From a virus (Duplodnaviria > Caudoviricetes), in IMG/VR virus record IMGVR_UViG_3300036668_000250, positions 1 to 61,290 of that record: a DNA stretch of 61,290 nt, one strand, 5' to 3'. A program made the position numbers and the translations under genes. How positions within the stretch are numbered: position 1 is the first letter of the stretch; the number at the start of each line of letters is the position of its first letter. Positions 1 through 61,290 of the stretch are shown in pieces. Below the pieces are notes generated by a model. The model was not told the origin of the DNA. It worked only from the letters and a program-made list of their open reading frames with translations, and ran no database searches.

Positions 1-1
1 A

Positions 2-127
2 CCCTTCGCTGACGCTGCTGCGTTAGAAACTTACCTGACTGACATTGGCGGGGGATCGTGGACAGACATCGACGGTGTGGCGGTTGACCTAGCGGCAATG
101 GCCGCGTGGATGTTCGCTCAGTCATAA
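2..127 (+). CDS. 3' end of a hypothetical protein truncated by the window edge (..PFADAAALETYLTDIGGGSWTDIDGVAVDLAAMAAWMFAQS*)
   Basis: Frame open from nt 2 to TAA 125-127; lies in the GC-richer first ~300 nt. Confidence 0.5.
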   Translation, partial: PFADAAALETYLTDIGGGSWTDIDGVAVDLAAMAAWMFAQS

Positions 128-240
128 CTCGGCTAACCGTCCCACTGGTTCAAGTTGATATGTTCAATTGGCTTGGAGTTCACTGCATCAACTTTGGGTT
201 AGGAACGGTTTGTGTGGCCCCTATGGGATAAGATTCGGCT

Positions 241-717
241 ATGGGGATGAAGGTCGCTGTCTATACGATTGCTAAGGATGAGGCGGCTCATGTTGAGCGG
301 TGGGCACAATTGTTTATTGCATCAATGGAAGACGAGACCGCTCCATATGCCCCAGTCATTGGATTATTTGATAGGCAGATTAAAGATGACAAACCAATGA
401 CAATAGTCGGTAACGGAGAGCAAAGAAGGTCTTTTGCGCACATAGACGATGTAATAGAGGCAAATATATCCGCAATGAACGCAGATATTGATGCAGAGTT
501 TTTAGGAACAGTGTTCAATATAGGCTATGAAAAAAACTATTCAATAAATGAAATAGCAGGATTATTTGACGGGAAAAAGATAAGCATCCCGCCCCGACCA
601 GGAGAGTCTAAAGAAACTTTTCCAGATATATCTAAAGCAAAGGGTATTTTGGGGTGGCATCCCAAGCATTCACTAGAAGAGTATATAAAATCATCTAACA
701 TATCAGTAGAATGGTGA
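241..717 (+). pseudogene. Chimeric ORF: first ~22 aa of a GT2-like glycosyltransferase joined to the C-terminal half of an NAD-dependent epimerase/dehydratase
   Basis: MKVAVYTIAKDEAAHVERWA resembles phage GT2 N-termini; YAPVIGLF..TIVGNGEQRRSFAHIDDVIEAN..VFNIG..LGWHPK is the extended-SDR C-terminus; no GxxGxxG or YxxxK motif. Confidence 0.6.
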
Positions 718-761
718 TGATATAATAAAGGAAGGCATTTTTTTTCAAGGAGGAGAGTCCA

Positions 762-1121
762 ATTAGTTTTCCAGCGACTTACGCAATAAATTATTACCAG
801 GGAGATACTTACGATTTTATTATTAGACCAAAAACTTCCTTGGGGGACATCTTCCCTGTTTCTGCCGCCATCTATGATGCATATTTAAGAATAGACGACC
901 AAAGAGGCGGGGCAAACGGAACGGCAATATCTCAAATAAATGTTCCCATATCTGACAACGCTCTTCTCTGTACGATACCTCCTTCGGAAGGAAATAAACT
1001 CGCAGCGGGAACAACGTACTATTATGATGTATCTATAGAAAACAAAGAAGACCCAAACATTATTTACACACTTCTAACTGGGACAATTCAGGTAACTGCT
1101 GACATTGCGTCGGGAGCATAA
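762..1121 (+). CDS. Virion/baseplate protein (BppU N-terminal-like, YYQGDT motif); probable ATT start
   Basis: Frame open from in-frame TAA 726-728; AAGGAGGAG 747-755 precedes ATT 762; reads SFPATYAINYYQGDTYDFIIRPK..YYYDVSI..YTLLTGTIQVTADI. Confidence 0.65.
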   Translation: MSFPATYAINYYQGDTYDFIIRPKTSLGDIFPVSAAIYDAYLRIDDQRGGANGTAISQINVPISDNALLCTIPPSEGNKLAAGTTYYYDVSIENKEDPNIIYTLLTGTIQVTADIASGA

Positions 1122-1718
1122 ATGACCGAAGTTGGTGTATTGCTCAGCACAGATGACCTGCTTGTCTTGGGGCCACCCAATAACATTGATCTTGCCGTTT
1201 CAATAGGTCAGCAAGGGGTGAGGGGGGCAAAGTTTTTTGCAGGCCCAGGAAACCCTAATGATTCTAGTATTTCTCAAGACTTGTTCGGATCAACAGTAGT
1301 TCCCGTAGAAGGCGATATCTTTATTAACTACTCGTCTGGATCACAATATGGATGGTTGTATATATATAATCCAAAAGGAACAGCGATAGATGATTGGGAT
1401 GAGGTTGTAAGATTACAGCCACCAACATATGCAAAAAGAGTGGAGTCGATCTTCTCTGCTGGATCAGCAACAGTGTCTATTCCAGTTTCTAGCATCCTCC
1501 CCGCTGGAGTTTCTGAGTCCAATACAGAAAACTATATAGTCAATGTTTCTGCAAATAGTTCATCTCCAATATCCATGTCTGTTTCTTCTAAGTCTTTGGT
1601 GTCAGGAGCACTTCAAATTGTTTTTTCGGGGGCAAAGTGTGACACAGGAACCTATCTCTGGTCAGCATTAAATGAAACGGTAGACATAGATATTAACATC
1701 TATGTTTCTCAGGAGTAG
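1122..1718 (+). CDS. Putative minor tail/virion protein
   Basis: 198 aa; GQQGVRGAKFFAGPGNP and GDIFIN..GWLYIY segments typical of phage fibre-associated proteins. Confidence 0.55.
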   Translation: MTEVGVLLSTDDLLVLGPPNNIDLAVSIGQQGVRGAKFFAGPGNPNDSSISQDLFGSTVVPVEGDIFINYSSGSQYGWLYIYNPKGTAIDDWDEVVRLQPPTYAKRVESIFSAGSATVSIPVSSILPAGVSESNTENYIVNVSANSSSPISMSVSSKSLVSGALQIVFSGAKCDTGTYLWSALNETVDIDINIYVSQE

Positions 1719-1720
1719 TT

Positions 1721-2623
1721 GTGTCTCCGTATCAAATAGGTTCGTCATATCCAACCTTATCAGCCGAACTTGACGATGATGCGTCTATAGAAGATTCCTT
1801 TTTTTTATATCATTACGGGGTAGATGATTGGGACGAGCAAAACCCAAGCACTATTCCACTAAATAGTATTGAGGGTAGGCTTGTTAGTTTTGATCAAAGG
1901 TTAAGTTCAATAGAGTCCGAAATTTCTTCGTCTGGCTCCCTTTCTTCCTCTTTATATTTAATAAAATTGCCTCAACAAGGAGACAATAGCATTATTCCAA
2001 CGCAAGGAACAGTTCTTCCACTTTCCGTATCTGCTACATCTGCAAACTTTCAAGAATGGCAAAACAGTGGTCTTTCTCCAAGAGCAATAATTTTTGCCAA
2101 CTCTAATGGACCGATGTCTATTTCAGGGTACGCTTCCATTGTGGCTTCGACATCCTCTTCCATTGCACAGAACATAAGAGTCTCTGAATCAACTCACAAG
2201 GGGGTTGTTGTTAAGTCTGCTGAACTTCAAAACTCTAACTTGCAAGAATGGCAAGATTCTCAGGGTTTAATTAAATCCTATGTAGATAGTAATGGAAGTA
2301 TAGGACAATCAAAAACATTAGTTAACATAACGTCTTCGACTACCTTAAACAATTTGTCTTTTAGAAACAAACTGATTCTTGTCAACTCGTCTTCTACTGT
2401 AACTATCACCATTCCAGAAGATTCTTCTTTTAGCAACCCCATAGGAACAAAAATAGAATTTTTAAGATATGGTTCTGGAGAGGTCTTGTTTGATTCGCAA
2501 GGTGCTGCATCAATTTCATCTGAATCAAACAAAAATTCTATAGCGGAAAGATATTCAGCGGCAACCATTATAAAAGTCAACAACAATTTGTGGAACCTTT
2601 ATGGGGGGTTAAAAACATTATGA
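1721..2623 (+). CDS. Tail fibre-like protein, paralogue 1
   Basis: 300 aa; two (A/S)N(F/L)QEWQ repeats; C-terminal TITIP..PIGTKIEF..YSAATIIKV..WNLYGGL domain. Confidence 0.65.
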   Translation: MSPYQIGSSYPTLSAELDDDASIEDSFFLYHYGVDDWDEQNPSTIPLNSIEGRLVSFDQRLSSIESEISSSGSLSSSLYLIKLPQQGDNSIIPTQGTVLPLSVSATSANFQEWQNSGLSPRAIIFANSNGPMSISGYASIVASTSSSIAQNIRVSESTHKGVVVKSAELQNSNLQEWQDSQGLIKSYVDSNGSIGQSKTLVNITSSTTLNNLSFRNKLILVNSSSTVTITIPEDSSFSNPIGTKIEFLRYGSGEVLFDSQGAASISSESNKNSIAERYSAATIIKVNNNLWNLYGGLKTL

Positions 2624-2648
2624 TAGTATTTTTGTTTAAGGAAAAAAT

Positions 2649-3563
2649 ATGCCACAAGAAATAGGTCAGTCTTATAAAAGCGTTATTCCCACTTTTGCGG
2701 ATGGCTCTTCAATTGAAGAAGCATTCTATATGTATCACTATGGAAACGCAAACTGGTCACCTGGACAATCCATTCCATCAAATAGTATTGAGGGAATCTT
2801 TTCTTCATTAGATTTAAGAATAACTGAAAACGAAAACTTCATAGAAAACCTAGGGGACACATATATAACAAGATCTCCTTCATCATCTTCTCGAAACACT
2901 ATTCAGGCTACCTCGTCAACCATTGTACCCCTTACTATAAGAGGGGCAGTTGGGCAAACAGCCAATTTGCAAGAATGGGTAGAAGATACAGGAAGCAGTC
3001 AAATAGTAAGAGCAAGAATATCTGCTAATGGATCGTTCTCTACCCTGGGGTATTTCTCAGTTGGTTCAATTAGCCCATCTCCATCGGTGGCTAACAGTAT
3101 TCAAATATCTTCCCCCGAACATAAAGGGGTGGTTGTCAGGTCCTCCTTATCTCAAACAGCCAACTTGCAAGAATGGCAAGACAGCAATGAGAACATTTTG
3201 TTGTCGGTAGACTCTGGTGGCTCTTTTGTTTACAACATACCTGTTGAAAATGTTGATACTAGCGTTCCAGAAAACGTTGTAATAAATCAATCAAAAGTTG
3301 GAAAAACAATAATTGTAACAAATCTTAGTGAAAGCAGTGTCTTTACTATAACGATACCTAGCAACTCCACTACTCCCATGTCTGTGGGTTCTCAAATAAA
3401 CTATATAAGTAAAGGTGTTCAAGGGATACAATTTTCTCCAGCATCGGGGGTAACTTTAAATTCTGAAAACGGATACAGAAGAGTAGACGGTGAATACTCA
3501 GCAGCAACATTGATTAAAGTAAGCACAAATGAATGGATTTTGCTGGGGGCATTGAGGCAATAA
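2649..3563 (+). CDS. Tail fibre-like protein, paralogue 2
   Basis: 304 aa; colinear with 1721-2623 (SIEEAFYMYHYG, NSIEG, two ANLQEW repeats, YSAATLIKV..WILLGAL). Confidence 0.65.
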   Translation: MPQEIGQSYKSVIPTFADGSSIEEAFYMYHYGNANWSPGQSIPSNSIEGIFSSLDLRITENENFIENLGDTYITRSPSSSSRNTIQATSSTIVPLTIRGAVGQTANLQEWVEDTGSSQIVRARISANGSFSTLGYFSVGSISPSPSVANSIQISSPEHKGVVVRSSLSQTANLQEWQDSNENILLSVDSGGSFVYNIPVENVDTSVPENVVINQSKVGKTIIVTNLSESSVFTITIPSNSTTPMSVGSQINYISKGVQGIQFSPASGVTLNSENGYRRVDGEYSAATLIKVSTNEWILLGALRQ

Positions 3564-4534
3564 TGCTTGGAACATATGAGAGTCAGGACGGATATTTTAT
3601 AACAATTGGTGGAAATTATGAATATTTTCAAGCAAATCATCAATTGAACTACGGATACTGTATTTTTACTTCTTCGGGAAGTTTGTCTGTAATAAGGAAA
3701 AGGCCAATACCAAATTGCTCTATATTAGTCGTTGGTGGGGGCGGCAGCGGTGGTGGCAACAACCAGTCTGCCTCAGGCGGCGGCGGCGGAGCAGGCGGTG
3801 GGGTTTCCTTATTCAACAATATAACCCTACTCCCTAAAACAACATACTCTGTCACGGTGGGTTCTGGAGGCTCTGGGTCAACTTTAAATGGGGGTAAGGG
3901 TGGAAACAGTTCATGGAATAGTCAATATAGCGCAGAGGGTGGAAACGGCGGCGGCGCGGGATACATAACTGGAACTTATGCAGGAGATCAATTTCCGGGA
4001 AGTGCTGGGGTTCGCGTCTCTGGCGGCGGATCAGGTGGATCTGGAGGCTACTACGCACCAGGAAATATATATTACCCAAGCCCTGGAATAAATGGAGGTT
4101 TTGGACAAACTGGAACATTAACCACAGGTATGACATCACCCGCTCAAGGGTCTGTTGATCAGCCAGTTCAAAGAGTTTTGGGGTATTTCGGAACTGGCGG
4201 CGGAGGGGGGGAGTTCTTGAATAGATGGGATGGTGGAATAGGATATTCAGGAGGAACGACCCCATGGTTTGTTGATCCAAGATACTTCCTTGCATATAGT
4301 GGGCCATATTTTGGATCTGGAGTGGGAAAGTTATTGACAACACCAGAGGGAGACTCTTCTTATTCAAACTTTAGTTATTATAATCCGGCGAGTTGGCCAA
4401 GTTTTTTTGGAACAAGTGAAAAAAGAGTGTTTTCTGCGGGAAACGGCGGCGGCGGAGCACGGGGAGTTTATACAGCATCCTTTTCGTCAACAGGTGGACA
4501 AAGTGGTATTGTTATACTAAGATATAGAATATAG
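3563..4534 (+). CDS. Glycine-rich tail fibre/adhesin-like protein
   Basis: ILVVGGGGSGG..GGGGGAGG..YSVTVGSGG..GQSGIVILRY, typical phage glycine-rich domain; start moved to ATG 3563 (TAATG overlap). Confidence 0.7.
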   Translation: MLGTYESQDGYFITIGGNYEYFQANHQLNYGYCIFTSSGSLSVIRKRPIPNCSILVVGGGGSGGGNNQSASGGGGGAGGGVSLFNNITLLPKTTYSVTVGSGGSGSTLNGGKGGNSSWNSQYSAEGGNGGGAGYITGTYAGDQFPGSAGVRVSGGGSGGSGGYYAPGNIYYPSPGINGGFGQTGTLTTGMTSPAQGSVDQPVQRVLGYFGTGGGGGEFLNRWDGGIGYSGGTTPWFVDPRYFLAYSGPYFGSGVGKLLTTPEGDSSYSNFSYYNPASWPSFFGTSEKRVFSAGNGGGGARGVYTASFSSTGGQSGIVILRYRI

Positions 4535-4542
4535 GAGTTAAG

Positions 4543-4842
4543 GTGTCTAATTTTGCAAAAGTAGACGATGGATTTGTTTCACAGATACTTGTGGTTCCAG
4601 AAGAGTATTCCCACAATGGAAGTTTTTATCTTTCAAGTCAACTTGGACTAGGAGGGGAGTGGATAAAGACTCCAAGAGACAACAGCACAGAGGCGACAAT
4701 AGGAGGGTCCTATTCTAAGGAAGAAGACGCCTTTATCCCTCCAAAACCCGAGGGCAACAAGTGGGAGTTAAACGATGAGTATCAATGGTCTTTGCCCGTA
4801 GTTGAAGCCCCCCTTATTTCGCCTGCCCCGCCATCAAGATAA
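4543..4842 (+). CDS. Small fibre-associated protein
   Basis: GTG after AGGAG; SNFAKV..ATIGGSY..DAFIPPKP..W.L pattern often found after glycine-rich fibre genes. Confidence 0.6.
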   Translation: MSNFAKVDDGFVSQILVVPEEYSHNGSFYLSSQLGLGGEWIKTPRDNSTEATIGGSYSKEEDAFIPPKPEGNKWELNDEYQWSLPVVEAPLISPAPPSR

Positions 4843-4848
4843 CGTGAA

Positions 4849-4857
4849 TGGTATAAT
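4849..4857 (+). promoter_or_regulatory. Extended -10 promoter (TGGTATAAT), leaderless start; one example of a motif recurring throughout the window
   Basis: 6 nt upstream of ATG 4864, no Shine-Dalgarno. Confidence 0.65.
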
Positions 4858-4863
4858 TCTATT

Positions 4864-5406
4864 ATGTCTTCCGGGTCTACACCAAACTATTCTTTTCCTT
4901 ATCCAATCTTAACTGATCCTGTAAAGTTTACCGATGATATGGAAGACCTTGCAGTTTCAATCGACTCTAGGCTAATTAATCTTGTTACGGGGACTGGACA
5001 AGTTCCAGCAACAGCAGATCAAGAAAATAAATATTTATACTCAGATGGAACAAATGCATTCTGGAACTCAATTCCATCTTCCTACCTAGAGTCTGTCATT
5101 GTCTCCTCTAACTCATTAGAAACATTAGATTCGTTTAAAGTTGCCGAACATCGAAGCGCTGAGTACACAATACAAGCAGATCAGCCTGACGTTTCTAAAA
5201 AAACCTTGATGAAGGTTCTTGTTATTCACGATGACACTCAAGCCTATATAACATCATTTGGAATTATTGAAATTGGATCTTCAAGAATCCCCCTTGACGC
5301 TTCTGTTTCTATTAGTGGAGAAGACCTTTTGCTTCAGGTGCAGGTGTCGGATGCATCAACAAACAACGTTGAATTTGAAATAATAAGAACAGCATTGTCT
5401 GTGTAA
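4864..5406 (+). CDS. Putative virion protein
   Basis: 180 aa; N-terminal TPNYSFPYP..D..DLAVSID motif; C-terminal LDSF..RSAEYTIQ..VLVIHD beta domain. Confidence 0.55.
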   Translation: MSSGSTPNYSFPYPILTDPVKFTDDMEDLAVSIDSRLINLVTGTGQVPATADQENKYLYSDGTNAFWNSIPSSYLESVIVSSNSLETLDSFKVAEHRSAEYTIQADQPDVSKKTLMKVLVIHDDTQAYITSFGIIEIGSSRIPLDASVSISGEDLLLQVQVSDASTNNVEFEIIRTALSV

Positions 5407-5496
5407 AAACTTAATAATTTTTATTTTTGTTTCAATATAAAAGTTGATATACTAATGAATTACCAATAAAATCAAATAGGGATGGTGTTGTTTTTT

Positions 5497-7446
5497 ATGT
5501 CAATTATTGACAAAAACGGGTCTATTGTAGACCCTTACCGTAATTTTATTCATATTTCAAGATATAGCAGATGGCTAGAAGATAAAGGGCGCAGAGAAAC
5601 TTGGTCAGAAACAGTAGACAGATACATAGAGTTTATGAGGAATCATCTTCACAAAAACTTTAACTACAATAAAGATGACCCTAAGTTTGAAAAAGTCAGA
5701 GAGTATATTCTTAATCATCAAGTTATGCCGTCTATGAGGTCGCTAATGACTGCGGGTCCAGCACTAGATAGAGACCATGTATCCTCATACAATTGTTCCT
5801 TTTTGGCGGTAGACAGTCTAAGATCATTTGACGAAGCAATGTACGTCCTTATGAATGGTACGGGAGTAGGATTTAGCGTAGAGGAAAAGTATATTTCTCA
5901 ATTGCCTATTATTGCTGAAGAGTTCTATCCAACAGATACAACCATTGTTGTTGCAGATTCTAAACTTGGGTGGGCTAAAGCGTACAAAGAACTTATCAGC
6001 CTATTGGTCACAGGACAAATTCCCCAATGGGACATGTCTCAAGTTCGACCAGCAGGAGCAAGGTTAAAAACTTTCGGCGGTAGGGCGTCTGGTCCAGAGC
6101 CATTAAATGACCTGTTTAAGTTTACCGTAGAACAATTTAAAAATGCCTCAGGGCGCAGGCTAAAGCCCATTGAGGCCCATGACATCATGTGCAAGGTGGG
6201 GGAAGTGGTTGTTGTGGGAGGAGTAAGAAGATCCGCTCTTATATCACTATCCAACCTTGACGATTTCGAGATGGCTAAAGCAAAATCAGGTCAATGGTGG
6301 GAGTCAGAGCCGCAAAGAGCCTTGGCCAATAATAGTGCGGTATATAACATGAAGCCAAACACCGCTCAATTTCTCAGAGAATGGAGAAACCTGTATGAAT
6401 CAAAATCAGGTGAGCGTGGCATGTATAACATGGACTCTGTAAGGAAGCATGTTGATAAGTTTGGCAGAAGAGATTCTTCTAAAATTGCAGGAACCAACCC
6501 CTGTGGTGAAATATTGTTGCGATCAAATCAATTTTGCAACCTTACTGAAGTTGTCATTGAAGAAAAAGATGACTTTGACTCTCTTCAAGAAAAAATACAG
6601 ATTGCTACTATCCTGGGAACTTGGCAATCCACTCTAAGCAACTTTAAATACATTAGAAAAACATGGAAAGATAATACAGAGCAAGAAAGGCTATTGGGTG
6701 TATCTCTTACTGGAATTTTTGGCAACAAGTTAACGGGCACAATTCATAAAAATTTGCCTAGTATGCTTGATAGCCTTAGAGAATCTGCTGTGCAAGCAAA
6801 TGCTGTAGAGGCAGACACTCTAGGCATTGAGCATTCCGCCGCTGTCACCACAGTAAAGCCTAGCGGTACAGTTTCTCAGTTGACTGGTGTCTCCTCTGGT
6901 ATCCACCCTTGGTATTCGGAGCATTACATTAGGACTGTTCGTGCAGACAACAAGGACCCACTAACTCAATTTCTTAAAGATTTTGGTGTACCCAATGAAC
7001 CAGACGTTATGAAGCCAGATGCCACAACTGTTTTTTCTTTTCCCGTTAAGGCACCCAAGAACGCGGTGGTAACAAAAGACCTTTCTGCCATCGACCACCT
7101 TGAAATCTGGAAGGTATACAGAGAGCATTGGACAGAGCACAATCCTTCTGTTACGGTAAACATAAAAGAAGATGAGTGGATCGAAGTAGGGGCATGGGTT
7201 TACAAGAACTTTGACTCTATTGGAGGGGTTTCGTTTCTTCCAGCATCTGAGCATAGTTACAAGCAAGCGCCATATCAAGAAATAAACGAAAAAGAATACA
7301 AGGACCTTTTAGGTAAAATGCCTAAAAACATTCCCTGGCAATCCCTTCCACTCTATGAATTAGAAGATACAACTAGTGGATCTCAGGAATTATCTTGCAC
7401 AAGTGCCTTAGGGTGCGAGGTAGTAGATTTAGTCGAAACAGTATAA
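5497..7446 (+). CDS. nrdJ: Class II (adenosylcobalamin-dependent) ribonucleotide reductase
   Basis: PSMRSL, YNCSF, GTGVGF, VVVGGVRRSALI, TNPCGEI, TTVKPSGTVSQL motifs and C-terminal Cys pair; start could be 5482. Confidence 0.92.
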   Translation: MSIIDKNGSIVDPYRNFIHISRYSRWLEDKGRRETWSETVDRYIEFMRNHLHKNFNYNKDDPKFEKVREYILNHQVMPSMRSLMTAGPALDRDHVSSYNCSFLAVDSLRSFDEAMYVLMNGTGVGFSVEEKYISQLPIIAEEFYPTDTTIVVADSKLGWAKAYKELISLLVTGQIPQWDMSQVRPAGARLKTFGGRASGPEPLNDLFKFTVEQFKNASGRRLKPIEAHDIMCKVGEVVVVGGVRRSALISLSNLDDFEMAKAKSGQWWESEPQRALANNSAVYNMKPNTAQFLREWRNLYESKSGERGMYNMDSVRKHVDKFGRRDSSKIAGTNPCGEILLRSNQFCNLTEVVIEEKDDFDSLQEKIQIATILGTWQSTLSNFKYIRKTWKDNTEQERLLGVSLTGIFGNKLTGTIHKNLPSMLDSLRESAVQANAVEADTLGIEHSAAVTTVKPSGTVSQLTGVSSGIHPWYSEHYIRTVRADNKDPLTQFLKDFGVPNEPDVMKPDATTVFSFPVKAPKNAVVTKDLSAIDHLEIWKVYREHWTEHNPSVTVNIKEDEWIEVGAWVYKNFDSIGGVSFLPASEHSYKQAPYQEINEKEYKDLLGKMPKNIPWQSLPLYELEDTTSGSQELSCTSALGCEVVDLVETV

Positions 7447-7458
7447 TAAGGGTTTCGG

Positions 7459-7490
7459 GGACGGGGTGGCAATTAAGCCATCCCGTCCTT
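7459..7490 (+). terminator. Hairpin terminator after nrdJ
   Basis: GGACGGGGTGGC-AATTAA-GCCATCCCGTCC 12-bp stem (one G-U); short T tail. Confidence 0.65.
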
Positions 7491-7498
7491 GCTATAAT
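7490..7498 (+). promoter_or_regulatory. Extended -10 promoter (TGCTATAAT), leaderless start
   Basis: 7 nt upstream of ATG 7506. Confidence 0.6.
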
Positions 7499-7505
7499 AT
7501 AATAT

Positions 7506-10500
7506 ATGTCTGTAACTTCCAATCAGTATGCTACTAAAATATTTTCTCAACACCCTATAGCGTGTTGGCCTCTAGACGAAGATGCTTACTATGTTTCTTT
7601 ATCAAAAATAGACGATCTGGATATATTTTCTTGGAACATTGACAATGGAGTTGTAGAGTCAGACCCAACAACACCAAATCAACAGTCCCCTTTCAAAAAT
7701 CAGTCCGAATATTCTAAAATAGAAGTAGACGACTACTCCCTGATCTCTTCATCGGGATATGTCGTTGAAGCAGAATCTTTGCCATTGTTTCCTTTAAACA
7801 AACTTAATTCAGATTTAAAAAACTTTCATTTAAATGTTTTTATATATCAAGATTGTTTGTTTATTGATTCTTACGACATAGGGGTCAAGTATTGGGACTT
7901 CTCCACCTCCTCAGAAAAGATTGTCTTTAAAAACAAAAACTTTCCTGTTATTAGAGAATGGAAAACTCTTTCTGCAACGATAGATAACCCTGATTACCAA
8001 ACAATATCCATAAGTGCATCAGGCTTAGAGGACAGTAATGTTATAACGGTGTTGGATGCCTCTAATCTCTCCCCTGGAGTTTTTGTTGTAGGAGAAAGCA
8101 TTCCTCAAAACACATATATTGTTTCTATTGTTGGAAATTCTGTTACTATTAGCGACAACGTTTCCGATGATTTTTCTGAAAATCTTGTTTTTGTTCCAGG
8201 GGTGTCTGCTTTTATTAAATTCAACTTAATCGAAGGTGGTGGGAACAATGAAGACTATTCTTTTATATTGCATGGTTTGTCAGTTGGACAATGGTCAGAA
8301 CAGTTTTGCTTTAAGTCCCTGGGAATATTCGATCAACAAGAATCCTTGAAGTTTTTTTTACAAAACGCCACCACCTACGAAGCATTTCAGTACGGAAAGT
8401 CAACAGACAAGGCATACTATGTAATTGAAGACAACGCTCTTATTGCAAAGAATGAAGGCATCCCTATGGTCTTTGGATCAGAGAATGTAACTAGACTATA
8501 TCCTTCTAAATATTCAAACCCATCTTTGGTTTTCCCTGGTGAGGGGATGTTTTCAAATTCAGGTAAAAATAATTCATACACTCTAGAGTTTTGGTTGAGA
8601 ATACGACCAAACAACAAGAAAGAAATAAAAATATTCGGACCACTAAATTCTAAAGACGGTTTGTATGTATCTGAAGGGTTTGTCACTCTTTCTGTTAATG
8701 GAATGGTAAAAAGTTTCAATGTTAACGAATGGTATAGGCCCATGCTGGTTAACATAGTTTATTCTCCAGGTAGTTACGAGATGTTTATTAATGGGGAAAA
8801 CGTTTTGCAGTTAGTTTTTGACTTAGGGTTTTCTTCAATTGAAGAAAATAATTGGCTTGGTTTTTTCGGTAACACAAAAATTGATGTTTTTGAAGTAGAT
8901 TGCATATCTATTTTCCCTTATCAGGTGCCACTTCAGGTTGCAAAGATAAGGTTAATTTGGGGGCAGGGGACTGATTCAGAAGAAAATATTGACAACTCTT
9001 TTAAGGGTAAGCCTTATTCAATATCTTTTCCAAATGCAAAATATGATGTCAACTCAATATATCCAGACAAAGAACGATGGGATGCTGGATATTACAGAAA
9101 CCTAGTCGCAAACACAAAATCCATATCTACCCCTGAGTACTCTTTGCCAGAAATATTTCTAAGTGGTAGAGGTTTAGACTTGTGGTACCTAGACAATAAA
9201 GTTGTCAATGATTTAGAGTACCCAAGCAACGACCATCCTAAATTTATTACGTTTCGGCCAAATTTAAACGAGCAGGGTACGGAGTGGCAAGCAGACGGAC
9301 CCAATTGGATAGAAAAGTGTTACTTCAAGTTTTCCAACTCAACCATTATTTCTTCACCAGTATCTGCATTCTATTCAGTTTTTGAAATAAACGAAAATAT
9401 ATCAGATGACAGGATGTTGGTAAGTTTTGTCAATTCTTTAAATGGCAAAAGATTTGATATTAAAGTTTCCTCATATGAGGTTTCTTATATTTTTAATGGA
9501 CAAGAAATATTCTCCTTTGACGCATCAGGTCAGGACCACATCATAGTCGGAATTCATATACCAACGGTATCTGAAATTTTTGGTTACGAAATTTCAAACT
9601 TCTTCTCTTCTTTTGAAAATTTAAACGTTTACGTTGGTGGTGCTCCTGACACCCCTGATGAAATTATTAAAACTTTCGAAGGTAAGATTTATAAAGTTTC
9701 CTTTATGGAAGAATACGCTTATGAGGAATTGCAAGAGCACTTCAGCAGCCAGGGAATTGTTGACTACACTAAAGACGATTTGTTTATTGATTATTACTCA
9801 ACTTATAGCATGAAGCCTTTTGATAAGTTTAATAGTTTCTTCTTAGACATATCCATTTCATCTTATTGGGAAGAGTATTTTCCCTTAACCTATTTTTGTA
9901 AAAATATTAAAGATATAAACGATGAAGAGTACTACGGATTTGACTTTTTGCAATTTAATGTTGGCTACCCCTCAATACTAGAAAAGAAAACATTTATTGT
10001 AGATGGAGAGGAGTGGGTAAACTACTTGGAATTTCAAGACTACTACAACTACCCTATATCCTATGACTATTCTTTTTTGCAAAATACAATAGTTTCCGGG
10101 TTCACTGATTACCAAAGTTTAATAAACAATGACTATCCCGCTACAAGTTATGCATCATCTGATTCATCCCTAAAGGCTTACGCAACTTTTCAAACAATGT
10201 CTAATAATGTAAAAGAGCCATTAAAGACTTTTGCATATGAAAAATATATTCAAAGCAATCTCCTTGTTGACGCATCTATAGATCAAGAGATAGATCCATT
10301 TCTTCCTTACGGAACTAAATATCAATTAGTTGATGGTGCCATCATATATCCTCCAACATATATAGATATAGAAAATATTGCCATTGTTATTCATTTTGAC
10401 GTTAAACAAGAAATGATATTAAAAAATAAACTGATTGTTCGTAACATGGAGTTTTCCTCTAAAGCATTGAATCATAAACAAACTAATCCGATAGGAACAA

Positions 10501-11375
10501 AGTCTGGAAGAGACCTGTACCCTTACACCAAAACAGGAATATATTATTCATATAAAGAAAAAAATCCTATAAGAATATACAAAAAAGACACTCCATACCT
10601 ATATCTAACCGAAAATAGCGGTATCCAGGTTATTAAGTTTAACCAAGGGATAAAGGAACGAGGTGTTTTGATTCCAGTAAACGAACCACGAGAATCAAAT
10701 TATTATCTAGGAGCCTTGCAAATGTTTGTTAAGGATGAGTCCCCCCCGATCTCATACGATGGATACCCTATTTTTGAAATAGACAATGGGGACGCAATAA
10801 TAGAGTTTTTTTATAAGTTTGATTCAACAAATAAAAGAAAAAAGATTTTTGCAAAAAACAAAAACACTCAACAAGATTTTAATAAAATAATTTTTTATCA
10901 AAACGGAATGCAAACAGAAAATCCAGTTTTGTATCCTGATCAATGGAATGCAATCTCCGTTCTCTTTCAAGATCCCATTAATTTTTCCAATAGGTCTGGA
11001 TCAATTAATGTTTTTGCAGGATTCACCTTTAACAATATTTCAGAATATAGGCCAGAGGGTCTGGTAGAAATTGCTAATATTGTTCCAAGAAGTTGGCTAG
11101 AAGTTTATACCCCAGACAGCGGAATAACATTCAATGACTGGAGATACTGGTACAACGAGGATCAATCATCTGCTTTTCAAACATGGAAAGACGTTTTGGT
11201 TAACTTGGGCGAGGAATCTTACGGGATTAGCCCAGAAAACATCTATGAAGCGTATACGGGGACCAACATTAACGTAGTAGATGATGGTTTTGGTATAACA
11301 ATGAACAACAATGACCCCTCTATATCAATTTTTAGTGACATTGTGTGGTCAAGTTTCTCAGGAAAACCCTCATAA
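7506..11375 (+). CDS. Large virion structural protein with LamG/ConA-like domain
   Basis: 1289 aa; YATKIFSQHPIACWPLDE start and YTLEFWLR..EWYRPMLV..MFING motifs. Confidence 0.6.
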   Translation: MSVTSNQYATKIFSQHPIACWPLDEDAYYVSLSKIDDLDIFSWNIDNGVVESDPTTPNQQSPFKNQSEYSKIEVDDYSLISSSGYVVEAESLPLFPLNKLNSDLKNFHLNVFIYQDCLFIDSYDIGVKYWDFSTSSEKIVFKNKNFPVIREWKTLSATIDNPDYQTISISASGLEDSNVITVLDASNLSPGVFVVGESIPQNTYIVSIVGNSVTISDNVSDDFSENLVFVPGVSAFIKFNLIEGGGNNEDYSFILHGLSVGQWSEQFCFKSLGIFDQQESLKFFLQNATTYEAFQYGKSTDKAYYVIEDNALIAKNEGIPMVFGSENVTRLYPSKYSNPSLVFPGEGMFSNSGKNNSYTLEFWLRIRPNNKKEIKIFGPLNSKDGLYVSEGFVTLSVNGMVKSFNVNEWYRPMLVNIVYSPGSYEMFINGENVLQLVFDLGFSSIEENNWLGFFGNTKIDVFEVDCISIFPYQVPLQVAKIRLIWGQGTDSEENIDNSFKGKPYSISFPNAKYDVNSIYPDKERWDAGYYRNLVANTKSISTPEYSLPEIFLSGRGLDLWYLDNKVVNDLEYPSNDHPKFITFRPNLNEQGTEWQADGPNWIEKCYFKFSNSTIISSPVSAFYSVFEINENISDDRMLVSFVNSLNGKRFDIKVSSYEVSYIFNGQEIFSFDASGQDHIIVGIHIPTVSEIFGYEISNFFSSFENLNVYVGGAPDTPDEIIKTFEGKIYKVSFMEEYAYEELQEHFSSQGIVDYTKDDLFIDYYSTYSMKPFDKFNSFFLDISISSYWEEYFPLTYFCKNIKDINDEEYYGFDFLQFNVGYPSILEKKTFIVDGEEWVNYLEFQDYYNYPISYDYSFLQNTIVSGFTDYQSLINNDYPATSYASSDSSLKAYATFQTMSNNVKEPLKTFAYEKYIQSNLLVDASIDQEIDPFLPYGTKYQLVDGAIIYPPTYIDIENIAIVIHFDVKQEMILKNKLIVRNMEFSSKALNHKQTNPIGTKSGRDLYPYTKTGIYYSYKEKNPIRIYKKDTPYLYLTENSGIQVIKFNQGIKERGVLIPVNEPRESNYYLGALQMFVKDESPPISYDGYPIFEIDNGDAIIEFFYKFDSTNKRKKIFAKNKNTQQDFNKIIFYQNGMQTENPVLYPDQWNAISVLFQDPINFSNRSGSINVFAGFTFNNISEYRPEGLVEIANIVPRSWLEVYTPDSGITFNDWRYWYNEDQSSAFQTWKDVLVNLGEESYGISPENIYEAYTGTNINVVDDGFGITMNNNDPSISIFSDIVWSSFSGKPS

Positions 11376-11393
11376 TCTGGTACAATAGTGGTT

Positions 11394-11783
11394 ATGGGAA
11401 AAGGTTTTTTAGATAAAAGCGGTAAAACCAAGATTACAGAGGTAAGTAAGGGGACTGGCCAACAAGCCATGTTTGGATACGAGTGGGGCCTCTATTTTTG
11501 GAGGTTGCCCAACGGACATCTATTTAAAGACGAAGACGGAAGAATGCTGAACATACCTTCTGTAAAAAACGACCTTGATCAAATTATTAAGTTGCGCCAA
11601 TCCGCTGCTCACTATGGGCAACCAGAGGGAGATCCATGGTTCTACCCTGGAGTGAATAGGGCGACTGATGAAGAATATGAAGAGCAATTGGATAGGTTGG
11701 AGCAGGGCCTTATTCCTAGCATGAACGACTTTGGCGCTGTTAAAGCAGCCCAAGATACTTTAAGGGTACATGGTGAAGAGTAA
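11394..11783 (+). CDS. Hypothetical protein coupled to the portal gene
   Basis: ATG 7 nt after TGGTACAAT (11378-11386); TAATG overlap with portal. Confidence 0.7.
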   Translation: MGKGFLDKSGKTKITEVSKGTGQQAMFGYEWGLYFWRLPNGHLFKDEDGRMLNIPSVKNDLDQIIKLRQSAAHYGQPEGDPWFYPGVNRATDEEYEEQLDRLEQGLIPSMNDFGAVKAAQDTLRVHGEE

Positions 11784-13414
11784 TGTCTGAAGAACCCTAT
11801 ATTGATGTAAAGATTGCAGATCAAATTATTGATCAAGAAATGAAAGACTTAGACCCCTTCAATAAAACATGGGAGGATCTTTCTTCTCTCGGAGGCCTTA
11901 ATAAAAACTTTAAGCGAAAGGCTTCTAGAACAGAAAAAGCAAACTCTACAATAAATAATGTTCCGCGAGATAGCAGCGGTGCCATTAGCCCGTCGTACCT
12001 AACTGAATCTAGGGCAATAGGCCAAAGCGAAAACGCAGGTAGCAAGTCTAAGAAAATAAATCCTGGTCAAGTATATAGAAATGGATATGGAATATTTGAC
12101 TTGATTACCCCGCCATACAATCTTTATGAACTATCTTCATACTATGACACTTCTTTTGCCAATCATGCCGCAGTAGACACTAAGGTGTCAAATGCAGTAG
12201 GTATGGGGTTTAGGTTTGAAATGACTCCTCAGACCAGAATGAGGCTTGAAGGAATGGATAATGAGTCTGCAAAGACAAAAGCAAAAAAAAGAATTGAGCA
12301 AGTAAAGATACAGTTGTCAGACTGGATCGATAGTCTTAACGAAGATGAAAGTCTCACCAAGACACTAGAAAAGGTCTTGATTGACATGGAAGCCACGGGC
12401 AATGGATACATAGAGGTTGGAAGAACTGTTACGGGGGAAATTGGTTACCTGGGACATATCCCCTCTGTGACTATGAGAGTGAGAAGACTTCATGATGGAT
12501 ATATCCAAATTATTGCAGGAACCATCGCATACTTTAGAAATTTTGGGGCAACTAATTCAAACCCAGTAACAAGTGATCCAAGGCCGAATGAGGTTATTCA
12601 CCTCAAGCAATATTCTCCATTGAACACATTTTATGGCGTCCCAGATGTTATTGCTGCCATGACCTCTCTTAGGGGGGATTTAATGGCGTCTCAGTACAAT
12701 ATTGATTATTTTGAAAATAAGGCTGTTCCCAGATATATTATTACTGTAAAGGGAGCAAAACTTTCTGGTGAAGCAGAAGATCGTTTGTTTAGGTTTTTTC
12801 AAACAAACCTTAAAGGGCAGAATCACAGAACACTTTACGTCCCCTTGCCTGGAGATCAGGACGGGAATAAAATTGAGTTCCAGATGCATCCTATTGAAAA
12901 TAATGTTCAAGAGGCTTCCTTTAATGAATACCGTTTGAGGAATAGAGACGACATTTTGATGTCTCATCAAGTCCCATTATCTAAACTAGGCGGTGTTGAT
13001 TCCTCTACAGCATCAGCAATGACACAAGACAGAACTTTTCGTGATCAGGTTATTCATCCATTGCAGGAGTATATTGAGAAGGCAATAAACAAAATCGTTA
13101 AGGAAAGAACAGATGCCGTTCATCTTAAACTTAATCAGGCCAGTTTGACTGATGAAGTTGCTCAATCTCAAATATACGAAAGATATGCAAAGATTCAAGC
13201 AATGGTCCCCAATGAAATTAGAGAAAGCATTGGCCTCCCACAAATTCAAGGTGGGGACGATCCATTTGAAATGACATCTAGAATGGCAGCAGACACGAGG
13301 GCTAATACGGCAAGAAACAGGCAGAGAGACACAGAAAGATCCAATAATCAGTCAGATGGACCAGGAGCGATTTCAGGAAGAAATCCAAAAGGCGAGGGAA
13401 GTTCCTCTGAGTGA
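11783..13414 (+). CDS. Portal protein
   Basis: 543 aa; D.EATGNGYIEV, EVIHLK..YGVP, YFENKAVP, HQVP..LG, PNEIRESIGLP motifs; directly upstream of protease and capsid. Confidence 0.9.
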   Translation: MSEEPYIDVKIADQIIDQEMKDLDPFNKTWEDLSSLGGLNKNFKRKASRTEKANSTINNVPRDSSGAISPSYLTESRAIGQSENAGSKSKKINPGQVYRNGYGIFDLITPPYNLYELSSYYDTSFANHAAVDTKVSNAVGMGFRFEMTPQTRMRLEGMDNESAKTKAKKRIEQVKIQLSDWIDSLNEDESLTKTLEKVLIDMEATGNGYIEVGRTVTGEIGYLGHIPSVTMRVRRLHDGYIQIIAGTIAYFRNFGATNSNPVTSDPRPNEVIHLKQYSPLNTFYGVPDVIAAMTSLRGDLMASQYNIDYFENKAVPRYIITVKGAKLSGEAEDRLFRFFQTNLKGQNHRTLYVPLPGDQDGNKIEFQMHPIENNVQEASFNEYRLRNRDDILMSHQVPLSKLGGVDSSTASAMTQDRTFRDQVIHPLQEYIEKAINKIVKERTDAVHLKLNQASLTDEVAQSQIYERYAKIQAMVPNEIRESIGLPQIQGGDDPFEMTSRMAADTRANTARNRQRDTERSNNQSDGPGAISGRNPKGEGSSSE

Positions 13415-13463
13415 TGAATATAACAAAAAAAGTTATAAAAAAGTAATGTATAATGTTATTAAT

Positions 13464-13553
13464 ATGACTCATAACGAGGCTATTCCATGTGCAGATTATT
13501 TATTTTCTACATCAGCCCCCTTTGGTCTACCTAAAAAGTGGAGCGTGGTCTAA
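13464..13553 (+). CDS. 29-aa upstream ORF (MTHNEAIPCADYLFSTSAPFGLPKKWSVV) coupled to the protease gene
   Basis: ATG 9 nt after TATAAT 13449-13454; TAA overlaps protease ATG (TAATG 13551-13555). Confidence 0.4.
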   Translation: MTHNEAIPCADYLFSTSAPFGLPKKWSVV

Positions 13554-15100
13554 TGATAAAGTTTACCGATACTAAATCTGCCATTAACGGCAATACTGTT
13601 ACTATGTCAGTTCCAATATCAAAGATAGATGTTGAGAAAAGAATGGTTCATGGATTTGCAACACTAGACAATCTAGACAAGCAAAATGATGTTGTTGATA
13701 TGGATGCATCCATTAAGGCATTCTCAAACTTTAGAAACAACCTAAGAGAAATGCACCAACCAATTGCTGTAGGGAAAATTGTCTCTTTTAAGCCAGAAAA
13801 ATACTTTGACGAAGGTTCACAAAAATTTTATAATGGAGTCTATGTATCTGCTTATGTAAGCAAGGGCGCTCAAAACACCTGGGAAAAGGTCGTAGACGGA
13901 ACGCTTACGGGGTTTTCAATCGGCGGGGAAATTAATGAAACAGAAGACTTCTATGACGAAGATATGAACAAATCCTACAGAATTATTAAAGAGTACTCTC
14001 TTAGCGAACTGTCGCTGGTAGATAATCCTGCTAATCAATTTGCAAATGTAATTTCTATTGAAAAGTCACATGATGGAAACCACCTCAATGGCTATTTGTC
14101 TAAAGCAACAATAGAAAATGTTTTCTGGTGCCGAAAGGATGACGTGGTATCCATGTCCTATGATGGGAATAGATCATGCCCTCAATGTGATAAAGCGATG
14201 TCAAATATTGGTTTTGTTGAAGCCAATGATACAGAGAAGTCCTTGGTCGTAGGAACAATAATTTCTGATATAAAGAAAAACGAAATACAGGAAAAAATCA
14301 ATGATGGATATTTTGTAAAATTTGAAGGACAATATGGTCAAGTTATTGACATTGTAATGCAAGGTGGAGCCAGACTATCCTCTGATCAAAATATTATGAT
14401 GGCTAAAAATAGTGATCCTGTGGCCATCGTTAAACTTTATTCAGAAAATAACGGTACAATAACACCAACAAGAAGTCGCGTTATTAAAAATGTTTCTTCG
14501 TTAGAAAATATTAATGCGATTAATAAATCAAAAATAGAGGAGGTTGGCAACATGGACTCAAATATCGTCGTTATAGACGAAATTGAAAAAGGCGTAGACT
14601 CTGATCAAGAGGCTGTTTCTCCAGAACCAACAAGTCTTCCCGTTGTAGAAGAAACTACAAAGGCGGATAATGAGGTAAAAGAAGAAGAAGTCGAAAAGGT
14701 TAAACAATCAGATGATTCAGAAGATGAAGCAGATGATGATGACATGGATGATGACGATGATGTAACCAAAAAATCAGAATCATCCACAGAGACTAAAGAA
14801 GATGAAACCGCAAAGATGATTAGTGAGATTAGTGAATCTCTTACATCTGCACTATCTAGTCTTGCCGAAACAGTTAAGGCTCTTGATGCACGAATTGATG
14901 GCATCACAAAGTCTGTTGCAGGAGTTTCTGGTGAGGTAGATGGCATTAAAAATAGTTTTGGAAAGCGCGTAGATGCTGTGGAAAAAGAAACTGCTTTCCG
15001 AAAGTCTGCTGATCTTGGCGAGATCTTGCAGGAAGAACCAATAATTGTGGAGAAATCCACATGGGGCGGTCGTTTCCTCAAAAGTACCGACCTATTTTAA
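13553..15100 (+). CDS. Prohead protease (HK97/XkdF-like) fused to Zn-ribbon-like segment, Tudor-like domain and acidic scaffold
   Basis: VHGFAT..DKQNDVV, LREMH, LTGFSIGG, ELSLVDNPAN; C..CPQC; Asp/Glu-rich and coiled-coil C-terminus; sits between portal and capsid. Confidence 0.88.
   Translation: MIKFTDTKSAINGNTVTMSVPISKIDVEKRMVHGFATLDNLDKQNDVVDMDASIKAFSNFRNNLREMHQPIAVGKIVSFKPEKYFDEGSQKFYNGVYVSAYVSKGAQNTWEKVVDGTLTGFSIGGEINETEDFYDEDMNKSYRIIKEYSLSELSLVDNPANQFANVISIEKSHDGNHLNGYLSKATIENVFWCRKDDVVSMSYDGNRSCPQCDKAMSNIGFVEANDTEKSLVVGTIISDIKKNEIQEKINDGYFVKFEGQYGQVIDIVMQGGARLSSDQNIMMAKNSDPVAIVKLYSENNGTITPTRSRVIKNVSSLENINAINKSKIEEVGNMDSNIVVIDEIEKGVDSDQEAVSPEPTSLPVVEETTKADNEVKEEEVEKVKQSDDSEDEADDDDMDDDDDVTKKSESSTETKEDETAKMISEISESLTSALSSLAETVKALDARIDGITKSVAGVSGEVDGIKNSFGKRVDAVEKETAFRKSADLGEILQEEPIIVEKSTWGGRFLKSTDLF
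14552..15100 (+). CDS. Probable nested in-frame scaffold protein
   Basis: GAGGAGG 14537-14543 before in-frame ATG 14552; CGGTACAAT at 14452-14460. Confidence 0.6.
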   Translation: MDSNIVVIDEIEKGVDSDQEAVSPEPTSLPVVEETTKADNEVKEEEVEKVKQSDDSEDEADDDDMDDDDDVTKKSESSTETKEDETAKMISEISESLTSALSSLAETVKALDARIDGITKSVAGVSGEVDGIKNSFGKRVDAVEKETAFRKSADLGEILQEEPIIVEKSTWGGRFLKSTDLF

Positions 15101-15133
15101 AATGAAAGTTAATACTCAGGAGGTGAAAGTCAA

Positions 15134-16264
15134 ATGACAGAAGAAGTTACTAAAAATCAGCCAAGCGATAGCGGCGAGTATGGCGACCCAAACCCAGGTC
15201 TATACCAGGGGCAGGGCGCAGTCGCATCGGGTGGCGTAGGTGGCGTTACTGATCCTGCTTCCGATAGTTTGGGTAATATTCCCAACTATATCGAAGGAGT
15301 AACATCAGGTCCTAACGCTGTGAATCCAACGGGCGTCCCTGGCGGTATTCTAAACCCTGAACAAGCACGTCGTTTTATTGACTATGTTTGGGATGCAACA
15401 GTTCTCGCCCAAGATGGTCGTAGAGTTACAATGCGTGCAAATACGGTTGAACTCGAAAAGGTGAATGTTGGTGAGCGCGTAATCCGTGCAGCATCACAGG
15501 CACTCGGAGAGTACACCAACGCTGGAGCAACCTTCACCAAGGTAGAACTAACCACAAAGAAGATCCGTCTTGACTGGGAGGTAGCAACTGAGGCACTCGA
15601 AGATAATATCGAAGGTGCAGCACTTGAAGACCACCTTGTCCGTTTGATGACAAACGCTTTTGGTAATGATCTAGAAGATCTTGCCATTAACGGTAACGGT
15701 GGGGTTGATCCCTTCCTTGGAATCATGAACGGCTTTGTAAATCAGGTAAAGACTACTGGTGATGCACACGAAGCAGTTGTTGATGTTTCTGGTGGTTGGA
15801 CTCCAGAGGTATTGCAGGAAGTAATTTATGCAATGCCCCGCAAGTACCGCGCAGTAAAGACTGGCCTAAAGTTCTATGCAGGTACTGATGTTTTCGCTAA
15901 TATTGTGAAGAACAACGGTACTCTCGCAGATGCCATTGCTGAGGCAATGTCACCACGAGTAGCAGGAACTCCTGGTCGTAGAGAGGATTACCTTTCAGGG
16001 TCTACACAGACCGTCGGAGGTGCAAGAACCACTCGTGTTCTTGGCATTGACGTACAAGAGGTTCCTTACTACCCAGGTGAGTATGTCGATCTTACATTCC
16101 CACAAAATCGTGTGTGGGGTTTCCAGAGAGACATCACAGTCAACCGTGAGTACAAGCCCAAGAAGGACACCATTGAGTACACAATCTTTGTACGATTTGG
16201 CGTTACTTGGGAAGAACTAGATGCAGTTGCTTTTGTTGATTCTTCAGCAGCAGTAACCAGTTAG
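15134..16264 (+). CDS. Major capsid protein (HK97 fold)
   Basis: GGILNPEQARRFID, EALEDNIEG, DLEDLAING motifs; strong RBS AGGAGGTGA; followed by a terminator. Confidence 0.92.
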   Translation: MTEEVTKNQPSDSGEYGDPNPGLYQGQGAVASGGVGGVTDPASDSLGNIPNYIEGVTSGPNAVNPTGVPGGILNPEQARRFIDYVWDATVLAQDGRRVTMRANTVELEKVNVGERVIRAASQALGEYTNAGATFTKVELTTKKIRLDWEVATEALEDNIEGAALEDHLVRLMTNAFGNDLEDLAINGNGGVDPFLGIMNGFVNQVKTTGDAHEAVVDVSGGWTPEVLQEVIYAMPRKYRAVKTGLKFYAGTDVFANIVKNNGTLADAIAEAMSPRVAGTPGRREDYLSGSTQTVGGARTTRVLGIDVQEVPYYPGEYVDLTFPQNRVWGFQRDITVNREYKPKKDTIEYTIFVRFGVTWEELDAVAFVDSSAAVTS

Positions 16265-16280
16265 TCAAATAACCAATGAT

Positions 16281-16311
16281 AAGGGGGAGGGATTAATTTT
16301 CCTCCCCCTTT
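16281..16311 (+). terminator. Intrinsic terminator after the capsid gene
   Basis: AAGGGGGAGG-N10-CCTCCCCCTT perfect 10-bp stem. Confidence 0.75.
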
Positions 16312-16353
16312 GTCATACTCTGATATAATTATTAATGATGAAAGGTGTGTGTC

Positions 16354-16812
16354 GTGTCAGATAACCCAAACGTAATAGAAGACTCTGCATTTGATAATAA
16401 TGCCCCCAAGAAGAGGGCGCGAGCAACTAAAAGTGTTGCAGAAAAAACTGTTGTTGAAAATGTTGATATATCTTCAGGGTCCAATAGTGAAGAAAATAAA
16501 AATGTTATTAAAATGTCAGATAAGCCTAAGGCACCAAGAAAGTCAAATAACTTTAATACCAAGTCAAACGTAATAGGATCTAAGGCAGCAGATATTGCAT
16601 TAAGCAAAAAGTTAGCCGATACCAGTAAGCCAGAAAATGACAAGAACAAGGTGGCCTTGTGGTCAGACAAAAACATTAGATGGAGCGGTGTAGGTTCATT
16701 GAACAAGGGTTACAACATTGTTGACAAGGAGTTTGCTCAAAAGTGGCTTACCAGGGGCGGAATAAGAGAATCCTCCCCTGAGGAAGTTGCCACTTACTAC
16801 GGCAAGGACTAA
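16354..16812 (+). CDS. Hypothetical Lys-rich head-associated protein
   Basis: GTG 16354 (or 16345) after GAAAGG; TGATATAAT at 16321-16329; TAATG overlap with next gene. Confidence 0.65.
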   Translation: MSDNPNVIEDSAFDNNAPKKRARATKSVAEKTVVENVDISSGSNSEENKNVIKMSDKPKAPRKSNNFNTKSNVIGSKAADIALSKKLADTSKPENDKNKVALWSDKNIRWSGVGSLNKGYNIVDKEFAQKWLTRGGIRESSPEEVATYYGKD

Positions 16813-17792
16813 TGGAGATATTAAGAAAAACTCCGTTTCCCCTCATTCTTGTGCAAGAAGGGTTAGATGCAAGCACTGAATACGTCGCCTGCTTTCTTAC
16901 TAGTCACGGCAGAGATTTGATAGAGGTCGGAGATGAGTCTGATAGCAATGGGGATTTAAGTATAACCTTGCCAGACTTTTTTTCTAGATACGATGATACA
17001 TACTTGCTAGAAGTTTATGAAAGCCTAGGAATTGACGAAAATGACAAGCATATAAGAGGTCCACTAAAGGTTATAGATAGTCTTACCGTTATCAGGCCGT
17101 ACTTTGACGTAACCCCCATGTCTGAAAAAACTGGGGAAGATGAAGAGTCTCTCAGAATGTATGAGTCAATATCTAGATCAATCATTAATGCATTTACCAA
17201 TGGCTTCGAGTATAAAAGAAGTGTTCATGAGGTAATCGGTAATGGCTCAGACTACATGCCTGTACCCTTTAGACTTAATCGTGTGCTTAAGGTTTTAGAA
17301 AATAGTTCTGTTGTTTTTAATGTTGAAGAGGATAGTTCTCCATCAGAGAGGACATATATTGTTACGCCAGACCACACAGCGGTGACTCTTGCGGTATCTG
17401 GTCCATATGGATACAATAGAATGGATTCAAGACCAGTTGTGCCATACTTGCCAGCATCTGACTCTTTTACCCTATATAACACAAACGACTCACCAAACAT
17501 TATTCAAAATATGAAGGGGTCTCCATTTTTCCCCGAAGGGTGGGACTATACCTTTGTTCTGGAAACAGGGTGGGCGGCAATTCCTCAAGAAATTCAATAT
17601 GCATCTAGACTGCTTATTAATGATTTAAAGTGCGACAACTTGCCGTATGCCAATGCATATATCAGTGAATATAAGAGTGATCAGTTTTCCATTAAATTTG
17701 AAGCCCAGGCTTTTGAAAGAACGGGCAATGGAATTGTAGACAACATATTAGAAAAGTACAAGACCCCCATGGGTCGTATGGGAGTGCTCTAA
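16812..17792 (+). CDS. Head-tail adaptor/connector
   Basis: Position; SRSIINAFT, GWAAIPQEIQYAS..L, TGN..VDNILEKY motifs. Confidence 0.7.
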   Translation: MEILRKTPFPLILVQEGLDASTEYVACFLTSHGRDLIEVGDESDSNGDLSITLPDFFSRYDDTYLLEVYESLGIDENDKHIRGPLKVIDSLTVIRPYFDVTPMSEKTGEDEESLRMYESISRSIINAFTNGFEYKRSVHEVIGNGSDYMPVPFRLNRVLKVLENSSVVFNVEEDSSPSERTYIVTPDHTAVTLAVSGPYGYNRMDSRPVVPYLPASDSFTLYNTNDSPNIIQNMKGSPFFPEGWDYTFVLETGWAAIPQEIQYASRLLINDLKCDNLPYANAYISEYKSDQFSIKFEAQAFERTGNGIVDNILEKYKTPMGRMGVL

Positions 17793-18265
17793 TGGGCATC
17801 TTTGACTCCTGCAAAAATATCTTCTTTCCAATGACGTGTGATATCTACTATGCAGAAGAGTCACAAGATGACTATGGAAGCATAAACAAAAGTTGGAACT
17901 ATTATTCTACCAAGCCATGCAACATTTATTCAGCATCAATAAAAGATTCTGACAATTTCTCCTTTGAAGATCAAAGATTTTACTCTGTTCAACAAACACT
18001 TAAGGGAAGAATAAAAGAAGACTTTAGAATGTCTGATATGGGTGAGTTTAGACCAGTATCACATATCTTAATTACAAACATATGTTTGGCAGGTTGTGAC
18101 ACCTCTTCGGTTTTTTATGAGACCTCAGAAGACTTTGTTACAGAGCCTACTGTATATGAAGTTAGTTCTTTGGACCCATATGTAGGTCCTTTTGGAGTAG
18201 AGCACTACACGTTCTTTTTGAGAAGGTCTGATACACAGGGGTTGAAAAATAATGCTGTCTGTTAG
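17792..18265 (+). CDS. Head closure/stopper protein
   Basis: Position; CDIYY..QDDYG..KSW pattern. Confidence 0.6.
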   Translation: MGIFDSCKNIFFPMTCDIYYAEESQDDYGSINKSWNYYSTKPCNIYSASIKDSDNFSFEDQRFYSVQQTLKGRIKEDFRMSDMGEFRPVSHILITNICLAGCDTSSVFYETSEDFVTEPTVYEVSSLDPYVGPFGVEHYTFFLRRSDTQGLKNNAVC

Positions 18266-18926
18266 AGTAAACTCATTAGAATTGAATAGAATATTGAGAA
18301 ACACTGGACTATATTCTCAAGGATTTTTAAAAGGAATAGATATGTCTAAGCCAATATTTATGGCTAGGCTTGCAGAGTTCGTTGTTGATGCCTTAGGTAA
18401 GTACATAGACTCTCAGGCAAGAGCAAACCCTAGCGCTCTGCATCATGTGTACGAGTGGGGTGCTACAGGGTCTCAGTCAGCAAGACTTTTTAAAATGGAG
18501 GGGGTAGGAGCAGCAAGCGTTATTACGATAAGTGGAGAGTTCCTTCCATCAAGATCTGTTAGTGACGGATCAAAAGAACCCTTTGTAGATAAGGCAAACA
18601 TTATGGAAAATAGAATAGGTATAACTATTTCACCAAGAGACTCCGACGTTCTTGTTTTTGAGGCTGATGGGCAAACTGTTTTTACAAGAAATTCAATCTA
18701 TGTGGCTAGTCCTGGTGGAGACGCCGTAGCAGGCAGTTTTGGAAAAACAGTAGACATGTTCTTCTCTCAATATTTTACTCAAGCGCTTCTTAGGCCATTC
18801 TTGCAAGACCTGGAAACAGCAGAGCAATATACAAACAACTTTAGAGCGGGGACTCGTGGTGGCCACCCTGTAGGAGTCAAGGCAGGGCAGCAGTATCTTA
18901 ATTCTGCGGGGGTGTTCTTAGAATGA
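18252..18926 (+). CDS. Neck/tail completion protein
   Basis: 224 aa in the head-tail gene block. Confidence 0.5.
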   Translation: MLSVRVNSLELNRILRNTGLYSQGFLKGIDMSKPIFMARLAEFVVDALGKYIDSQARANPSALHHVYEWGATGSQSARLFKMEGVGAASVITISGEFLPSRSVSDGSKEPFVDKANIMENRIGITISPRDSDVLVFEADGQTVFTRNSIYVASPGGDAVAGSFGKTVDMFFSQYFTQALLRPFLQDLETAEQYTNNFRAGTRGGHPVGVKAGQQYLNSAGVFLE

Positions 18927-19447
18927 GTTTTTCTCAATTTCCTTTGCCTGCAAAAACAATTAATGGTTATTTATGGAAAACTATGAAAGAGATAGAACCC
19001 TCTCTTGCCAGAAAGTATGGAAAGACAGTGCCGTTTTTCCCTGTAAGCGATAGCGTTTCGGGCAAAGCATCATGGGACGACAAGCCATATGTTATTTATG
19101 ACAGAATGTTAAAACTAAAGCCTGGCCCATTCTATGTGTGTAAAAAAGAACATTTGTTGTATTACATCAAAGGTAAAGAAACAGATATCTTTGAGTGGGG
19201 GCTTGCCATGCAATTTATTTTAGATAGAATGGACGACGCCGCTCAAGACGTTAATGCCTGGAATAGATTGCAAGAGGTTCCAGCAAAAATATACTTTCAT
19301 CATTTGCGGGTATATCAAACAGACTCAGGAGATATGAGCAGCGCCACTTCAACAAGAGACTTTAGCACAAGGCCCAACTATATATCTCAATTTGTAGTAG
19401 AGGCAGAATATCATTTTACCGAATCAATTGAATCTATTTTGTCATAA
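18923..19447 (+). CDS. Tail terminator-like protein
   Basis: Immediately before major tail gene; FFP..PYVIYD motif. Confidence 0.55.
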   Translation: MSFSQFPLPAKTINGYLWKTMKEIEPSLARKYGKTVPFFPVSDSVSGKASWDDKPYVIYDRMLKLKPGPFYVCKKEHLLYYIKGKETDIFEWGLAMQFILDRMDDAAQDVNAWNRLQEVPAKIYFHHLRVYQTDSGDMSSATSTRDFSTRPNYISQFVVEAEYHFTESIESILS

Positions 19448-19516
19448 ATAGAGGTATAATTTTAATTGAGGAAACGCCCCAAAAAAATCCAATAGGAAAA
19501 ATGAGGTGAAAAAAAT

Positions 19517-20191
19517 ATGGCTTATACCCGTGGTGATTCAAAGCAGATTATCGTTGGCGCAGCAGCAATGTTCGTGTCCAATACTGCTGAATTCGATCCA
19601 ACTAACGCAGATCCAGCACTTCCCGATTTCGTAGCAGGTACTTCATACCGTGATACTCTTCAGGACTCTGCCATTGTGCGTAACGTTGGTTACACTATGA
19701 ACGGCCTTGAACTACAGTTCCAGCCAGATTTTGGTGAGGTGCAGGTTGATCAACTTCTCGACGTTGCTAAACTATACAAGCAGGGAATGCAGGTTAACCT
19801 TGCTACTGCTTTTGCAGAGGCAACCCTAGAAAACCTTCTTGTTGCTCTAGCAGCAGCAAGTGGCGACCTAAACGAAAACGTTACAATGGACAACCCCATT
19901 GAAACTGGTTCAACAAACTATGCAGACGTTCTTGAACTTTCTTCAGGTAACATTGGAGAATGTCCCGTAGAGCGCGGTCTTATTGCTGTTGGCCCAGGCA
20001 CCGGTGACTGTGAAGCAGGAAGCACCCTAGAGAGAATCTATGTTGCTTACAGAGCACTTTCAATTGAAAATGTAACTGTTTCTGCAAAGCGCGACGAGGC
20101 TTCTATGTTTGAAGTTTCTTTCCGCTTGCTACCCGCTAACAATGGTTCATACGGTAAGATCGTTGACCGACTTGTACCAGCATCTTCATAA
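19517..20191 (+). CDS. Major tail protein
   Basis: IIVGAA, NVGYTMNGLEL..P....VQVDQ, AEATLENL motifs; RBS GAGGTGA; followed by terminator, chaperones and tape measure. Confidence 0.85.
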   Translation: MAYTRGDSKQIIVGAAAMFVSNTAEFDPTNADPALPDFVAGTSYRDTLQDSAIVRNVGYTMNGLELQFQPDFGEVQVDQLLDVAKLYKQGMQVNLATAFAEATLENLLVALAAASGDLNENVTMDNPIETGSTNYADVLELSSGNIGECPVERGLIAVGPGTGDCEAGSTLERIYVAYRALSIENVTVSAKRDEASMFEVSFRLLPANNGSYGKIVDRLVPASS

Positions 20192-20213
20192 TTAAATAAT
20201 AACTAAATAAGGC

Positions 20214-20240
20214 AAGGCCCCGTCGAAAGGCGGGGCCTTT
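20214..20240 (+). terminator. Intrinsic terminator after major tail gene
   Basis: AAGGCCCCGTC-GAAA-GGCGGGGCCTT stem with GNRA loop. Confidence 0.75.
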
Positions 20241-20282
20241 GCTGTGCTATACTTTACTTGCTAGCAAACAGGAGGATAATAA

Positions 20283-20615
20283 ATGGCAACCAAAGTAGTA
20301 GAAACAACAAGCGTAGAACTTATTAGTGGCAAGAAGATTAGCCTTAGACCCCTAAGAATTTCTTTGCTTAGAGAGTTTATGGAAAAATTTGACGGCATAT
20401 CCGATGCAGCAACAGACAACACAAAGTCTATGGACCTACTAATTGATTGTGTTCAAATTGCTATGAAGCAGTATGATCCAGAATTAGCAGAAGATAGAGA
20501 GAAACTAGAAGATGAACTAGACCTTCCAGGTGTATATAAGGTCATTGAGGTAGCAGCAGGGATTCGATTTGATGACCCAAATCTCCTAATGGCGAGTCAA
20601 AGTGGTCGGACTTAG
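20283..20615 (+). CDS. Tail assembly chaperone (G-like)
   Basis: 110 aa between major tail and tape measure; RBS AGGAGG. Confidence 0.8.
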   Translation: MATKVVETTSVELISGKKISLRPLRISLLREFMEKFDGISDAATDNTKSMDLLIDCVQIAMKQYDPELAEDREKLEDELDLPGVYKVIEVAAGIRFDDPNLLMASQSGRT

Positions 20616-20992
20616 ACCTCGCCACTCTAGAGTCTGAGGCATTCCTTCTGGGCATATGGAAAGATTACGACGAACTAGAAAATAGTCTTTCCATACCAGA
20701 ACTTGTCGTAACACTAGAGGCTAAAAGAGAAAAAGAACACGAACACCATAGATTTTTGGCTGCGATACAGGGTGTCGATATTGACAAAAACTCTGGATCA
20801 GGTAATTCCAAGGGAACTCAAAAAGAATGGGATGACCTCAAAGCCAGGGTATTTAGCAAGGGCACTGCCTCTGATAGCAACGACATTACCTCTCTTCAAG
20901 GAACTAATGCGTCACAGGCAGGGTTCGGTATTGGGATGGGGTTGGAATATAGCGACATGAGAAATTCAACTCCTAAAAACCCCCTAGGTTAG
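20283..20992 (+). CDS. Tail assembly chaperone, frameshifted long form (GT-like)
   Basis: -1 frame reads ..SPNGESKWSDLDLATLESEAFLLGIWKDYDELENSLSIPEL..RFLAAIQGVDID..PLG*. Confidence 0.75.
20576..20582 (+). promoter_or_regulatory. -1 ribosomal frameshift slippery site C CCA AAT
   Basis: X XXY YYZ heptamer in the correct phase; -1 frame open to 20992. Confidence 0.75.
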
Positions 20993-21019
20993 TGTATAAT
21001 GTTATAGAGGTGCTATCAT

Positions 21020-31400
<10,381 letters not shown>

Positions 31401-31411
<11 letters not shown>

Positions 31412-32012
31412 ATCATACATGCAGGGCAGATATGCATTTTTAAAGGGCGGGACACGACCTCAGGCAATGCTGTGGGCCAATAACCCAGGCACAACACAAG
31501 ACTCTTATCATGTACCAGAAGGCGACGAAGGCAGTGACTTTATCATTGTTTCGGATCACAATAGATCAGAACTTTCTTTTTCTCAAAATAGAATTGAGAC
31601 ACGAGAAAGAATGCTTAACGGCAATATGAGGTCTTACTGGATCGCAGATAAATTAAATGTTTCCTGTTCGTGGAATAGGCTGCCATCTAGGTCCTTTGAT
31701 CAATCAGTAAGTTTTGACTCAGATGGCAAGGTTGTGGAAAGCAATTACACATCTTATACCGTAGACGGTGCTGCTGGCGGAGGAGACATGTTGTTTTGGT
31801 ATGAATCTCATCCAAATCCCTTTTATCTTTATCTGTCTTATGACAAATACAACTCTGAAAGTTTATCCGACAATAACAGGCTTCACACTTATGGTCAGAT
31901 CATAAAGGTTTATTTTTCTAGTTTTGATCATTCTGTAGAAAAAAGAAGCGGAATGTTAAATAGCAACGGATTTGACTTTTGGAACGTGAGCATTGCTTTG
32001 GAAGAGGCGTAA
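31401..32012 (+). CDS. Distal tail (Dit)-like protein
   Basis: Directly after tape measure; RERMLNGNMR..K..VSCSW..LP and WNVSIALEEA; GTG 31401 after AAGGAG. Confidence 0.65.
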
Positions 32013-35000
32013 TGTTTAATTCTGAAGAGTTAAGCCATCATTTACAGACATCTGAAACCATAGTAAACAAGTCTTTAATTTTTGCAGAGTGGAATTTGAA
32101 CGATCCAGAAAATATTAAAAGACTGGGAAACTACAGGTATCGACCAAGTTATTCTGCATCCCCATATTACTTAATACCTATGAATTATGATGACTATGAC
32201 TTAGGAAACTACTATACGGGGGCAACTGACTCAGACACAGTTATTGAGAGTGGGCTGAACAGTCAGGACGAACCAACTCTTTTTGTTGATAAAAAAAGAA
32301 AAATGGAAATGCTCTTTTCTTTAGAAGAATGCATTAAACCGTTTAGGCCAAGATCAGGGATCAACAAAGTTCTTTATCTTAATCAGTTTATAGATGATGC
32401 AAGGGGAAGCGGATCAAGAAGACCTAGATACTACATGGCCTCTAAAGATGATCAGTTCAAGTACTGGACCTCCTTTAGAACAGAAAAGGGAACCCCCACA
32501 CCCTATTCTGGTCAAACCGTCAGCAATGCAGAGTCGGAGATTGTTCGAGGGCTATCGTTTTATGATTCTGTCAGCAATAGAAATTATATAGAGGACGCTG
32601 CTCCATTTGTTGTGTATAAAGAACCTGTACCCACCAACAAAATAGTGATAAAAATGCAGACAAACACGGGCGAAGAAAATCTAGGAAACCTTAGGTATGG
32701 TCAACAGAAGACAATTGAAGATCCACTATACGGTGAAAAAAATAGGTCTACTCCTAAAAAATGGAGGATAGAGGTATTAAAAGAAAATTCATGGATTACC
32801 GCAATATCCTTTGATGAGCAGAGTGCCAGAAGAGACGGATCAGAAATAATTAAACATGATGGTTATCTTGAGGTTTCTTATGGGCTAAAGATACCAGAAA
32901 GATTTTCTCAGTTTAACTACCTTGGACAAATTTCTAGTGAGTCAATCCTTCCCGATACATCAGACCCTGGTGATGCATTCTTAATTAAAGAAAACGAAAA
33001 CTCCAGAGGAGTCATCTTTATATATGAAGATAACTCGTGGCAACAGTTTACTCCAGAGTATGGGTGGCAATTAACAGATGAAGAAATAAAAAATAAAACA
33101 CTAGTTGCTAAGGAGTTGTCCGACCCTGACTTCTTTGTAGAAAACAATATTGATTTTTTTAGAGAGTTTGAGTTTATAGACGGTATCAGAATTGTTGTTC
33201 AGACAATGAATAAAAAGAATTGTACCTTTGACCTCATAGAATTTTCTCCTAGACTATTTGCTGAAATCACAGAAAAAGTCAAAGAATTTTCTGTTAAAAA
33301 AACTATGGCAGATATGGGAAATAGTTCCCTGCCAGTTGACGGCCTTTACGCTTCAACGGGGTCAATTTCTTTAATGGACGAAGACTTTTCTTTTAATGAA
33401 AACAATGTTTTTGATATTGAAAAAAATAAAGGTAGTATAGTTTACAAATATCTTAACAAGAATATAAAGTTTATCTTTTATGAAAACATTAAGGATCAAG
33501 ACAATGATTTTTATATCCCGATCAAAACACTGTACTCTTCAGGATTGCCTCAAACGCAATCGCCATTGTCTAATGTTTCAGTAGACTTGAGAGACTTTTT
33601 CTTTTTTTTAGAACAGTCCAGAGCGCCACAACTATTCTTGACAGATATCTCTTTAAGTAATGCTGTTTTAATTTTATTAGACTTTATAGGATTTAGCAAT
33701 TATCAATTTAAAAGAATTACGTCAGAAGAAATAGTTATTCCATATTTTTTTGTTGAGCAAGGTCAGAATGTTGCAGAAGTTTTACAAAAACTAGCAAGAG
33801 CGAGTCAGACCACAATGTTTTTTGATGAGTATAATAACTTAAACATTTTTTCAAAAGAATACGTTTTGCCCCAAAACGAAGATGATCGTGAATCAAGCGG
33901 GTACATCCTGGGGGATATTTATGCAGAATCAAGCAATGATCAACTTTACAAGGTCATTGATTTTTTCTATGAAATAGAGAGCCTGCCCCCAGAACACTAT
34001 GATGGTGCCTTTATTAGTCATATAGATGACGGAATATACGTTTGGTCTGAACAAAGTATGCAATGGGTCAAGACTGATTTAGCGAAAAAAATATTGCAGC
34101 CTAACGTTATTGCCTTGTCTTCAGCAGAAAAAAGAGTTTTTAATGATGGACAAATTAACTATACAACAAGATATTTACAAAGATCTATTGGATCAACAAG
34201 TGCTGCTTTAAAGATAGATGAATATAAAAACTATATATACAAGCCAGTTCTTTTGTGGGAGGCTTCGGGCAGCACCAACAGGCAAACAATTAATGAACTG
34301 GCAGGGCAATCGTCTGGTTTAGTTTTGGGGGCTATCCCCCTTGGATCTAATTTAACAGATGCAGAACCCTACTCATTTAACAATGAAATATATAACAACA
34401 TTATCGATCTTGGAGAAAACGTTTATTGGACAACAAATTATCAAGGTTATTTTTACTCTTCGGGGGAAGTCATAAAATATGACGCAATAGAGTACTCCGT
34501 TTCAGGATTAAGTAAATCTGTTTGGATCTCTAGTAATCAGCAATATCAAGATTACTTTTCCAAATTGAAGTTTAATGGAAAAATGTATCCAACAGGACGA
34601 GTAAGAATTTACTGTCAGCCAGAGTTTGTGATGAATAACGAAGAGTTAAGGATCAAGGATGCAAGGCCAATTCTAGTAAATGGTAGAGGGCAATTCGGAA
34701 CCACCATTGTTTCACATTCGGCGGGAATAGATGAAGATAGTCACTGGAGGAATAATCAGAACGTATACGGGTCTATTCAGGAAGCGTCTTCCTTTTTGTT
34801 TGATTTTAGCAAGTACACAGGCTATCCAATAAATCTTGAAAACTCCAACTGTGGAAAAACAAAAGTTATTGGAGATAACACATATGTTGCAGACAACATA
34901 GCGCGGTCATCGTTAAGGCATGGTCTAATTAAAAACTTCTTGGCAGACAAAAATTTTACAGAGTCAGAATTAAGTTACAGAAAAACAACAGAGCCTGGGG

Positions 35001-36883
35001 CCATTCAATCGTCTGCTTTAGTTTTTTCGGGTCCAGAAGTTTCAGAAACCCTTGGAGCACAAAACTTTGTCTCCCATGTGTATAAAGATTTTTTTGATCA
35101 GAACAATGCATCAATTCCATACAAGCATTATGGAACAAGAATGAGAGTTATTGGAAAGGTAGAGTCTGGAACTAACAAGAAGCAAACTCCGTCAAACGCT
35201 TTTTCGGTATATACGGGTGGAGTTGATGTCGATGCTGGACAAGAAGCGGCTCCTGCTGAGCCACAAACCACAGAGCAATCTGTTTTTATCTACGGTGGAT
35301 CGGGAGGATTGGCGATTAATGTGGATAAAGAAAAAAACACTGGATATTATTTTGAAATTTTAGCATTAACCTCGGACACAATAGAAGACTACGTTGGTGA
35401 AAATAATTTAACAACTTCTACTGCAAGGATATCCTTAGAAACGCCTCCTCAAACAGTTAACACCCAAGTATATTGTTGGACAGAGGAAGAGTTTGATTTA
35501 GTGGTTGGGCAAACCATCGTGGTAACAGGGCTTACTGATGCCAATGATCCAGAGGACGACGGCACTTTGTTAAACGGAGAGTACATTGTGTCCTATGTTG
35601 CAGAAAATAAAAAATATTTTGCATATAATATTGGAGTTGAGTTAGACACAACGTCAACAACAGGGGGTAGAGTGTCAACGGTAATAGATGACGAAATTCA
35701 ATTGGCAAATGTATTTTTTTATAAAGTAGTTGCAGATGAAAATGGTAACGCAATTCCTTATAAATTGTGGACAGGGCTATCTGCAATAAATGTTGATTCT
35801 GGAGACTTTTACGGCCAGTCCAGAATATTTGGGGAGGCGGCTACAACTGTATACGATTTGGCAGCAGAGTACGTTAACTCTGGCTCTACAAGAACATTTT
35901 ACCTATACTTAAATGATAAGCAGGTGGCCGTTGTTGAAGACGTTGAACCGCTAGAAGAAAAAAATTCTGTTGCCCTTTTTGTAAGGGGGAGCAGTAAGTG
36001 TATGTTCGAAAACGTTTACGCTCTATCTCAAAACTATTCTCAAAACTCTGTTTTTTCTGTTCAGGATGGGGTGTCGGACGTCTTTGGTGATCAAGAGATA
36101 AACGTAACAGAAGCGTTTAGAAAATATTCAATAAGCGGAATTATTCAAAACACTTACTTGTCAGGAATAAGTTCTTTAGAAGATCCAAAATATAGAATGT
36201 ATTTTGAAGAATTTGGTTCAATAATGAGAGAGGCAGCATACTTTAATGTTCTTTACGATAGAGCCTTTCCTGCACTTTACGCAAAATTAATGAAAACTCA
36301 AAATCATCTTAAGGGGTATACGGTCTCTGGGTTCTATGCATGGTCATACGGCGCTGAGTTTTTAATATTTAATTCGACTGACTTTGCTATAGCGCTAGAC
36401 GACACCAGTGGGAATTATTTGAGAATAATGGGGGTGGCGTTTACGCAAAGTACAAGTAATACTATAAGTGTTGACGACTTGTATAAGAAAAGATCTAATC
36501 TATTAGACAACAGGCTGGGTAGTAGCAATGTCTTATCAAATTCATTAAATGTTGATCAAGAATACAATAGAATTAAAAACAGTAGGGATAAGTTTGGTAA
36601 GAATGATTTAATAATAGAAACCCCTTACATTCAGACTACTGACGCTGCTGAAGAAGTTTTTAGTTGGATCATAGATAAGGTGTCTAAGCCAAGACAAATA
36701 TTTGGAATAAAAACTTTCGGCACCTTCAATTTGCAACTTGGGGATATTGTTAAGGTAAAGTTGCAGAACAACGATGGGATAAACGTTTTGTCACAAGATG
36801 AAAAAAGATTTGTAATATATCAAATAGATTATTCTAGAAGCAACTCTGGCCTAGAGTTAACCTCCTATTTGGTGGAGGTGTAA
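32012..36883 (+). CDS. Large tail tip/hub (central fibre-like) protein
   Basis: ~1620 aa; VLQKLA..MFFDEYNNL hub motif and C-terminal IETPYIQ..LQLGDIV; TAATG-coupled start. Confidence 0.7.
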   Translation: MFNSEELSHHLQTSETIVNKSLIFAEWNLNDPENIKRLGNYRYRPSYSASPYYLIPMNYDDYDLGNYYTGATDSDTVIESGLNSQDEPTLFVDKKRKMEMLFSLEECIKPFRPRSGINKVLYLNQFIDDARGSGSRRPRYYMASKDDQFKYWTSFRTEKGTPTPYSGQTVSNAESEIVRGLSFYDSVSNRNYIEDAAPFVVYKEPVPTNKIVIKMQTNTGEENLGNLRYGQQKTIEDPLYGEKNRSTPKKWRIEVLKENSWITAISFDEQSARRDGSEIIKHDGYLEVSYGLKIPERFSQFNYLGQISSESILPDTSDPGDAFLIKENENSRGVIFIYEDNSWQQFTPEYGWQLTDEEIKNKTLVAKELSDPDFFVENNIDFFREFEFIDGIRIVVQTMNKKNCTFDLIEFSPRLFAEITEKVKEFSVKKTMADMGNSSLPVDGLYASTGSISLMDEDFSFNENNVFDIEKNKGSIVYKYLNKNIKFIFYENIKDQDNDFYIPIKTLYSSGLPQTQSPLSNVSVDLRDFFFFLEQSRAPQLFLTDISLSNAVLILLDFIGFSNYQFKRITSEEIVIPYFFVEQGQNVAEVLQKLARASQTTMFFDEYNNLNIFSKEYVLPQNEDDRESSGYILGDIYAESSNDQLYKVIDFFYEIESLPPEHYDGAFISHIDDGIYVWSEQSMQWVKTDLAKKILQPNVIALSSAEKRVFNDGQINYTTRYLQRSIGSTSAALKIDEYKNYIYKPVLLWEASGSTNRQTINELAGQSSGLVLGAIPLGSNLTDAEPYSFNNEIYNNIIDLGENVYWTTNYQGYFYSSGEVIKYDAIEYSVSGLSKSVWISSNQQYQDYFSKLKFNGKMYPTGRVRIYCQPEFVMNNEELRIKDARPILVNGRGQFGTTIVSHSAGIDEDSHWRNNQNVYGSIQEASSFLFDFSKYTGYPINLENSNCGKTKVIGDNTYVADNIARSSLRHGLIKNFLADKNFTESELSYRKTTEPGAIQSSALVFSGPEVSETLGAQNFVSHVYKDFFDQNNASIPYKHYGTRMRVIGKVESGTNKKQTPSNAFSVYTGGVDVDAGQEAAPAEPQTTEQSVFIYGGSGGLAINVDKEKNTGYYFEILALTSDTIEDYVGENNLTTSTARISLETPPQTVNTQVYCWTEEEFDLVVGQTIVVTGLTDANDPEDDGTLLNGEYIVSYVAENKKYFAYNIGVELDTTSTTGGRVSTVIDDEIQLANVFFYKVVADENGNAIPYKLWTGLSAINVDSGDFYGQSRIFGEAATTVYDLAAEYVNSGSTRTFYLYLNDKQVAVVEDVEPLEEKNSVALFVRGSSKCMFENVYALSQNYSQNSVFSVQDGVSDVFGDQEINVTEAFRKYSISGIIQNTYLSGISSLEDPKYRMYFEEFGSIMREAAYFNVLYDRAFPALYAKLMKTQNHLKGYTVSGFYAWSYGAEFLIFNSTDFAIALDDTSGNYLRIMGVAFTQSTSNTISVDDLYKKRSNLLDNRLGSSNVLSNSLNVDQEYNRIKNSRDKFGKNDLIIETPYIQTTDAAEEVFSWIIDKVSKPRQIFGIKTFGTFNLQLGDIVKVKLQNNDGINVLSQDEKRFVIYQIDYSRSNSGLELTSYLVEV

Positions 36884-36884
36884 T

Positions 36885-37655
36885 ATGGCTAATAAAAAAA
36901 AGCCACCAGGGTTCTCTACTCAAAAAAATATAATTAATCAGTCATATAAAGATGGCAAGATAACAAAAGAAGAGCGTGCCTTTTTCATAGAAGACTTGAA
37001 TATTTTTGCCTCTGATGGAAAAATTTCTGCGACAGAAAAAAATGCAATTGCTGAAGAAATAAATATTTCTCAAGGAATATTTCCTAAGCCACCCAGTGCC
37101 CCACCGCCACCGTCTTCCCCCACACCGCCTCCATCATCGCCACCCCCATCATCTTCAAGCCCGACTCCACCACCAGCCCCAGTGATTCCTGCAACTCCCG
37201 CGCTGCCACCTCAACCACCACCACCCGCGCCACCCGCTATTCCGTTGCTGCCTCAGCCAACCAGTTTTGCTGTAAAACAAGCCGACCCAGATATCATTGT
37301 TTTTGACGAAGCCATAGATCCAGATTTTATAGTTGAGTCATTTTTCGAGGAATTTGGAGGAACAGAGTTAATAAAAATCTCCAGGTCTGACCTTATCTTT
37401 TCTTCAAAAACAGATTTAATTAATATTAAAAATATTGAAGAAATTCAACAAATTTTTTCATCAAAAAACATAATTCCTATTAAGTCTGTTCAGAACAACT
37501 TTGCAAGGTACGGCATAGACCTTTTTAAAAGAAATGTTTTTTCTCCGTTCTTTGACGACAATGGCAACTTGATTATTGAAATAGGTAATGTTAGATCGCA
37601 TGAGGTTATTGACGTAGAGGTATTGCGTAGTGGTACAATTGACGAGGTGGGTTGA
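36885..37655 (+). CDS. Tail-module protein with long Pro/Ser linker
   Basis: 256 aa; two DGKI(T/S)..E repeats; Pro-rich tract ~37083-37260. Confidence 0.65.
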   Translation: MANKKKPPGFSTQKNIINQSYKDGKITKEERAFFIEDLNIFASDGKISATEKNAIAEEINISQGIFPKPPSAPPPPSSPTPPPSSPPPSSSSPTPPPAPVIPATPALPPQPPPPAPPAIPLLPQPTSFAVKQADPDIIVFDEAIDPDFIVESFFEEFGGTELIKISRSDLIFSSKTDLINIKNIEEIQQIFSSKNIIPIKSVQNNFARYGIDLFKRNVFSPFFDDNGNLIIEIGNVRSHEVIDVEVLRSGTIDEVG

Positions 37656-37657
37656 GT

Positions 37658-39025
37658 ATGATTACTAATGGTGGCAAAGAGTTAATCTCAAAATATCTTT
37701 TGGGCCAAATTGCAGAGTACGCCACACATATTTCTATTGGCGCGGGGGCAAAGCCACTAGGGGTTGCTGATGAATACCCATCGGCATCTGTTTTGCAAGT
37801 TAAAGAGCAGATGGATTTTGAAATGGCTAGAGTCCCAATCGTATCTCGTGGATTTGTCAATGATGCGGGGGAAATTAAAATTACCCTTACAGCAGAACTT
37901 CCAGTAGAAAATAGATACGATATAACAGAAGTGGGACTATGGTCAGCAGGATCAAATGTTATTGCATCGGGCTTTGACAGCAGGATTATTTTTACCTTCA
38001 ATGAGTCCTGGGAAAAACATGGATTGACCATTGAGCAAATACCAGTTCTGGATACCATAGGGCAATCAGGAGACATCACAACAACGGAAAACATTTTCTA
38101 CGTTTCTTCTAGTGACAGCACCCTAAGGAATAACTCAAGAGCATCTAGAAAAGAAGGGCCAAGGTTTTTAAATAATAAAATTATAATGCGTGGAGACACC
38201 GCCGACATCACTTCTAATCACGTTGAAGTTACAGGAGCGCAAATGTTTTCAAGTGTGACCTACTATACCGTGTCCTCACTTCCTGGTTTTTCGGTAGGAG
38301 ACAAGATAACCATATCAGGATGCTCTAATAGTATATTTAACTTTTCCGAAGCAGAGGTAATTTCTATAGTATCGCAAGGCTCAGATTATCAGATCGAAAC
38401 AAATAAGTCTAGATATGTAAGTAGTTTAGCCCCAGGTCAGGTAGGAACGGGGTCAATCACCTACTCTGGACCAGGACAGGCATGGGAAACAGGCTCTTGG
38501 ACAACATCATCAGGGTCTATTCACATGCACAATAACGCAGTTAACTTTGACATAAGCAACAACTCTCCTAACGATAAAATTAAATTAGCGATTTCTTTAA
38601 TCGACAAGACAGCCACTGCTGATTCAGGAGATCCAGATAATGTAAAACTAATATTTAATTTCTATAGAAACGAAGTAACAACAACTAGGGGATTTGCAAA
38701 AAAAGAAATATACATAGATGGATCGGAGTTTTCTGATTCAAGATATAGAGTCATAGAGATTCCAATTTCTGATCTCATTACTTCACCAGACTACACTTCT
38801 TATGAATCAAGGACTTGTACGGTTTTTGCTTCTGTAGAAAAAACTGGATCACCATCTTCTGACTACTATGTAGCCCTAGATGCTTTAAGGCTGGACAATG
38901 TGTCAACAAATAATCCTTTATACAAAATGATTGGCTACTCTGTTATAAAGGATAATGGGGAGCCTTTGGTCAAGTACCCCAACACAAACAATTATGTAGA
39001 ATTTAGATTCTCTCTGGGGATATAA
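37658..39025 (+). CDS. Minor tail/baseplate protein
   Basis: MITNGGKELISKYL..HISIGAG..FEMARVPI..ITEVGLW N-terminus typical of baseplate/fibre proteins. Confidence 0.65.
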   Translation: MITNGGKELISKYLLGQIAEYATHISIGAGAKPLGVADEYPSASVLQVKEQMDFEMARVPIVSRGFVNDAGEIKITLTAELPVENRYDITEVGLWSAGSNVIASGFDSRIIFTFNESWEKHGLTIEQIPVLDTIGQSGDITTTENIFYVSSSDSTLRNNSRASRKEGPRFLNNKIIMRGDTADITSNHVEVTGAQMFSSVTYYTVSSLPGFSVGDKITISGCSNSIFNFSEAEVISIVSQGSDYQIETNKSRYVSSLAPGQVGTGSITYSGPGQAWETGSWTTSSGSIHMHNNAVNFDISNNSPNDKIKLAISLIDKTATADSGDPDNVKLIFNFYRNEVTTTRGFAKKEIYIDGSEFSDSRYRVIEIPISDLITSPDYTSYESRTCTVFASVEKTGSPSSDYYVALDALRLDNVSTNNPLYKMIGYSVIKDNGEPLVKYPNTNNYVEFRFSLGI

Positions 39026-39028
39026 GAA

Positions 39029-40120
39029 ATGTCCAATAGCCTGTATTCTGTTGATCAGGAATTCACCTCTAAATTGTCCATACCCTTTAGCAATTTCAAG
39101 GAAGTAGACGCTTATGATAATATTTTTTTTATAAGGTTCAGAATATCTACTGAAGATAGAAACATCTCCTCATACTGGTCTCCAGTTTATTCAGTGGATT
39201 CAGATTTTCTTTATGAAAATGGTACATCTCAAGTGCCCGGAAAAATAAACCTTGAGAAGATAGGGGCTAATTCAGTAGACTTGTCATGGGATGAGGTTGT
39301 TGTTTATAAAGGAAGTAAAGATTTAGAGGTAGGGGTTATAGAAAACTATGATGTTTGGATAAGGTGGTCTGGATCATCTCTTGCGAATCCAAGCGACTGG
39401 ATATACAAAGAAAGAATTGGCACAACGTCAAATAACATCTTAATTCCAGAACACTACCCCTATCCAGTTTCTTCAAACGCTACTGGTGGAACCACTCTTA
39501 CTATTGAAACGTCTCTCACCATCCCTATAAACTTACAAGGACAAAAAATTATTTTTACAGCAGGTAAGGGAGAGGGAAATGAAAATACAATTCAGTCGAA
39601 CACCATTGGGAGCAACTCAACTATAACTCTTAAAAGTAATTTTCAACACGAAAATTCTTCTAGTACTCCAGACGTTACAACGGTATTTCAAATAAACAAT
39701 TATGGAGAACCAGAAGAACTTTTTGTAGAAGTTTATCGTCCAGGTAGGCCAGCACTAAGGCATGAAGGATCTTTAAGTATTGATCAAACACTTTCTGCAA
39801 AAGCGACCAAAGAGTATGGGGTGGTAGAGTCGGCAGGGCTTTCATTTTTAAATTCACACGGGTACGCAACGGGGTCTTCTGTTGTGTACTCTTCAGACAA
39901 CCCGATGATAGTGCCAGGAGCGGGTCTCCTTGCAAGTGGCCAAACTTACTATATAAGGTCTGATGAGTCAAATAAAATTGCCCTATATCCAACAAAAACT
40001 GATGCAGAAGAAAATACAAATCAAATATTTCTTGCACCAAGATCTGATATATCTGTGTCGGTTGGGTATTTAATAGGAAAAAGATTGTTGGCCTATGAAG
40101 GTAGCCTTCTGACGCTGTGA
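39029..40120 (+). CDS. Minor tail protein (FN3-like segment plus inserted beta modules)
   Basis: SVDLSWD..IENYDVW; HGYATGSSVVY..GQTYYI. Confidence 0.55.
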   Translation: MSNSLYSVDQEFTSKLSIPFSNFKEVDAYDNIFFIRFRISTEDRNISSYWSPVYSVDSDFLYENGTSQVPGKINLEKIGANSVDLSWDEVVVYKGSKDLEVGVIENYDVWIRWSGSSLANPSDWIYKERIGTTSNNILIPEHYPYPVSSNATGGTTLTIETSLTIPINLQGQKIIFTAGKGEGNENTIQSNTIGSNSTITLKSNFQHENSSSTPDVTTVFQINNYGEPEELFVEVYRPGRPALRHEGSLSIDQTLSAKATKEYGVVESAGLSFLNSHGYATGSSVVYSSDNPMIVPGAGLLASGQTYYIRSDESNKIALYPTKTDAEENTNQIFLAPRSDISVSVGYLIGKRLLAYEGSLLTL

Positions 40121-40137
40121 TGCGGTATAATTAGAGA

Positions 40138-40581
40138 ATGGCAAAAATACCGTTACCCGATAGAGGGCAGCCCCTAGACGTTACATATCTTTATCAAATT
40201 ACAAACGCAGTAAATGAACTAGCAGATTCAATATCTACTGCCACAGGAAAATACGCAACCATTGATAGTAGGGTTGCTGGAAAACAAAATTTTAAAATTC
40301 CTGATATCAGAATATTTGCAGGTTATGTGGATGTGGCAAATGCAGTAAACGTCAGCCCAGAAACAACCATAGAAAAATCAGTTGACTTCGGTTCAGCATT
40401 TAAGTATCCCCCCATAGTAGTCCCTGGTGTTGTAAACAACAACACTCAGTCTGCTGGAAACGACACTTCTGTTGTCGTTAGTTCTGTAACCACAACTTCT
40501 GCTAGTTTTAGAGTAAAATTTAATATCAGCGGTGAGGTAAGTGTGGGTGTAAATTATCTAGCAGTTGGAGTTCCCGCATAA
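40138..40581 (+). CDS. Minor tail protein with H-lectin/gp53-like C-terminal beta domain
   Basis: VDFGSAFKYPPIV..VSSVTTTSASF..VNYLAVG; leaderless start after TATAAT 40126-40131. Confidence 0.6.
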   Translation: MAKIPLPDRGQPLDVTYLYQITNAVNELADSISTATGKYATIDSRVAGKQNFKIPDIRIFAGYVDVANAVNVSPETTIEKSVDFGSAFKYPPIVVPGVVNNNTQSAGNDTSVVVSSVTTTSASFRVKFNISGEVSVGVNYLAVGVPA

Positions 40582-40605
40582 CGATTGTGGTATAATTTTT
40601 GAATT

Positions 40606-40797
40606 ATGTTGAAATGTAAAAAATGTTTTGGTAGAATGTTTATTGATAGAGCATTTACTCAATACAACCACTTAGAAACATTTTGCATTCGCTGTGGCGC
40701 AAGAAGATTTTATAAAGATTTTTATAATACTAATGGAGAAGCAGAGGCAATATGGCACATGGAGCAAATGAGGATGGCTCGCTCAATATCCCAGTGA
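40606..40797 (+). CDS. Small zinc-ribbon protein
   Basis: CKKC..CIRC; TGGTATAAT at 40588-40596. Confidence 0.7.
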   Translation: MLKCKKCFGRMFIDRAFTQYNHLETFCIRCGARRFYKDFYNTNGEAEAIWHMEQMRMARSISQ

Positions 40798-41287
40798 TAC
40801 AAAGGCCAAGAAGAAGAACTTGGTTTTTGGATGGAGATATAGTAAGAATGGTTCATGTCAGCCGCGCTCAAGGCATAGTGACTTTATGGAACTGTACCAA
40901 GGAGTTAAAGTTTTCTATGACTATGGCCGAATTTAAAAAAAAAGAAAAAGGGCCTACACCGTTGCAGAGACAGCAAAACTCCTCAACTATCATCGAAAGA
41001 GTGTCCCAAGATTAGTAAAATCTGGTCTGCTCCCTCCACCCGTAGGAGAACTCCCTGGAGGAGAAAGGGCTTTTCATTACCTCAGTTACTACAGCGAAGA
41101 CCATATTTGGGAGGCAAGGGAGTTAATGTCTCAGACCCATATTGGATGCCCGCGAGCAGATGGATTAATAACAAATAATAAGATTCCAACAGAACAAGAA
41201 CTCCGCCATGCAATGGGTGACGGGCTTATTTATTATGTACAGAACGAAGAGGGAAAGTTTATTCCCGTCTTTACCGAAACAGTATAG
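40752..41287 (+). CDS. MerR/excisionase-like HTH protein interrupted by a -1 frameshift at an A9 run (40935-40943)
   Basis: -1 frame from 40943 reads RKRAYTVAETAKLLNYHRKSVPRLVKSGLLPPP..YYSEDHI..FIPVFTETV* (TAG 41285-41287) with no start codon before the HTH. Confidence 0.7.
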
Positions 41288-41292
41288 AGTTC

Positions 41293-41321
41293 TGGACATT
41301 GCTTTACTTTAATGGTATTGT
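41293..41321 (+). promoter_or_regulatory. Sigma70-like promoter for the replication module
   Basis: TGGACA-N17-TATTGT with TGG before the -10, then RBS AAGGAGG before ATG 41348. Confidence 0.55.
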
Positions 41322-41347
41322 TTTTTCATGGACAAGGAGGCGTTTAA

Positions 41348-41545
41348 ATGGAACCAACAAAAATTCAATGGTCAATAGGTTACACAAAAAACTTAGGCAA
41401 CTTTGAGTCTCTAAGGCTTGATTGTCAGGTATCCGATTTTGTTAGAGAAGAGGAGTCAGCACAGGAGGCTTCTTCTAGAGTTTATCAATTTGTAGAGCAA
41501 GAACTCGTTGAAAAATTAAAAGAAATTCAAGAGGAAGTTTCTTAA
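41348..41545 (+). CDS. Hypothetical protein
   Basis: 65 aa, strong RBS, GYTKNLGNFESLRLD motif. Confidence 0.7.
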   Translation: MEPTKIQWSIGYTKNLGNFESLRLDCQVSDFVREEESAQEASSRVYQFVEQELVEKLKEIQEEVS

Positions 41546-41862
41546 TGGCCGACAGGAAAAATAGGTTTGCCCTGATAAGTGGTTTCGAAAAACACTACAG
41601 GGTTAATGGAATGACTAAGCCAGAGATCAACAAGTATGGAGAGCAGTGGGCCGCAGATGCTCTCCTAGAGTCGTTTGAAGTTGATGATTTAAAGGATGCC
41701 ATAGAGTACTATTTTTACATATCCCATAGGCCAACCTGGAAGGGGTTCGCTAACAACGCGGATAAGTTGATAAATGCTGTGCGAATTAAAAAAGAAGACG
41801 ATGCGCTGCGGGCACAGATGAGAATTAAGGCAAAGGAGTGGATGAATGAATCTAGAGGCTAA
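41545..41862 (+). CDS. Hypothetical protein upstream of helicase
   Basis: 105 aa, coupled to both neighbours. Confidence 0.65.
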   Translation: MADRKNRFALISGFEKHYRVNGMTKPEINKYGEQWAADALLESFEVDDLKDAIEYYFYISHRPTWKGFANNADKLINAVRIKKEDDALRAQMRIKAKEWMNESRG

Positions 41863-43066
41863 GACAATTTCTGCTGTATTAAATGACAAGCAGATTCATG
41901 TTCTTTTACAGGCGAACATTGATAGATTATTGCGTACCCATAACGATGTCTGGGACTTTATTCATAACTACTATGAGCAAAATCAATCAAGCCCATCTCC
42001 TAAACTTGTTAAGGAAAAGTTTGCTGACTTTGAGTATTCTGAAGATACAGGTGCTACCAAGCATCACCTAGAAGAATTGCGCTCTGAGTATCTTAACGAC
42101 AACGTAAAGATTATGTTGCGCGAAGCAGCATCTGATGTCAGCGAGGGGCAGTCTCTGGCCGCTCTGGACAACATTCTTAAAGAAACGGCACGGCTAAAAA
42201 ATATTACATCACCTGCAAGAGACCTGGACGTATCTAATGTTGATGACGCTATCTCATATTATGAGAACGTAAAGCGCCAACAGGAGTCTGGCACTTATGG
42301 CATATACACAGGAATCAAGGGGTTCGATAACTTTATGCCGTCTGGAATTATGCCTGGAAACTTTGGCATTCTTCTTGCCTACCCTGCAATCGGAAAGTCG
42401 TGGATGGCTCTTTATTTTGCCGTCGCCGCATGGAAAAAGGGAAAGTCTCCTCTCATCGTTTCTCTTGAAATGACTGAAACAGAGGTAAGAAATCGTATCT
42501 TTACTATTCTAGGAGAGGGTCTTTGGTCTCATAGGCAGTTGAGTATGGGTAATGTAGAAATAGATACAATGAAAAAGTGGATGAATAGAACCTTTGAGGG
42601 TATGCCCCCATTGCACATCATATCTAATGACGGTATCGGTGAAATTAGTCCTAGCGTTCTTAGAGGCAAGATAAATCAATACAACCCATCTATAGTTTTT
42701 CTTGACTACCTTAATCTAATGACTAGCAATCACAGAACAGATAGCGAAGTTGTTAAAATGAAAAACCTTTCTAGAGAACTTAAACTTCTTGCAATTAGTG
42801 AAGAGATTCCAATTATCGCCATCTCTTCTGCAACACCAGACGATGCTACAGACATGAATAGCGTGCCAACCCTAGGTCAGACCTCCTGGTCTCGCCAGAT
42901 TGCCTATGATGCAGACTTTTTGCTAGCACTAGGGCGATCACCAAATAGTGATGTGGTAGAGTGTGTCTTTAGAAAGTCCAGAAACGGTCCATTGGGAGAT
43001 TTTTTGGTTCAGGTAGATTTTGACAGGGGCATTTTTAGAGACAGAGAGTTTGACGATAATATGTAA
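41846..43066 (+). CDS. dnaB: Replicative DNA helicase, DnaB-like
   Basis: Walker A AYPAIGKS, SLEM, FLDYLNLM, LSRELKLLA, IAYDAD, KSRNG. Confidence 0.9.
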   Translation: MNLEAKTISAVLNDKQIHVLLQANIDRLLRTHNDVWDFIHNYYEQNQSSPSPKLVKEKFADFEYSEDTGATKHHLEELRSEYLNDNVKIMLREAASDVSEGQSLAALDNILKETARLKNITSPARDLDVSNVDDAISYYENVKRQQESGTYGIYTGIKGFDNFMPSGIMPGNFGILLAYPAIGKSWMALYFAVAAWKKGKSPLIVSLEMTETEVRNRIFTILGEGLWSHRQLSMGNVEIDTMKKWMNRTFEGMPPLHIISNDGIGEISPSVLRGKINQYNPSIVFLDYLNLMTSNHRTDSEVVKMKNLSRELKLLAISEEIPIIAISSATPDDATDMNSVPTLGQTSWSRQIAYDADFLLALGRSPNSDVVECVFRKSRNGPLGDFLVQVDFDRGIFRDREFDDNM

Positions 43067-43102
43067 AACCTTAAACATAATTAATAATGTATAATTTAAT
43101 CT

Positions 43103-43426
43103 ATGAGTTTCCTTCATAAAAGAATAAAAATGTTTAGTCTAGATGGTAAGATATTAGACGATTCATGCATTGCCAGAATGAGGGAGCAGTACATCCTACT
43201 ACTTTCCGACTCCATGAGGAGTCAGGGGTACGTTATGAGAATAGATATAGATCCAGACTGGTCAATATCATATACAGGCTCAGACTATGACTTTATGCTA
43301 AGCGTTTATGGCGCATTTTTAGGAAAGAAGAATTCACTATGTATCGAAGCACTAGACAAAAACAGGCCAATATATATACCGAAGAGCAAATTAGATCGGT
43401 TATCTCAAAATCAGGAATCGAAATAG
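43103..43426 (+). CDS. Hypothetical protein
   Basis: 107 aa; leaderless start 7 nt after TATAAT 43090-43095. Confidence 0.65.
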   Translation: MSFLHKRIKMFSLDGKILDDSCIARMREQYILLLSDSMRSQGYVMRIDIDPDWSISYTGSDYDFMLSVYGAFLGKKNSLCIEALDKNRPIYIPKSKLDRLSQNQESK

Positions 43427-44283
43427 CATCTGAGGTAGAATCAGATTTCTTAATTTTTTGCCCATTTCATAATAATCACAGAACCCCAGCGGGAGAAGTG
43501 TCTAAAACTTCAGGAACATTTTTTTGTTTTTCTTGTCATGAATCAAGATCTTTTATAGAACTTCTAATGTTCTACACAAAGAAAAGTTTTTTTGAGGTTA
43601 CTCGTCTAATTAATAGTTATGAAAAAAATATTGACATAGTGGATGACGTTTCTTCTTTTTTAGAAGAAAAGCAAGAGTTCCATCCGTTTGATAGGCTTCT
43701 TATAAAAAAACTAAACAATCAAGCACTAGACTCCCCTAGGGCGATAAGATACTTTGAGGGAAGGCGCATCAGTAAGGAGTCTGTTTCATCGTTAAGTCTG
43801 GGGTACAGTGAAAAGCAAGACATGGTAACCGTCCCCATCTCAACTCCAGACGGAAGTGATTTTGTTGGTTTTGTTGGAAGGTCAATTGAGGGAAAGAGTT
43901 TTAGGAATACGCCAGGGCTACCAAAATCAAAAGTGCTCTTTAATTTACATCGGAACAAATATAAGGATCATGTTTATGTTGTTGAGTCGTCCTTTGATGC
44001 GATAAGATTACATCAATGCGGAGTTTCTGCTGTTTCCACTTTGGGTTCAAGTGTATCAAAAAAACAAATAGATTTATTGAAAAAATACTTTAACTATGTC
44101 ATTCTTATTCCAGACAACGATGATGCTGGAAGAGATATGTCAAAAAAAATTACAGAAGTTTTAGGCAAACAGTCCATTTCTATTGGATTGCCTAATAGGT
44201 TCAAGGATATTGGAGACCTTGCTGACTCAGATATTCTTGAACTAACCAAGAGGGTCGATGACCCATTACTAGCGATATACTAA
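43339..44283 (+). CDS. dnaG: DNA primase (CHC2 zinc finger + TOPRIM)
   Basis: CPFH..CFSC; VVESSFDA; PDNDDAG; KDIGD. Confidence 0.88.
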   Translation: MYRSTRQKQANIYTEEQIRSVISKSGIEIASEVESDFLIFCPFHNNHRTPAGEVSKTSGTFFCFSCHESRSFIELLMFYTKKSFFEVTRLINSYEKNIDIVDDVSSFLEEKQEFHPFDRLLIKKLNNQALDSPRAIRYFEGRRISKESVSSLSLGYSEKQDMVTVPISTPDGSDFVGFVGRSIEGKSFRNTPGLPKSKVLFNLHRNKYKDHVYVVESSFDAIRLHQCGVSAVSTLGSSVSKKQIDLLKKYFNYVILIPDNDDAGRDMSKKITEVLGKQSISIGLPNRFKDIGDLADSDILELTKRVDDPLLAIY

Positions 44284-44294
44284 AGGAGATATAA

Positions 44295-44954
44295 GTGTCT
44301 ATTTTAAAAGGATTAAAGGAAATGGAAAAGGCTTTGGTTCGACCCGCTGCTTCGTCTGAGGGTGGGCTTAAGGTTAGATGGCTAAAGTTGGATGATCAGC
44401 AAAGTGCAAAGATTCGCTTTATTAACGAACTTGACGAAGATTCTCCACACTATGACCCAGAAAGAGATCTGGCCATTGTTGTTTCTGAGCACTCAAACCC
44501 CAAGGATTACAAGAGAAAGGCTGTCTGTACCGTAGATAGCGAAGGACGTTGCTTTGGGTGTGAGATGGCGAGAAAGGAGCCTAAGAGCGGGTGGAGAGCA
44601 CGATTCCGGTTTTACATCAACCTTCTGGTAGATGACGGCCTTGAAGATCCATACGTTGCTGTTTGGTCTCAGGGTGTTGGGAAGCAGTCCGCGTTCAACA
44701 CTTTGCGGGAGTATGCCGTAGATACTGGCTCTATTGGAAATAGAACTTGGAGAATGAAGCGTCAGGGCACAGCCACAGACACCACCTACATCCTTCTCCC
44801 AGGTGACCCCGATACAGAGAAGTACGATTGGTCTGGCGTAGAGCCTTTTAATCTCGAAAAGGTTGTTCGAGAAGTTCCATACGCTGAGCAAGAGGCATTT
44901 TATCTAGGGTTTGATGCCCCAGCACAAAGCAATAATACAAACATTGACTGGTAG
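44295..44954 (+). CDS. Single-stranded DNA-binding protein (gp32-like)
   Basis: WLKL..KIRF, H..C..CFGC zinc-like motif, C-terminal IDW; between primase and polymerase. Confidence 0.65.
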   Translation: MSILKGLKEMEKALVRPAASSEGGLKVRWLKLDDQQSAKIRFINELDEDSPHYDPERDLAIVVSEHSNPKDYKRKAVCTVDSEGRCFGCEMARKEPKSGWRARFRFYINLLVDDGLEDPYVAVWSQGVGKQSAFNTLREYAVDTGSIGNRTWRMKRQGTATDTTYILLPGDPDTEKYDWSGVEPFNLEKVVREVPYAEQEAFYLGFDAPAQSNNTNIDW

Positions 44955-44986
44955 AGGTGTGGCCCCAGGAAACTGGGGCACATCTA
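44952..44986 (+). promoter_or_regulatory. GNRA hairpin between ssb and dnaE
   Basis: GCCCCAG-GAAA-CTGGGGC core with bulged extension; no T tract. Confidence 0.5.
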
Positions 44987-45002
44987 AAGGGATTGGACTA
45001 TA

Positions 45003-46289
45003 GTGGAAAATCACAATTATCAAGCGTTGCACCTGCATACTGACATGGGGTCACTTATGGATGGGGTAGCCACGCCAGAAGAGTACGCCGACCGCGCATC
45101 AGAAATTAAGATGTCTGCTATAGCATGTACTGATCATGGAAGCCTTTCTGCTCACAGAAGGTTTTATCGAGCAGCAAACAGCAGGGGAATAAAGCCTATT
45201 CTAGGGGTAGAAGCATACATTACTGGAGATAGGTTTGATAAAAGAGATAAGTCTGAAAGAACAACTCCCCTAGACCTTGTTTACAACCACATAGTTATAT
45301 TGGCAAAAAATGATCAAGGGCTTGAGAACCTTAATCGTCTCAATGAAATAGCCTGGAATGAAGGTTTTTATAGAAAGCCAAGAATTGATTTTGAAGTCTT
45401 AGAGAAGTACCGTGAGGGTCTTATCGTTTCCTCTGCCTGCATGTCTGGGCTGCTTAATAAGGCGATTGAGGTTGATGACTACGCCGCAGCAAAGGCACAC
45501 CTTAATTGGTTTGGAGAAAGGTTTGGGGATGACTTTTATGTAGAGATAATGCCACACAATGTTAAGGGCATGAACAAGTCATTGATAGAGTTGGCAGATG
45601 CCAACGGTCACAAGATCATTGTCACTCCAGATTGTCACCATGCGACGGTAGATCAAAAAGTTATCCAAGAGATCATGTTAATCAACAACACTCATGCAAA
45701 GGTTCAGAAGGATACCTCTTACGAAAAGTCTAGGAAAATTGAAGACCCCATGAAAAGACTTGACTATCTTTATGGGGAAGGGCGAATGATGTCATTTAAT
45801 AAGTTTGACATTCACCTCCTTTCAGGTCAGGAAATGCACAAGGCAATGGGAGAAGACTCTCGAACAGATATGTTTGAAAACACTAATGAGATTGCCAATA
45901 AGGTAGAAGAGTATACGATGCATCGCAACCTTAACCTGTTGCCTGTGGAGCATAAGAATCCAGATGATCAGATCAGAAAGAACTGCTTTTCTTGGCTGAA
46001 GGACAAGGGGCTTGAGGAAAATGAAGAGTATGTAGGCAGACTTGAAGAAGAACTTGACGCTATTAAACAGAAAAGGTTTGCGTCATACTTTATTGTTGTT
46101 CAGAACATGATTAACTGGGCAAAGAAAAATGACATCATGGTTGGCCCAGGGAGAGGTAGTTCTGCTGGATCTTTGGTTTGCTATGCTTTAGGCATCACCG
46201 ACATTGACCCCATTAAGCATGGTTTGCTATTTTTTAGATTTATTGATGGTGGTTCTGCTCAATACGATCCAAAGTTTAATGTGATATAA
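45003..46289 (+). CDS. dnaE: DNA polymerase III alpha, N-terminal part (PHP domain to GRGS motif)
   Basis: [65 protein letters not shown], then stop. Confidence 0.92.
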
Positions 46290-46296
46290 TTTAAAC

Positions 46297-47085
46297 ATGG
46301 GTATAGATACTGATGTTCAAAAACAAATAAAAAGTTTGTACTTAAGTGGAAACTCAGGACATAAAATTTCTCAAATAACTGGTATCTCTAGTGGAACGGT
46401 GTACAATTATCTAAAACTATTAGGCATAACTAGGTCCAATAAAATAAACTCCAGAAAATATTCTTTAAATCATGAGTATTTTTCAGAAATAGATTTAGAG
46501 CATAAAGCCTACTGGCTAGGATTTATTCAAGCCGACGGATATCTTCTGACTGGCACTCCCGGAATTGGAATTGCACTAGCAGAGGTGGACAGGGGGCATC
46601 TAGAGAAATTTAAAAACAGTATTGAGGCCGATTATCCAATAAAAACATATAGGGGGAATGGGTATTCTCAAAACGATTATGTCAGGATAATAGTTAAAAG
46701 TGAAAAAATGTGGAACGATTTAAACAATCTGGGAGTTACTCCCCAAAAAACAAAAACAACGCTTCCCATAAAAGTAGATAAAGGACTTGAGCGGCATTAT
46801 ATTCGTGGTTTAATGGATGGGGACGGCTCAATAAAAATAAGTAAAAGTTCAAAGGCTGGGTATCGTGGAGACTTTGTTTCTGCCACTCCAGAAATGGCTA
46901 CATATATTGCAGACGCCCTTGGAAAGGGTGCAGTAAGATTTGATAAAAACAAAAATGTTTGGTACAGTGAATTTACTCTAACAATAAAGAATTTGGACTA
47001 TTTATATGACGAAGCAACTGTCTATCTTTCAAGGAAACATGCAAGAGCGGTTCTCGGAAGATCTAGAATTTCAAAAGTTAGTTAA
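46297..47085 (+). mobile_element. Free-standing LAGLIDADG homing endonuclease with N-terminal HTH, inserted in dnaE
   Basis: AYWLGFIQADG and YIRGLMDGDG motifs; own -10 TGATATAAT 46282-46290. Confidence 0.88.
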
Positions 47086-49321
47086 GTTAGTAGAAGAGTC
47101 AAAAAAAGATTTTGATATATCTTGGGCAAGTGACGAACTTTACGCTATCGGCAGACTAGGTATGTCTAATTATTTTTTGGAACTTCTTGGGAAAAGAGTA
47201 GACAATCCAAATCATTCGACGGTAGCCTATGCAATTGGAGTTACTGGTGACCGACCTACATCCTATCCCGTAGGTCTTGTTGTAGACCGTGGAAGAGACG
47301 ACGCTGCCGATATTGACTCAGACATAATGGATAGCCGACGCGAGGAGGTAAAGGGCTACCTGGAGTCTCAATATAAGCACGTTGCATCCATTGCCACTTT
47401 CCTTCAATTTAAGGATAAGGGTGTTGTTCGAGATGTGGCAAGATGCTTTAACATTCCTCTAGCAGATGTTAATCGTGTGCTAAAAACGGTTGATACATGG
47501 GAAGAGTTTACTACTTCTAAAAATACATTTTGGTTTAGAGAAAAGTATCCAGAGGTGGAAGTTTATGGAGATCAGTTAAGGGGTAGAGTAAGAGCAACAG
47601 GTGTCCACGCAGCAGGTGTTGTCACCTCAAAAATTCCCATTAGCAAGGTTGCCCCCATGGAAACTAGAAGTGTGACTGGTAGCACCAGCAGACTTCCTGT
47701 GGTTGCAATAGACATGGACGAAGCAGCAGACATTGGCCTAATTAAGATTGATGCTCTGGGACTAAAGACTCTCACTGTGATTAGCGATACTCTCAAGGTT
47801 GTTAAAGATAGACACGGGAAGAAGATAGACCTGCATTCGATAAACATGGAAGATCCAAACGTGTACTCCATGCTTTCCGATGGCCATACAAAGGGTGTGT
47901 TTCAGTGTTCTGCTGCCCCATACACAAGCCTATTGATAAAAATGGGGGTACGCAAGTTTGATGAACTTGTAGCGTCCAACGCTCTTGTTCGTCCAGGTGC
48001 TATGAACACCATTGGAAAAGAATACATATCCAGAAAGTATGGTAAAAGTAATGTGGTGTATTCAACCCCGATTATGAAAAACTTTACAGAAGAAACCTAC
48101 GGAACAATTTTGTATCAAGAGCAGGTTATGCTTGCCTGCATAAATGTTGGTGGCATGACTATGGGCGAAGCAAATAAGGTTAGAAAGATTATTGGCAAAA
48201 AGAAAGACGCCCAAGAGTTCGATCAATTTAAAGAGTTGTTTATTCGTAATGCTACTGCAAAAATAGGCAAGAAAGATGCTGAAAAAATGTGGCATGATTT
48301 TGAGGCACACGCGGGGTACTCTTTCAACAAGAGCCACGCTGTAGCATACTCAACCCTGTCTTACTGGACTGCATGGCTTAAGTATTACTACCCTATTGAA
48401 TTTGTCTTTTCTCTACTTAAAAATGAAAAGGACAAAGACATGCGTACAGAATATCTTATTGAGGCAAAAAGAATGGGCATACCAATTAAATTGCCACATA
48501 TTAATGATTCAGGCGCAGACTTTAAGATTGAAGGAAAGGGTATCCGATTTGGGCTTTCTTCAATTAAATTTATATCCGATACCATTGCTAAAAGATACAT
48601 TGAAAGCAGACCATTTAAGAGTCTAGAAGAGGTCAAGGGGTTCTCGTTTACCAAGGGTAGCGGAGTAAACAGTAGAGCGCTCAATGCCATGAACCTAATT
48701 GGCGCTCTAACCTTTCCAGACAATCCCATAGATGAAAAACAAGTTAAAGAAAACATGTACGAGTACCTAAATTTGCCAGAGTTTGTAACTCAGATTCCCC
48801 AGCACTACCATGCCCACATATCAACCGTTGAAGACTTTGACGAAAAGTCTGCTTTAATTTTGATGGGCATCGCTAGGGGGATAAAAAGAGGCAAGGGCTG
48901 GAGCAGAGTTGACATACTAGACTCTACTGGTGCTGTAGGAGTTTTTGATGATGAAGACACCTCCTTGGAACCAGGAAGGACGTACATCTTCTTAATTGGG
49001 TCTAATAGAATCCTAGAAGCAGTTCCTGTAGAAGATGTGGGTAAAAGTGATTCAGCGCTGGTACGGGCACTAAATTATAAGCAAGTACCATTCGGTGAAA
49101 AAGAGTATTTGGTTGTCAAAATCGCTCCACGCATAACTAAATCTGGGTCAAGAATGGCTACGCTGATATTAATGACTCACGAGCGAGAATTTATTTCATG
49201 CATTGTGTTTCCTAGCAAATTCTCACAAATGTATGTTGGGTTACAGGAAGGATCGGCATATAAGATTGACTATAGCATTAATAAGGACGATGACCTTATT
49301 TTCCAAGATATTGTGCAATGA
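47006..49321 (+). CDS. dnaE: DNA polymerase III alpha, C-terminal part (catalytic Asp, fingers, HhH, OB)
   Basis: DIDSD, GVHAAGVV, KIDALGL, GVFQ, RPG, YQEQVM, YSFNKSHA, IRFGLSSIK; start 47006 or 47039 (AAGGA before 47039). Confidence 0.92.
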   Translation: MTKQLSIFQGNMQERFSEDLEFQKLVKLVEESKKDFDISWASDELYAIGRLGMSNYFLELLGKRVDNPNHSTVAYAIGVTGDRPTSYPVGLVVDRGRDDAADIDSDIMDSRREEVKGYLESQYKHVASIATFLQFKDKGVVRDVARCFNIPLADVNRVLKTVDTWEEFTTSKNTFWFREKYPEVEVYGDQLRGRVRATGVHAAGVVTSKIPISKVAPMETRSVTGSTSRLPVVAIDMDEAADIGLIKIDALGLKTLTVISDTLKVVKDRHGKKIDLHSINMEDPNVYSMLSDGHTKGVFQCSAAPYTSLLIKMGVRKFDELVASNALVRPGAMNTIGKEYISRKYGKSNVVYSTPIMKNFTEETYGTILYQEQVMLACINVGGMTMGEANKVRKIIGKKKDAQEFDQFKELFIRNATAKIGKKDAEKMWHDFEAHAGYSFNKSHAVAYSTLSYWTAWLKYYYPIEFVFSLLKNEKDKDMRTEYLIEAKRMGIPIKLPHINDSGADFKIEGKGIRFGLSSIKFISDTIAKRYIESRPFKSLEEVKGFSFTKGSGVNSRALNAMNLIGALTFPDNPIDEKQVKENMYEYLNLPEFVTQIPQHYHAHISTVEDFDEKSALILMGIARGIKRGKGWSRVDILDSTGAVGVFDDEDTSLEPGRTYIFLIGSNRILEAVPVEDVGKSDSALVRALNYKQVPFGEKEYLVVKIAPRITKSGSRMATLILMTHEREFISCIVFPSKFSQMYVGLQEGSAYKIDYSINKDDDLIFQDIVQ

Positions 49322-49365
49322 CAAACGCTAAAATAATAAAAAACGTTTGTGATATAATTAAAGAC

Positions 49366-49926
49366 ATGAGAACTGCAAAAGATATAGTGGTTGGAGATAT
49401 TGTTGGTACAATATTAATAACTAAAAAACAAATTGAGCCATATTATTCTAAGACTAGCATGATGTTCTATGGCATATGTGAAACATGCAATATTGAAAGA
49501 AAGTTATCTTCATCACATGTTGGAGTAATTTTAAGGGGACGAGGTGGTGGCTGCCATTGTAGTAGAAGGAGATCGGGAACAGATACAGAGTATAAGTGGA
49601 GATATCAAAGTTATGCTCAGGCCGCAAAAAAAAGAAATCTTGAGTGGGAACTAAGTTACGAGCAGTTTCTTGACGTAACTCAGCAAAATTGTTATTATTG
49701 TGGCATACAACCAGAAATGCGTCCATCTCACCACAAGAGATGGGGCTTTAAGTTCCCCATGTCCGGAATAGATAGAGTTGACTCAGCAAAGGGATATGTG
49801 GAAGAAAATATAGTGCCATGCTGCTCTCACTGCAATCAAGCAAAATGGGACCACAGCACCGAAGAATTTTTAGACTGGGTAAAAAGAATTTATACTAATC
49901 AATTTCAGGAGGTTGTTAATGCTTAA
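49366..49926 (+). mobile_element. Free-standing HNH homing endonuclease
   Basis: CYYCG..GIDRVDSAKGY..NIVPCCSHCNQAK; ATG 49366 is 7 nt after TGATATAAT (alternative start 49318). Confidence 0.8.
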
Positions 49927-50263
49927 TGATTTAGACGATGTTGGTTTTACTATACACAGCAATGCAGTAGCAAAGGGTTTTTATGAATCGCTAGAAAGAA
50001 TGGAGGAGCAAGACTTTATCCTGTTCAAGTTGAAGCAACTAGCGATGATTCACTCAGAGGTTACAGAAGTTCTAGAAGCACTAAGAAAAAATAAAGGAGC
50101 CGATGTAGTTGCTGATGAGATGGCGGATATTTTTATTCGTCTCATGGACCTTTATAGTTTTATGAGATTAAATAATGATGTTGATAAATCAATGGCGCAA
50201 GCGGTCAGGGAAAAGATGAACCTTAATTCTGATCGACCAAAGATGCATGGCGTTCTGGCATGA
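49919..50263 (+). CDS. MazG-like nucleotide pyrophosphohydrolase
   Basis: LAMIHSEVTEVLEALRK..DEMADIFIR..KM..N..RP. Confidence 0.8.
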   Translation: MLNDLDDVGFTIHSNAVAKGFYESLERMEEQDFILFKLKQLAMIHSEVTEVLEALRKNKGADVVADEMADIFIRLMDLYSFMRLNNDVDKSMAQAVREKMNLNSDRPKMHGVLA

Positions 50264-51270
50264 GCGACCTGGAAGAAGTCCTTGCAAATCTAAACCCTAA
50301 ACTAAGAAAAAAAGTATCCCTGGGTTCTGAAATGGAGAAGACTAGGTTTGCAAAAACACCATCCTTTGGCTTAAATCTAGCGCTCAACGGAGGGTTGCCT
50401 TATGGTAGACAGATTCTTGTCTACGGAAATAAGTCAAGCGGAAAGTCTTCCTTCTGTTTACAGATGATCGCCGATGCACAAAAGGAAGGCAAGGTGTGTG
50501 CATGGATAGATGCAGAGATGACATTTTCTCCAGAGTGGGCCGAACTTTTGGGGGTAGACACAGAAAAACTTATTGTCTCTACCGCAAGAACAGTCAACGA
50601 TATGGTAGATGTAGGTACTGACTTGATGAAGGCGGGAGTAGACTTAATTGTTGTAGATTCAATATCTGCACTACTCCCCGCTATTTATTTTGAAAAAGAT
50701 TCAAATGAGTTAAAGCAACTAGAGAACACTAAGCAGATGGGTGCAGAGGCTAGGGATATGAGCAACGCAGTAAAAATGCTCAACTACGCAAACAACCAAG
50801 ACGGCGCTACACTGCTAGTTTTTATCAGTCAGGTAAGGAACAACCTTGGATCTATGTATGTTAGTCAGATACCCACTGGAGGTAAGGCAGTTATGTTCTA
50901 CTCTTCTACCATAATAAAACTCTTTTCTTCTGAGTCTGACAATCAGGCCATCAAGGGAAAGATTTACTCAGGAGACAAGATCATTGAAGAAAAGATTGGG
51001 AGAAAGGTTAGATGGGATGTTCAGTTTTCAAAAACATCTCCAGCATTTCAAACAGGAGAATACGACTTTTACTTTAGAGGACAGGATGTCGGAATAGATC
51101 AGATTGCAGACCTTGTTGACACGGCTGAGTTAAGAGGCTTTGTTGAGCGTGCAGGAGCATGGTATACCGTTAATGAAGAAAGGTTTCAGGGTAGAGAAAA
51201 ACTTATTGCAGGAGTAAGAGAAGACTTAGATCTTCAAGATTTTCTAAAGAATAGAGTTGTCGGTGAATAA
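50260..51270 (+). CDS. recA: RecA/UvsX-like recombinase
   Basis: GGLPYGR, GNKSSGKS, WIDAE, VVDSISAL, FISQVR, GGKAVMFYSS, AGAWY. Confidence 0.92.
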   Translation: MSDLEEVLANLNPKLRKKVSLGSEMEKTRFAKTPSFGLNLALNGGLPYGRQILVYGNKSSGKSSFCLQMIADAQKEGKVCAWIDAEMTFSPEWAELLGVDTEKLIVSTARTVNDMVDVGTDLMKAGVDLIVVDSISALLPAIYFEKDSNELKQLENTKQMGAEARDMSNAVKMLNYANNQDGATLLVFISQVRNNLGSMYVSQIPTGGKAVMFYSSTIIKLFSSESDNQAIKGKIYSGDKIIEEKIGRKVRWDVQFSKTSPAFQTGEYDFYFRGQDVGIDQIADLVDTAELRGFVERAGAWYTVNEERFQGREKLIAGVREDLDLQDFLKNRVVGE

Positions 51271-51418
51271 GTTTAGCGTTTTCCCTGGGGAATTTAAGTG
51301 TCAAAAATGCGATCTAAGTGTAGACAAACTAAGGCTGTGGAAAGATACCTTGGACCTTACATGGTTTTGTGAAAAAAAGCATACTTCAAAAGTTTCTTTG
51401 AACATTAAGGGGTATTGA
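51263..51418 (+). CDS. 51-aa zinc-finger-like protein (not in ORF track)
   Basis: GTG start; MNKFSVFPGEFKCQKC..WFCEKKH..GY*; fills the gap between recA and the next gene. Confidence 0.65.
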   Translation: MNKFSVFPGEFKCQKCDLSVDKLRLWKDTLDLTWFCEKKHTSKVSLNIKGY

Positions 51419-51420
51419 GG

Positions 51421-51744
51421 ATGAGAGATTATGCAAAAGAAGAAAGGCACGAATTAAATAAAATGGGTGCTAAGGCCCACCGTAACAGTGGGCGTGGCAA
51501 ATACCAGAAGGCAGATGGCAACCTTCCTGACTTTATAGTAGACACAAAGTCTTACGAAAATGGATTTCGTATTACTCCAAGTGTCTGGGCAAAATTATGC
51601 ACAGACGCCATCAAGACTGATAAAAATAAGTCACCACTGCTCCACCTCTCCCTAGGCCCAGAAGGACGCAAGGTTCGTCTTGTAGTGATAGAGCAATCTA
51701 TGTTCGAGGATATAATGGAAAGGGCAATCGATGACAGCGCTTGA
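51421..51744 (+). CDS. PD-(D/E)XK nuclease, Holliday junction resolvase-like
   Basis: NSGRG..KADG..FIVDTKS. Confidence 0.6.
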   Translation: MRDYAKEERHELNKMGAKAHRNSGRGKYQKADGNLPDFIVDTKSYENGFRITPSVWAKLCTDAIKTDKNKSPLLHLSLGPEGRKVRLVVIEQSMFEDIMERAIDDSA

Positions 51745-52024
51745 AGAAATAAATGATCTATATGAGGTTGCAGAATATATGCAAGACCAAGAATTGACTC
51801 AGGCGCTAGAGTTTATTGCTAAGATTATTTTAAAGCCAGACATACCTATTCAAGTTGCTCAAGTTGAATTGCTGAGACTTCAGGGTATTCAAATGAAACT
51901 CAGCCTAAGGGCAACGTATATGGCTAACGTAGATAAATCAGATAGGGCAAAGAAAAACCTTTACTATACGGCAGCAGAATCGCTCAATAATTTTTGTCAG
52001 ACTCTAAAATATTCTTTACGATAA
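51731..52024 (+). CDS. Hypothetical helical protein
   Basis: 97 aa, overlaps previous gene. Confidence 0.65.
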   Translation: MTALEEINDLYEVAEYMQDQELTQALEFIAKIILKPDIPIQVAQVELLRLQGIQMKLSLRATYMANVDKSDRAKKNLYYTAAESLNNFCQTLKYSLR

Positions 52025-52068
52025 AAAATCAAGATGATATAATTATACTCTAATTAGATGGGAAAAAA

Positions 52069-52836
52069 ATGGCAACGAACTTTTTAAAACAAATGCTAGA
52101 CAAGCAGCCCGAGGGTCCGATTGATACAAAGGCCCTTATATCAAAAATTGAAGAAGGATACCTAGTTGACCAGGGCACATCTTTTAAAACAAAGAAGACC
52201 TTTAGCCCCTCCTCACTGGTATATGGCAATGGGGCATGTCCAAGATATTGGTTCCTAGCATTCTCTGGGGCAGACTTTACTTCCGACAACAGTCCCTACG
52301 CTGTGGCGAACATGAGCAGCGGGACTATGGCTCATGAGAGAATTCAGAAGGCAATAGAAGACTCAGGGATAATGGTGGAAAAGGAAAAGAGAATCGTATC
52401 TCAAGATCCTCCAATTTTTGGATTTGCTGATGCTATTGTTCAGTGGGGAGAGGAGCAGCCAGTGGTTGAAATTAAGACCATGAGGGAAGAAGCCTTTTCC
52501 TATCGTAAACATGCAAAGCCGCCCAACTATCACTTGATGCAGTTGATTGTCTACATGAAGGTTCTAGGAAAAAAACTTGGCCTACTTCTATATGAAAACA
52601 AAAACTCTCATGAACTTCATGCAATTACGGTAGAGTTGACGGAAGAGCAGATGGCATGGGGAGAATATGCTTTTGATTGGATGAGGAAGGTTCGAACCCA
52701 GTGGGAGTCTGGGGAAATACCCAAAAAGACATATAGGTCAAACTCAAAGGTATGCAAGGGGTGCCCACTAGCAAACACATGTTTGTCAGCAGACAAGGGC
52801 ACGATAAAGATAGATCCATTGGAGTACCTTGAATGA
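52069..52836 (+). CDS. Cas4-like/RecB-family exonuclease
   Basis: CPRYW, GTMAHERIQ, ADAIV..VEIKT, QLIVY, CKGCPLANTC four-Cys cluster. Confidence 0.85.
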   Translation: MATNFLKQMLDKQPEGPIDTKALISKIEEGYLVDQGTSFKTKKTFSPSSLVYGNGACPRYWFLAFSGADFTSDNSPYAVANMSSGTMAHERIQKAIEDSGIMVEKEKRIVSQDPPIFGFADAIVQWGEEQPVVEIKTMREEAFSYRKHAKPPNYHLMQLIVYMKVLGKKLGLLLYENKNSHELHAITVELTEEQMAWGEYAFDWMRKVRTQWESGEIPKKTYRSNSKVCKGCPLANTCLSADKGTIKIDPLEYLE

Positions 52837-53129
52837 AGTTCTGTGACTGGTGTTCATCAGAATTCCAGCCCAACGTTAGTTATCAGATTTACTGCTCCCC
52901 AGAGTGCAGAAAGTTTGCAACAAAAGAAAAGGTCAACGCAAGATACAGGGCCAAGAAAAGATTAAGTCAAGGCAAAAAACAAAAGCGCTGCTCTGGAGGA
53001 TGCGGAACAATTATAAGCATTTATAGCAAATCTAAGTTTTGCAATTCATGCGTAGTGAGCAGTAAGCAAGTTGTGAACGCACTCAAAGAACTCAGGGGGA
53101 TAATAGATTATGAAAAATTTGACAAGTAG
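52833..53129 (+). CDS. Cys-rich zinc-finger protein
   Basis: CDWC..YCSPEC..CSGGC..CNSC. Confidence 0.7.
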   Translation: MKFCDWCSSEFQPNVSYQIYCSPECRKFATKEKVNARYRAKKRLSQGKKQKRCSGGCGTIISIYSKSKFCNSCVVSSKQVVNALKELRGIIDYEKFDK

Positions 53130-53682
53130 ACCTGATAGTTTGTGCTCTATTGATGCCAGCACTAACAGCCTTGCTTTTGCATATTTTGAAAATAATCAAT
53201 TAATTAAATATGGAAAAATAAAATATTTTGGTAATGACATATATGAAAAAATCATAGACGTTTCGCATAAAACAAAAAGTTTTTTTGATAATTTTAATTA
53301 TTTAGACCATGTAGTAATAGAGCAGGTTGTATATTTAAACTCACCCAAGACTGCGGCAAACCTTGCAATGAGCCACGGGGCTATCTGCTCTTCCCTGGGT
53401 GCTTCTGGGGCTAAAAAAATAAAAAGCGTAAGCCCTATGCAATGGCAGAACGCCATTGGCAACAAAAGACTAACCGCAGAAGAAAAACAAAAAATTCGCT
53501 CATCTGTTCTTGGGAAAAGTGAGTCTTGGTACAAGTCACAAGAAAGATTATATAGAAAACAAAAAACAATTAAATTTGTTAATGAGAAATACAACTTAAA
53601 AATTAATGATGATGACGTAGCCGATGCCATTGCGATAGGCGTTTTTAGTCTAGAAAATTGGAATAAAATATTTTCACAGTAA
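53110..53682 (+). CDS. RuvC-like Holliday junction resolvase
   Basis: SIDASTNSLAFA, VVIEQ, PMQWQ, DDVADAIAIG. Confidence 0.8.
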   Translation: MKNLTSRPDSLCSIDASTNSLAFAYFENNQLIKYGKIKYFGNDIYEKIIDVSHKTKSFFDNFNYLDHVVIEQVVYLNSPKTAANLAMSHGAICSSLGASGAKKIKSVSPMQWQNAIGNKRLTAEEKQKIRSSVLGKSESWYKSQERLYRKQKTIKFVNEKYNLKINDDDVADAIAIGVFSLENWNKIFSQ

Positions 53683-53692
53683 GGAGAGTTAT

Positions 53693-53842
53693 ATGCCCAG
53701 AGGCGGGTCTTTGCACCACTCAGAAGCATTTTTAAGAAAAAGAATACACCTTGATAAAAAAACCCCAGAAGAGGTTGCAAAAGAATGCAACGTTAGTATA
53801 CAATTAATATACCGTCAAATGAAAAAGTTTGGTATAAAATGA
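53693..53842 (+). CDS. 49-aa HTH DNA-binding protein (not in ORF track)
   Basis: RBS AAGGAG; ..KKTPEEVAKECNVSIQLIYRQMKKFGIK*; ATGA overlap with next gene. Confidence 0.7.
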   Translation: MPRGGSLHHSEAFLRKRIHLDKKTPEEVAKECNVSIQLIYRQMKKFGIK

Positions 53843-54342
53843 AAAGGTATCTGGTCATTGGTCTTGAATCAACTTGTACCAGAATTGTTGCTCGTCTAAT
53901 GGCCTTAAATCTTGGACTAATAAATATCATAGATGATTGGGATGGAGAAGATGTAATAAAGTCCGATAAATATTCTGTAACACATAGGAGTATTCCTCAT
54001 GGATCACGACTAGAAAAAAGAATATTCCCATCATTGAAAGATACACTAGACTTTGATGTTGTTATTGTTACTTCAAGAGATATAAATTGTTCTTTGCAAT
54101 CTAAGATAAGAGCACATCAGCCATATACGGACATAGCAATACAAGAAAATGATATTGCAATTAAAAACCTAAAAGAAATATTGACCAATAAAAATGCAAT
54201 TGTTTTTTCATATGAGTCTGCAAATCTTTTTCAAGATGCATATATCAATCAATTTTTAAAAAGTATTGACATTGAGACTCCAATTGCGATAGAATTTGAA
54301 AACATAAATGAAAAATACTTTACAGGAAAAAAAGATGAATGA
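53839..54342 (+). CDS. Sulfotransferase-fold protein
   Basis: LVIGLESTCTR resembles the 5'-PSB loop; VIVTSRDINCSLQS resembles the 3'-PB motif; FSYE. Confidence 0.5.
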   Translation: MKRYLVIGLESTCTRIVARLMALNLGLINIIDDWDGEDVIKSDKYSVTHRSIPHGSRLEKRIFPSLKDTLDFDVVIVTSRDINCSLQSKIRAHQPYTDIAIQENDIAIKNLKEILTNKNAIVFSYESANLFQDAYINQFLKSIDIETPIAIEFENINEKYFTGKKDE

Positions 54343-54550
54343 TCAAGTAAACCATCCAATTCATTACACTTCTCATCCCAGCGGGATAGAAACTATTCAA
54401 ATAACAGAGCACATGGGATTTTGCTTAGGCAACGCCATCAAGTATATTATGAGATCGGAATTAAAAGGAAAGCAAATAGAGGATCTTAAAAAGGCAGTCT
54501 GGTATCTTAATAGAGAGATTGAAAGATTGGAGAAACAAAATGGGACGTAG
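54335..54550 (+). CDS. DUF3310-family protein
   Basis: DQVNHPIHY..GFCLGNAIKYIMR..KG..EDLKKAVWYLNREI. Confidence 0.85.
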   Translation: MNDQVNHPIHYTSHPSGIETIQITEHMGFCLGNAIKYIMRSELKGKQIEDLKKAVWYLNREIERLEKQNGT

Positions 54551-54827
54551 GGAAAAGCACAAGAGTGTGAATCATAACGAACATCTTTTCGTTACTTCTG
54601 ATAACTATCAAATTCCAGATTCAAACAGGGTGATTGAAAGCGGAGAAGTAATTAAAATTAGTGGTGAGCATGGGACTAAGTTTAAGTTTAGGGCCCATGT
54701 GACTAAAATTGATTCTGGGATAGAGTGGATCGACTGCTATGAGTTAGAGCGGGGTGTGCCATCAAAGCATAGATCCTTTAATCCAGATAGAATAAGAGCA
54801 ATGCCAAAAAATAAGAATAGGATATAA
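54540..54827 (+). CDS. Hypothetical protein (SH3-like)
   Basis: GEVIKISGEHG..FKF..EWIDC..RSF..DRI. Confidence 0.6.
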   Translation: MGRREKHKSVNHNEHLFVTSDNYQIPDSNRVIESGEVIKISGEHGTKFKFRAHVTKIDSGIEWIDCYELERGVPSKHRSFNPDRIRAMPKNKNRI

Positions 54828-54837
54828 TTGACTAATT

Positions 54838-55362
54838 ATGGGACAAGTTGTAGAGCATTTAGAAGAAGTCAACGCGGTAGCCTCTTACTATATAAAGGGG
54901 CTTAATGAATCAGAGATATCCAAGGAACTGGATATACCTAGGGCAAGAGTCTCCTCCCTTCTAAGGGAGTGGAAGACGATGGCCTCCAACTCTGAAGCGG
55001 TAAGGTCTAGGGCAAGAGAAGCCCTCTCCGCTGCCGACACCCACTACTCTGGGTTAGTGAAGCAGGCATATGAAGTGATTGATGAAGCGAATCAAAATGG
55101 TGCCCTTTCTGTAAAAAATCAAGCAATTAAACTCATCCTTGACATTGAGTCAAAAAGAATAGAAATGCTTCAAAAGGCGGGGCTTCTGGAAAACAAAGAA
55201 CTTTCTGATCAACTTATAGAAACAGAAAAGAAGCAAGCCCTGTTGATGAAAATTCTCACAGAGGTATCCTCTACATGCAAGGCATGTAAGCCACAGGTTC
55301 TTAAAAGACTTTCAGAGGCATCGGGCGATGATGGAGAGGCTATTGTGATATATGAGTCTTGA
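54838..55362 (+). CDS. HTH protein, probable terminase small subunit
   Basis: GLNESEISKELDIPRARV HTH; overlaps start of large terminase. Confidence 0.6.
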   Translation: MGQVVEHLEEVNAVASYYIKGLNESEISKELDIPRARVSSLLREWKTMASNSEAVRSRAREALSAADTHYSGLVKQAYEVIDEANQNGALSVKNQAIKLILDIESKRIEMLQKAGLLENKELSDQLIETEKKQALLMKILTEVSSTCKACKPQVLKRLSEASGDDGEAIVIYES

Positions 55363-57139
55363 TTTTAAAGATTTTCTTTCTGCCTTAGATGATGATCCAT
55401 TTGAAGAGATTCCTGTAGACCTAGACACCTTCCTTCATGATCCCCAGTATTTAGATCAGCCCCCATTATCTCAAATACAAAGAGACCTTGTTGAGGTGAT
55501 GAGCCAGATATTTAGAGAAGAAGATTTAATGAGGTTTATGGGGGAAAAGGAAGGACGAAGACACTATAAGAAATACACTAAGTCTGAGGTAATCATGCAG
55601 TTGGGCAAGGGGTCGGGCAAGGATCACACTTCCACCATAGGTTGCGCTTACCTGGTTTATAAACTCATGTGCCTTAAAGATCCTGCTAGATACTTCGGAA
55701 AACCACCTGGAGACTCTATTGATATTATCAATATTGCCATCAATGCCCAGCAAGCAAAAACAGTTTTCTTTAAAAACTTTAAGACAAAGATACAAAGAAG
55801 CCCTTGGTTTGCAGGGAAGTATGATGCCAAGGCAGACTATGTAGAGTTTGATAAAACGATAACTGTTTATTCTGGCCACTCAGAAAGAGAAAGTCACGAG
55901 GGCTTGAACCTAATACTAGCCATCCTTGATGAGATCTCTGGTTTTGCTCAAGACTCCAACAGTGGAAATGAAAATGCCAAAACAGGTGACGGTATATACA
56001 AGGCGTTCAGGGCGTCTGTAGACTCTAGGTTTCCAGATTACGGAAAGGTCGTGTTACTTTCATTTCCCAGATTTCCAGGGGATTTTATTTCTAAAAGATA
56101 TGATGCGGTGGTGTCAGAAAAAGAGGTAGAGGTAAAAAAGCATACCTTTATTATTAACCCAGACCTACCTGACAACATTGAGGAGAATAAGTTTGACATA
56201 GAGTGGGAAGAGGAACACATCTTGTCGTATAAATTCCCTGGTGTTTATGCAATTAAAAGACCAACATGGGAGGTTAACCCCACAAGAAGTGTAAACGACT
56301 TCAAGGTTTCTTTTATTACTGATTATGCAAATGCAATGCAGAGATTTGCTTGCGTCCCCTCATATGTTTCCGATGCATTCTTTAAACAAAAGGATAAGTT
56401 GGAAAGGTCTATGAGCAAAAGAAATCCGATAGATTCATTTAAAAGAATAGAGCCTTCCTTTCAACCAGAGGAGGGGGTTCGATACTTCCTTCATGCTGAC
56501 CTTGCTCAAAAGCATGATAAGTGTGCTATTGCCATTGCTCATGTTGATAAATGGGTAAGCGTTCAAACATTTAACGACTATACCCAGATACATCCTTTTG
56601 TAATAGTGGATGCCGTTGTTTGGTGGGAACCCAAAAAGGAAGGTCCAGTAGACCTTTCAGAGGTGAAGAGGTGGATAATTGATTTTAGAAGAGAGGGGTA
56701 TCAGATTGGACTCGTAACCTTTGATAGATGGCAGTCGTTTGATATTCAACAGGAGTTAAAGTCAGTTGGAATAAAAGCAGAAACTCTTTCTGTTGCTAAA
56801 AAGCATTATGAAGATTTGGCAATGTTAGTTTATGAAAACAGGGTGGTCATGCCACATATTGATATTCTTCTAAGTGAGATGAGTGAACTTCGTATCATAT
56901 CTGATAAGAAAGTTGACCATCCAAGAAAAGGCAGTAAGGACTTATCTGATGCTGTAACAGGTGCGGTGTACAATGCTATTGCTCATACCCCCCGTAATTT
57001 AAATCAAGAAATAGAGGTTCACGATTGGCAGTCTTTGACAAGTAAGCAGAATAAAGAAAAAACTCTAAACGATACCTATCAGCCCCCGCCAATGAGCAGC
57101 GAAGTTGAAGACTATCTAGATTCGTTTAACACACTGTAA
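55352..57139 (+). CDS. terL: Terminase large subunit
   Basis: GKGSGKD Walker A, AILDE Walker B, HADLA, TFDRWQS, DHPRKGSKDLSDA nuclease motifs. Confidence 0.9.
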   Translation: MSLDFKDFLSALDDDPFEEIPVDLDTFLHDPQYLDQPPLSQIQRDLVEVMSQIFREEDLMRFMGEKEGRRHYKKYTKSEVIMQLGKGSGKDHTSTIGCAYLVYKLMCLKDPARYFGKPPGDSIDIINIAINAQQAKTVFFKNFKTKIQRSPWFAGKYDAKADYVEFDKTITVYSGHSERESHEGLNLILAILDEISGFAQDSNSGNENAKTGDGIYKAFRASVDSRFPDYGKVVLLSFPRFPGDFISKRYDAVVSEKEVEVKKHTFIINPDLPDNIEENKFDIEWEEEHILSYKFPGVYAIKRPTWEVNPTRSVNDFKVSFITDYANAMQRFACVPSYVSDAFFKQKDKLERSMSKRNPIDSFKRIEPSFQPEEGVRYFLHADLAQKHDKCAIAIAHVDKWVSVQTFNDYTQIHPFVIVDAVVWWEPKKEGPVDLSEVKRWIIDFRREGYQIGLVTFDRWQSFDIQQELKSVGIKAETLSVAKKHYEDLAMLVYENRVVMPHIDILLSEMSELRIISDKKVDHPRKGSKDLSDAVTGAVYNAIAHTPRNLNQEIEVHDWQSLTSKQNKEKTLNDTYQPPPMSSEVEDYLDSFNTL

Positions 57140-57151
57140 AGGAGAACAACA

Positions 57152-57337
57152 ATGATTTTCGTTACTATATTTTTATTTATTTCACTATTGGTTTTTGTTT
57201 TGAACTTTATTTATAACCTTATCGCCCTAAGTCAGAGGACTTATAATGGCAGCAAGGTTATTGCCCTATCGTTATTTTTCTCATTAATTTTAATATCGTT
57301 TAACATTATTTCGATAGTGCTTGTCTTTACTACATGA
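57152..57337 (+). CDS. Small membrane protein (2 TM)
   Basis: Two hydrophobic stretches; RBS AAGGAG. Confidence 0.6.
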   Translation: MIFVTIFLFISLLVFVLNFIYNLIALSQRTYNGSKVIALSLFFSLILISFNIISIVLVFTT

Positions 57338-57371
57338 ATTATTTTAATCGTCACATGATATACTAAAAAAT

Positions 57372-57671
57372 ATGAAAGATATGCTGGATAAGCCATCATG
57401 GAAGATGAGAAGGAGAGCGGTATTTTTTACATTGCTCTTCTCCTCTGCCCTTATAGGATATGTTGCCTATAGGTGGGAATCCACATCGCTGGCTGAAAAT
57501 TTAATCATAGGGGCATTTGGACTTATGGGTGCCACGATAGCAACATATATAGGTGGGTCTGCCTATGAAGATGTGAGAACCTACAAGACTGATTCTGAGT
57601 TTAACACTTACTCAGGTTCTTACGAATATAAAAACACAGAACACTATTACTCAGAGGAGGGTATGAATTAA
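57372..57671 (+). CDS. Membrane protein (2 TM) in lysis cassette
   Basis: WKMRRR then two hydrophobic helices; leaderless start after TGATATACT 57356-57364. Confidence 0.7.
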   Translation: MKDMLDKPSWKMRRRAVFFTLLFSSALIGYVAYRWESTSLAENLIIGAFGLMGATIATYIGGSAYEDVRTYKTDSEFNTYSGSYEYKNTEHYYSEEGMN

Positions 57672-57901
57672 TGATTTTTACTAAGAAGTTTTGGATTGAA
57701 GCATCAGAAAGAGCAGTCAAAACATTTGCACAATTTGTCCTAGCGTTGCAATCGGGTGAGGCATTGAATATTCTTACTGTTGACTGGAATCAAACATTGG
57801 GCGTAGCCCTTGGTGGCGCTCTATTCTCTTACGCTACATCAATTGTTTCAGCGGGAATTAATAAAAAAGGAACTCCCAGTCTAGTAGATGAAGAGGGCTA
57901 A
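57671..57901 (+). CDS. Holin, r1t-like
   Basis: FW..ASERAVKTFAQ..DW..S..TSI..GTPSLV. Confidence 0.85.
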   Translation: MIFTKKFWIEASERAVKTFAQFVLALQSGEALNILTVDWNQTLGVALGGALFSYATSIVSAGINKKGTPSLVDEEG

Positions 57902-57905
57902 CGCT

Positions 57906-58040
57906 ATGTCTAAAGAAGAAGAACTAGGTCTAGAAGACCTTGCAGACATTGAAGTTTCTGAGCCACCCAAGGGATGGCTTCCCTTAGAAAGCCAGGAAGA
58001 TTTAGACCCTAGAGATGAGGACGATGATGCAGATGGCTAA
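57906..58040 (+). CDS. 44-aa highly acidic peptide (not in ORF track)
   Basis: MSKEEELGLEDLADIEVSEPPKGWLPLESQEDLDPRDEDDDADG*; overlaps endolysin start. Confidence 0.55.
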   Translation: MSKEEELGLEDLADIEVSEPPKGWLPLESQEDLDPRDEDDDADG

Positions 58041-58926
58041 CAATCGACCAAGTGCAAGCGAAATCCGTCAATCATTTATTGATCATGGTGTTGATGCAAG
58101 ATACTGGGAAGACTGGGCATCTTCTGGAAAGTCTTGGGGATGGGAAGGCGGAGGACTTAATGGTGTTGTTCTTCACCACACAGCCACCGCCTCGGCGGTT
58201 GACGGAAATGGTGCCCCAACCTTATACTGGGCAGTAAACGCATATGCTCCAATGAAAGTTGCTAATCAACTAGTAGGCAAAGACCCAGGAACCAACTGGA
58301 TTCTTTCTGGAAATGGAACTTATCACTCAGGAATGGGAGGACCTTGGTCTGACATGGGCCTTGGGGTAGGAAACGTTCTACATTGGAGAGCCTGGGGTAT
58401 TGAAATTGATGATCCTGGTAGGTCAAAAACTATCAATAGTTATCAAATAGAGCAGGTCGGCAGAACCGTGGCTGCCCTGTGGGATCTTTGTGGGTGGCCA
58501 GAGGATGGCTCTACCATTATTACTCACGGAGATTGGACAGATTCTGGACCGTATCTTAACGAATCAAGTTATGGTCCTCACAGAAACAGGAAGAATGACA
58601 CCTTGCGTCAATTTTATAGTCAAGAGTTTTGGAGAAAAGAAGCCCAAAAGTATCGCGTTGGTCAGGAGTTGTGGGATGGAACTGTTCCTAGAATACAGGC
58701 AGTTAAAAACGCTCAAGAAGAAAACTCTGCCAACAAAGCGACATGGCGGGTGGCATGTCGATTATACGACTTAGGCATAAGAGGGAAACTCCCCGCACCG
58801 CAGGGAAGGCAGAAATATCCCAAGAACGCCGTTGCTGATTTCCAAAGATCCCTAGGATGGGAAGATCCTCATGGTGAATTTAGCCCCAACACTCAAAAAA
58901 AGATGTTTGGGAAGGTAAAGAAGTAG
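58033..58926 (+). CDS. Endolysin: Amidase_2-type N-acetylmuramoyl-L-alanine amidase with C-terminal peptidoglycan-binding domain
   Basis: VVLHHTA, YHSG, GIEI, IITHGDW..RKND; AVADFQRSLGW..G.F.P.T; start may be 58015-58033. Confidence 0.85.
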   Translation: MANNRPSASEIRQSFIDHGVDARYWEDWASSGKSWGWEGGGLNGVVLHHTATASAVDGNGAPTLYWAVNAYAPMKVANQLVGKDPGTNWILSGNGTYHSGMGGPWSDMGLGVGNVLHWRAWGIEIDDPGRSKTINSYQIEQVGRTVAALWDLCGWPEDGSTIITHGDWTDSGPYLNESSYGPHRNRKNDTLRQFYSQEFWRKEAQKYRVGQELWDGTVPRIQAVKNAQEENSANKATWRVACRLYDLGIRGKLPAPQGRQKYPKNAVADFQRSLGWEDPHGEFSPNTQKKMFGKVKK

Positions 58927-58943
58927 TAAGGGGTGATGAAAAG

Positions 58944-59222
58944 ATGAATAAAAAAATTAGTGTTGGAAGCATGGTCTCTTGGAATTCAAGTGGCGGTAAG
59001 GCAGACGGTAAGGTAAAAAGAATAGTAGATAGTGGAAGTGTCAATGTTCCAAACTCTTCCTTTACCCTTAATGCTACCCCCGACAATCCAGCAGTACTTA
59101 TCACCCTTTATCAAGAAGGCAGGCCCACAGATACTGTTGTCGGCCACAGGATGAACTCCCTGTCTGCTAAAAAAAGCAGTTGGGGTGGATCATTTAACCC
59201 AAGAATTTTTGGTGATAAATAA
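58944..59222 (+). CDS. Tudor-like (DUF2945/HVA1-like) small protein
   Basis: ISVGSMVSWNSSGG..GKV..ATPDNPA..VGH..SL. Confidence 0.7.
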   Translation: MNKKISVGSMVSWNSSGGKADGKVKRIVDSGSVNVPNSSFTLNATPDNPAVLITLYQEGRPTDTVVGHRMNSLSAKKSSWGGSFNPRIFGDK

Positions 59223-59593
59223 TGGCAGATACCTATCGTCCAACCGCTGGAATGCAAAGTGCCGCAAAGAGGGCGCTAAAATGGAAGGAAGACGGTAAAG
59301 ATAAAGGCGCTGGTACTTCGGTGGGGTGGACTAGGGCCAATCAATTGGCCAACAGAGAAAGTCTTTCTTTGGATACCGTTAAAAGAATGTATTCTTACTT
59401 CTCTAGACACGAGGTTGACAAGAAAGGTAAGGGATTTTTTTCTGGACCAGACTTCCCATCTAAGGGTAGAGTTATGTGGAACGCTTGGGGTGGGGATAGC
59501 GGATTTTCCTGGTCGAAGAGGATAGTAGAAAGAGAAAGTTCCAATAAAGTCTGGCAGGGGTCGGCTTTTAATTTTAACAAATCAAACAATTAA
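59222..59593 (+). CDS. Basic helical phage protein of unknown function
   Basis: PTAGM..AKRALKW, GWTRANQLA, VKRMYSYFSRH, WNAWGGD; TAATG-coupled. Confidence 0.7.
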   Translation: MADTYRPTAGMQSAAKRALKWKEDGKDKGAGTSVGWTRANQLANRESLSLDTVKRMYSYFSRHEVDKKGKGFFSGPDFPSKGRVMWNAWGGDSGFSWSKRIVERESSNKVWQGSAFNFNKSNN

Positions 59594-59602
59594 GGAGTTT
59601 TT

Positions 59603-59926
59603 GTGTGGTTTCTTTTAGCAACAGTTCCCTGGGTTATCCTTTCTGTTGTGGCCCTTAAACTTCTCCTAAGATCAAACTCGTATCTAGAAGAATACGATGA
59701 CGAGGGAATAGGTTTGACTGAGGCAGTAGCAGATAGTATAATTACAGTTGCGGTATACGAAGATAAGGCTTACTGGGTTCATGAAAATATTTTTTATGAA
59801 GCAGACCTATTGGTTGAGCCTGATTTAGATACAGCGCGACCACTAGATACAATGTCGCTATCTACGGCAAAAGTTGTAGAGTTAATGGAGATTCTAGACG
59901 AACTAGAAGATCACGAAAGGGATTAG
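59603..59926 (+). CDS. Membrane-anchored acidic hypothetical protein
   Basis: N-terminal hydrophobic helix; GTG after AAGGAG. Confidence 0.65.
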   Translation: MWFLLATVPWVILSVVALKLLLRSNSYLEEYDDEGIGLTEAVADSIITVAVYEDKAYWVHENIFYEADLLVEPDLDTARPLDTMSLSTAKVVELMEILDELEDHERD

Positions 59927-59928
59927 TA

Positions 59929-60276
59929 ATGCATGTTGCTGTTCAAGGAACAACCGACTTTTCTAATTATGATGTGTTTATGAGATCAATGGGTGTAGCC
60001 CTTTCTTCTTTTGAAGGAAATGAGTTTAATGTATACAGCCTAGGTCCTAAAAAAGTAAATCAGTTTACGGCTGAGTTCTGCAACCTGTCTGAGAATGGAC
60101 TCAAGGCTAGGGGAATTGGCATTAATTTTTTCAATGTCGCTCCATCATTTTTTGTAGAAAACGTAAGCCTGTTTGATTATTTTATATTTCTTTCTAATCC
60201 AGACCATAGGGGGGCGTCTAAGTTAGCGAACTTTGCTGAAAGTAGTGGCGTTCCTATGGATATATTTAGATATTAG
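59929..60276 (+). CDS. Hypothetical protein, possibly SLOG/YspA-like
   Basis: VAVQGTTDFSNYDVF N-terminus resembles the GxRxFxDY motif. Confidence 0.5.
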   Translation: MHVAVQGTTDFSNYDVFMRSMGVALSSFEGNEFNVYSLGPKKVNQFTAEFCNLSENGLKARGIGINFFNVAPSFFVENVSLFDYFIFLSNPDHRGASKLANFAESSGVPMDIFRY

Positions 60277-60285
60277 GCTGTACTG

Positions 60286-60666
60286 ATGATGTCAAAAAAA
60301 GATAAATCGTATCTAAGTTTTGCTAGATATTGTGCAACAAAGTCTAACTCAAGAAAAACTCATGGGGCGGTGATTGTTAAGGGTGGAAGAGTTCTAGGAA
60401 CTGGATTTAATAAGGATAGAAACGACCCAAGCGTTGTTTCACCAGAGCACATTAAGGAGCACTGCTCCTTCCACGCAGAAGAGGTGGCTATAAAGGAGGC
60501 AGGACAAGATAATTTAAGAAATGCTGTAATATATGTGGCAAGAATAAATCGTCAGGGATTAGACAGAGACAGCAAGCCTTGTTCCCGCTGTAATGCTTTG
60601 ATAAAGCGAGTTGGAATAAAGCGAGTTATCTTTACCGCTGAAATTGGAGAAATAAATGTTAGTTAA
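60286..60666 (+). CDS. Cytidine/dCMP deaminase-family protein
   Basis: HGAVIV..GFN, HAE, PCSRC. Confidence 0.85.
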   Translation: MMSKKDKSYLSFARYCATKSNSRKTHGAVIVKGGRVLGTGFNKDRNDPSVVSPEHIKEHCSFHAEEVAIKEAGQDNLRNAVIYVARINRQGLDRDSKPCSRCNALIKRVGIKRVIFTAEIGEINVS

Positions 60667-60871
60667 TAGTTTGTTAGAAATGGAAAAGATAGTAGACTCC
60701 AGAGAAGATCTAGATTGGCATGGGTGGGATGTCGTAAGATATTTTAATAACGGGTCGATTATGTCAAAAGACTCTGTTTTCATTAACAATAAATGGCTTA
60801 AGAGAAAGATCTATCCAGTAAAGGAAGACGGATGGAACGTTCCTGATTCTTTTGGGGGCAGCCTTGCGTAA
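60656..60871 (+). CDS. Hypothetical protein
   Basis: 71 aa; RBS GGAG; overlaps both neighbours. Confidence 0.6.
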   Translation: MLVNSLLEMEKIVDSREDLDWHGWDVVRYFNNGSIMSKDSVFINNKWLKRKIYPVKEDGWNVPDSFGGSLA

Positions 60872-61145
60872 CTGGAAGGATGAAGCAAAATGCTTGGACA
60901 TGGACACTAACTTATTTTTTGACAAGTATGAAGAAGACCCACACCTTGCTGGATCAGTAGACAACATATGCAAAAGGTGCCCCGTAAATAAACAATGTTT
61001 TGCATGGGGAATATCTAACAAAGAGTGGGGGGTATGGGGAGGGGTCTACCTCAAAGAAGGAAAGATTGATAAGGAGTTCAACGCCCACAAGGAAAAGGGA
61101 GACTGGTTTGATATTTGGGAGTCTTTGACGATGGAGACACAGTGA
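60864..61145 (+). CDS. whiB: WhiB-family transcription factor
   Basis: W...AKC..FF..ICKRCPV..C..GVWGG four-Cys pattern; TTG start at 60864 or 60852. Confidence 0.9.
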   Translation: MRNWKDEAKCLDMDTNLFFDKYEEDPHLAGSVDNICKRCPVNKQCFAWGISNKEWGVWGGVYLKEGKIDKEFNAHKEKGDWFDIWESLTMETQ

Positions 61146-61290
61146 AGTACACCCCAGACGTGTCCGCCGCCATTAAGTCTATCCCCATGCCAGTGGAGAT
61201 CCCAGTTGATATCGTTGACTACGGAGAGTATCTGGGGATACGATTTTATGAAAGTGACTGGTCGCATCTTTCTGAAAGCGAGAGGTCTAA
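61142..61290 (+). CDS. Hypothetical protein truncated by the window end
   Basis: GTGA overlap with whiB stop; MKYTPDVSAAIKSIPMP.. open to the end. Confidence 0.55.
   Translation, partial: MKYTPDVSAAIKSIPMPVEIPVDIVDYGEYLGIRFYESDWSHLSESERS

Follow-up and report, generated by a model that had tools for sequence, protein, structure and literature searches.

How can the gene of a replicative DNA polymerase be cut in two at the active site and still be kept by a phage? The question is raised by the dnaE locus of the window (the whole stretch of 61,290 nucleotides of phage DNA that was analysed). An initial annotation had described a C-family polymerase divided between two open reading frames, DnaE-N and DnaE-C, with a LAGLIDADG endonuclease gene lying between them and neither an intron nor an intein to rejoin them, and had proposed that the two products work as a two-chain enzyme.

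Anatomy and reality of the split

The layout of three open reading frames was found exactly where the initial annotation had placed it (Table 1), and its finer points held as well: DnaE-N closes with a 13-residue tail, 7 nt separate its stop codon from the endonuclease ATG, the endonuclease gene and DnaE-C overlap by 80 nt, and both DIDSD and KIDALGL lie on DnaE-C. FFRFID of DnaE-N ends at 46247 and DIDSD of DnaE-C begins at 47309. The claimed closeness of the FxRF motif and the catalytic DxD in intact DnaE was borne out by the unsplit relatives, where FRFID and DIDSD are 7 residues apart; indeed the junction is exact, with FRFID, 7 residues and DIDSD in split and unsplit forms alike. The hallmarks of the C family (PHP domain, palm with GS loop and three catalytic aspartates, fingers and HhH) were all found, spread over two chains. 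DnaE-N matches the Pfam PHP profile (E 2e-40) and positions 18-95 of the DNA_pol3_alpha profile, and DnaE-C matches positions 70-260 of the latter together with the finger domain and HHH_6. The core of DnaE-N, whose end corresponds to residue 407 of 5LEW and 455 of 2HPI by structure mapping, shares 64-83% identity with the corresponding N part in unsplit relatives, and the core of DnaE-C is 61-76% identical to such relatives.

Table 1. Features of the divided dnaE locus, in window positions
Feature	Positions	Strand	Remarks
DnaE-N ORF	45003-46289	+	428 aa
DnaE-N core	45003-46247	+	PHP and first palm part including GRGS, up to FFRFID
GRGS motif of DnaE-N	46149-46160	+	
DnaE-N tail	46248-46289	+	13 codons and TAA; cassette-specific sequence begins here
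Extended -10-like box	46282-46290	+	TG-n-TATAAT, 6 nt before endonuclease ATG, includes DnaE-N stop; read from sequence
LAGLIDADG endonuclease ORF	46297-47085	+	262 aa; free-standing homing endonuclease gene (Pfam LAGLIDADG_3), N-terminal helix-turn-helix-like region
Candidate dnaE-C promoter	46940-46968	+	TTGATA-17-TACAGT with TG, in endonuclease 3' end; consensus scan
DnaE-C ORF	47006-49321	+	771 aa
N-terminal extension of DnaE-C	47006-47287	+	94 aa (~95); diverged palm copy without GRGS loop
Linker RGRDDAA	47288-47308	+	cassette-type 7 residues before catalytic strand; cassette-specific sequence ends here
DnaE-C core	47309-49321	+	catalytic strand DIDSD, thumb, KIDALGL, fingers, HhH, C-terminal domain
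KIDALGL aspartate	47750-47752	+	residue 249 of DnaE-C

An assembly artefact is ruled out, because the same arrangement was found at 99.6-100% identity in four other loci (L003, which is the same phage as the window, L055, L070 and L074) and the junctions are bridged by contigs of three further runs. Salt-lake runs X5-X7, all dated 2017, show the split in their contigs, and a contig of a 2019 run (X9) breaks off at the DnaE-N stop codon. A joined, cassette-free form was not seen in the contigs of the further runs, which drop rare variants, and no RNA runs carrying the locus are listed. Among 48 IMG/VR loci, 42 have both parts in one continuous frame, 5 end before the junction, and L003 is the only one that is split. 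A selfish endonuclease cassette, which brings its own conserved linker peptides, does indeed divide the replicative DNA polymerase gene of the salt-lake phage at the active site.

Conserved peptides at the break and the gene between them

The sequences that the break has added to the two halves are shared with many other proteins. Of the 120 best short DnaE-N matches, 25 stop just past FRFID with a conserved tail, which is of the type found in the window (Y-type) in 16 and of a related W-type in 9 more. A profile of the extension matched 42 protein clusters at E<=1e-3, at the very N-terminus in 36, and 20 of these 36 are 689-1104 aa long; the first Met of the extension is kept in all three LAGLIDADG-type loci. 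When the window was compared with the related locus L073, the tail gave a dN/dS of ~0.2, and extension codons 28-95 gave one of 0.135, with 22/20/42 differences by codon position. The linker RGRDDAA is common to the window and L073, the unsplit relatives having x-[DEA]-R-[DNS]-D-x-P, and from DIDTD onwards L073 again follows its unsplit sister L040. As judged from these alignments, tail and extension are conserved peptides under purifying selection and not junk, and they may serve as adaptors that make the split tolerable.

The extension repeats, in diverged form and without the GRGS loop, the palm segment with which DnaE-N also ends (DnaE residues ~348-415), and extension and DnaE-N overlap both on the Pfam profile and on residues 429-455 of 2HPI. 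Collinear, restricted shuffles lent modest support to a duplication from the window alone (34/5000 for protein, 4/2000 for DNA). A shuffle test with a narrow-family HMM was not significant (1.1 bits for the real sequence, up to 7.4 for the best shuffles), and unrestricted Smith-Waterman alignment was discarded, its best alignment being spurious and equally high scores being reached by 50 of 500 shuffles; the support for duplication is drawn from the collinear restricted test and the profile and PDB overlaps only. A 13-aa deletion common to all four extensions points to one origin. A word-indexed search with the extension returned the window's own protein only, and tblastn against 50,697 phage records gave no match at E<=1, so that the extension is absent from the cultured and deposited phages of that collection. 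A degenerate tail pattern was tried on IMG/VR and rejected (17 matches, 16 of them chance and 1 the same phage), and peptide patterns for the endonuclease likewise recovered the same phage only.

The endonuclease scores 26.7 bits against Pfam LAGLIDADG_3 (cut-off 22.5), matches PHROG 4645 'endonuclease' (E 1e-48) and carries two LAGLIDADG motifs in its translation ('...LGFIQADGY...' and '...GLMDGDGS...'). Its closest annotated relative, at 34% identity, lies in the dnaE intron of Bacillus phage 0305phi8-36. The cassette recurs with varied or decayed endonucleases: L072 has a full LAGLIDADG gene (53% identical to the window copy), L073 retains only its last ~58 codons, with both halves, tail and extension intact, and L076 has an HNH gene in its place, next to a homologous extension. 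Given the HNH gene or remnant in the gap, the description 'split by a LAGLIDADG gene' fits the copy in the window and not the family.

On a tree of 60 DnaE-N rows, split and unsplit alleles are interleaved, with 17 state changes; the starred branches force at least nine changes for the Y-type and at least seven for the W-type, and several split/unsplit sister pairs have 99-100% support. This scatter suggests a mobile cassette, and the split is, on these sequences, recurrent and apparently mobile in many metagenomic phages and not a one-off. From the scatter, together with the site of the related intron, we infer that the endonuclease cleaves the insert-free dnaE allele site-specifically; the same scatter could also be explained by recombination among dnaE alleles instead of endonuclease homing.

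The extended -10-like box ahead of the endonuclease gene may act as the promoter of a leaderless mRNA, and TATAAT also stands 6-7 nt ahead of the ATG in four other open reading frames of the window. The candidate dnaE-C promoter may function too; the -10 region of L073, where the endonuclease is dead, reads TGGTATAGT. In the window, DnaE-C has a weak ribosome-binding site ahead of its start, GGAC as against GGAG in L072 and L073. The 9-mer TTGGACTAT directly precedes both half-gene starts in the window; it is not taken as a regulatory signal, because L072, L073 and L076 do not share it.

Probable function of the divided polymerase

The two halves probably make up a C-family polymerase of two chains by fragment complementation, the mechanism known from phage Aeh1 NrdA, without RNA or protein splicing, and all the comparative evidence gathered favours the original proposal that GRGS is on one chain and the catalytic aspartate on the other. 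The ~1.06-kb cassette (46248-47308) sits in the replicative polymerase gene between the FFRFID codons and those of the DIDSD strand. Its 13 tail codons and stop end DnaE-N; next comes the free-standing LAGLIDADG gene, preceded by a promoter-like box of its own; and a new start codon, the 94-aa extension and the 7-aa linker open DnaE-C. The chains of 428 and 771 aa would be translated separately and associate non-covalently into one active enzyme resembling Pol III alpha, with a composite active site to which DnaE-N would contribute the GRGS loop and DnaE-C the catalytic aspartates, whilst the LAGLIDADG enzyme (HNH in sister cassettes) would, by homing, carry the cassette as a whole into dnaE alleles that are unsplit. 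Co-folding of both chains, which had been proposed as a check, gave a predicted complex with an ipSAE of 0.82 (best of three controls 0.00); of 80 solved complexes 58 attained that mark, and of 110 mismatched pairs 2 did. At least 93% of contacts are common to the runs, with a partner pLDDT of at least 81; the modelled interface includes GPGRGS against DIDSD, the whole tail (all residues) and extension residues 44-97, and DnaE-C residues 100-108 and 242-260 contact the GPGRGS loop of DnaE-N. This pass may perhaps reflect mere likeness to solved single-chain structures of Pol III alpha. DnaE-C folded alone gave a mean pLDDT of 60 and a pTM of 0.40 (residues 87-112 below 50, extension helices 71-84), too weak for placing the extension.

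Might splicing rejoin the halves after all? A group I intron with a LAGLIDADG gene, removed so that RNA splicing rejoins the dnaE exons, is very improbable, even though the nearest annotated relative of the endonuclease sits in just such an annotated 'mobile intron', in the same gene and between PPD and IDVDF, one codon off the right cassette end and thus no more than one codon from the same catalytic-aspartate-strand site. The open reading frame in 0305phi8-36 has ~75 nt upstream and ~265 nt downstream that are non-coding (GenBank annotation), and the exons there join as U/...G/; here the gene is in two pieces, and outside the endonuclease frame there are only 49 nt upstream and ~200 nt downstream, both conserved coding sequence, which leave no space for a ribozyme core (at least ~200 nt). 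The downstream stretch has the third-position excess and low dN/dS described above, the tail is conserved as amino acids in 25 proteins, the extension is N-terminal in 36 protein clusters, and L073 has only ~100 nt between the DnaE-N stop and the DnaE-C start. Group I introns need a terminal G, and the in-frame junction (GAT/.../CGT) would give a terminal C. An Rfam scan of 44500-49800 at E<=10 gave chance-level matches only and is uninformative, because the positive control, the annotated intron of 0305phi8-36, was missed by the same scan.

It is just as hard to credit that tail and extension form a split intein of the 'fractured gene' type, with protein trans-splicing joining the halves. The tail begins with G and not C, S or A, no His-Asn stands ahead of the junction, the residue after the extension is R or F and not C, S or T, and the extension has its homologue in the DnaE palm itself; the split-intein residues looked for (Cys/Ser 1, TxxH, terminal His-Asn and Cys/Ser/Thr at +1) were not found at this locus. 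At ~108 aa in total, tail and extension are small for a Hint fold. None of the four extensions matched a Hint or intein family at E<=10, and neither half did so at E<=0.01. The likeness to fractured genes, as the accessible text presents them, nevertheless extends to the order of half, free-standing endonuclease and half, to the environmental phage-like contigs, to DnaE among the hosts (three loci of the 26 described) and to a gap filled by endonucleases of different families, with the difference that their split-intein motifs and catalytic residues are missing here (Dassa et al. 2009, PMC2677866). The endonucleases named for them are GIY-YIG and Vsr-like, the word 'LAGLIDADG' occurring 0 times in the accessible text (PMC2677866), and inteins are carried by Pol III alpha of actinophages, according to the accessible part of a preprint (bioRxiv 10.1101/2025.01.02.630785). 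With both flanks coding under purifying selection and no Hint motifs, the claim that neither intron nor intein rejoins this dnaE appears sound.

Nor is it likely that the polymerase, broken by a selfish endonuclease, is simply decaying or inactive and that the phage uses host polymerases. Near-identical variants (L003, L070) do differ in DnaE-C at 3 non-synonymous and 0 synonymous sites, and two of the three changes, K511R and Y660H, hit columns that are at least 90% conserved. Both halves are nevertheless intact long open reading frames in four diverged lineages (the window, L073, L076, and L072 to its contig end), 15 Y-type DnaE-N proteins, 49-71% identical to that of the window, show no variation in GRGS or in many residues of the PHP domain, and tail and extension are themselves under purifying selection. 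The split form has also been kept in L073 despite its decayed endonuclease, and was found in several metagenome runs. In agreement with the initial annotation, no family A or B polymerase was found in the window; none was found either in four of four relatives that are 92-100% complete, each with one DnaE. The window covers ~57% of the genome, so a second polymerase might lie elsewhere in this particular phage.

Relation to known split genes

The nrdA-a, mobE and nrdA-b genes of phage Aeh1 are said to have been described by Friedrich and colleagues in 2007. According to the accessible text of a later study, a free-standing homing endonuclease splits this essential gene near the active site, which is composite, being built from two chains, and the tails added to the C- and N-termini at the break proved to be essential; such tails were predicted by the authors to be perhaps general and hard to find (Crona et al. 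2011, PMC3045599). The parallel drawn by the initial annotation holds in that the present locus has the same layout, extra sequences at the new C- and N-termini and no splicing element, and is predicted to assemble with a composite active site. As far as the accessible account goes, it differs from Aeh1 NrdA in its enzyme, a C-family DNA polymerase, and in its endonuclease, which belongs to the LAGLIDADG type and in sister cassettes to the HNH type; the N-terminal 'tail' is a palm duplicate of 94 aa, where Aeh1 has a short peptide of unknown origin, and a large, diverse, apparently mobile family, known from sequence alone, takes the place of a single phage. Gene 43 is split in some T4-like phages. 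The T4 topoisomerase genes for gp39/gp60 are split by mobA, again in the accessible part of the source (PMC3045599). Both resemble the present case as proposed, an endonuclease-associated insertion having divided a phage replication enzyme whose parts work as separate chains, and differ from it in enzyme family. We know of no report in either case of a duplicated host segment acting as adaptor. The split intein of cyanobacterial DnaE was reportedly described by Wu and colleagues in 1998. There too a C-family catalytic subunit comes from two genes, but the split site is another one, the loci are separate and the chains are joined by covalent trans-splicing, as stated in the accessible text (PMC2677866). 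Full-text searches of the openly readable literature found no report of a split dnaE with neither intein nor intron.

Aeh1 NrdA is one well-studied case of an endonuclease-broken gene that is functional without splicing; new here is a natural family with dozens of diverged members in which a polymerase is cut between the nucleotide-binding loop and the catalytic aspartates. The conservation of the adaptors, the palm duplicate, the recurrent and apparently mobile cassette and the interchangeable endonuclease go beyond the initial annotation. The extension visibly stems from a host-gene duplication, and this suggests a way in which the fission of an essential gene could be neutral from the start. 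The family allows direct tests of which features make a protein splittable, and its natural split site and adaptor pair could be used for engineering two-piece C-family polymerases. In annotation, such halves are routinely labelled as 'DNA polymerase III alpha' fragments or partial genes.

It may tentatively be suggested that tail, endonuclease and extension make up a selfish element of a distinct kind, one that joins introns and inteins as a third means of entering an essential gene without harm. The palm-segment duplicate and the short strand-like tail would be the cassette's own remedy for cutting the polymerase, holding the two chains together through a reciprocal complementation in which DnaE-N would offer its true helix to the catalytic strand of DnaE-C, and its tail to the pseudo-helix of the extension. 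Such a cassette would have had a single origin, would have swapped its endonuclease between LAGLIDADG and HNH types, and would home through the dnaE alleles of many actinobacterial phages.

The same duplication was observed in one single-chain form (P0178), a hint that an in-frame insertion domain is another state in which the adaptor pair can exist.

Layout of the split dnaE locus

The polymerase gene of the window is divided into two open reading frames (ORFs), DnaE-N and DnaE-C, with a LAGLIDADG endonuclease gene between them, and re-reading returned the same coordinates for all three as the initial annotation. In DnaE-N the GRGS motif occupies 46149-46160 and FFRFID ends at 46247, followed by 13 codons and TAA; the endonuclease ATG comes 7 nt past this stop, whilst the last 80 nt of the endonuclease gene lie within DnaE-C. 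The cassette-specific sequence runs from the first codon of this 13-aa DnaE-N tail, through the endonuclease gene and the N-terminal extension of DnaE-C, to the linker RGRDDAA; the tail spans DnaE-N residues 416-428 and the extension DnaE-C residues 1-94. The linker is common to the window and L073 (a diverged split locus), and from DIDTD onwards L073 is of the sequence type of its unsplit sister L040. The statement that FxRF lies a few residues before the catalytic DxD also holds, as FRFI(D/N), seven residues and DID(S/T)D succeed one another in both split and unsplit forms. Aligned to its unsplit counterpart in Streptomyces phage Gilson, the split DnaE lacks no part, and both phages have the gene order helicase, primase, SSB, DnaE, MazG and RecA-like. 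The split layout is also found in four other loci (L003, L055, L070 and L074) at 99.6-100% identity; in three further salt-lake runs the junctions are spanned by contigs, and a joined form without the cassette was not seen among contigs of further salt-lake runs. A second free-standing nuclease gene (49318-49926, +; PHROG endonuclease VII/HNH types, E 3e-19) overlaps dnaE-C by its first 4 nt, whereas Gilson has an HNH gene upstream of dnaE.

Features of the split locus and the WhiB-family match, with window coordinates
Feature	Position	Strand	Details
DnaE-N	45003-46289	+	428 aa; PHP domain and Pfam DNA_pol3_alpha profile positions 18-95
LAGLIDADG endonuclease ORF	46297-47085	+	262 aa; above LAGLIDADG_3 cut-off (Pfam)
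Candidate dnaE-C promoter	46940-46968	+	Promoter-like site inside endonuclease 3' end; putative function
DnaE-C	47006-49321	+	771 aa; DNA_pol3_alpha positions 70-260, finger domain, HHH_6 (Pfam)
WhiB-family match	60873-61058	+	53.9 bits, above cut-off

Split relatives and the origin of the extension

A protein search with DnaE-N was restricted to lengths of 235-749 aa. Among its best 120 hits, 16 (the window's own included) end just past FRFID with the tail GG-x-A-x-Y-x-P-x-F-x-V-x (Y-type) and nine carry the related tail GG-x-x-x-W-x-x-F-x-x-F (W-type); 63 continue into the catalytic strand and are fragments of unsplit genes, 25 stop short of the motif and seven are other truncations or frameshifts. 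The split forms are not contig-end artefacts, since several sit on contigs of 26-76 kb. Degenerate tail patterns led to the DNA of three diverged members. L072 has a DnaE 55% identical to that of the window and a full LAGLIDADG gene (53% identical); in L073 (DnaE 70% identical) the endonuclease is reduced to its last ~58 codons, with ~100 nt between the two polymerase genes; L076 has a W-type tail, and an HNH endonuclease gene (Pfam HNH_5, E 9e-12) in the gap. An N-terminal DnaE-C extension homologous to that of the window is present in all three, and its first Met is kept in the three LAGLIDADG-type loci. When a profile of four extensions was run against 1.84 billion representative proteins (E<=1e-3), 42 clusters were matched, in 36 of which the match starts no later than residue ~35 in a protein resembling DnaE-C (20 of 689-1104 aa, 16 fragments). 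Five are multi-stretch matches in unrelated-looking proteins, and one (P0178) is a single chain of 1675 aa with GRGS, FSRF, stretches resembling first the tail and then the extension, and DIDYD in one frame, which from its sequence could be either a fused descendant of the split gene or an unsplit ancestor with an insertion domain. The extension is absent from all records of a 50,697-phage collection.

Scanning IMG/VR with DnaE-C peptide patterns gave 48 loci: dnaE is held in one continuous frame with both parts in 42, five end before the junction, and the only split dnaE is that of L003, the same phage as the window. In unsplit relatives the DnaE-N match ends 78 nt after the DnaE-C match starts, in the same frame, so that DnaE-C 71-96 and DnaE-N 390-415 match the same 26 residues. 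The same overlap is seen on the Pfam DNA_pol3_alpha profile (positions 70-95) and on the Thermus structure 2HPI (DnaE-N to residue 455, DnaE-C from 429). In the window alone this duplication is of modest significance (shuffle tests 34/5000 for protein, 4/2000 for DNA), and two broader tests of it there failed. Other members show the duplication plainly: the L076 extension by itself matches DNA_pol3_alpha positions 60-115 (E 8.8e-8), and in multiple alignment the extensions and the DnaE palm correspond helix for helix. A 13-aa deletion common to all four extensions takes away the helix ahead of the GRGS loop, and in all four the loop itself is replaced; these shared changes argue for an extension that arose once.

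Splicing, possible mobility and known systems

Were the insert a group I intron, dnaE would be rejoined by RNA splicing. Among annotated relatives of the endonuclease, the closest is encoded within an intron, annotated as group I, in the dnaE of Bacillus phage 0305phi8-36, at a site one codon off the right end of the window's cassette. The absence of an intron match in an Rfam scan of the locus is uninformative, as the same scan misses the annotated 0305phi8-36 intron. The case against an intron is decided by the flanks of the endonuclease ORF, both of which are protein-coding. Between the window and L073, extension codons 28-95 differ by codon position as 22/20/42, with dN 0.41 and dS about 3 (saturated; ratio about 0.135), and for the tail dN/dS is about 0.2; the tail is kept as amino acids among proteins just 49-79% identical to that of the window, and in 36 clusters called proteins begin with the extension. 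An intron would be left with 7 nt of non-coding sequence in the window and, in L073, with about 100 nt. A split intein composed of tail and extension is contradicted by the residues themselves: the tail begins with Gly, His-Asn is absent and the residue following the extension is Arg or Phe, whilst none of the four extensions matches Hint families at E<=10 and the extension is derived from DnaE rather than Hint-like. Coding flanks under purifying selection and the missing intein-defining residues are sequence evidence in favour of the earlier claim that neither intein nor intron rejoins the halves. The start of exon 2 (catalytic-strand codons) is almost repeated inside the 0305phi8-36 dnaE intron, at L001 3979-4000 (the locus of that phage), shortly before the endonuclease ORF.

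DnaE-N was placed in a quick maximum-likelihood tree with 60 rows and Gilson as outgroup; besides Gilson, the tree comprised the window, 14 Y-type and nine W-type split proteins, 18 unsplit IMG/VR loci out of the 42, and 17 of the 63 unsplit fragments, hand-picked and mostly longer ones. Split and unsplit alleles are interleaved, with 17 state changes against a minimum of 2 (the starred branches force at least nine for the Y-type and at least seven for the W-type), and several split/unsplit sister pairs have 99-100% support (proteins P0014, P0007, P0011 and P0002 with loci L040, L021, L010 and L011, respectively). Together with a single origin of the extension, interleaving is the pattern expected from endonuclease-driven spread, in which homing would carry one cassette into many dnaE alleles; the scatter might alternatively reflect recombination among dnaE alleles without homing.

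The mechanism proposed here is that shown for phage Aeh1 NrdA, whose two-chain enzyme cannot do without the tails made by mobE insertion (PMC3045599). The same gene order is seen in the ‘fractured genes’ described by Dassa et al. (PMC2677866), but the split intein that defines them is missing here. Four features appear to be new: the enzyme; the break between nucleotide-binding loop and catalytic aspartates; the proposed adaptor, which can be traced to a duplicated segment of the host gene; and a family that is large and diverse and swaps its endonucleases. No earlier report of such a split was found in the portion of the full-text literature that was searched.

Probable two-chain function, expression signals and probable host

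The two halves are likely to work together, unspliced, as a polymerase of two chains. As separate chains they would be of about 48 and 87 kDa, against about 135 kDa for a ligated product. All four relatives at 92-100% completeness (about 100 kb) encode a single DnaE and lack polymerases of families A and B; the earlier observation of no other polymerase was upheld for families A and B in the window, which represents about 57% of the genome. Among 15 Y-type DnaE-N proteins GRGS does not vary, nor do many residues of the PHP domain. Co-folding of DnaE-N with DnaE-C residues 1-560, each supplied as a custom alignment, gave an ipSAE of 0.82 (runs 0.83, 0.80, 0.82) against 0.00 for the best of three controls; of solved complexes 58 of 80 attained that mark, as did 2 of 110 mismatched pairs. 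Agreement between runs extends to at least 93% of contacts, with a partner pLDDT of 81 or more. In the model, DnaE-N 378-389 (the GPGRGS loop) lies against DnaE-C 100-108 (DIDSD) and 242-260, with the whole tail and extension residues 44-97 within the interface; the tail may pair with the pseudo-helix of the extension in a reciprocal handshake. The two chains are thus predicted to bind, although the pass may show likeness to solved structures only, because single-chain Pol III alpha structures are solved. As counter-evidence, the DnaE-C of near-identical variants has 0 synonymous and 3 non-synonymous differences, two of the latter in columns at least 90% conserved.

The DnaE-N stop codon lies within a TG-n-TATAAT box 6 nt ahead of the endonuclease ATG. 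TATAAT stands 6-7 nt ahead of the ATG, without a Shine-Dalgarno sequence, at the ORF starts 4864, 7506, 40138, 43103 and 46297, which suggests leaderless transcripts; in a sixth case (54838) the spacing is 9 nt. Leaderless mRNAs are common in actinobacteria, and a WhiB-like protein is a hallmark of actinobacterial phages. With boxes of the leaderless kind and a WhiB-like protein both in the window, the host is probably an actinobacterium, and the WhiB match and synteny with Gilson suggest that this salt-lake host is a low-GC actinobacterium. Within the endonuclease 3' end lie both the candidate promoter and, 8 nt ahead of the DnaE-C start, a GGAG or GGAC box, and L073 retains both despite its dead endonuclease. 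Predicted 5' ends fall near 46297 for a leaderless endonuclease mRNA and at about 46975 for dnaE-C. Two copies of the 9-mer TTGGACTAT, and no more, are present in the window (44993-45001 and 46993-47001, +), one shortly before the start codon of each polymerase half, and L072, L073 and L076 do not share it; it may reflect chance or matched translation signals.

Elsewhere in the window, a 1289-aa ORF (7506-11375, +) just upstream of the portal gene has its TATAAT box 7 nt before the ATG and no match in Pfam (E<=1e-5) or PHROG (E<=1e-3). A 3463-aa ORF (21020-31411, +) has a phage minor-tail/tape-measure domain (PhageMin_Tail, E 4e-27); as a tape measure it would be exceptionally long, and the tail would be expected to be very long too; it is followed by a 1634-aa minor tail protein (31979-36883). 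A class II (B12-dependent) ribonucleotide reductase-like gene (5482-7446, +) lies between the structural and replication regions.

Follow-up and report, generated by a model that had tools for sequence, protein, structure and literature searches.

How might a replicative DNA polymerase survive being encoded in two pieces that part inside its catalytic palm? A chain interrupted between the nucleotide-binding loop and the catalytic aspartates is not something one would expect a replicative polymerase to withstand. In a phage from a salt lake (IMG/VR record IMGVR_UViG_3300036668_000250; the window analysed here is the whole stretch of 61,290 nucleotides), DNA polymerase III alpha is encoded as two proteins whose genes flank a selfish endonuclease gene, and the break leaves the GRGS nucleotide-binding loop on the upstream protein, DnaE-N, and the catalytic DxD strand on the downstream protein, DnaE-C. 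We asked what the two broken ends carry, whether the additions found there are maintained, and how they relate to the endonuclease gene.

Organization of the split dnaE locus

All features described here lie on the plus strand of the window. The upstream gene, dnaE-N (45003..46289), encodes 428 residues comprising a PHP domain (Pfam, 2e-40, residues 9-185) and the first part of the Pol III alpha palm (DNA_pol3_alpha, 1e-32, residues 338-415, profile positions 18-95). The downstream gene, dnaE-C (47006..49321), encodes an N-terminal addition, termed here the head, followed by the rest of the palm with the catalytic aspartates, the thumb, the fingers, an HhH region and the C-terminal part; Pfam matches on it are DNA_pol3_alpha (profile positions 70-260), the finger domain and HHH_6. 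Every domain of Pol III alpha was found, divided between the two proteins: PHP and the GPGRGS loop (residues 381-386, 46143..46160, invariant in alignment A6 and present in the DnaE-N copy only) are on DnaE-N, and the DIDSD strand, finger and HHH_6 are on DnaE-C. DnaE-C would be 771 residues long when translated from the ATG at 47006 and 760 residues from that at 47039; the public gene call (P0001) begins at residue 12, and M1 is conserved in two other split alleles, L134 and L050.

Between the halves lies a free-standing LAGLIDADG homing endonuclease gene (46297..47085) encoding 262 residues with an N-terminal helix-turn-helix. Its match to LAGLIDADG_3 (PF14528) scores 26.7 bits, above the cut-off of 22.5 (E 6.7e-6), and the helix-turn-helix matches are weak. 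The endonuclease ORF overlaps dnaE-C by 80 nt, and all three genes are read in different frames. An extended -10-like sequence, TGATATAAT (46282..46290), spans the dnaE-N stop codon 6 nt upstream of the endonuclease ATG, and L050 has the same 9-mer at the same distance; it is a candidate only, since sites were no more numerous in the general promoter scan than among shuffled sequences. The terminator scan returned nothing above chance, and the RNA fold at the dnaE-N/endonuclease junction was likewise not above chance (z 0.24).

An uninterrupted copy of the arrangement stands in a contig (X5 record 2, 46198-49400, 3 differences) whose sequencing run is not marked as the source, and three near-identical copies (L001, L132 and L133) show zero variation across 46249-47293. 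None of the 12 sequencing runs that contain the stretch is listed as RNA, and no joint lacking the endonuclease gene was seen among the DNA contigs compared. At the position of the break, unsplit relatives run FFRFID-IDRDDWPDIDSD; in the window, FFRFID is followed by a 13-residue tail and a stop codon (46248..46289), and the tail is not present in unsplit relatives.

A degenerate duplicate of the palm at the start of DnaE-C

The preliminary description of this DNA had claimed, from inspection by eye, that DnaE-C begins with a degenerate duplicate of the end of DnaE-N, shorter than the original and without the GRGS loop. The Pfam matches already point this way: DNA_pol3_alpha covers profile positions 18-95 on one protein and 70-260 on the other, so positions 70-95 occur twice. 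The original of the duplicated piece, Segment A, comprises DnaE-N residues 345-415 (46035..46247) and ends in FFRFID. Its counterpart, Segment A' (WASDELYAIGRLGMSNYFLELLGKRVDNPNHSTVAYAIGVTGDRPTSYPVGLVVDRG), comprises DnaE-C residues 39-96 (47120..47293) and is preceded by the first part of the head (residues 1-38, 47006..47119), which consists of a start region within the endonuclease ORF (47006-47085) and then a variable linker.

Sequence comparison confirms Segment A' as a genuine copy, though a diverged one, of DnaE-N residues ~345-415. Segment A alone matches PF07733 at 4e-33, and phmmer against the PDB aligned DnaE-C residues 70-96 (HSTVAYAIGVTGDRPTSYPVGLVVDR) with Thermus Pol III alpha from residue 429, directly before the catalytic DxD. 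In addition, both halves in the window match the same 26 codons of unsplit dnaE in related IMG/VR loci. Direct comparisons of the copy range from faint to clear: Pfam found no match on DnaE-C residues 1-96 alone, pairwise BLASTP of A' against A gave E 0.037 over only 17 residues, and a custom HMM of the A segment (32 sequences) gave 5.9 bits (E 8.5e-4), a score reached by 3 of 2000 shuffles. With profiles on both sides, hhalign matched three heads to 16 DnaE-N segments over head residues 39-88 (probability 89%, E 2.2e-6), and with 12 heads the match rose to a probability of 94% (E 9.4e-8), which bears out the claimed duplication. A word-based protein search with head residues 1-100 returned only the protein itself, a limit of its sensitivity since relatives were found by other searches, and the ESM Atlas placed the head with viral DNA_pol3_alpha clusters at scores of 0.90-0.91, inside the tool's stated chance range. 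Taken alone, the copy is thus of moderate to good significance as judged from these comparisons.

The copy is also as abbreviated as had been proposed. It is 13 alignment columns shorter than Segment A, LLGKRVDNPNH occupies the place of the counterpart stretch in DnaE-N, and A' joins the catalytic DIDSD directly, without GRGS; all 26 split N fragments examined have the loop, as against none of 26 heads. At the DNA level A and A' share a single 17-nt stretch (88%). Both copies have been retained, with divided labour, the DnaE-N copy supplying GRGS.

Selection on the head

The head could be a relic of the event that split the gene, in which only the frame and the start signals matter and the sequence is otherwise free. 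In-frame start codons before DIDSD occur only at residues 1, 12, 53 and 58, so some leader must be translated; moreover, residues 22-41 are poorly conserved and Pfam does not recognize the head alone. Between the window and L134, dN approximates dS in the linker (residues 28-41), and in the wide family residues 22-39 have a mean identity of only 0.17.

Segment A' behaves differently from what a relic predicts. Between the window and L134, residues 42-96 are 67% identical in amino acids, with differences concentrated in third codon positions (0.25/0.24/0.62 for positions one to three; dN 0.30, dS saturated), and the core (residues 97-300) is 71% identical with differences of 0.29/0.16/0.57. Among 16 head-bearing DnaE-C proteins, mean pairwise identity is 0.41 in A' (41% over residues 40-88), 0.37 in the palm, 0.39 in the fingers and 0.19 at the C-terminus, and W40, E44, S71, A74, P84 and P88 are invariant in 12 diverse heads. 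The motif also persists in alleles that lost, or never had, an endonuclease gene. We therefore regard the relic explanation as improbable: by these measures Segment A' is under purifying selection as a protein, conserved like the polymerase core, and not a neutral relic.

Absence of a recognizable splicing element

A spliced group I intron could hold the endonuclease gene, in which case splicing would connect FFRFID with RGRDDAADIDSD, and what we call the head would belong to the intron RNA and remain untranslated. Such an arrangement has precedents close by: related LAGLIDADG genes reside in bona fide group I introns of other phage dnaE genes, only 6-8 codons downstream, where they interrupt dnaE at PD/ID, and RF00028 matches at 55-86 bits beside the related endonuclease genes of eight loci (L054, L055, L057, L064, L079, L080, L089 and L119). 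Joining FFRFID to RGRDD would, in addition, restore the exact spacing of unsplit relatives. However, RF00028 was not found in the window (45800-47700, E<=10), in L134 (E<=10) or in L050 (E<=1). Rfam also missed the group I intron in four intron-like loci (L072, L074, L075 and L087), and this blank is therefore not proof of absence. Independently of the RNA search, the frame of exon 2 extends in all lineages, without a stop, back through the 205 nt that follow the endonuclease stop codon, and this stretch shows protein-type codon conservation and DnaE homology; in endonuclease-free alleles the N and C ORFs overlap and leave no room for an intron. With no detectable group I intron, RNA splicing at the break appears not to take place, and we consider an intron very improbable.

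That the tail and head are dead remnants of a split intein, now only clasping the halves, is hardly credible. The 13-residue tail begins GGSAQ, with neither a Cys/Ser start nor HINT blocks, and the head ends in VVDRG before RDDAAD, with no His-Asn followed by Cys, Ser or Thr. No Pfam intein family matched DnaE-N or DnaE-C, the matches on DnaE-N being PHP and DNA_pol3_alpha only, and where the head is conserved its homology is to the DnaE palm itself, with helices predicted there by a low-confidence model.

A wide family of two-gene dnaE alleles

A search with the endonuclease found 281 homologues. In 33 of 80 related IMG/VR loci, dnaE lies beside or around the endonuclease gene. In a set of 47 IMG/VR loci related to this dnaE, the gene is a single ORF in all 42 that reach the junction, the other five ending before it. 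The head was found in 14 IMG/VR loci: the junction contains a LAGLIDADG gene in three, an HNH gene in four and nothing in six, and one locus is a single fused ORF. Tail and head accompany the HNH gene in L302/L303, L304 and L308, and both occur without any endonuclease gene in L301, L305, L306/L307/L309 and L310. In L134 the endonuclease has decayed to its last 58 codons while the split and the head are retained. Among the best 146 cluster representatives at 50% identity, 15 are head-bearing DnaE-C proteins without RGS, and none of 104 long representatives lacks RGS save for intein insertions or variant loops.

The fused ORF of L311 encodes, in one chain, Segment A, a tail-like SDYDWTF, a linker, A' and DxD. 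Since tail and head belong there to a single chain, one folded protein can accommodate the two next to each other; the fused form comes from one contig only and could be a frameshift error.

All 20 N fragments examined for the tail carry it in one of two forms, GG.A.Y[DN]P.F[NS]V[ILV] or GG.[AS].W[DN].FSGF, and the endonuclease-free allele L139 also bears the tail motif, as EIQYDPKF. The net charges of tail and head (0, and -2/-1) show no charge complementarity. The SDYDWTF of L311 had suggested that the tail might derive from the catalytic strand PDIDxDF as a degenerate copy, an idea we keep as speculation only, PSSM tests having given non-significant results (3323 of 20000 permutations at a fixed register; with register shifts, 687 and 894 of 5000).

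Because tail and head occur with HNH genes, without an endonuclease, beside a decayed one and in fused form, the split allele with its add-ons is best seen as the lasting unit, and the endonuclease genes as lodgers. The preliminary reading had treated the duplicate as an old copy of the insertion-site flank, kept as a folding or docking module for assembly, that allowed a homing endonuclease to be tolerated without splicing. Much of this has held up, in that the duplicate is old, translated and kept by selection, with no sign of splicing, but the same distribution argues against its being a by-product of the insertion of this particular endonuclease.

The three LAGLIDADG-type split alleles (the window, L134 and L050) do not form one clade. 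In a tree of the C-terminal part (a quick search using 24 of the 47 relatives), the window falls within a clade of unsplit relatives (98/95), L134 is sister to the unsplit L040 (100/99) and L050 is a deep branch. The flanks turn host-like right at the junction, and the last 40 alignment columns of Segment A are 98% identical to those of the unsplit L002. With split alleles scattered in this way among unsplit relatives, as in the clade of the window, the tail, endonuclease gene and head probably move together, although the non-monophyly could instead have arisen through recombination of the flanks with unsplit relatives rather than by homing. All three of these alleles read D-A-A-D-I-D at the catalytic strand, a form found in no other allele compared: four unsplit relatives, the HNH-type L218 and the endonuclease-free L139 read x-P-D-I-D. 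In the window this strand, DAADIDSD, lies at 47300..47323, with Ala-Ala (47303-47308) in place of x-Pro.

A proposed explanation for tolerance of the break

We consider it probable that the phage dnaE is a two-gene split allele whose products are translated separately and assemble non-covalently, aided by the tail and the duplicate-bearing head, with the LAGLIDADG gene as a lodger at the junction. DnaE-C would be translated from the ATG at 47006 or 47039, within the 3' end of the endonuclease gene, and would join DnaE-N to form one active site. The 13-residue tail and the ~96-residue head, both lacking from unsplit relatives, may form an additional sub-domain by which the halves are held or folded together; the chain break would then fall inside the add-on and not in the bare catalytic core. 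For the spread of the allele, we infer a homing route in which the LAGLIDADG enzyme would cut unsplit dnaE near the PD/ID codons, and repair from the split allele would copy the tail, the endonuclease gene, the head and the protective Ala-Ala codons, turning a one-gene allele into a two-gene allele.

Structure prediction yielded no usable model: an AlphaFold model of DnaE-C residues 1-430 (20-row alignment) had a mean pLDDT of 50.6 and, at this low confidence, placed helices in the head, and prediction of a complex of DnaE-N with head residues 1-96 scored 0.00 and gave no model-based answer. No packing site for the helices of the duplicate is evident if the DnaE-N helices sit normally beside GRGS, an observation that we counted against the proposal.

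Alternatively, the head may have been selected for a function other than assembly, such as binding another replisome protein or DNA, or regulation via a pseudo half-site, with the halves associating through ordinary palm surfaces. A head conserved as strongly as the catalytic core would fit such a role, as would its own conserved loop, S-G-K-K-Y-x-N-x-x-N-S, which places basic residues where G-P-G-R-G-S would be, and the fused L311 keeps the head though no assembly of fragments is needed there. Also in keeping with it, the tails of the split enzyme of phage Aeh1 are, in the available part of its description, dispensable for heterodimer formation and needed only for higher-order assembly (PMC3045599). 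However, apart from that one fused ORF, head and tail occur only in split alleles and in none of the 42 unsplit relatives that reach the junction; so tight a tie suggests that they serve to make the break tolerable, and we think a non-assembly function unlikely.

A further extension of the preferred explanation, assembly aided by tail and head, strikes us as possible, if short of probable: tail and head may be a portable split-tolerance module that arose by internal duplication of the palm segment of Pol III alpha, permits a cut within the active-site domain, and is carried between alleles by at least two unrelated endonuclease families, which thereby make one-gene dnaE alleles into two-gene ones. 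If so, it would be a third, widespread route, besides introns and inteins, by which a selfish endonuclease neutralizes its insertion, and nature would here be using overlapping fragments for fragment complementation. Such a break in the palm is carried by an entire family of uncultured phages, with no splicing element found in them. If the add-ons do make the break harmless, they can arise by duplication of a flank followed by division of labour, and endonuclease genes are able to disseminate a split-gene architecture among the phages of a population. Those who engineer split polymerases have a natural template here, and annotators are cautioned that a DnaE-C starting with a pseudo-palm without GRGS is not a truncated gene.

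Comparison with known systems

Full-text searches of literature outside subscription journals turned up no account of a split dnaE with a duplicated flank; several known systems share other features of the locus. Cyanobacterial dnaE-n and dnaE-c likewise encode Pol III alpha in two genes, but according to the available text of Dassa et al. 2009 (PMC2677866) their break point is another one, the genes occupy separate loci, and the products are rejoined covalently through trans-splicing by a natural split intein. The same source describes fractured genes, in which a split intein is paired with a free-standing gene for an endonuclease, including three dnaE loci, and proposes that the invading element brings stop and start signals. 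As in the window, a phage-like dnaE is broken there, with an endonuclease gene between the halves whose 3' end overlaps the downstream start; the halves are rejoined by protein trans-splicing, whereas here we found neither intein blocks nor catalytic residues (PMC2677866, as far as its text was available). The intron-borne LAGLIDADG genes of other phage dnaE loci encode endonucleases related to that of the window (30-40% identity) and share target codons around the catalytic PD/IDxD. In those loci a ribozyme core follows the endonuclease ORF and exon 1 ends at the insertion site, whereas in the window coding sequence follows and no ribozyme is detectable.

Another split phage polymerase is the PolB gene 43 of Aeromonas phages 25 and 44RR (43A/43B), for which invasion of an already-split gene by an endonuclease has been raised (Edgell et al. 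2010, PMC2988022, available in part). The endonuclease-free alleles described here suggest the same order of events. In both systems the gene of a phage replicative polymerase comes in two parts, whose junction may or may not contain an endonuclease gene; they differ in polymerase family, PolB as opposed to Pol III alpha, and the available text on gene 43 mentions no duplicated flank like the one present here (PMC2988022).

The closest known case is nrdA-a/mobE/nrdA-b of phage Aeh1, a split RNR in which, in the available part of its description, the tails that arrived with the mobE insertion are essential (PMC3045599). In Aeh1 as here, a free-standing homing endonuclease gene cuts an essential enzyme through its active site, the endonuclease ORF runs into the beginning of the downstream half, and C-terminal and N-terminal tails missing from unsplit homologues stand at the break. 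In Aeh1 the active site is composite and neither RNA nor protein splicing takes place; the sequence suggests the same for the phage polymerase. The N-terminal add-on of DnaE-C is a recognizable degenerate duplicate of the flank of the host gene (~55 residues), whereas that of Aeh1 is unique sequence, and the charge complementarity of the Aeh1 add-ons is not seen between tail and head. Finally, Aeh1 is described, in the same part of that source (PMC3045599), as a single case, whereas the architecture found here recurs across numerous diverged lineages, accompanied by either of two endonuclease families or by none, and in one instance fused. Should head and tail indeed make the break harmless, the phage dnaE would be a second, much broader example of the principle behind the Aeh1 tails.

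Organization of the split dnaE locus

A primase gene and a RecA-like gene enclose, in the replication module of the window, three plus-strand ORFs that each occupy a different frame: dnaE-N (45003-46289; 428 aa), in which Pfam detects a PHP domain and positions 18-95 of the DNA_pol3_alpha profile; a LAGLIDADG endonuclease ORF (46297-47085; 262 aa); and dnaE-C (47006-49321; 771 aa), with DNA_pol3_alpha positions 70-260, a finger domain and an HhH domain. No further dnaE match occurs elsewhere in the record (61,290 bases, the whole IMG/VR record; estimated completeness about 57%), and the sequencing runs containing it are labelled salt-lake metagenomes. The 9-mer TGATATAAT (46282-46290), which spans the dnaE-N stop codon 6 nt ahead of the endonuclease ATG and recurs identically at equal distance in L050 (L-numbers denote related IMG/VR loci), may be a promoter yielding a nearly leaderless endonuclease mRNA. 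Downstream, a 202-aa ORF (49318-49926) has a 4-nt overlap with the dnaE-C stop codon, terminates in a CxxC...H-type motif (…VPCCSHCNQAKWDHS) and matches no Pfam family at E<=0.001; as the sister allele L134 lacks an ORF at that place, this ORF may be another free-standing endonuclease gene.

The head of DnaE-C duplicates the palm segment

Profile positions 70-95 are present on both DnaE-N and DnaE-C, and phmmer aligns DnaE-C residues 70-96 with Thermus Pol III alpha at the helix and turn that lead to the catalytic aspartates. Of 47 related loci from IMG/VR (61-76% identity), 5 end before the junction, and in each of the other 42 dnaE is a single, unsplit ORF in which both window halves match the same 26 codons. 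The end of DnaE-N (segment A) and its counterpart in the DnaE-C head (A') are weakly similar by pairwise BLASTP (E 0.037), and DnaE-C residues 1-96 alone have no Pfam match; an HMM of segment A finds the copy at E 8.5e-4, a score reached by 3 of 2000 shuffles, and in profile-profile comparison over head residues 39-88 the E-value falls from 2.2e-6 with three heads to 9.4e-8 when twelve are used. In L310, Pfam itself aligns the head, starting at profile position 25. A' is 13 columns shorter than A, with LLGKRVDNPNH replacing a 12-residue stretch of DnaE-N. Together, the Pfam, phmmer, unsplit-locus and profile results and the shorter copy bear out the preliminary description of DnaE-C as starting with a shorter, diverged, GRGS-less copy of the DnaE-N end. 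GRGS is present in all 26 N fragments and in none of 26 heads, indicating that both copies are maintained with divided labour; the duplicate is real, and both copies are under selection.

The head is not a relic. Between the window and L134, head residues 42-96 are 67% identical, with codon-position differences of 0.25/0.24/0.62 (dN 0.30, dS saturated), much like the core (71%; 0.29/0.16/0.57), and residues 28-41 drift freely. Across 16 head-bearing proteins, mean pairwise identity is 0.41 in A' (residues 40-88), 0.37 in the palm, 0.39 in the fingers and 0.19 in the C-terminal part. We infer that DnaE-C starts at M1, which is conserved in three alleles, or at M12, the start in the public gene call; M53 and L58 are ruled out because the sequence is conserved from W40 onward.

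The split involves neither an intron nor an intein

In 33 of 80 IMG/VR loci, a gene for a relative of the window endonuclease (30-44% identity) is next to or within dnaE, and in eight of these dnaE loci a group I intron (Rfam RF00028, 55-86 bits) directly follows the endonuclease ORF, detected at gathering score in L054, L055, L057, L064, L079 and L119 and in E-value mode in L080 and L089; exon 1 ends at ...PD and exon 2 restarts at IDxD. In each locus the intron lies at ~4220-4710 and breaks dnaE precisely at the catalytic PD|IDxD codons; the phages concerned are highly diverse, and L057 carries another intron at 5258-5525. RF00028 has no match at E<=10 in the window, nor in the sister alleles L134 (E<=10) and L050 (E<=1), and the endonuclease stop codon is followed by 205 nt of open frame running on into the catalytic strand, so we rejected an intron-borne endonuclease. 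A fractured gene with a split intein was likewise rejected, as Pfam detected no intein family on DnaE-N or DnaE-C. L134 retains tail (the extra residues that end DnaE-N, 13 in the window), head and split, with its endonuclease gene reduced to the last 58 codons. The window split is neither intron nor intein, and has no detectable splicing element.

A widespread family independent of any one endonuclease

A full HMMER scan of DnaE-C against 1.84 billion cluster representatives gave 24,412 matches, the best 146 of which include 15 head-bearing, RGS-less DnaE-C proteins (~760-1100 aa) that are 35-60% identical to the window, with the head consensus W[LV].DEL.AI...L...FL.L..SGKKY.N..NS[ST]VAY.LGITD..P. 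Searches also found many short DnaE-N proteins of 409-440 aa, and all 20 examined end in the tail GG.A.Y[DN]P.F[NS]V[ILV] or GG.[AS].W[DN].FSGF.... The window's dnaE belongs to a widespread family of two-gene alleles that carry a duplicated palm piece lacking GRGS.

A head-only alignment search returned 17 IMG/VR loci, 3 being ordinary unsplit genes and 14 head-bearing, several of the latter mutual near-duplicates. The junction holds a LAGLIDADG gene in the window's contig and L299/L300, an HNH gene in L302/L303, L304 and L308 (Pfam-confirmed in L302, L308 and L304's contig), and no gene in L301, L305, L306/L307/L309 and L310, where N and C ORFs are adjacent or overlap by up to 58 nt. In L311 (IMGVR_UViG_3300002837_000112, 3300-3720), a single ORF comprises A with GPARGS, a tail-like SDYDWTF, a 28-residue linker, A' and then PDIDVD; it has two DNA_pol3_alpha stretches by Pfam, and its A matches its own A' at E 1e-4 (BLASTP). 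This fused form could be ancestral, have arisen by re-fusion or reflect a frameshift introduced in assembly, an error being possible because it occurs on one contig only. The architecture does not depend on any particular endonuclease.

Several other variants were seen among related proteins (P-numbers). An intein interrupts the fingers at FNK|SH in the head-bearing DnaE-C proteins P0122, P0129, P0148 and the L301 C ORF (Intein_splicing, 5.6e-12), so this gene is a target for several kinds of mobile element. In P0196, P0198, P0203, P0215 and P0245, DnaE reads ...VHNS|AAGSLVAY just ahead of the palm helix, which suggests inteins inside the GRGS loop itself. P0184, P0221 and P0255 seem to have no PHP domain, their sequence opening directly with an intact, GPGRGS-containing palm segment; they may be partial gene calls or reflect a different natural break upstream of that segment. 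The reverse-strand loci L052 and L053 represent a distant dnaE lineage with a related endonuclease gene antisense, whose DnaE-C begins with another GRGS-less pseudo-palm (…RLEWEKQEIISQNKENYFLDMV…NENNLLVCWLLEIV…); L053 has no DnaE-N upstream within the locus.

The best-supported reading is that the duplicate would serve assembly of the halves. DnaE-N and DnaE-C would be made as separate proteins, the former contributing strand, GRGS loop and helix and the latter the aspartates; tail and head would form an add-on sub-domain containing the chain break, so that the bare catalytic core would not be left open. A single structure model had low confidence. The earlier proposal that the duplicate is an assembly module, a splicing-free way to tolerate a homing endonuclease, is supported in part, by the conservation of the copy and the lack of a detectable splicing element, and needs widening beyond this endonuclease, given the HNH, gene-free and fused junctions.

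Mobility of the LAGLIDADG-type alleles

Trees were built for the N and C parts from 28 rows, comprising 24 of the 47 relatives, the BillNye outgroup and three split alleles; L047 was left out because of a frameshift, and the C tree comes from a quick search only. The trees require at least three gains or losses for the three LAGLIDADG-type split alleles: the window is nested among unsplit genes in a well-supported clade, the sister of L134 is the unsplit L040, and L050 is a deep branch. Terminal branches of the C part are long in split alleles (window 0.43, L134 0.37; median 0.066), which could mean faster polymerase evolution after the split. The first 40 columns past the junction already show 87% identity to the nearest unsplit relative.

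The three LAGLIDADG-type alleles share D-A-A-D-I-D, whereas all compared others (four unsplit relatives, an HNH-type allele and an endonuclease-free allele) have x-P-D-I-D, and intron-borne relatives of the endonuclease are inserted at PD|ID. From this we infer that the endonuclease would cut unsplit dnaE at the PD|ID codons, that the Ala-Ala codons would shield the carrier allele, and that repair would give an unsplit allele the tail, the endonuclease gene, the head and the Ala-Ala codons. Recombination between A and A' deleting the insert is unlikely, as their similarity in DNA is confined to one 17-nt stretch (88% identity). The LAGLIDADG gene rides along as a mobile passenger and probably drives the spread.

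Comparison with known systems

Full-text searches of the freely accessible literature found no description of this dnaE architecture. The splicing-based alternatives, fractured genes with split inteins (PMC2677866) and intron-borne endonucleases, do not fit the window. For an endonuclease lodging in an already split gene, gene 43 of Aeromonas phages, which is split with or without a seg gene, offers a parallel (PMC2988022). The closest system described so far is the Aeh1 ribonucleotide reductase, an enzyme that cannot do without the tails that mobE brought with it (PMC3045599); unlike these tails, the dnaE add-on derives from the host gene itself, is found in many lineages and is common to two endonuclease families. 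The same paper forecast that tails of the Aeh1 kind might be widespread yet hard to detect.
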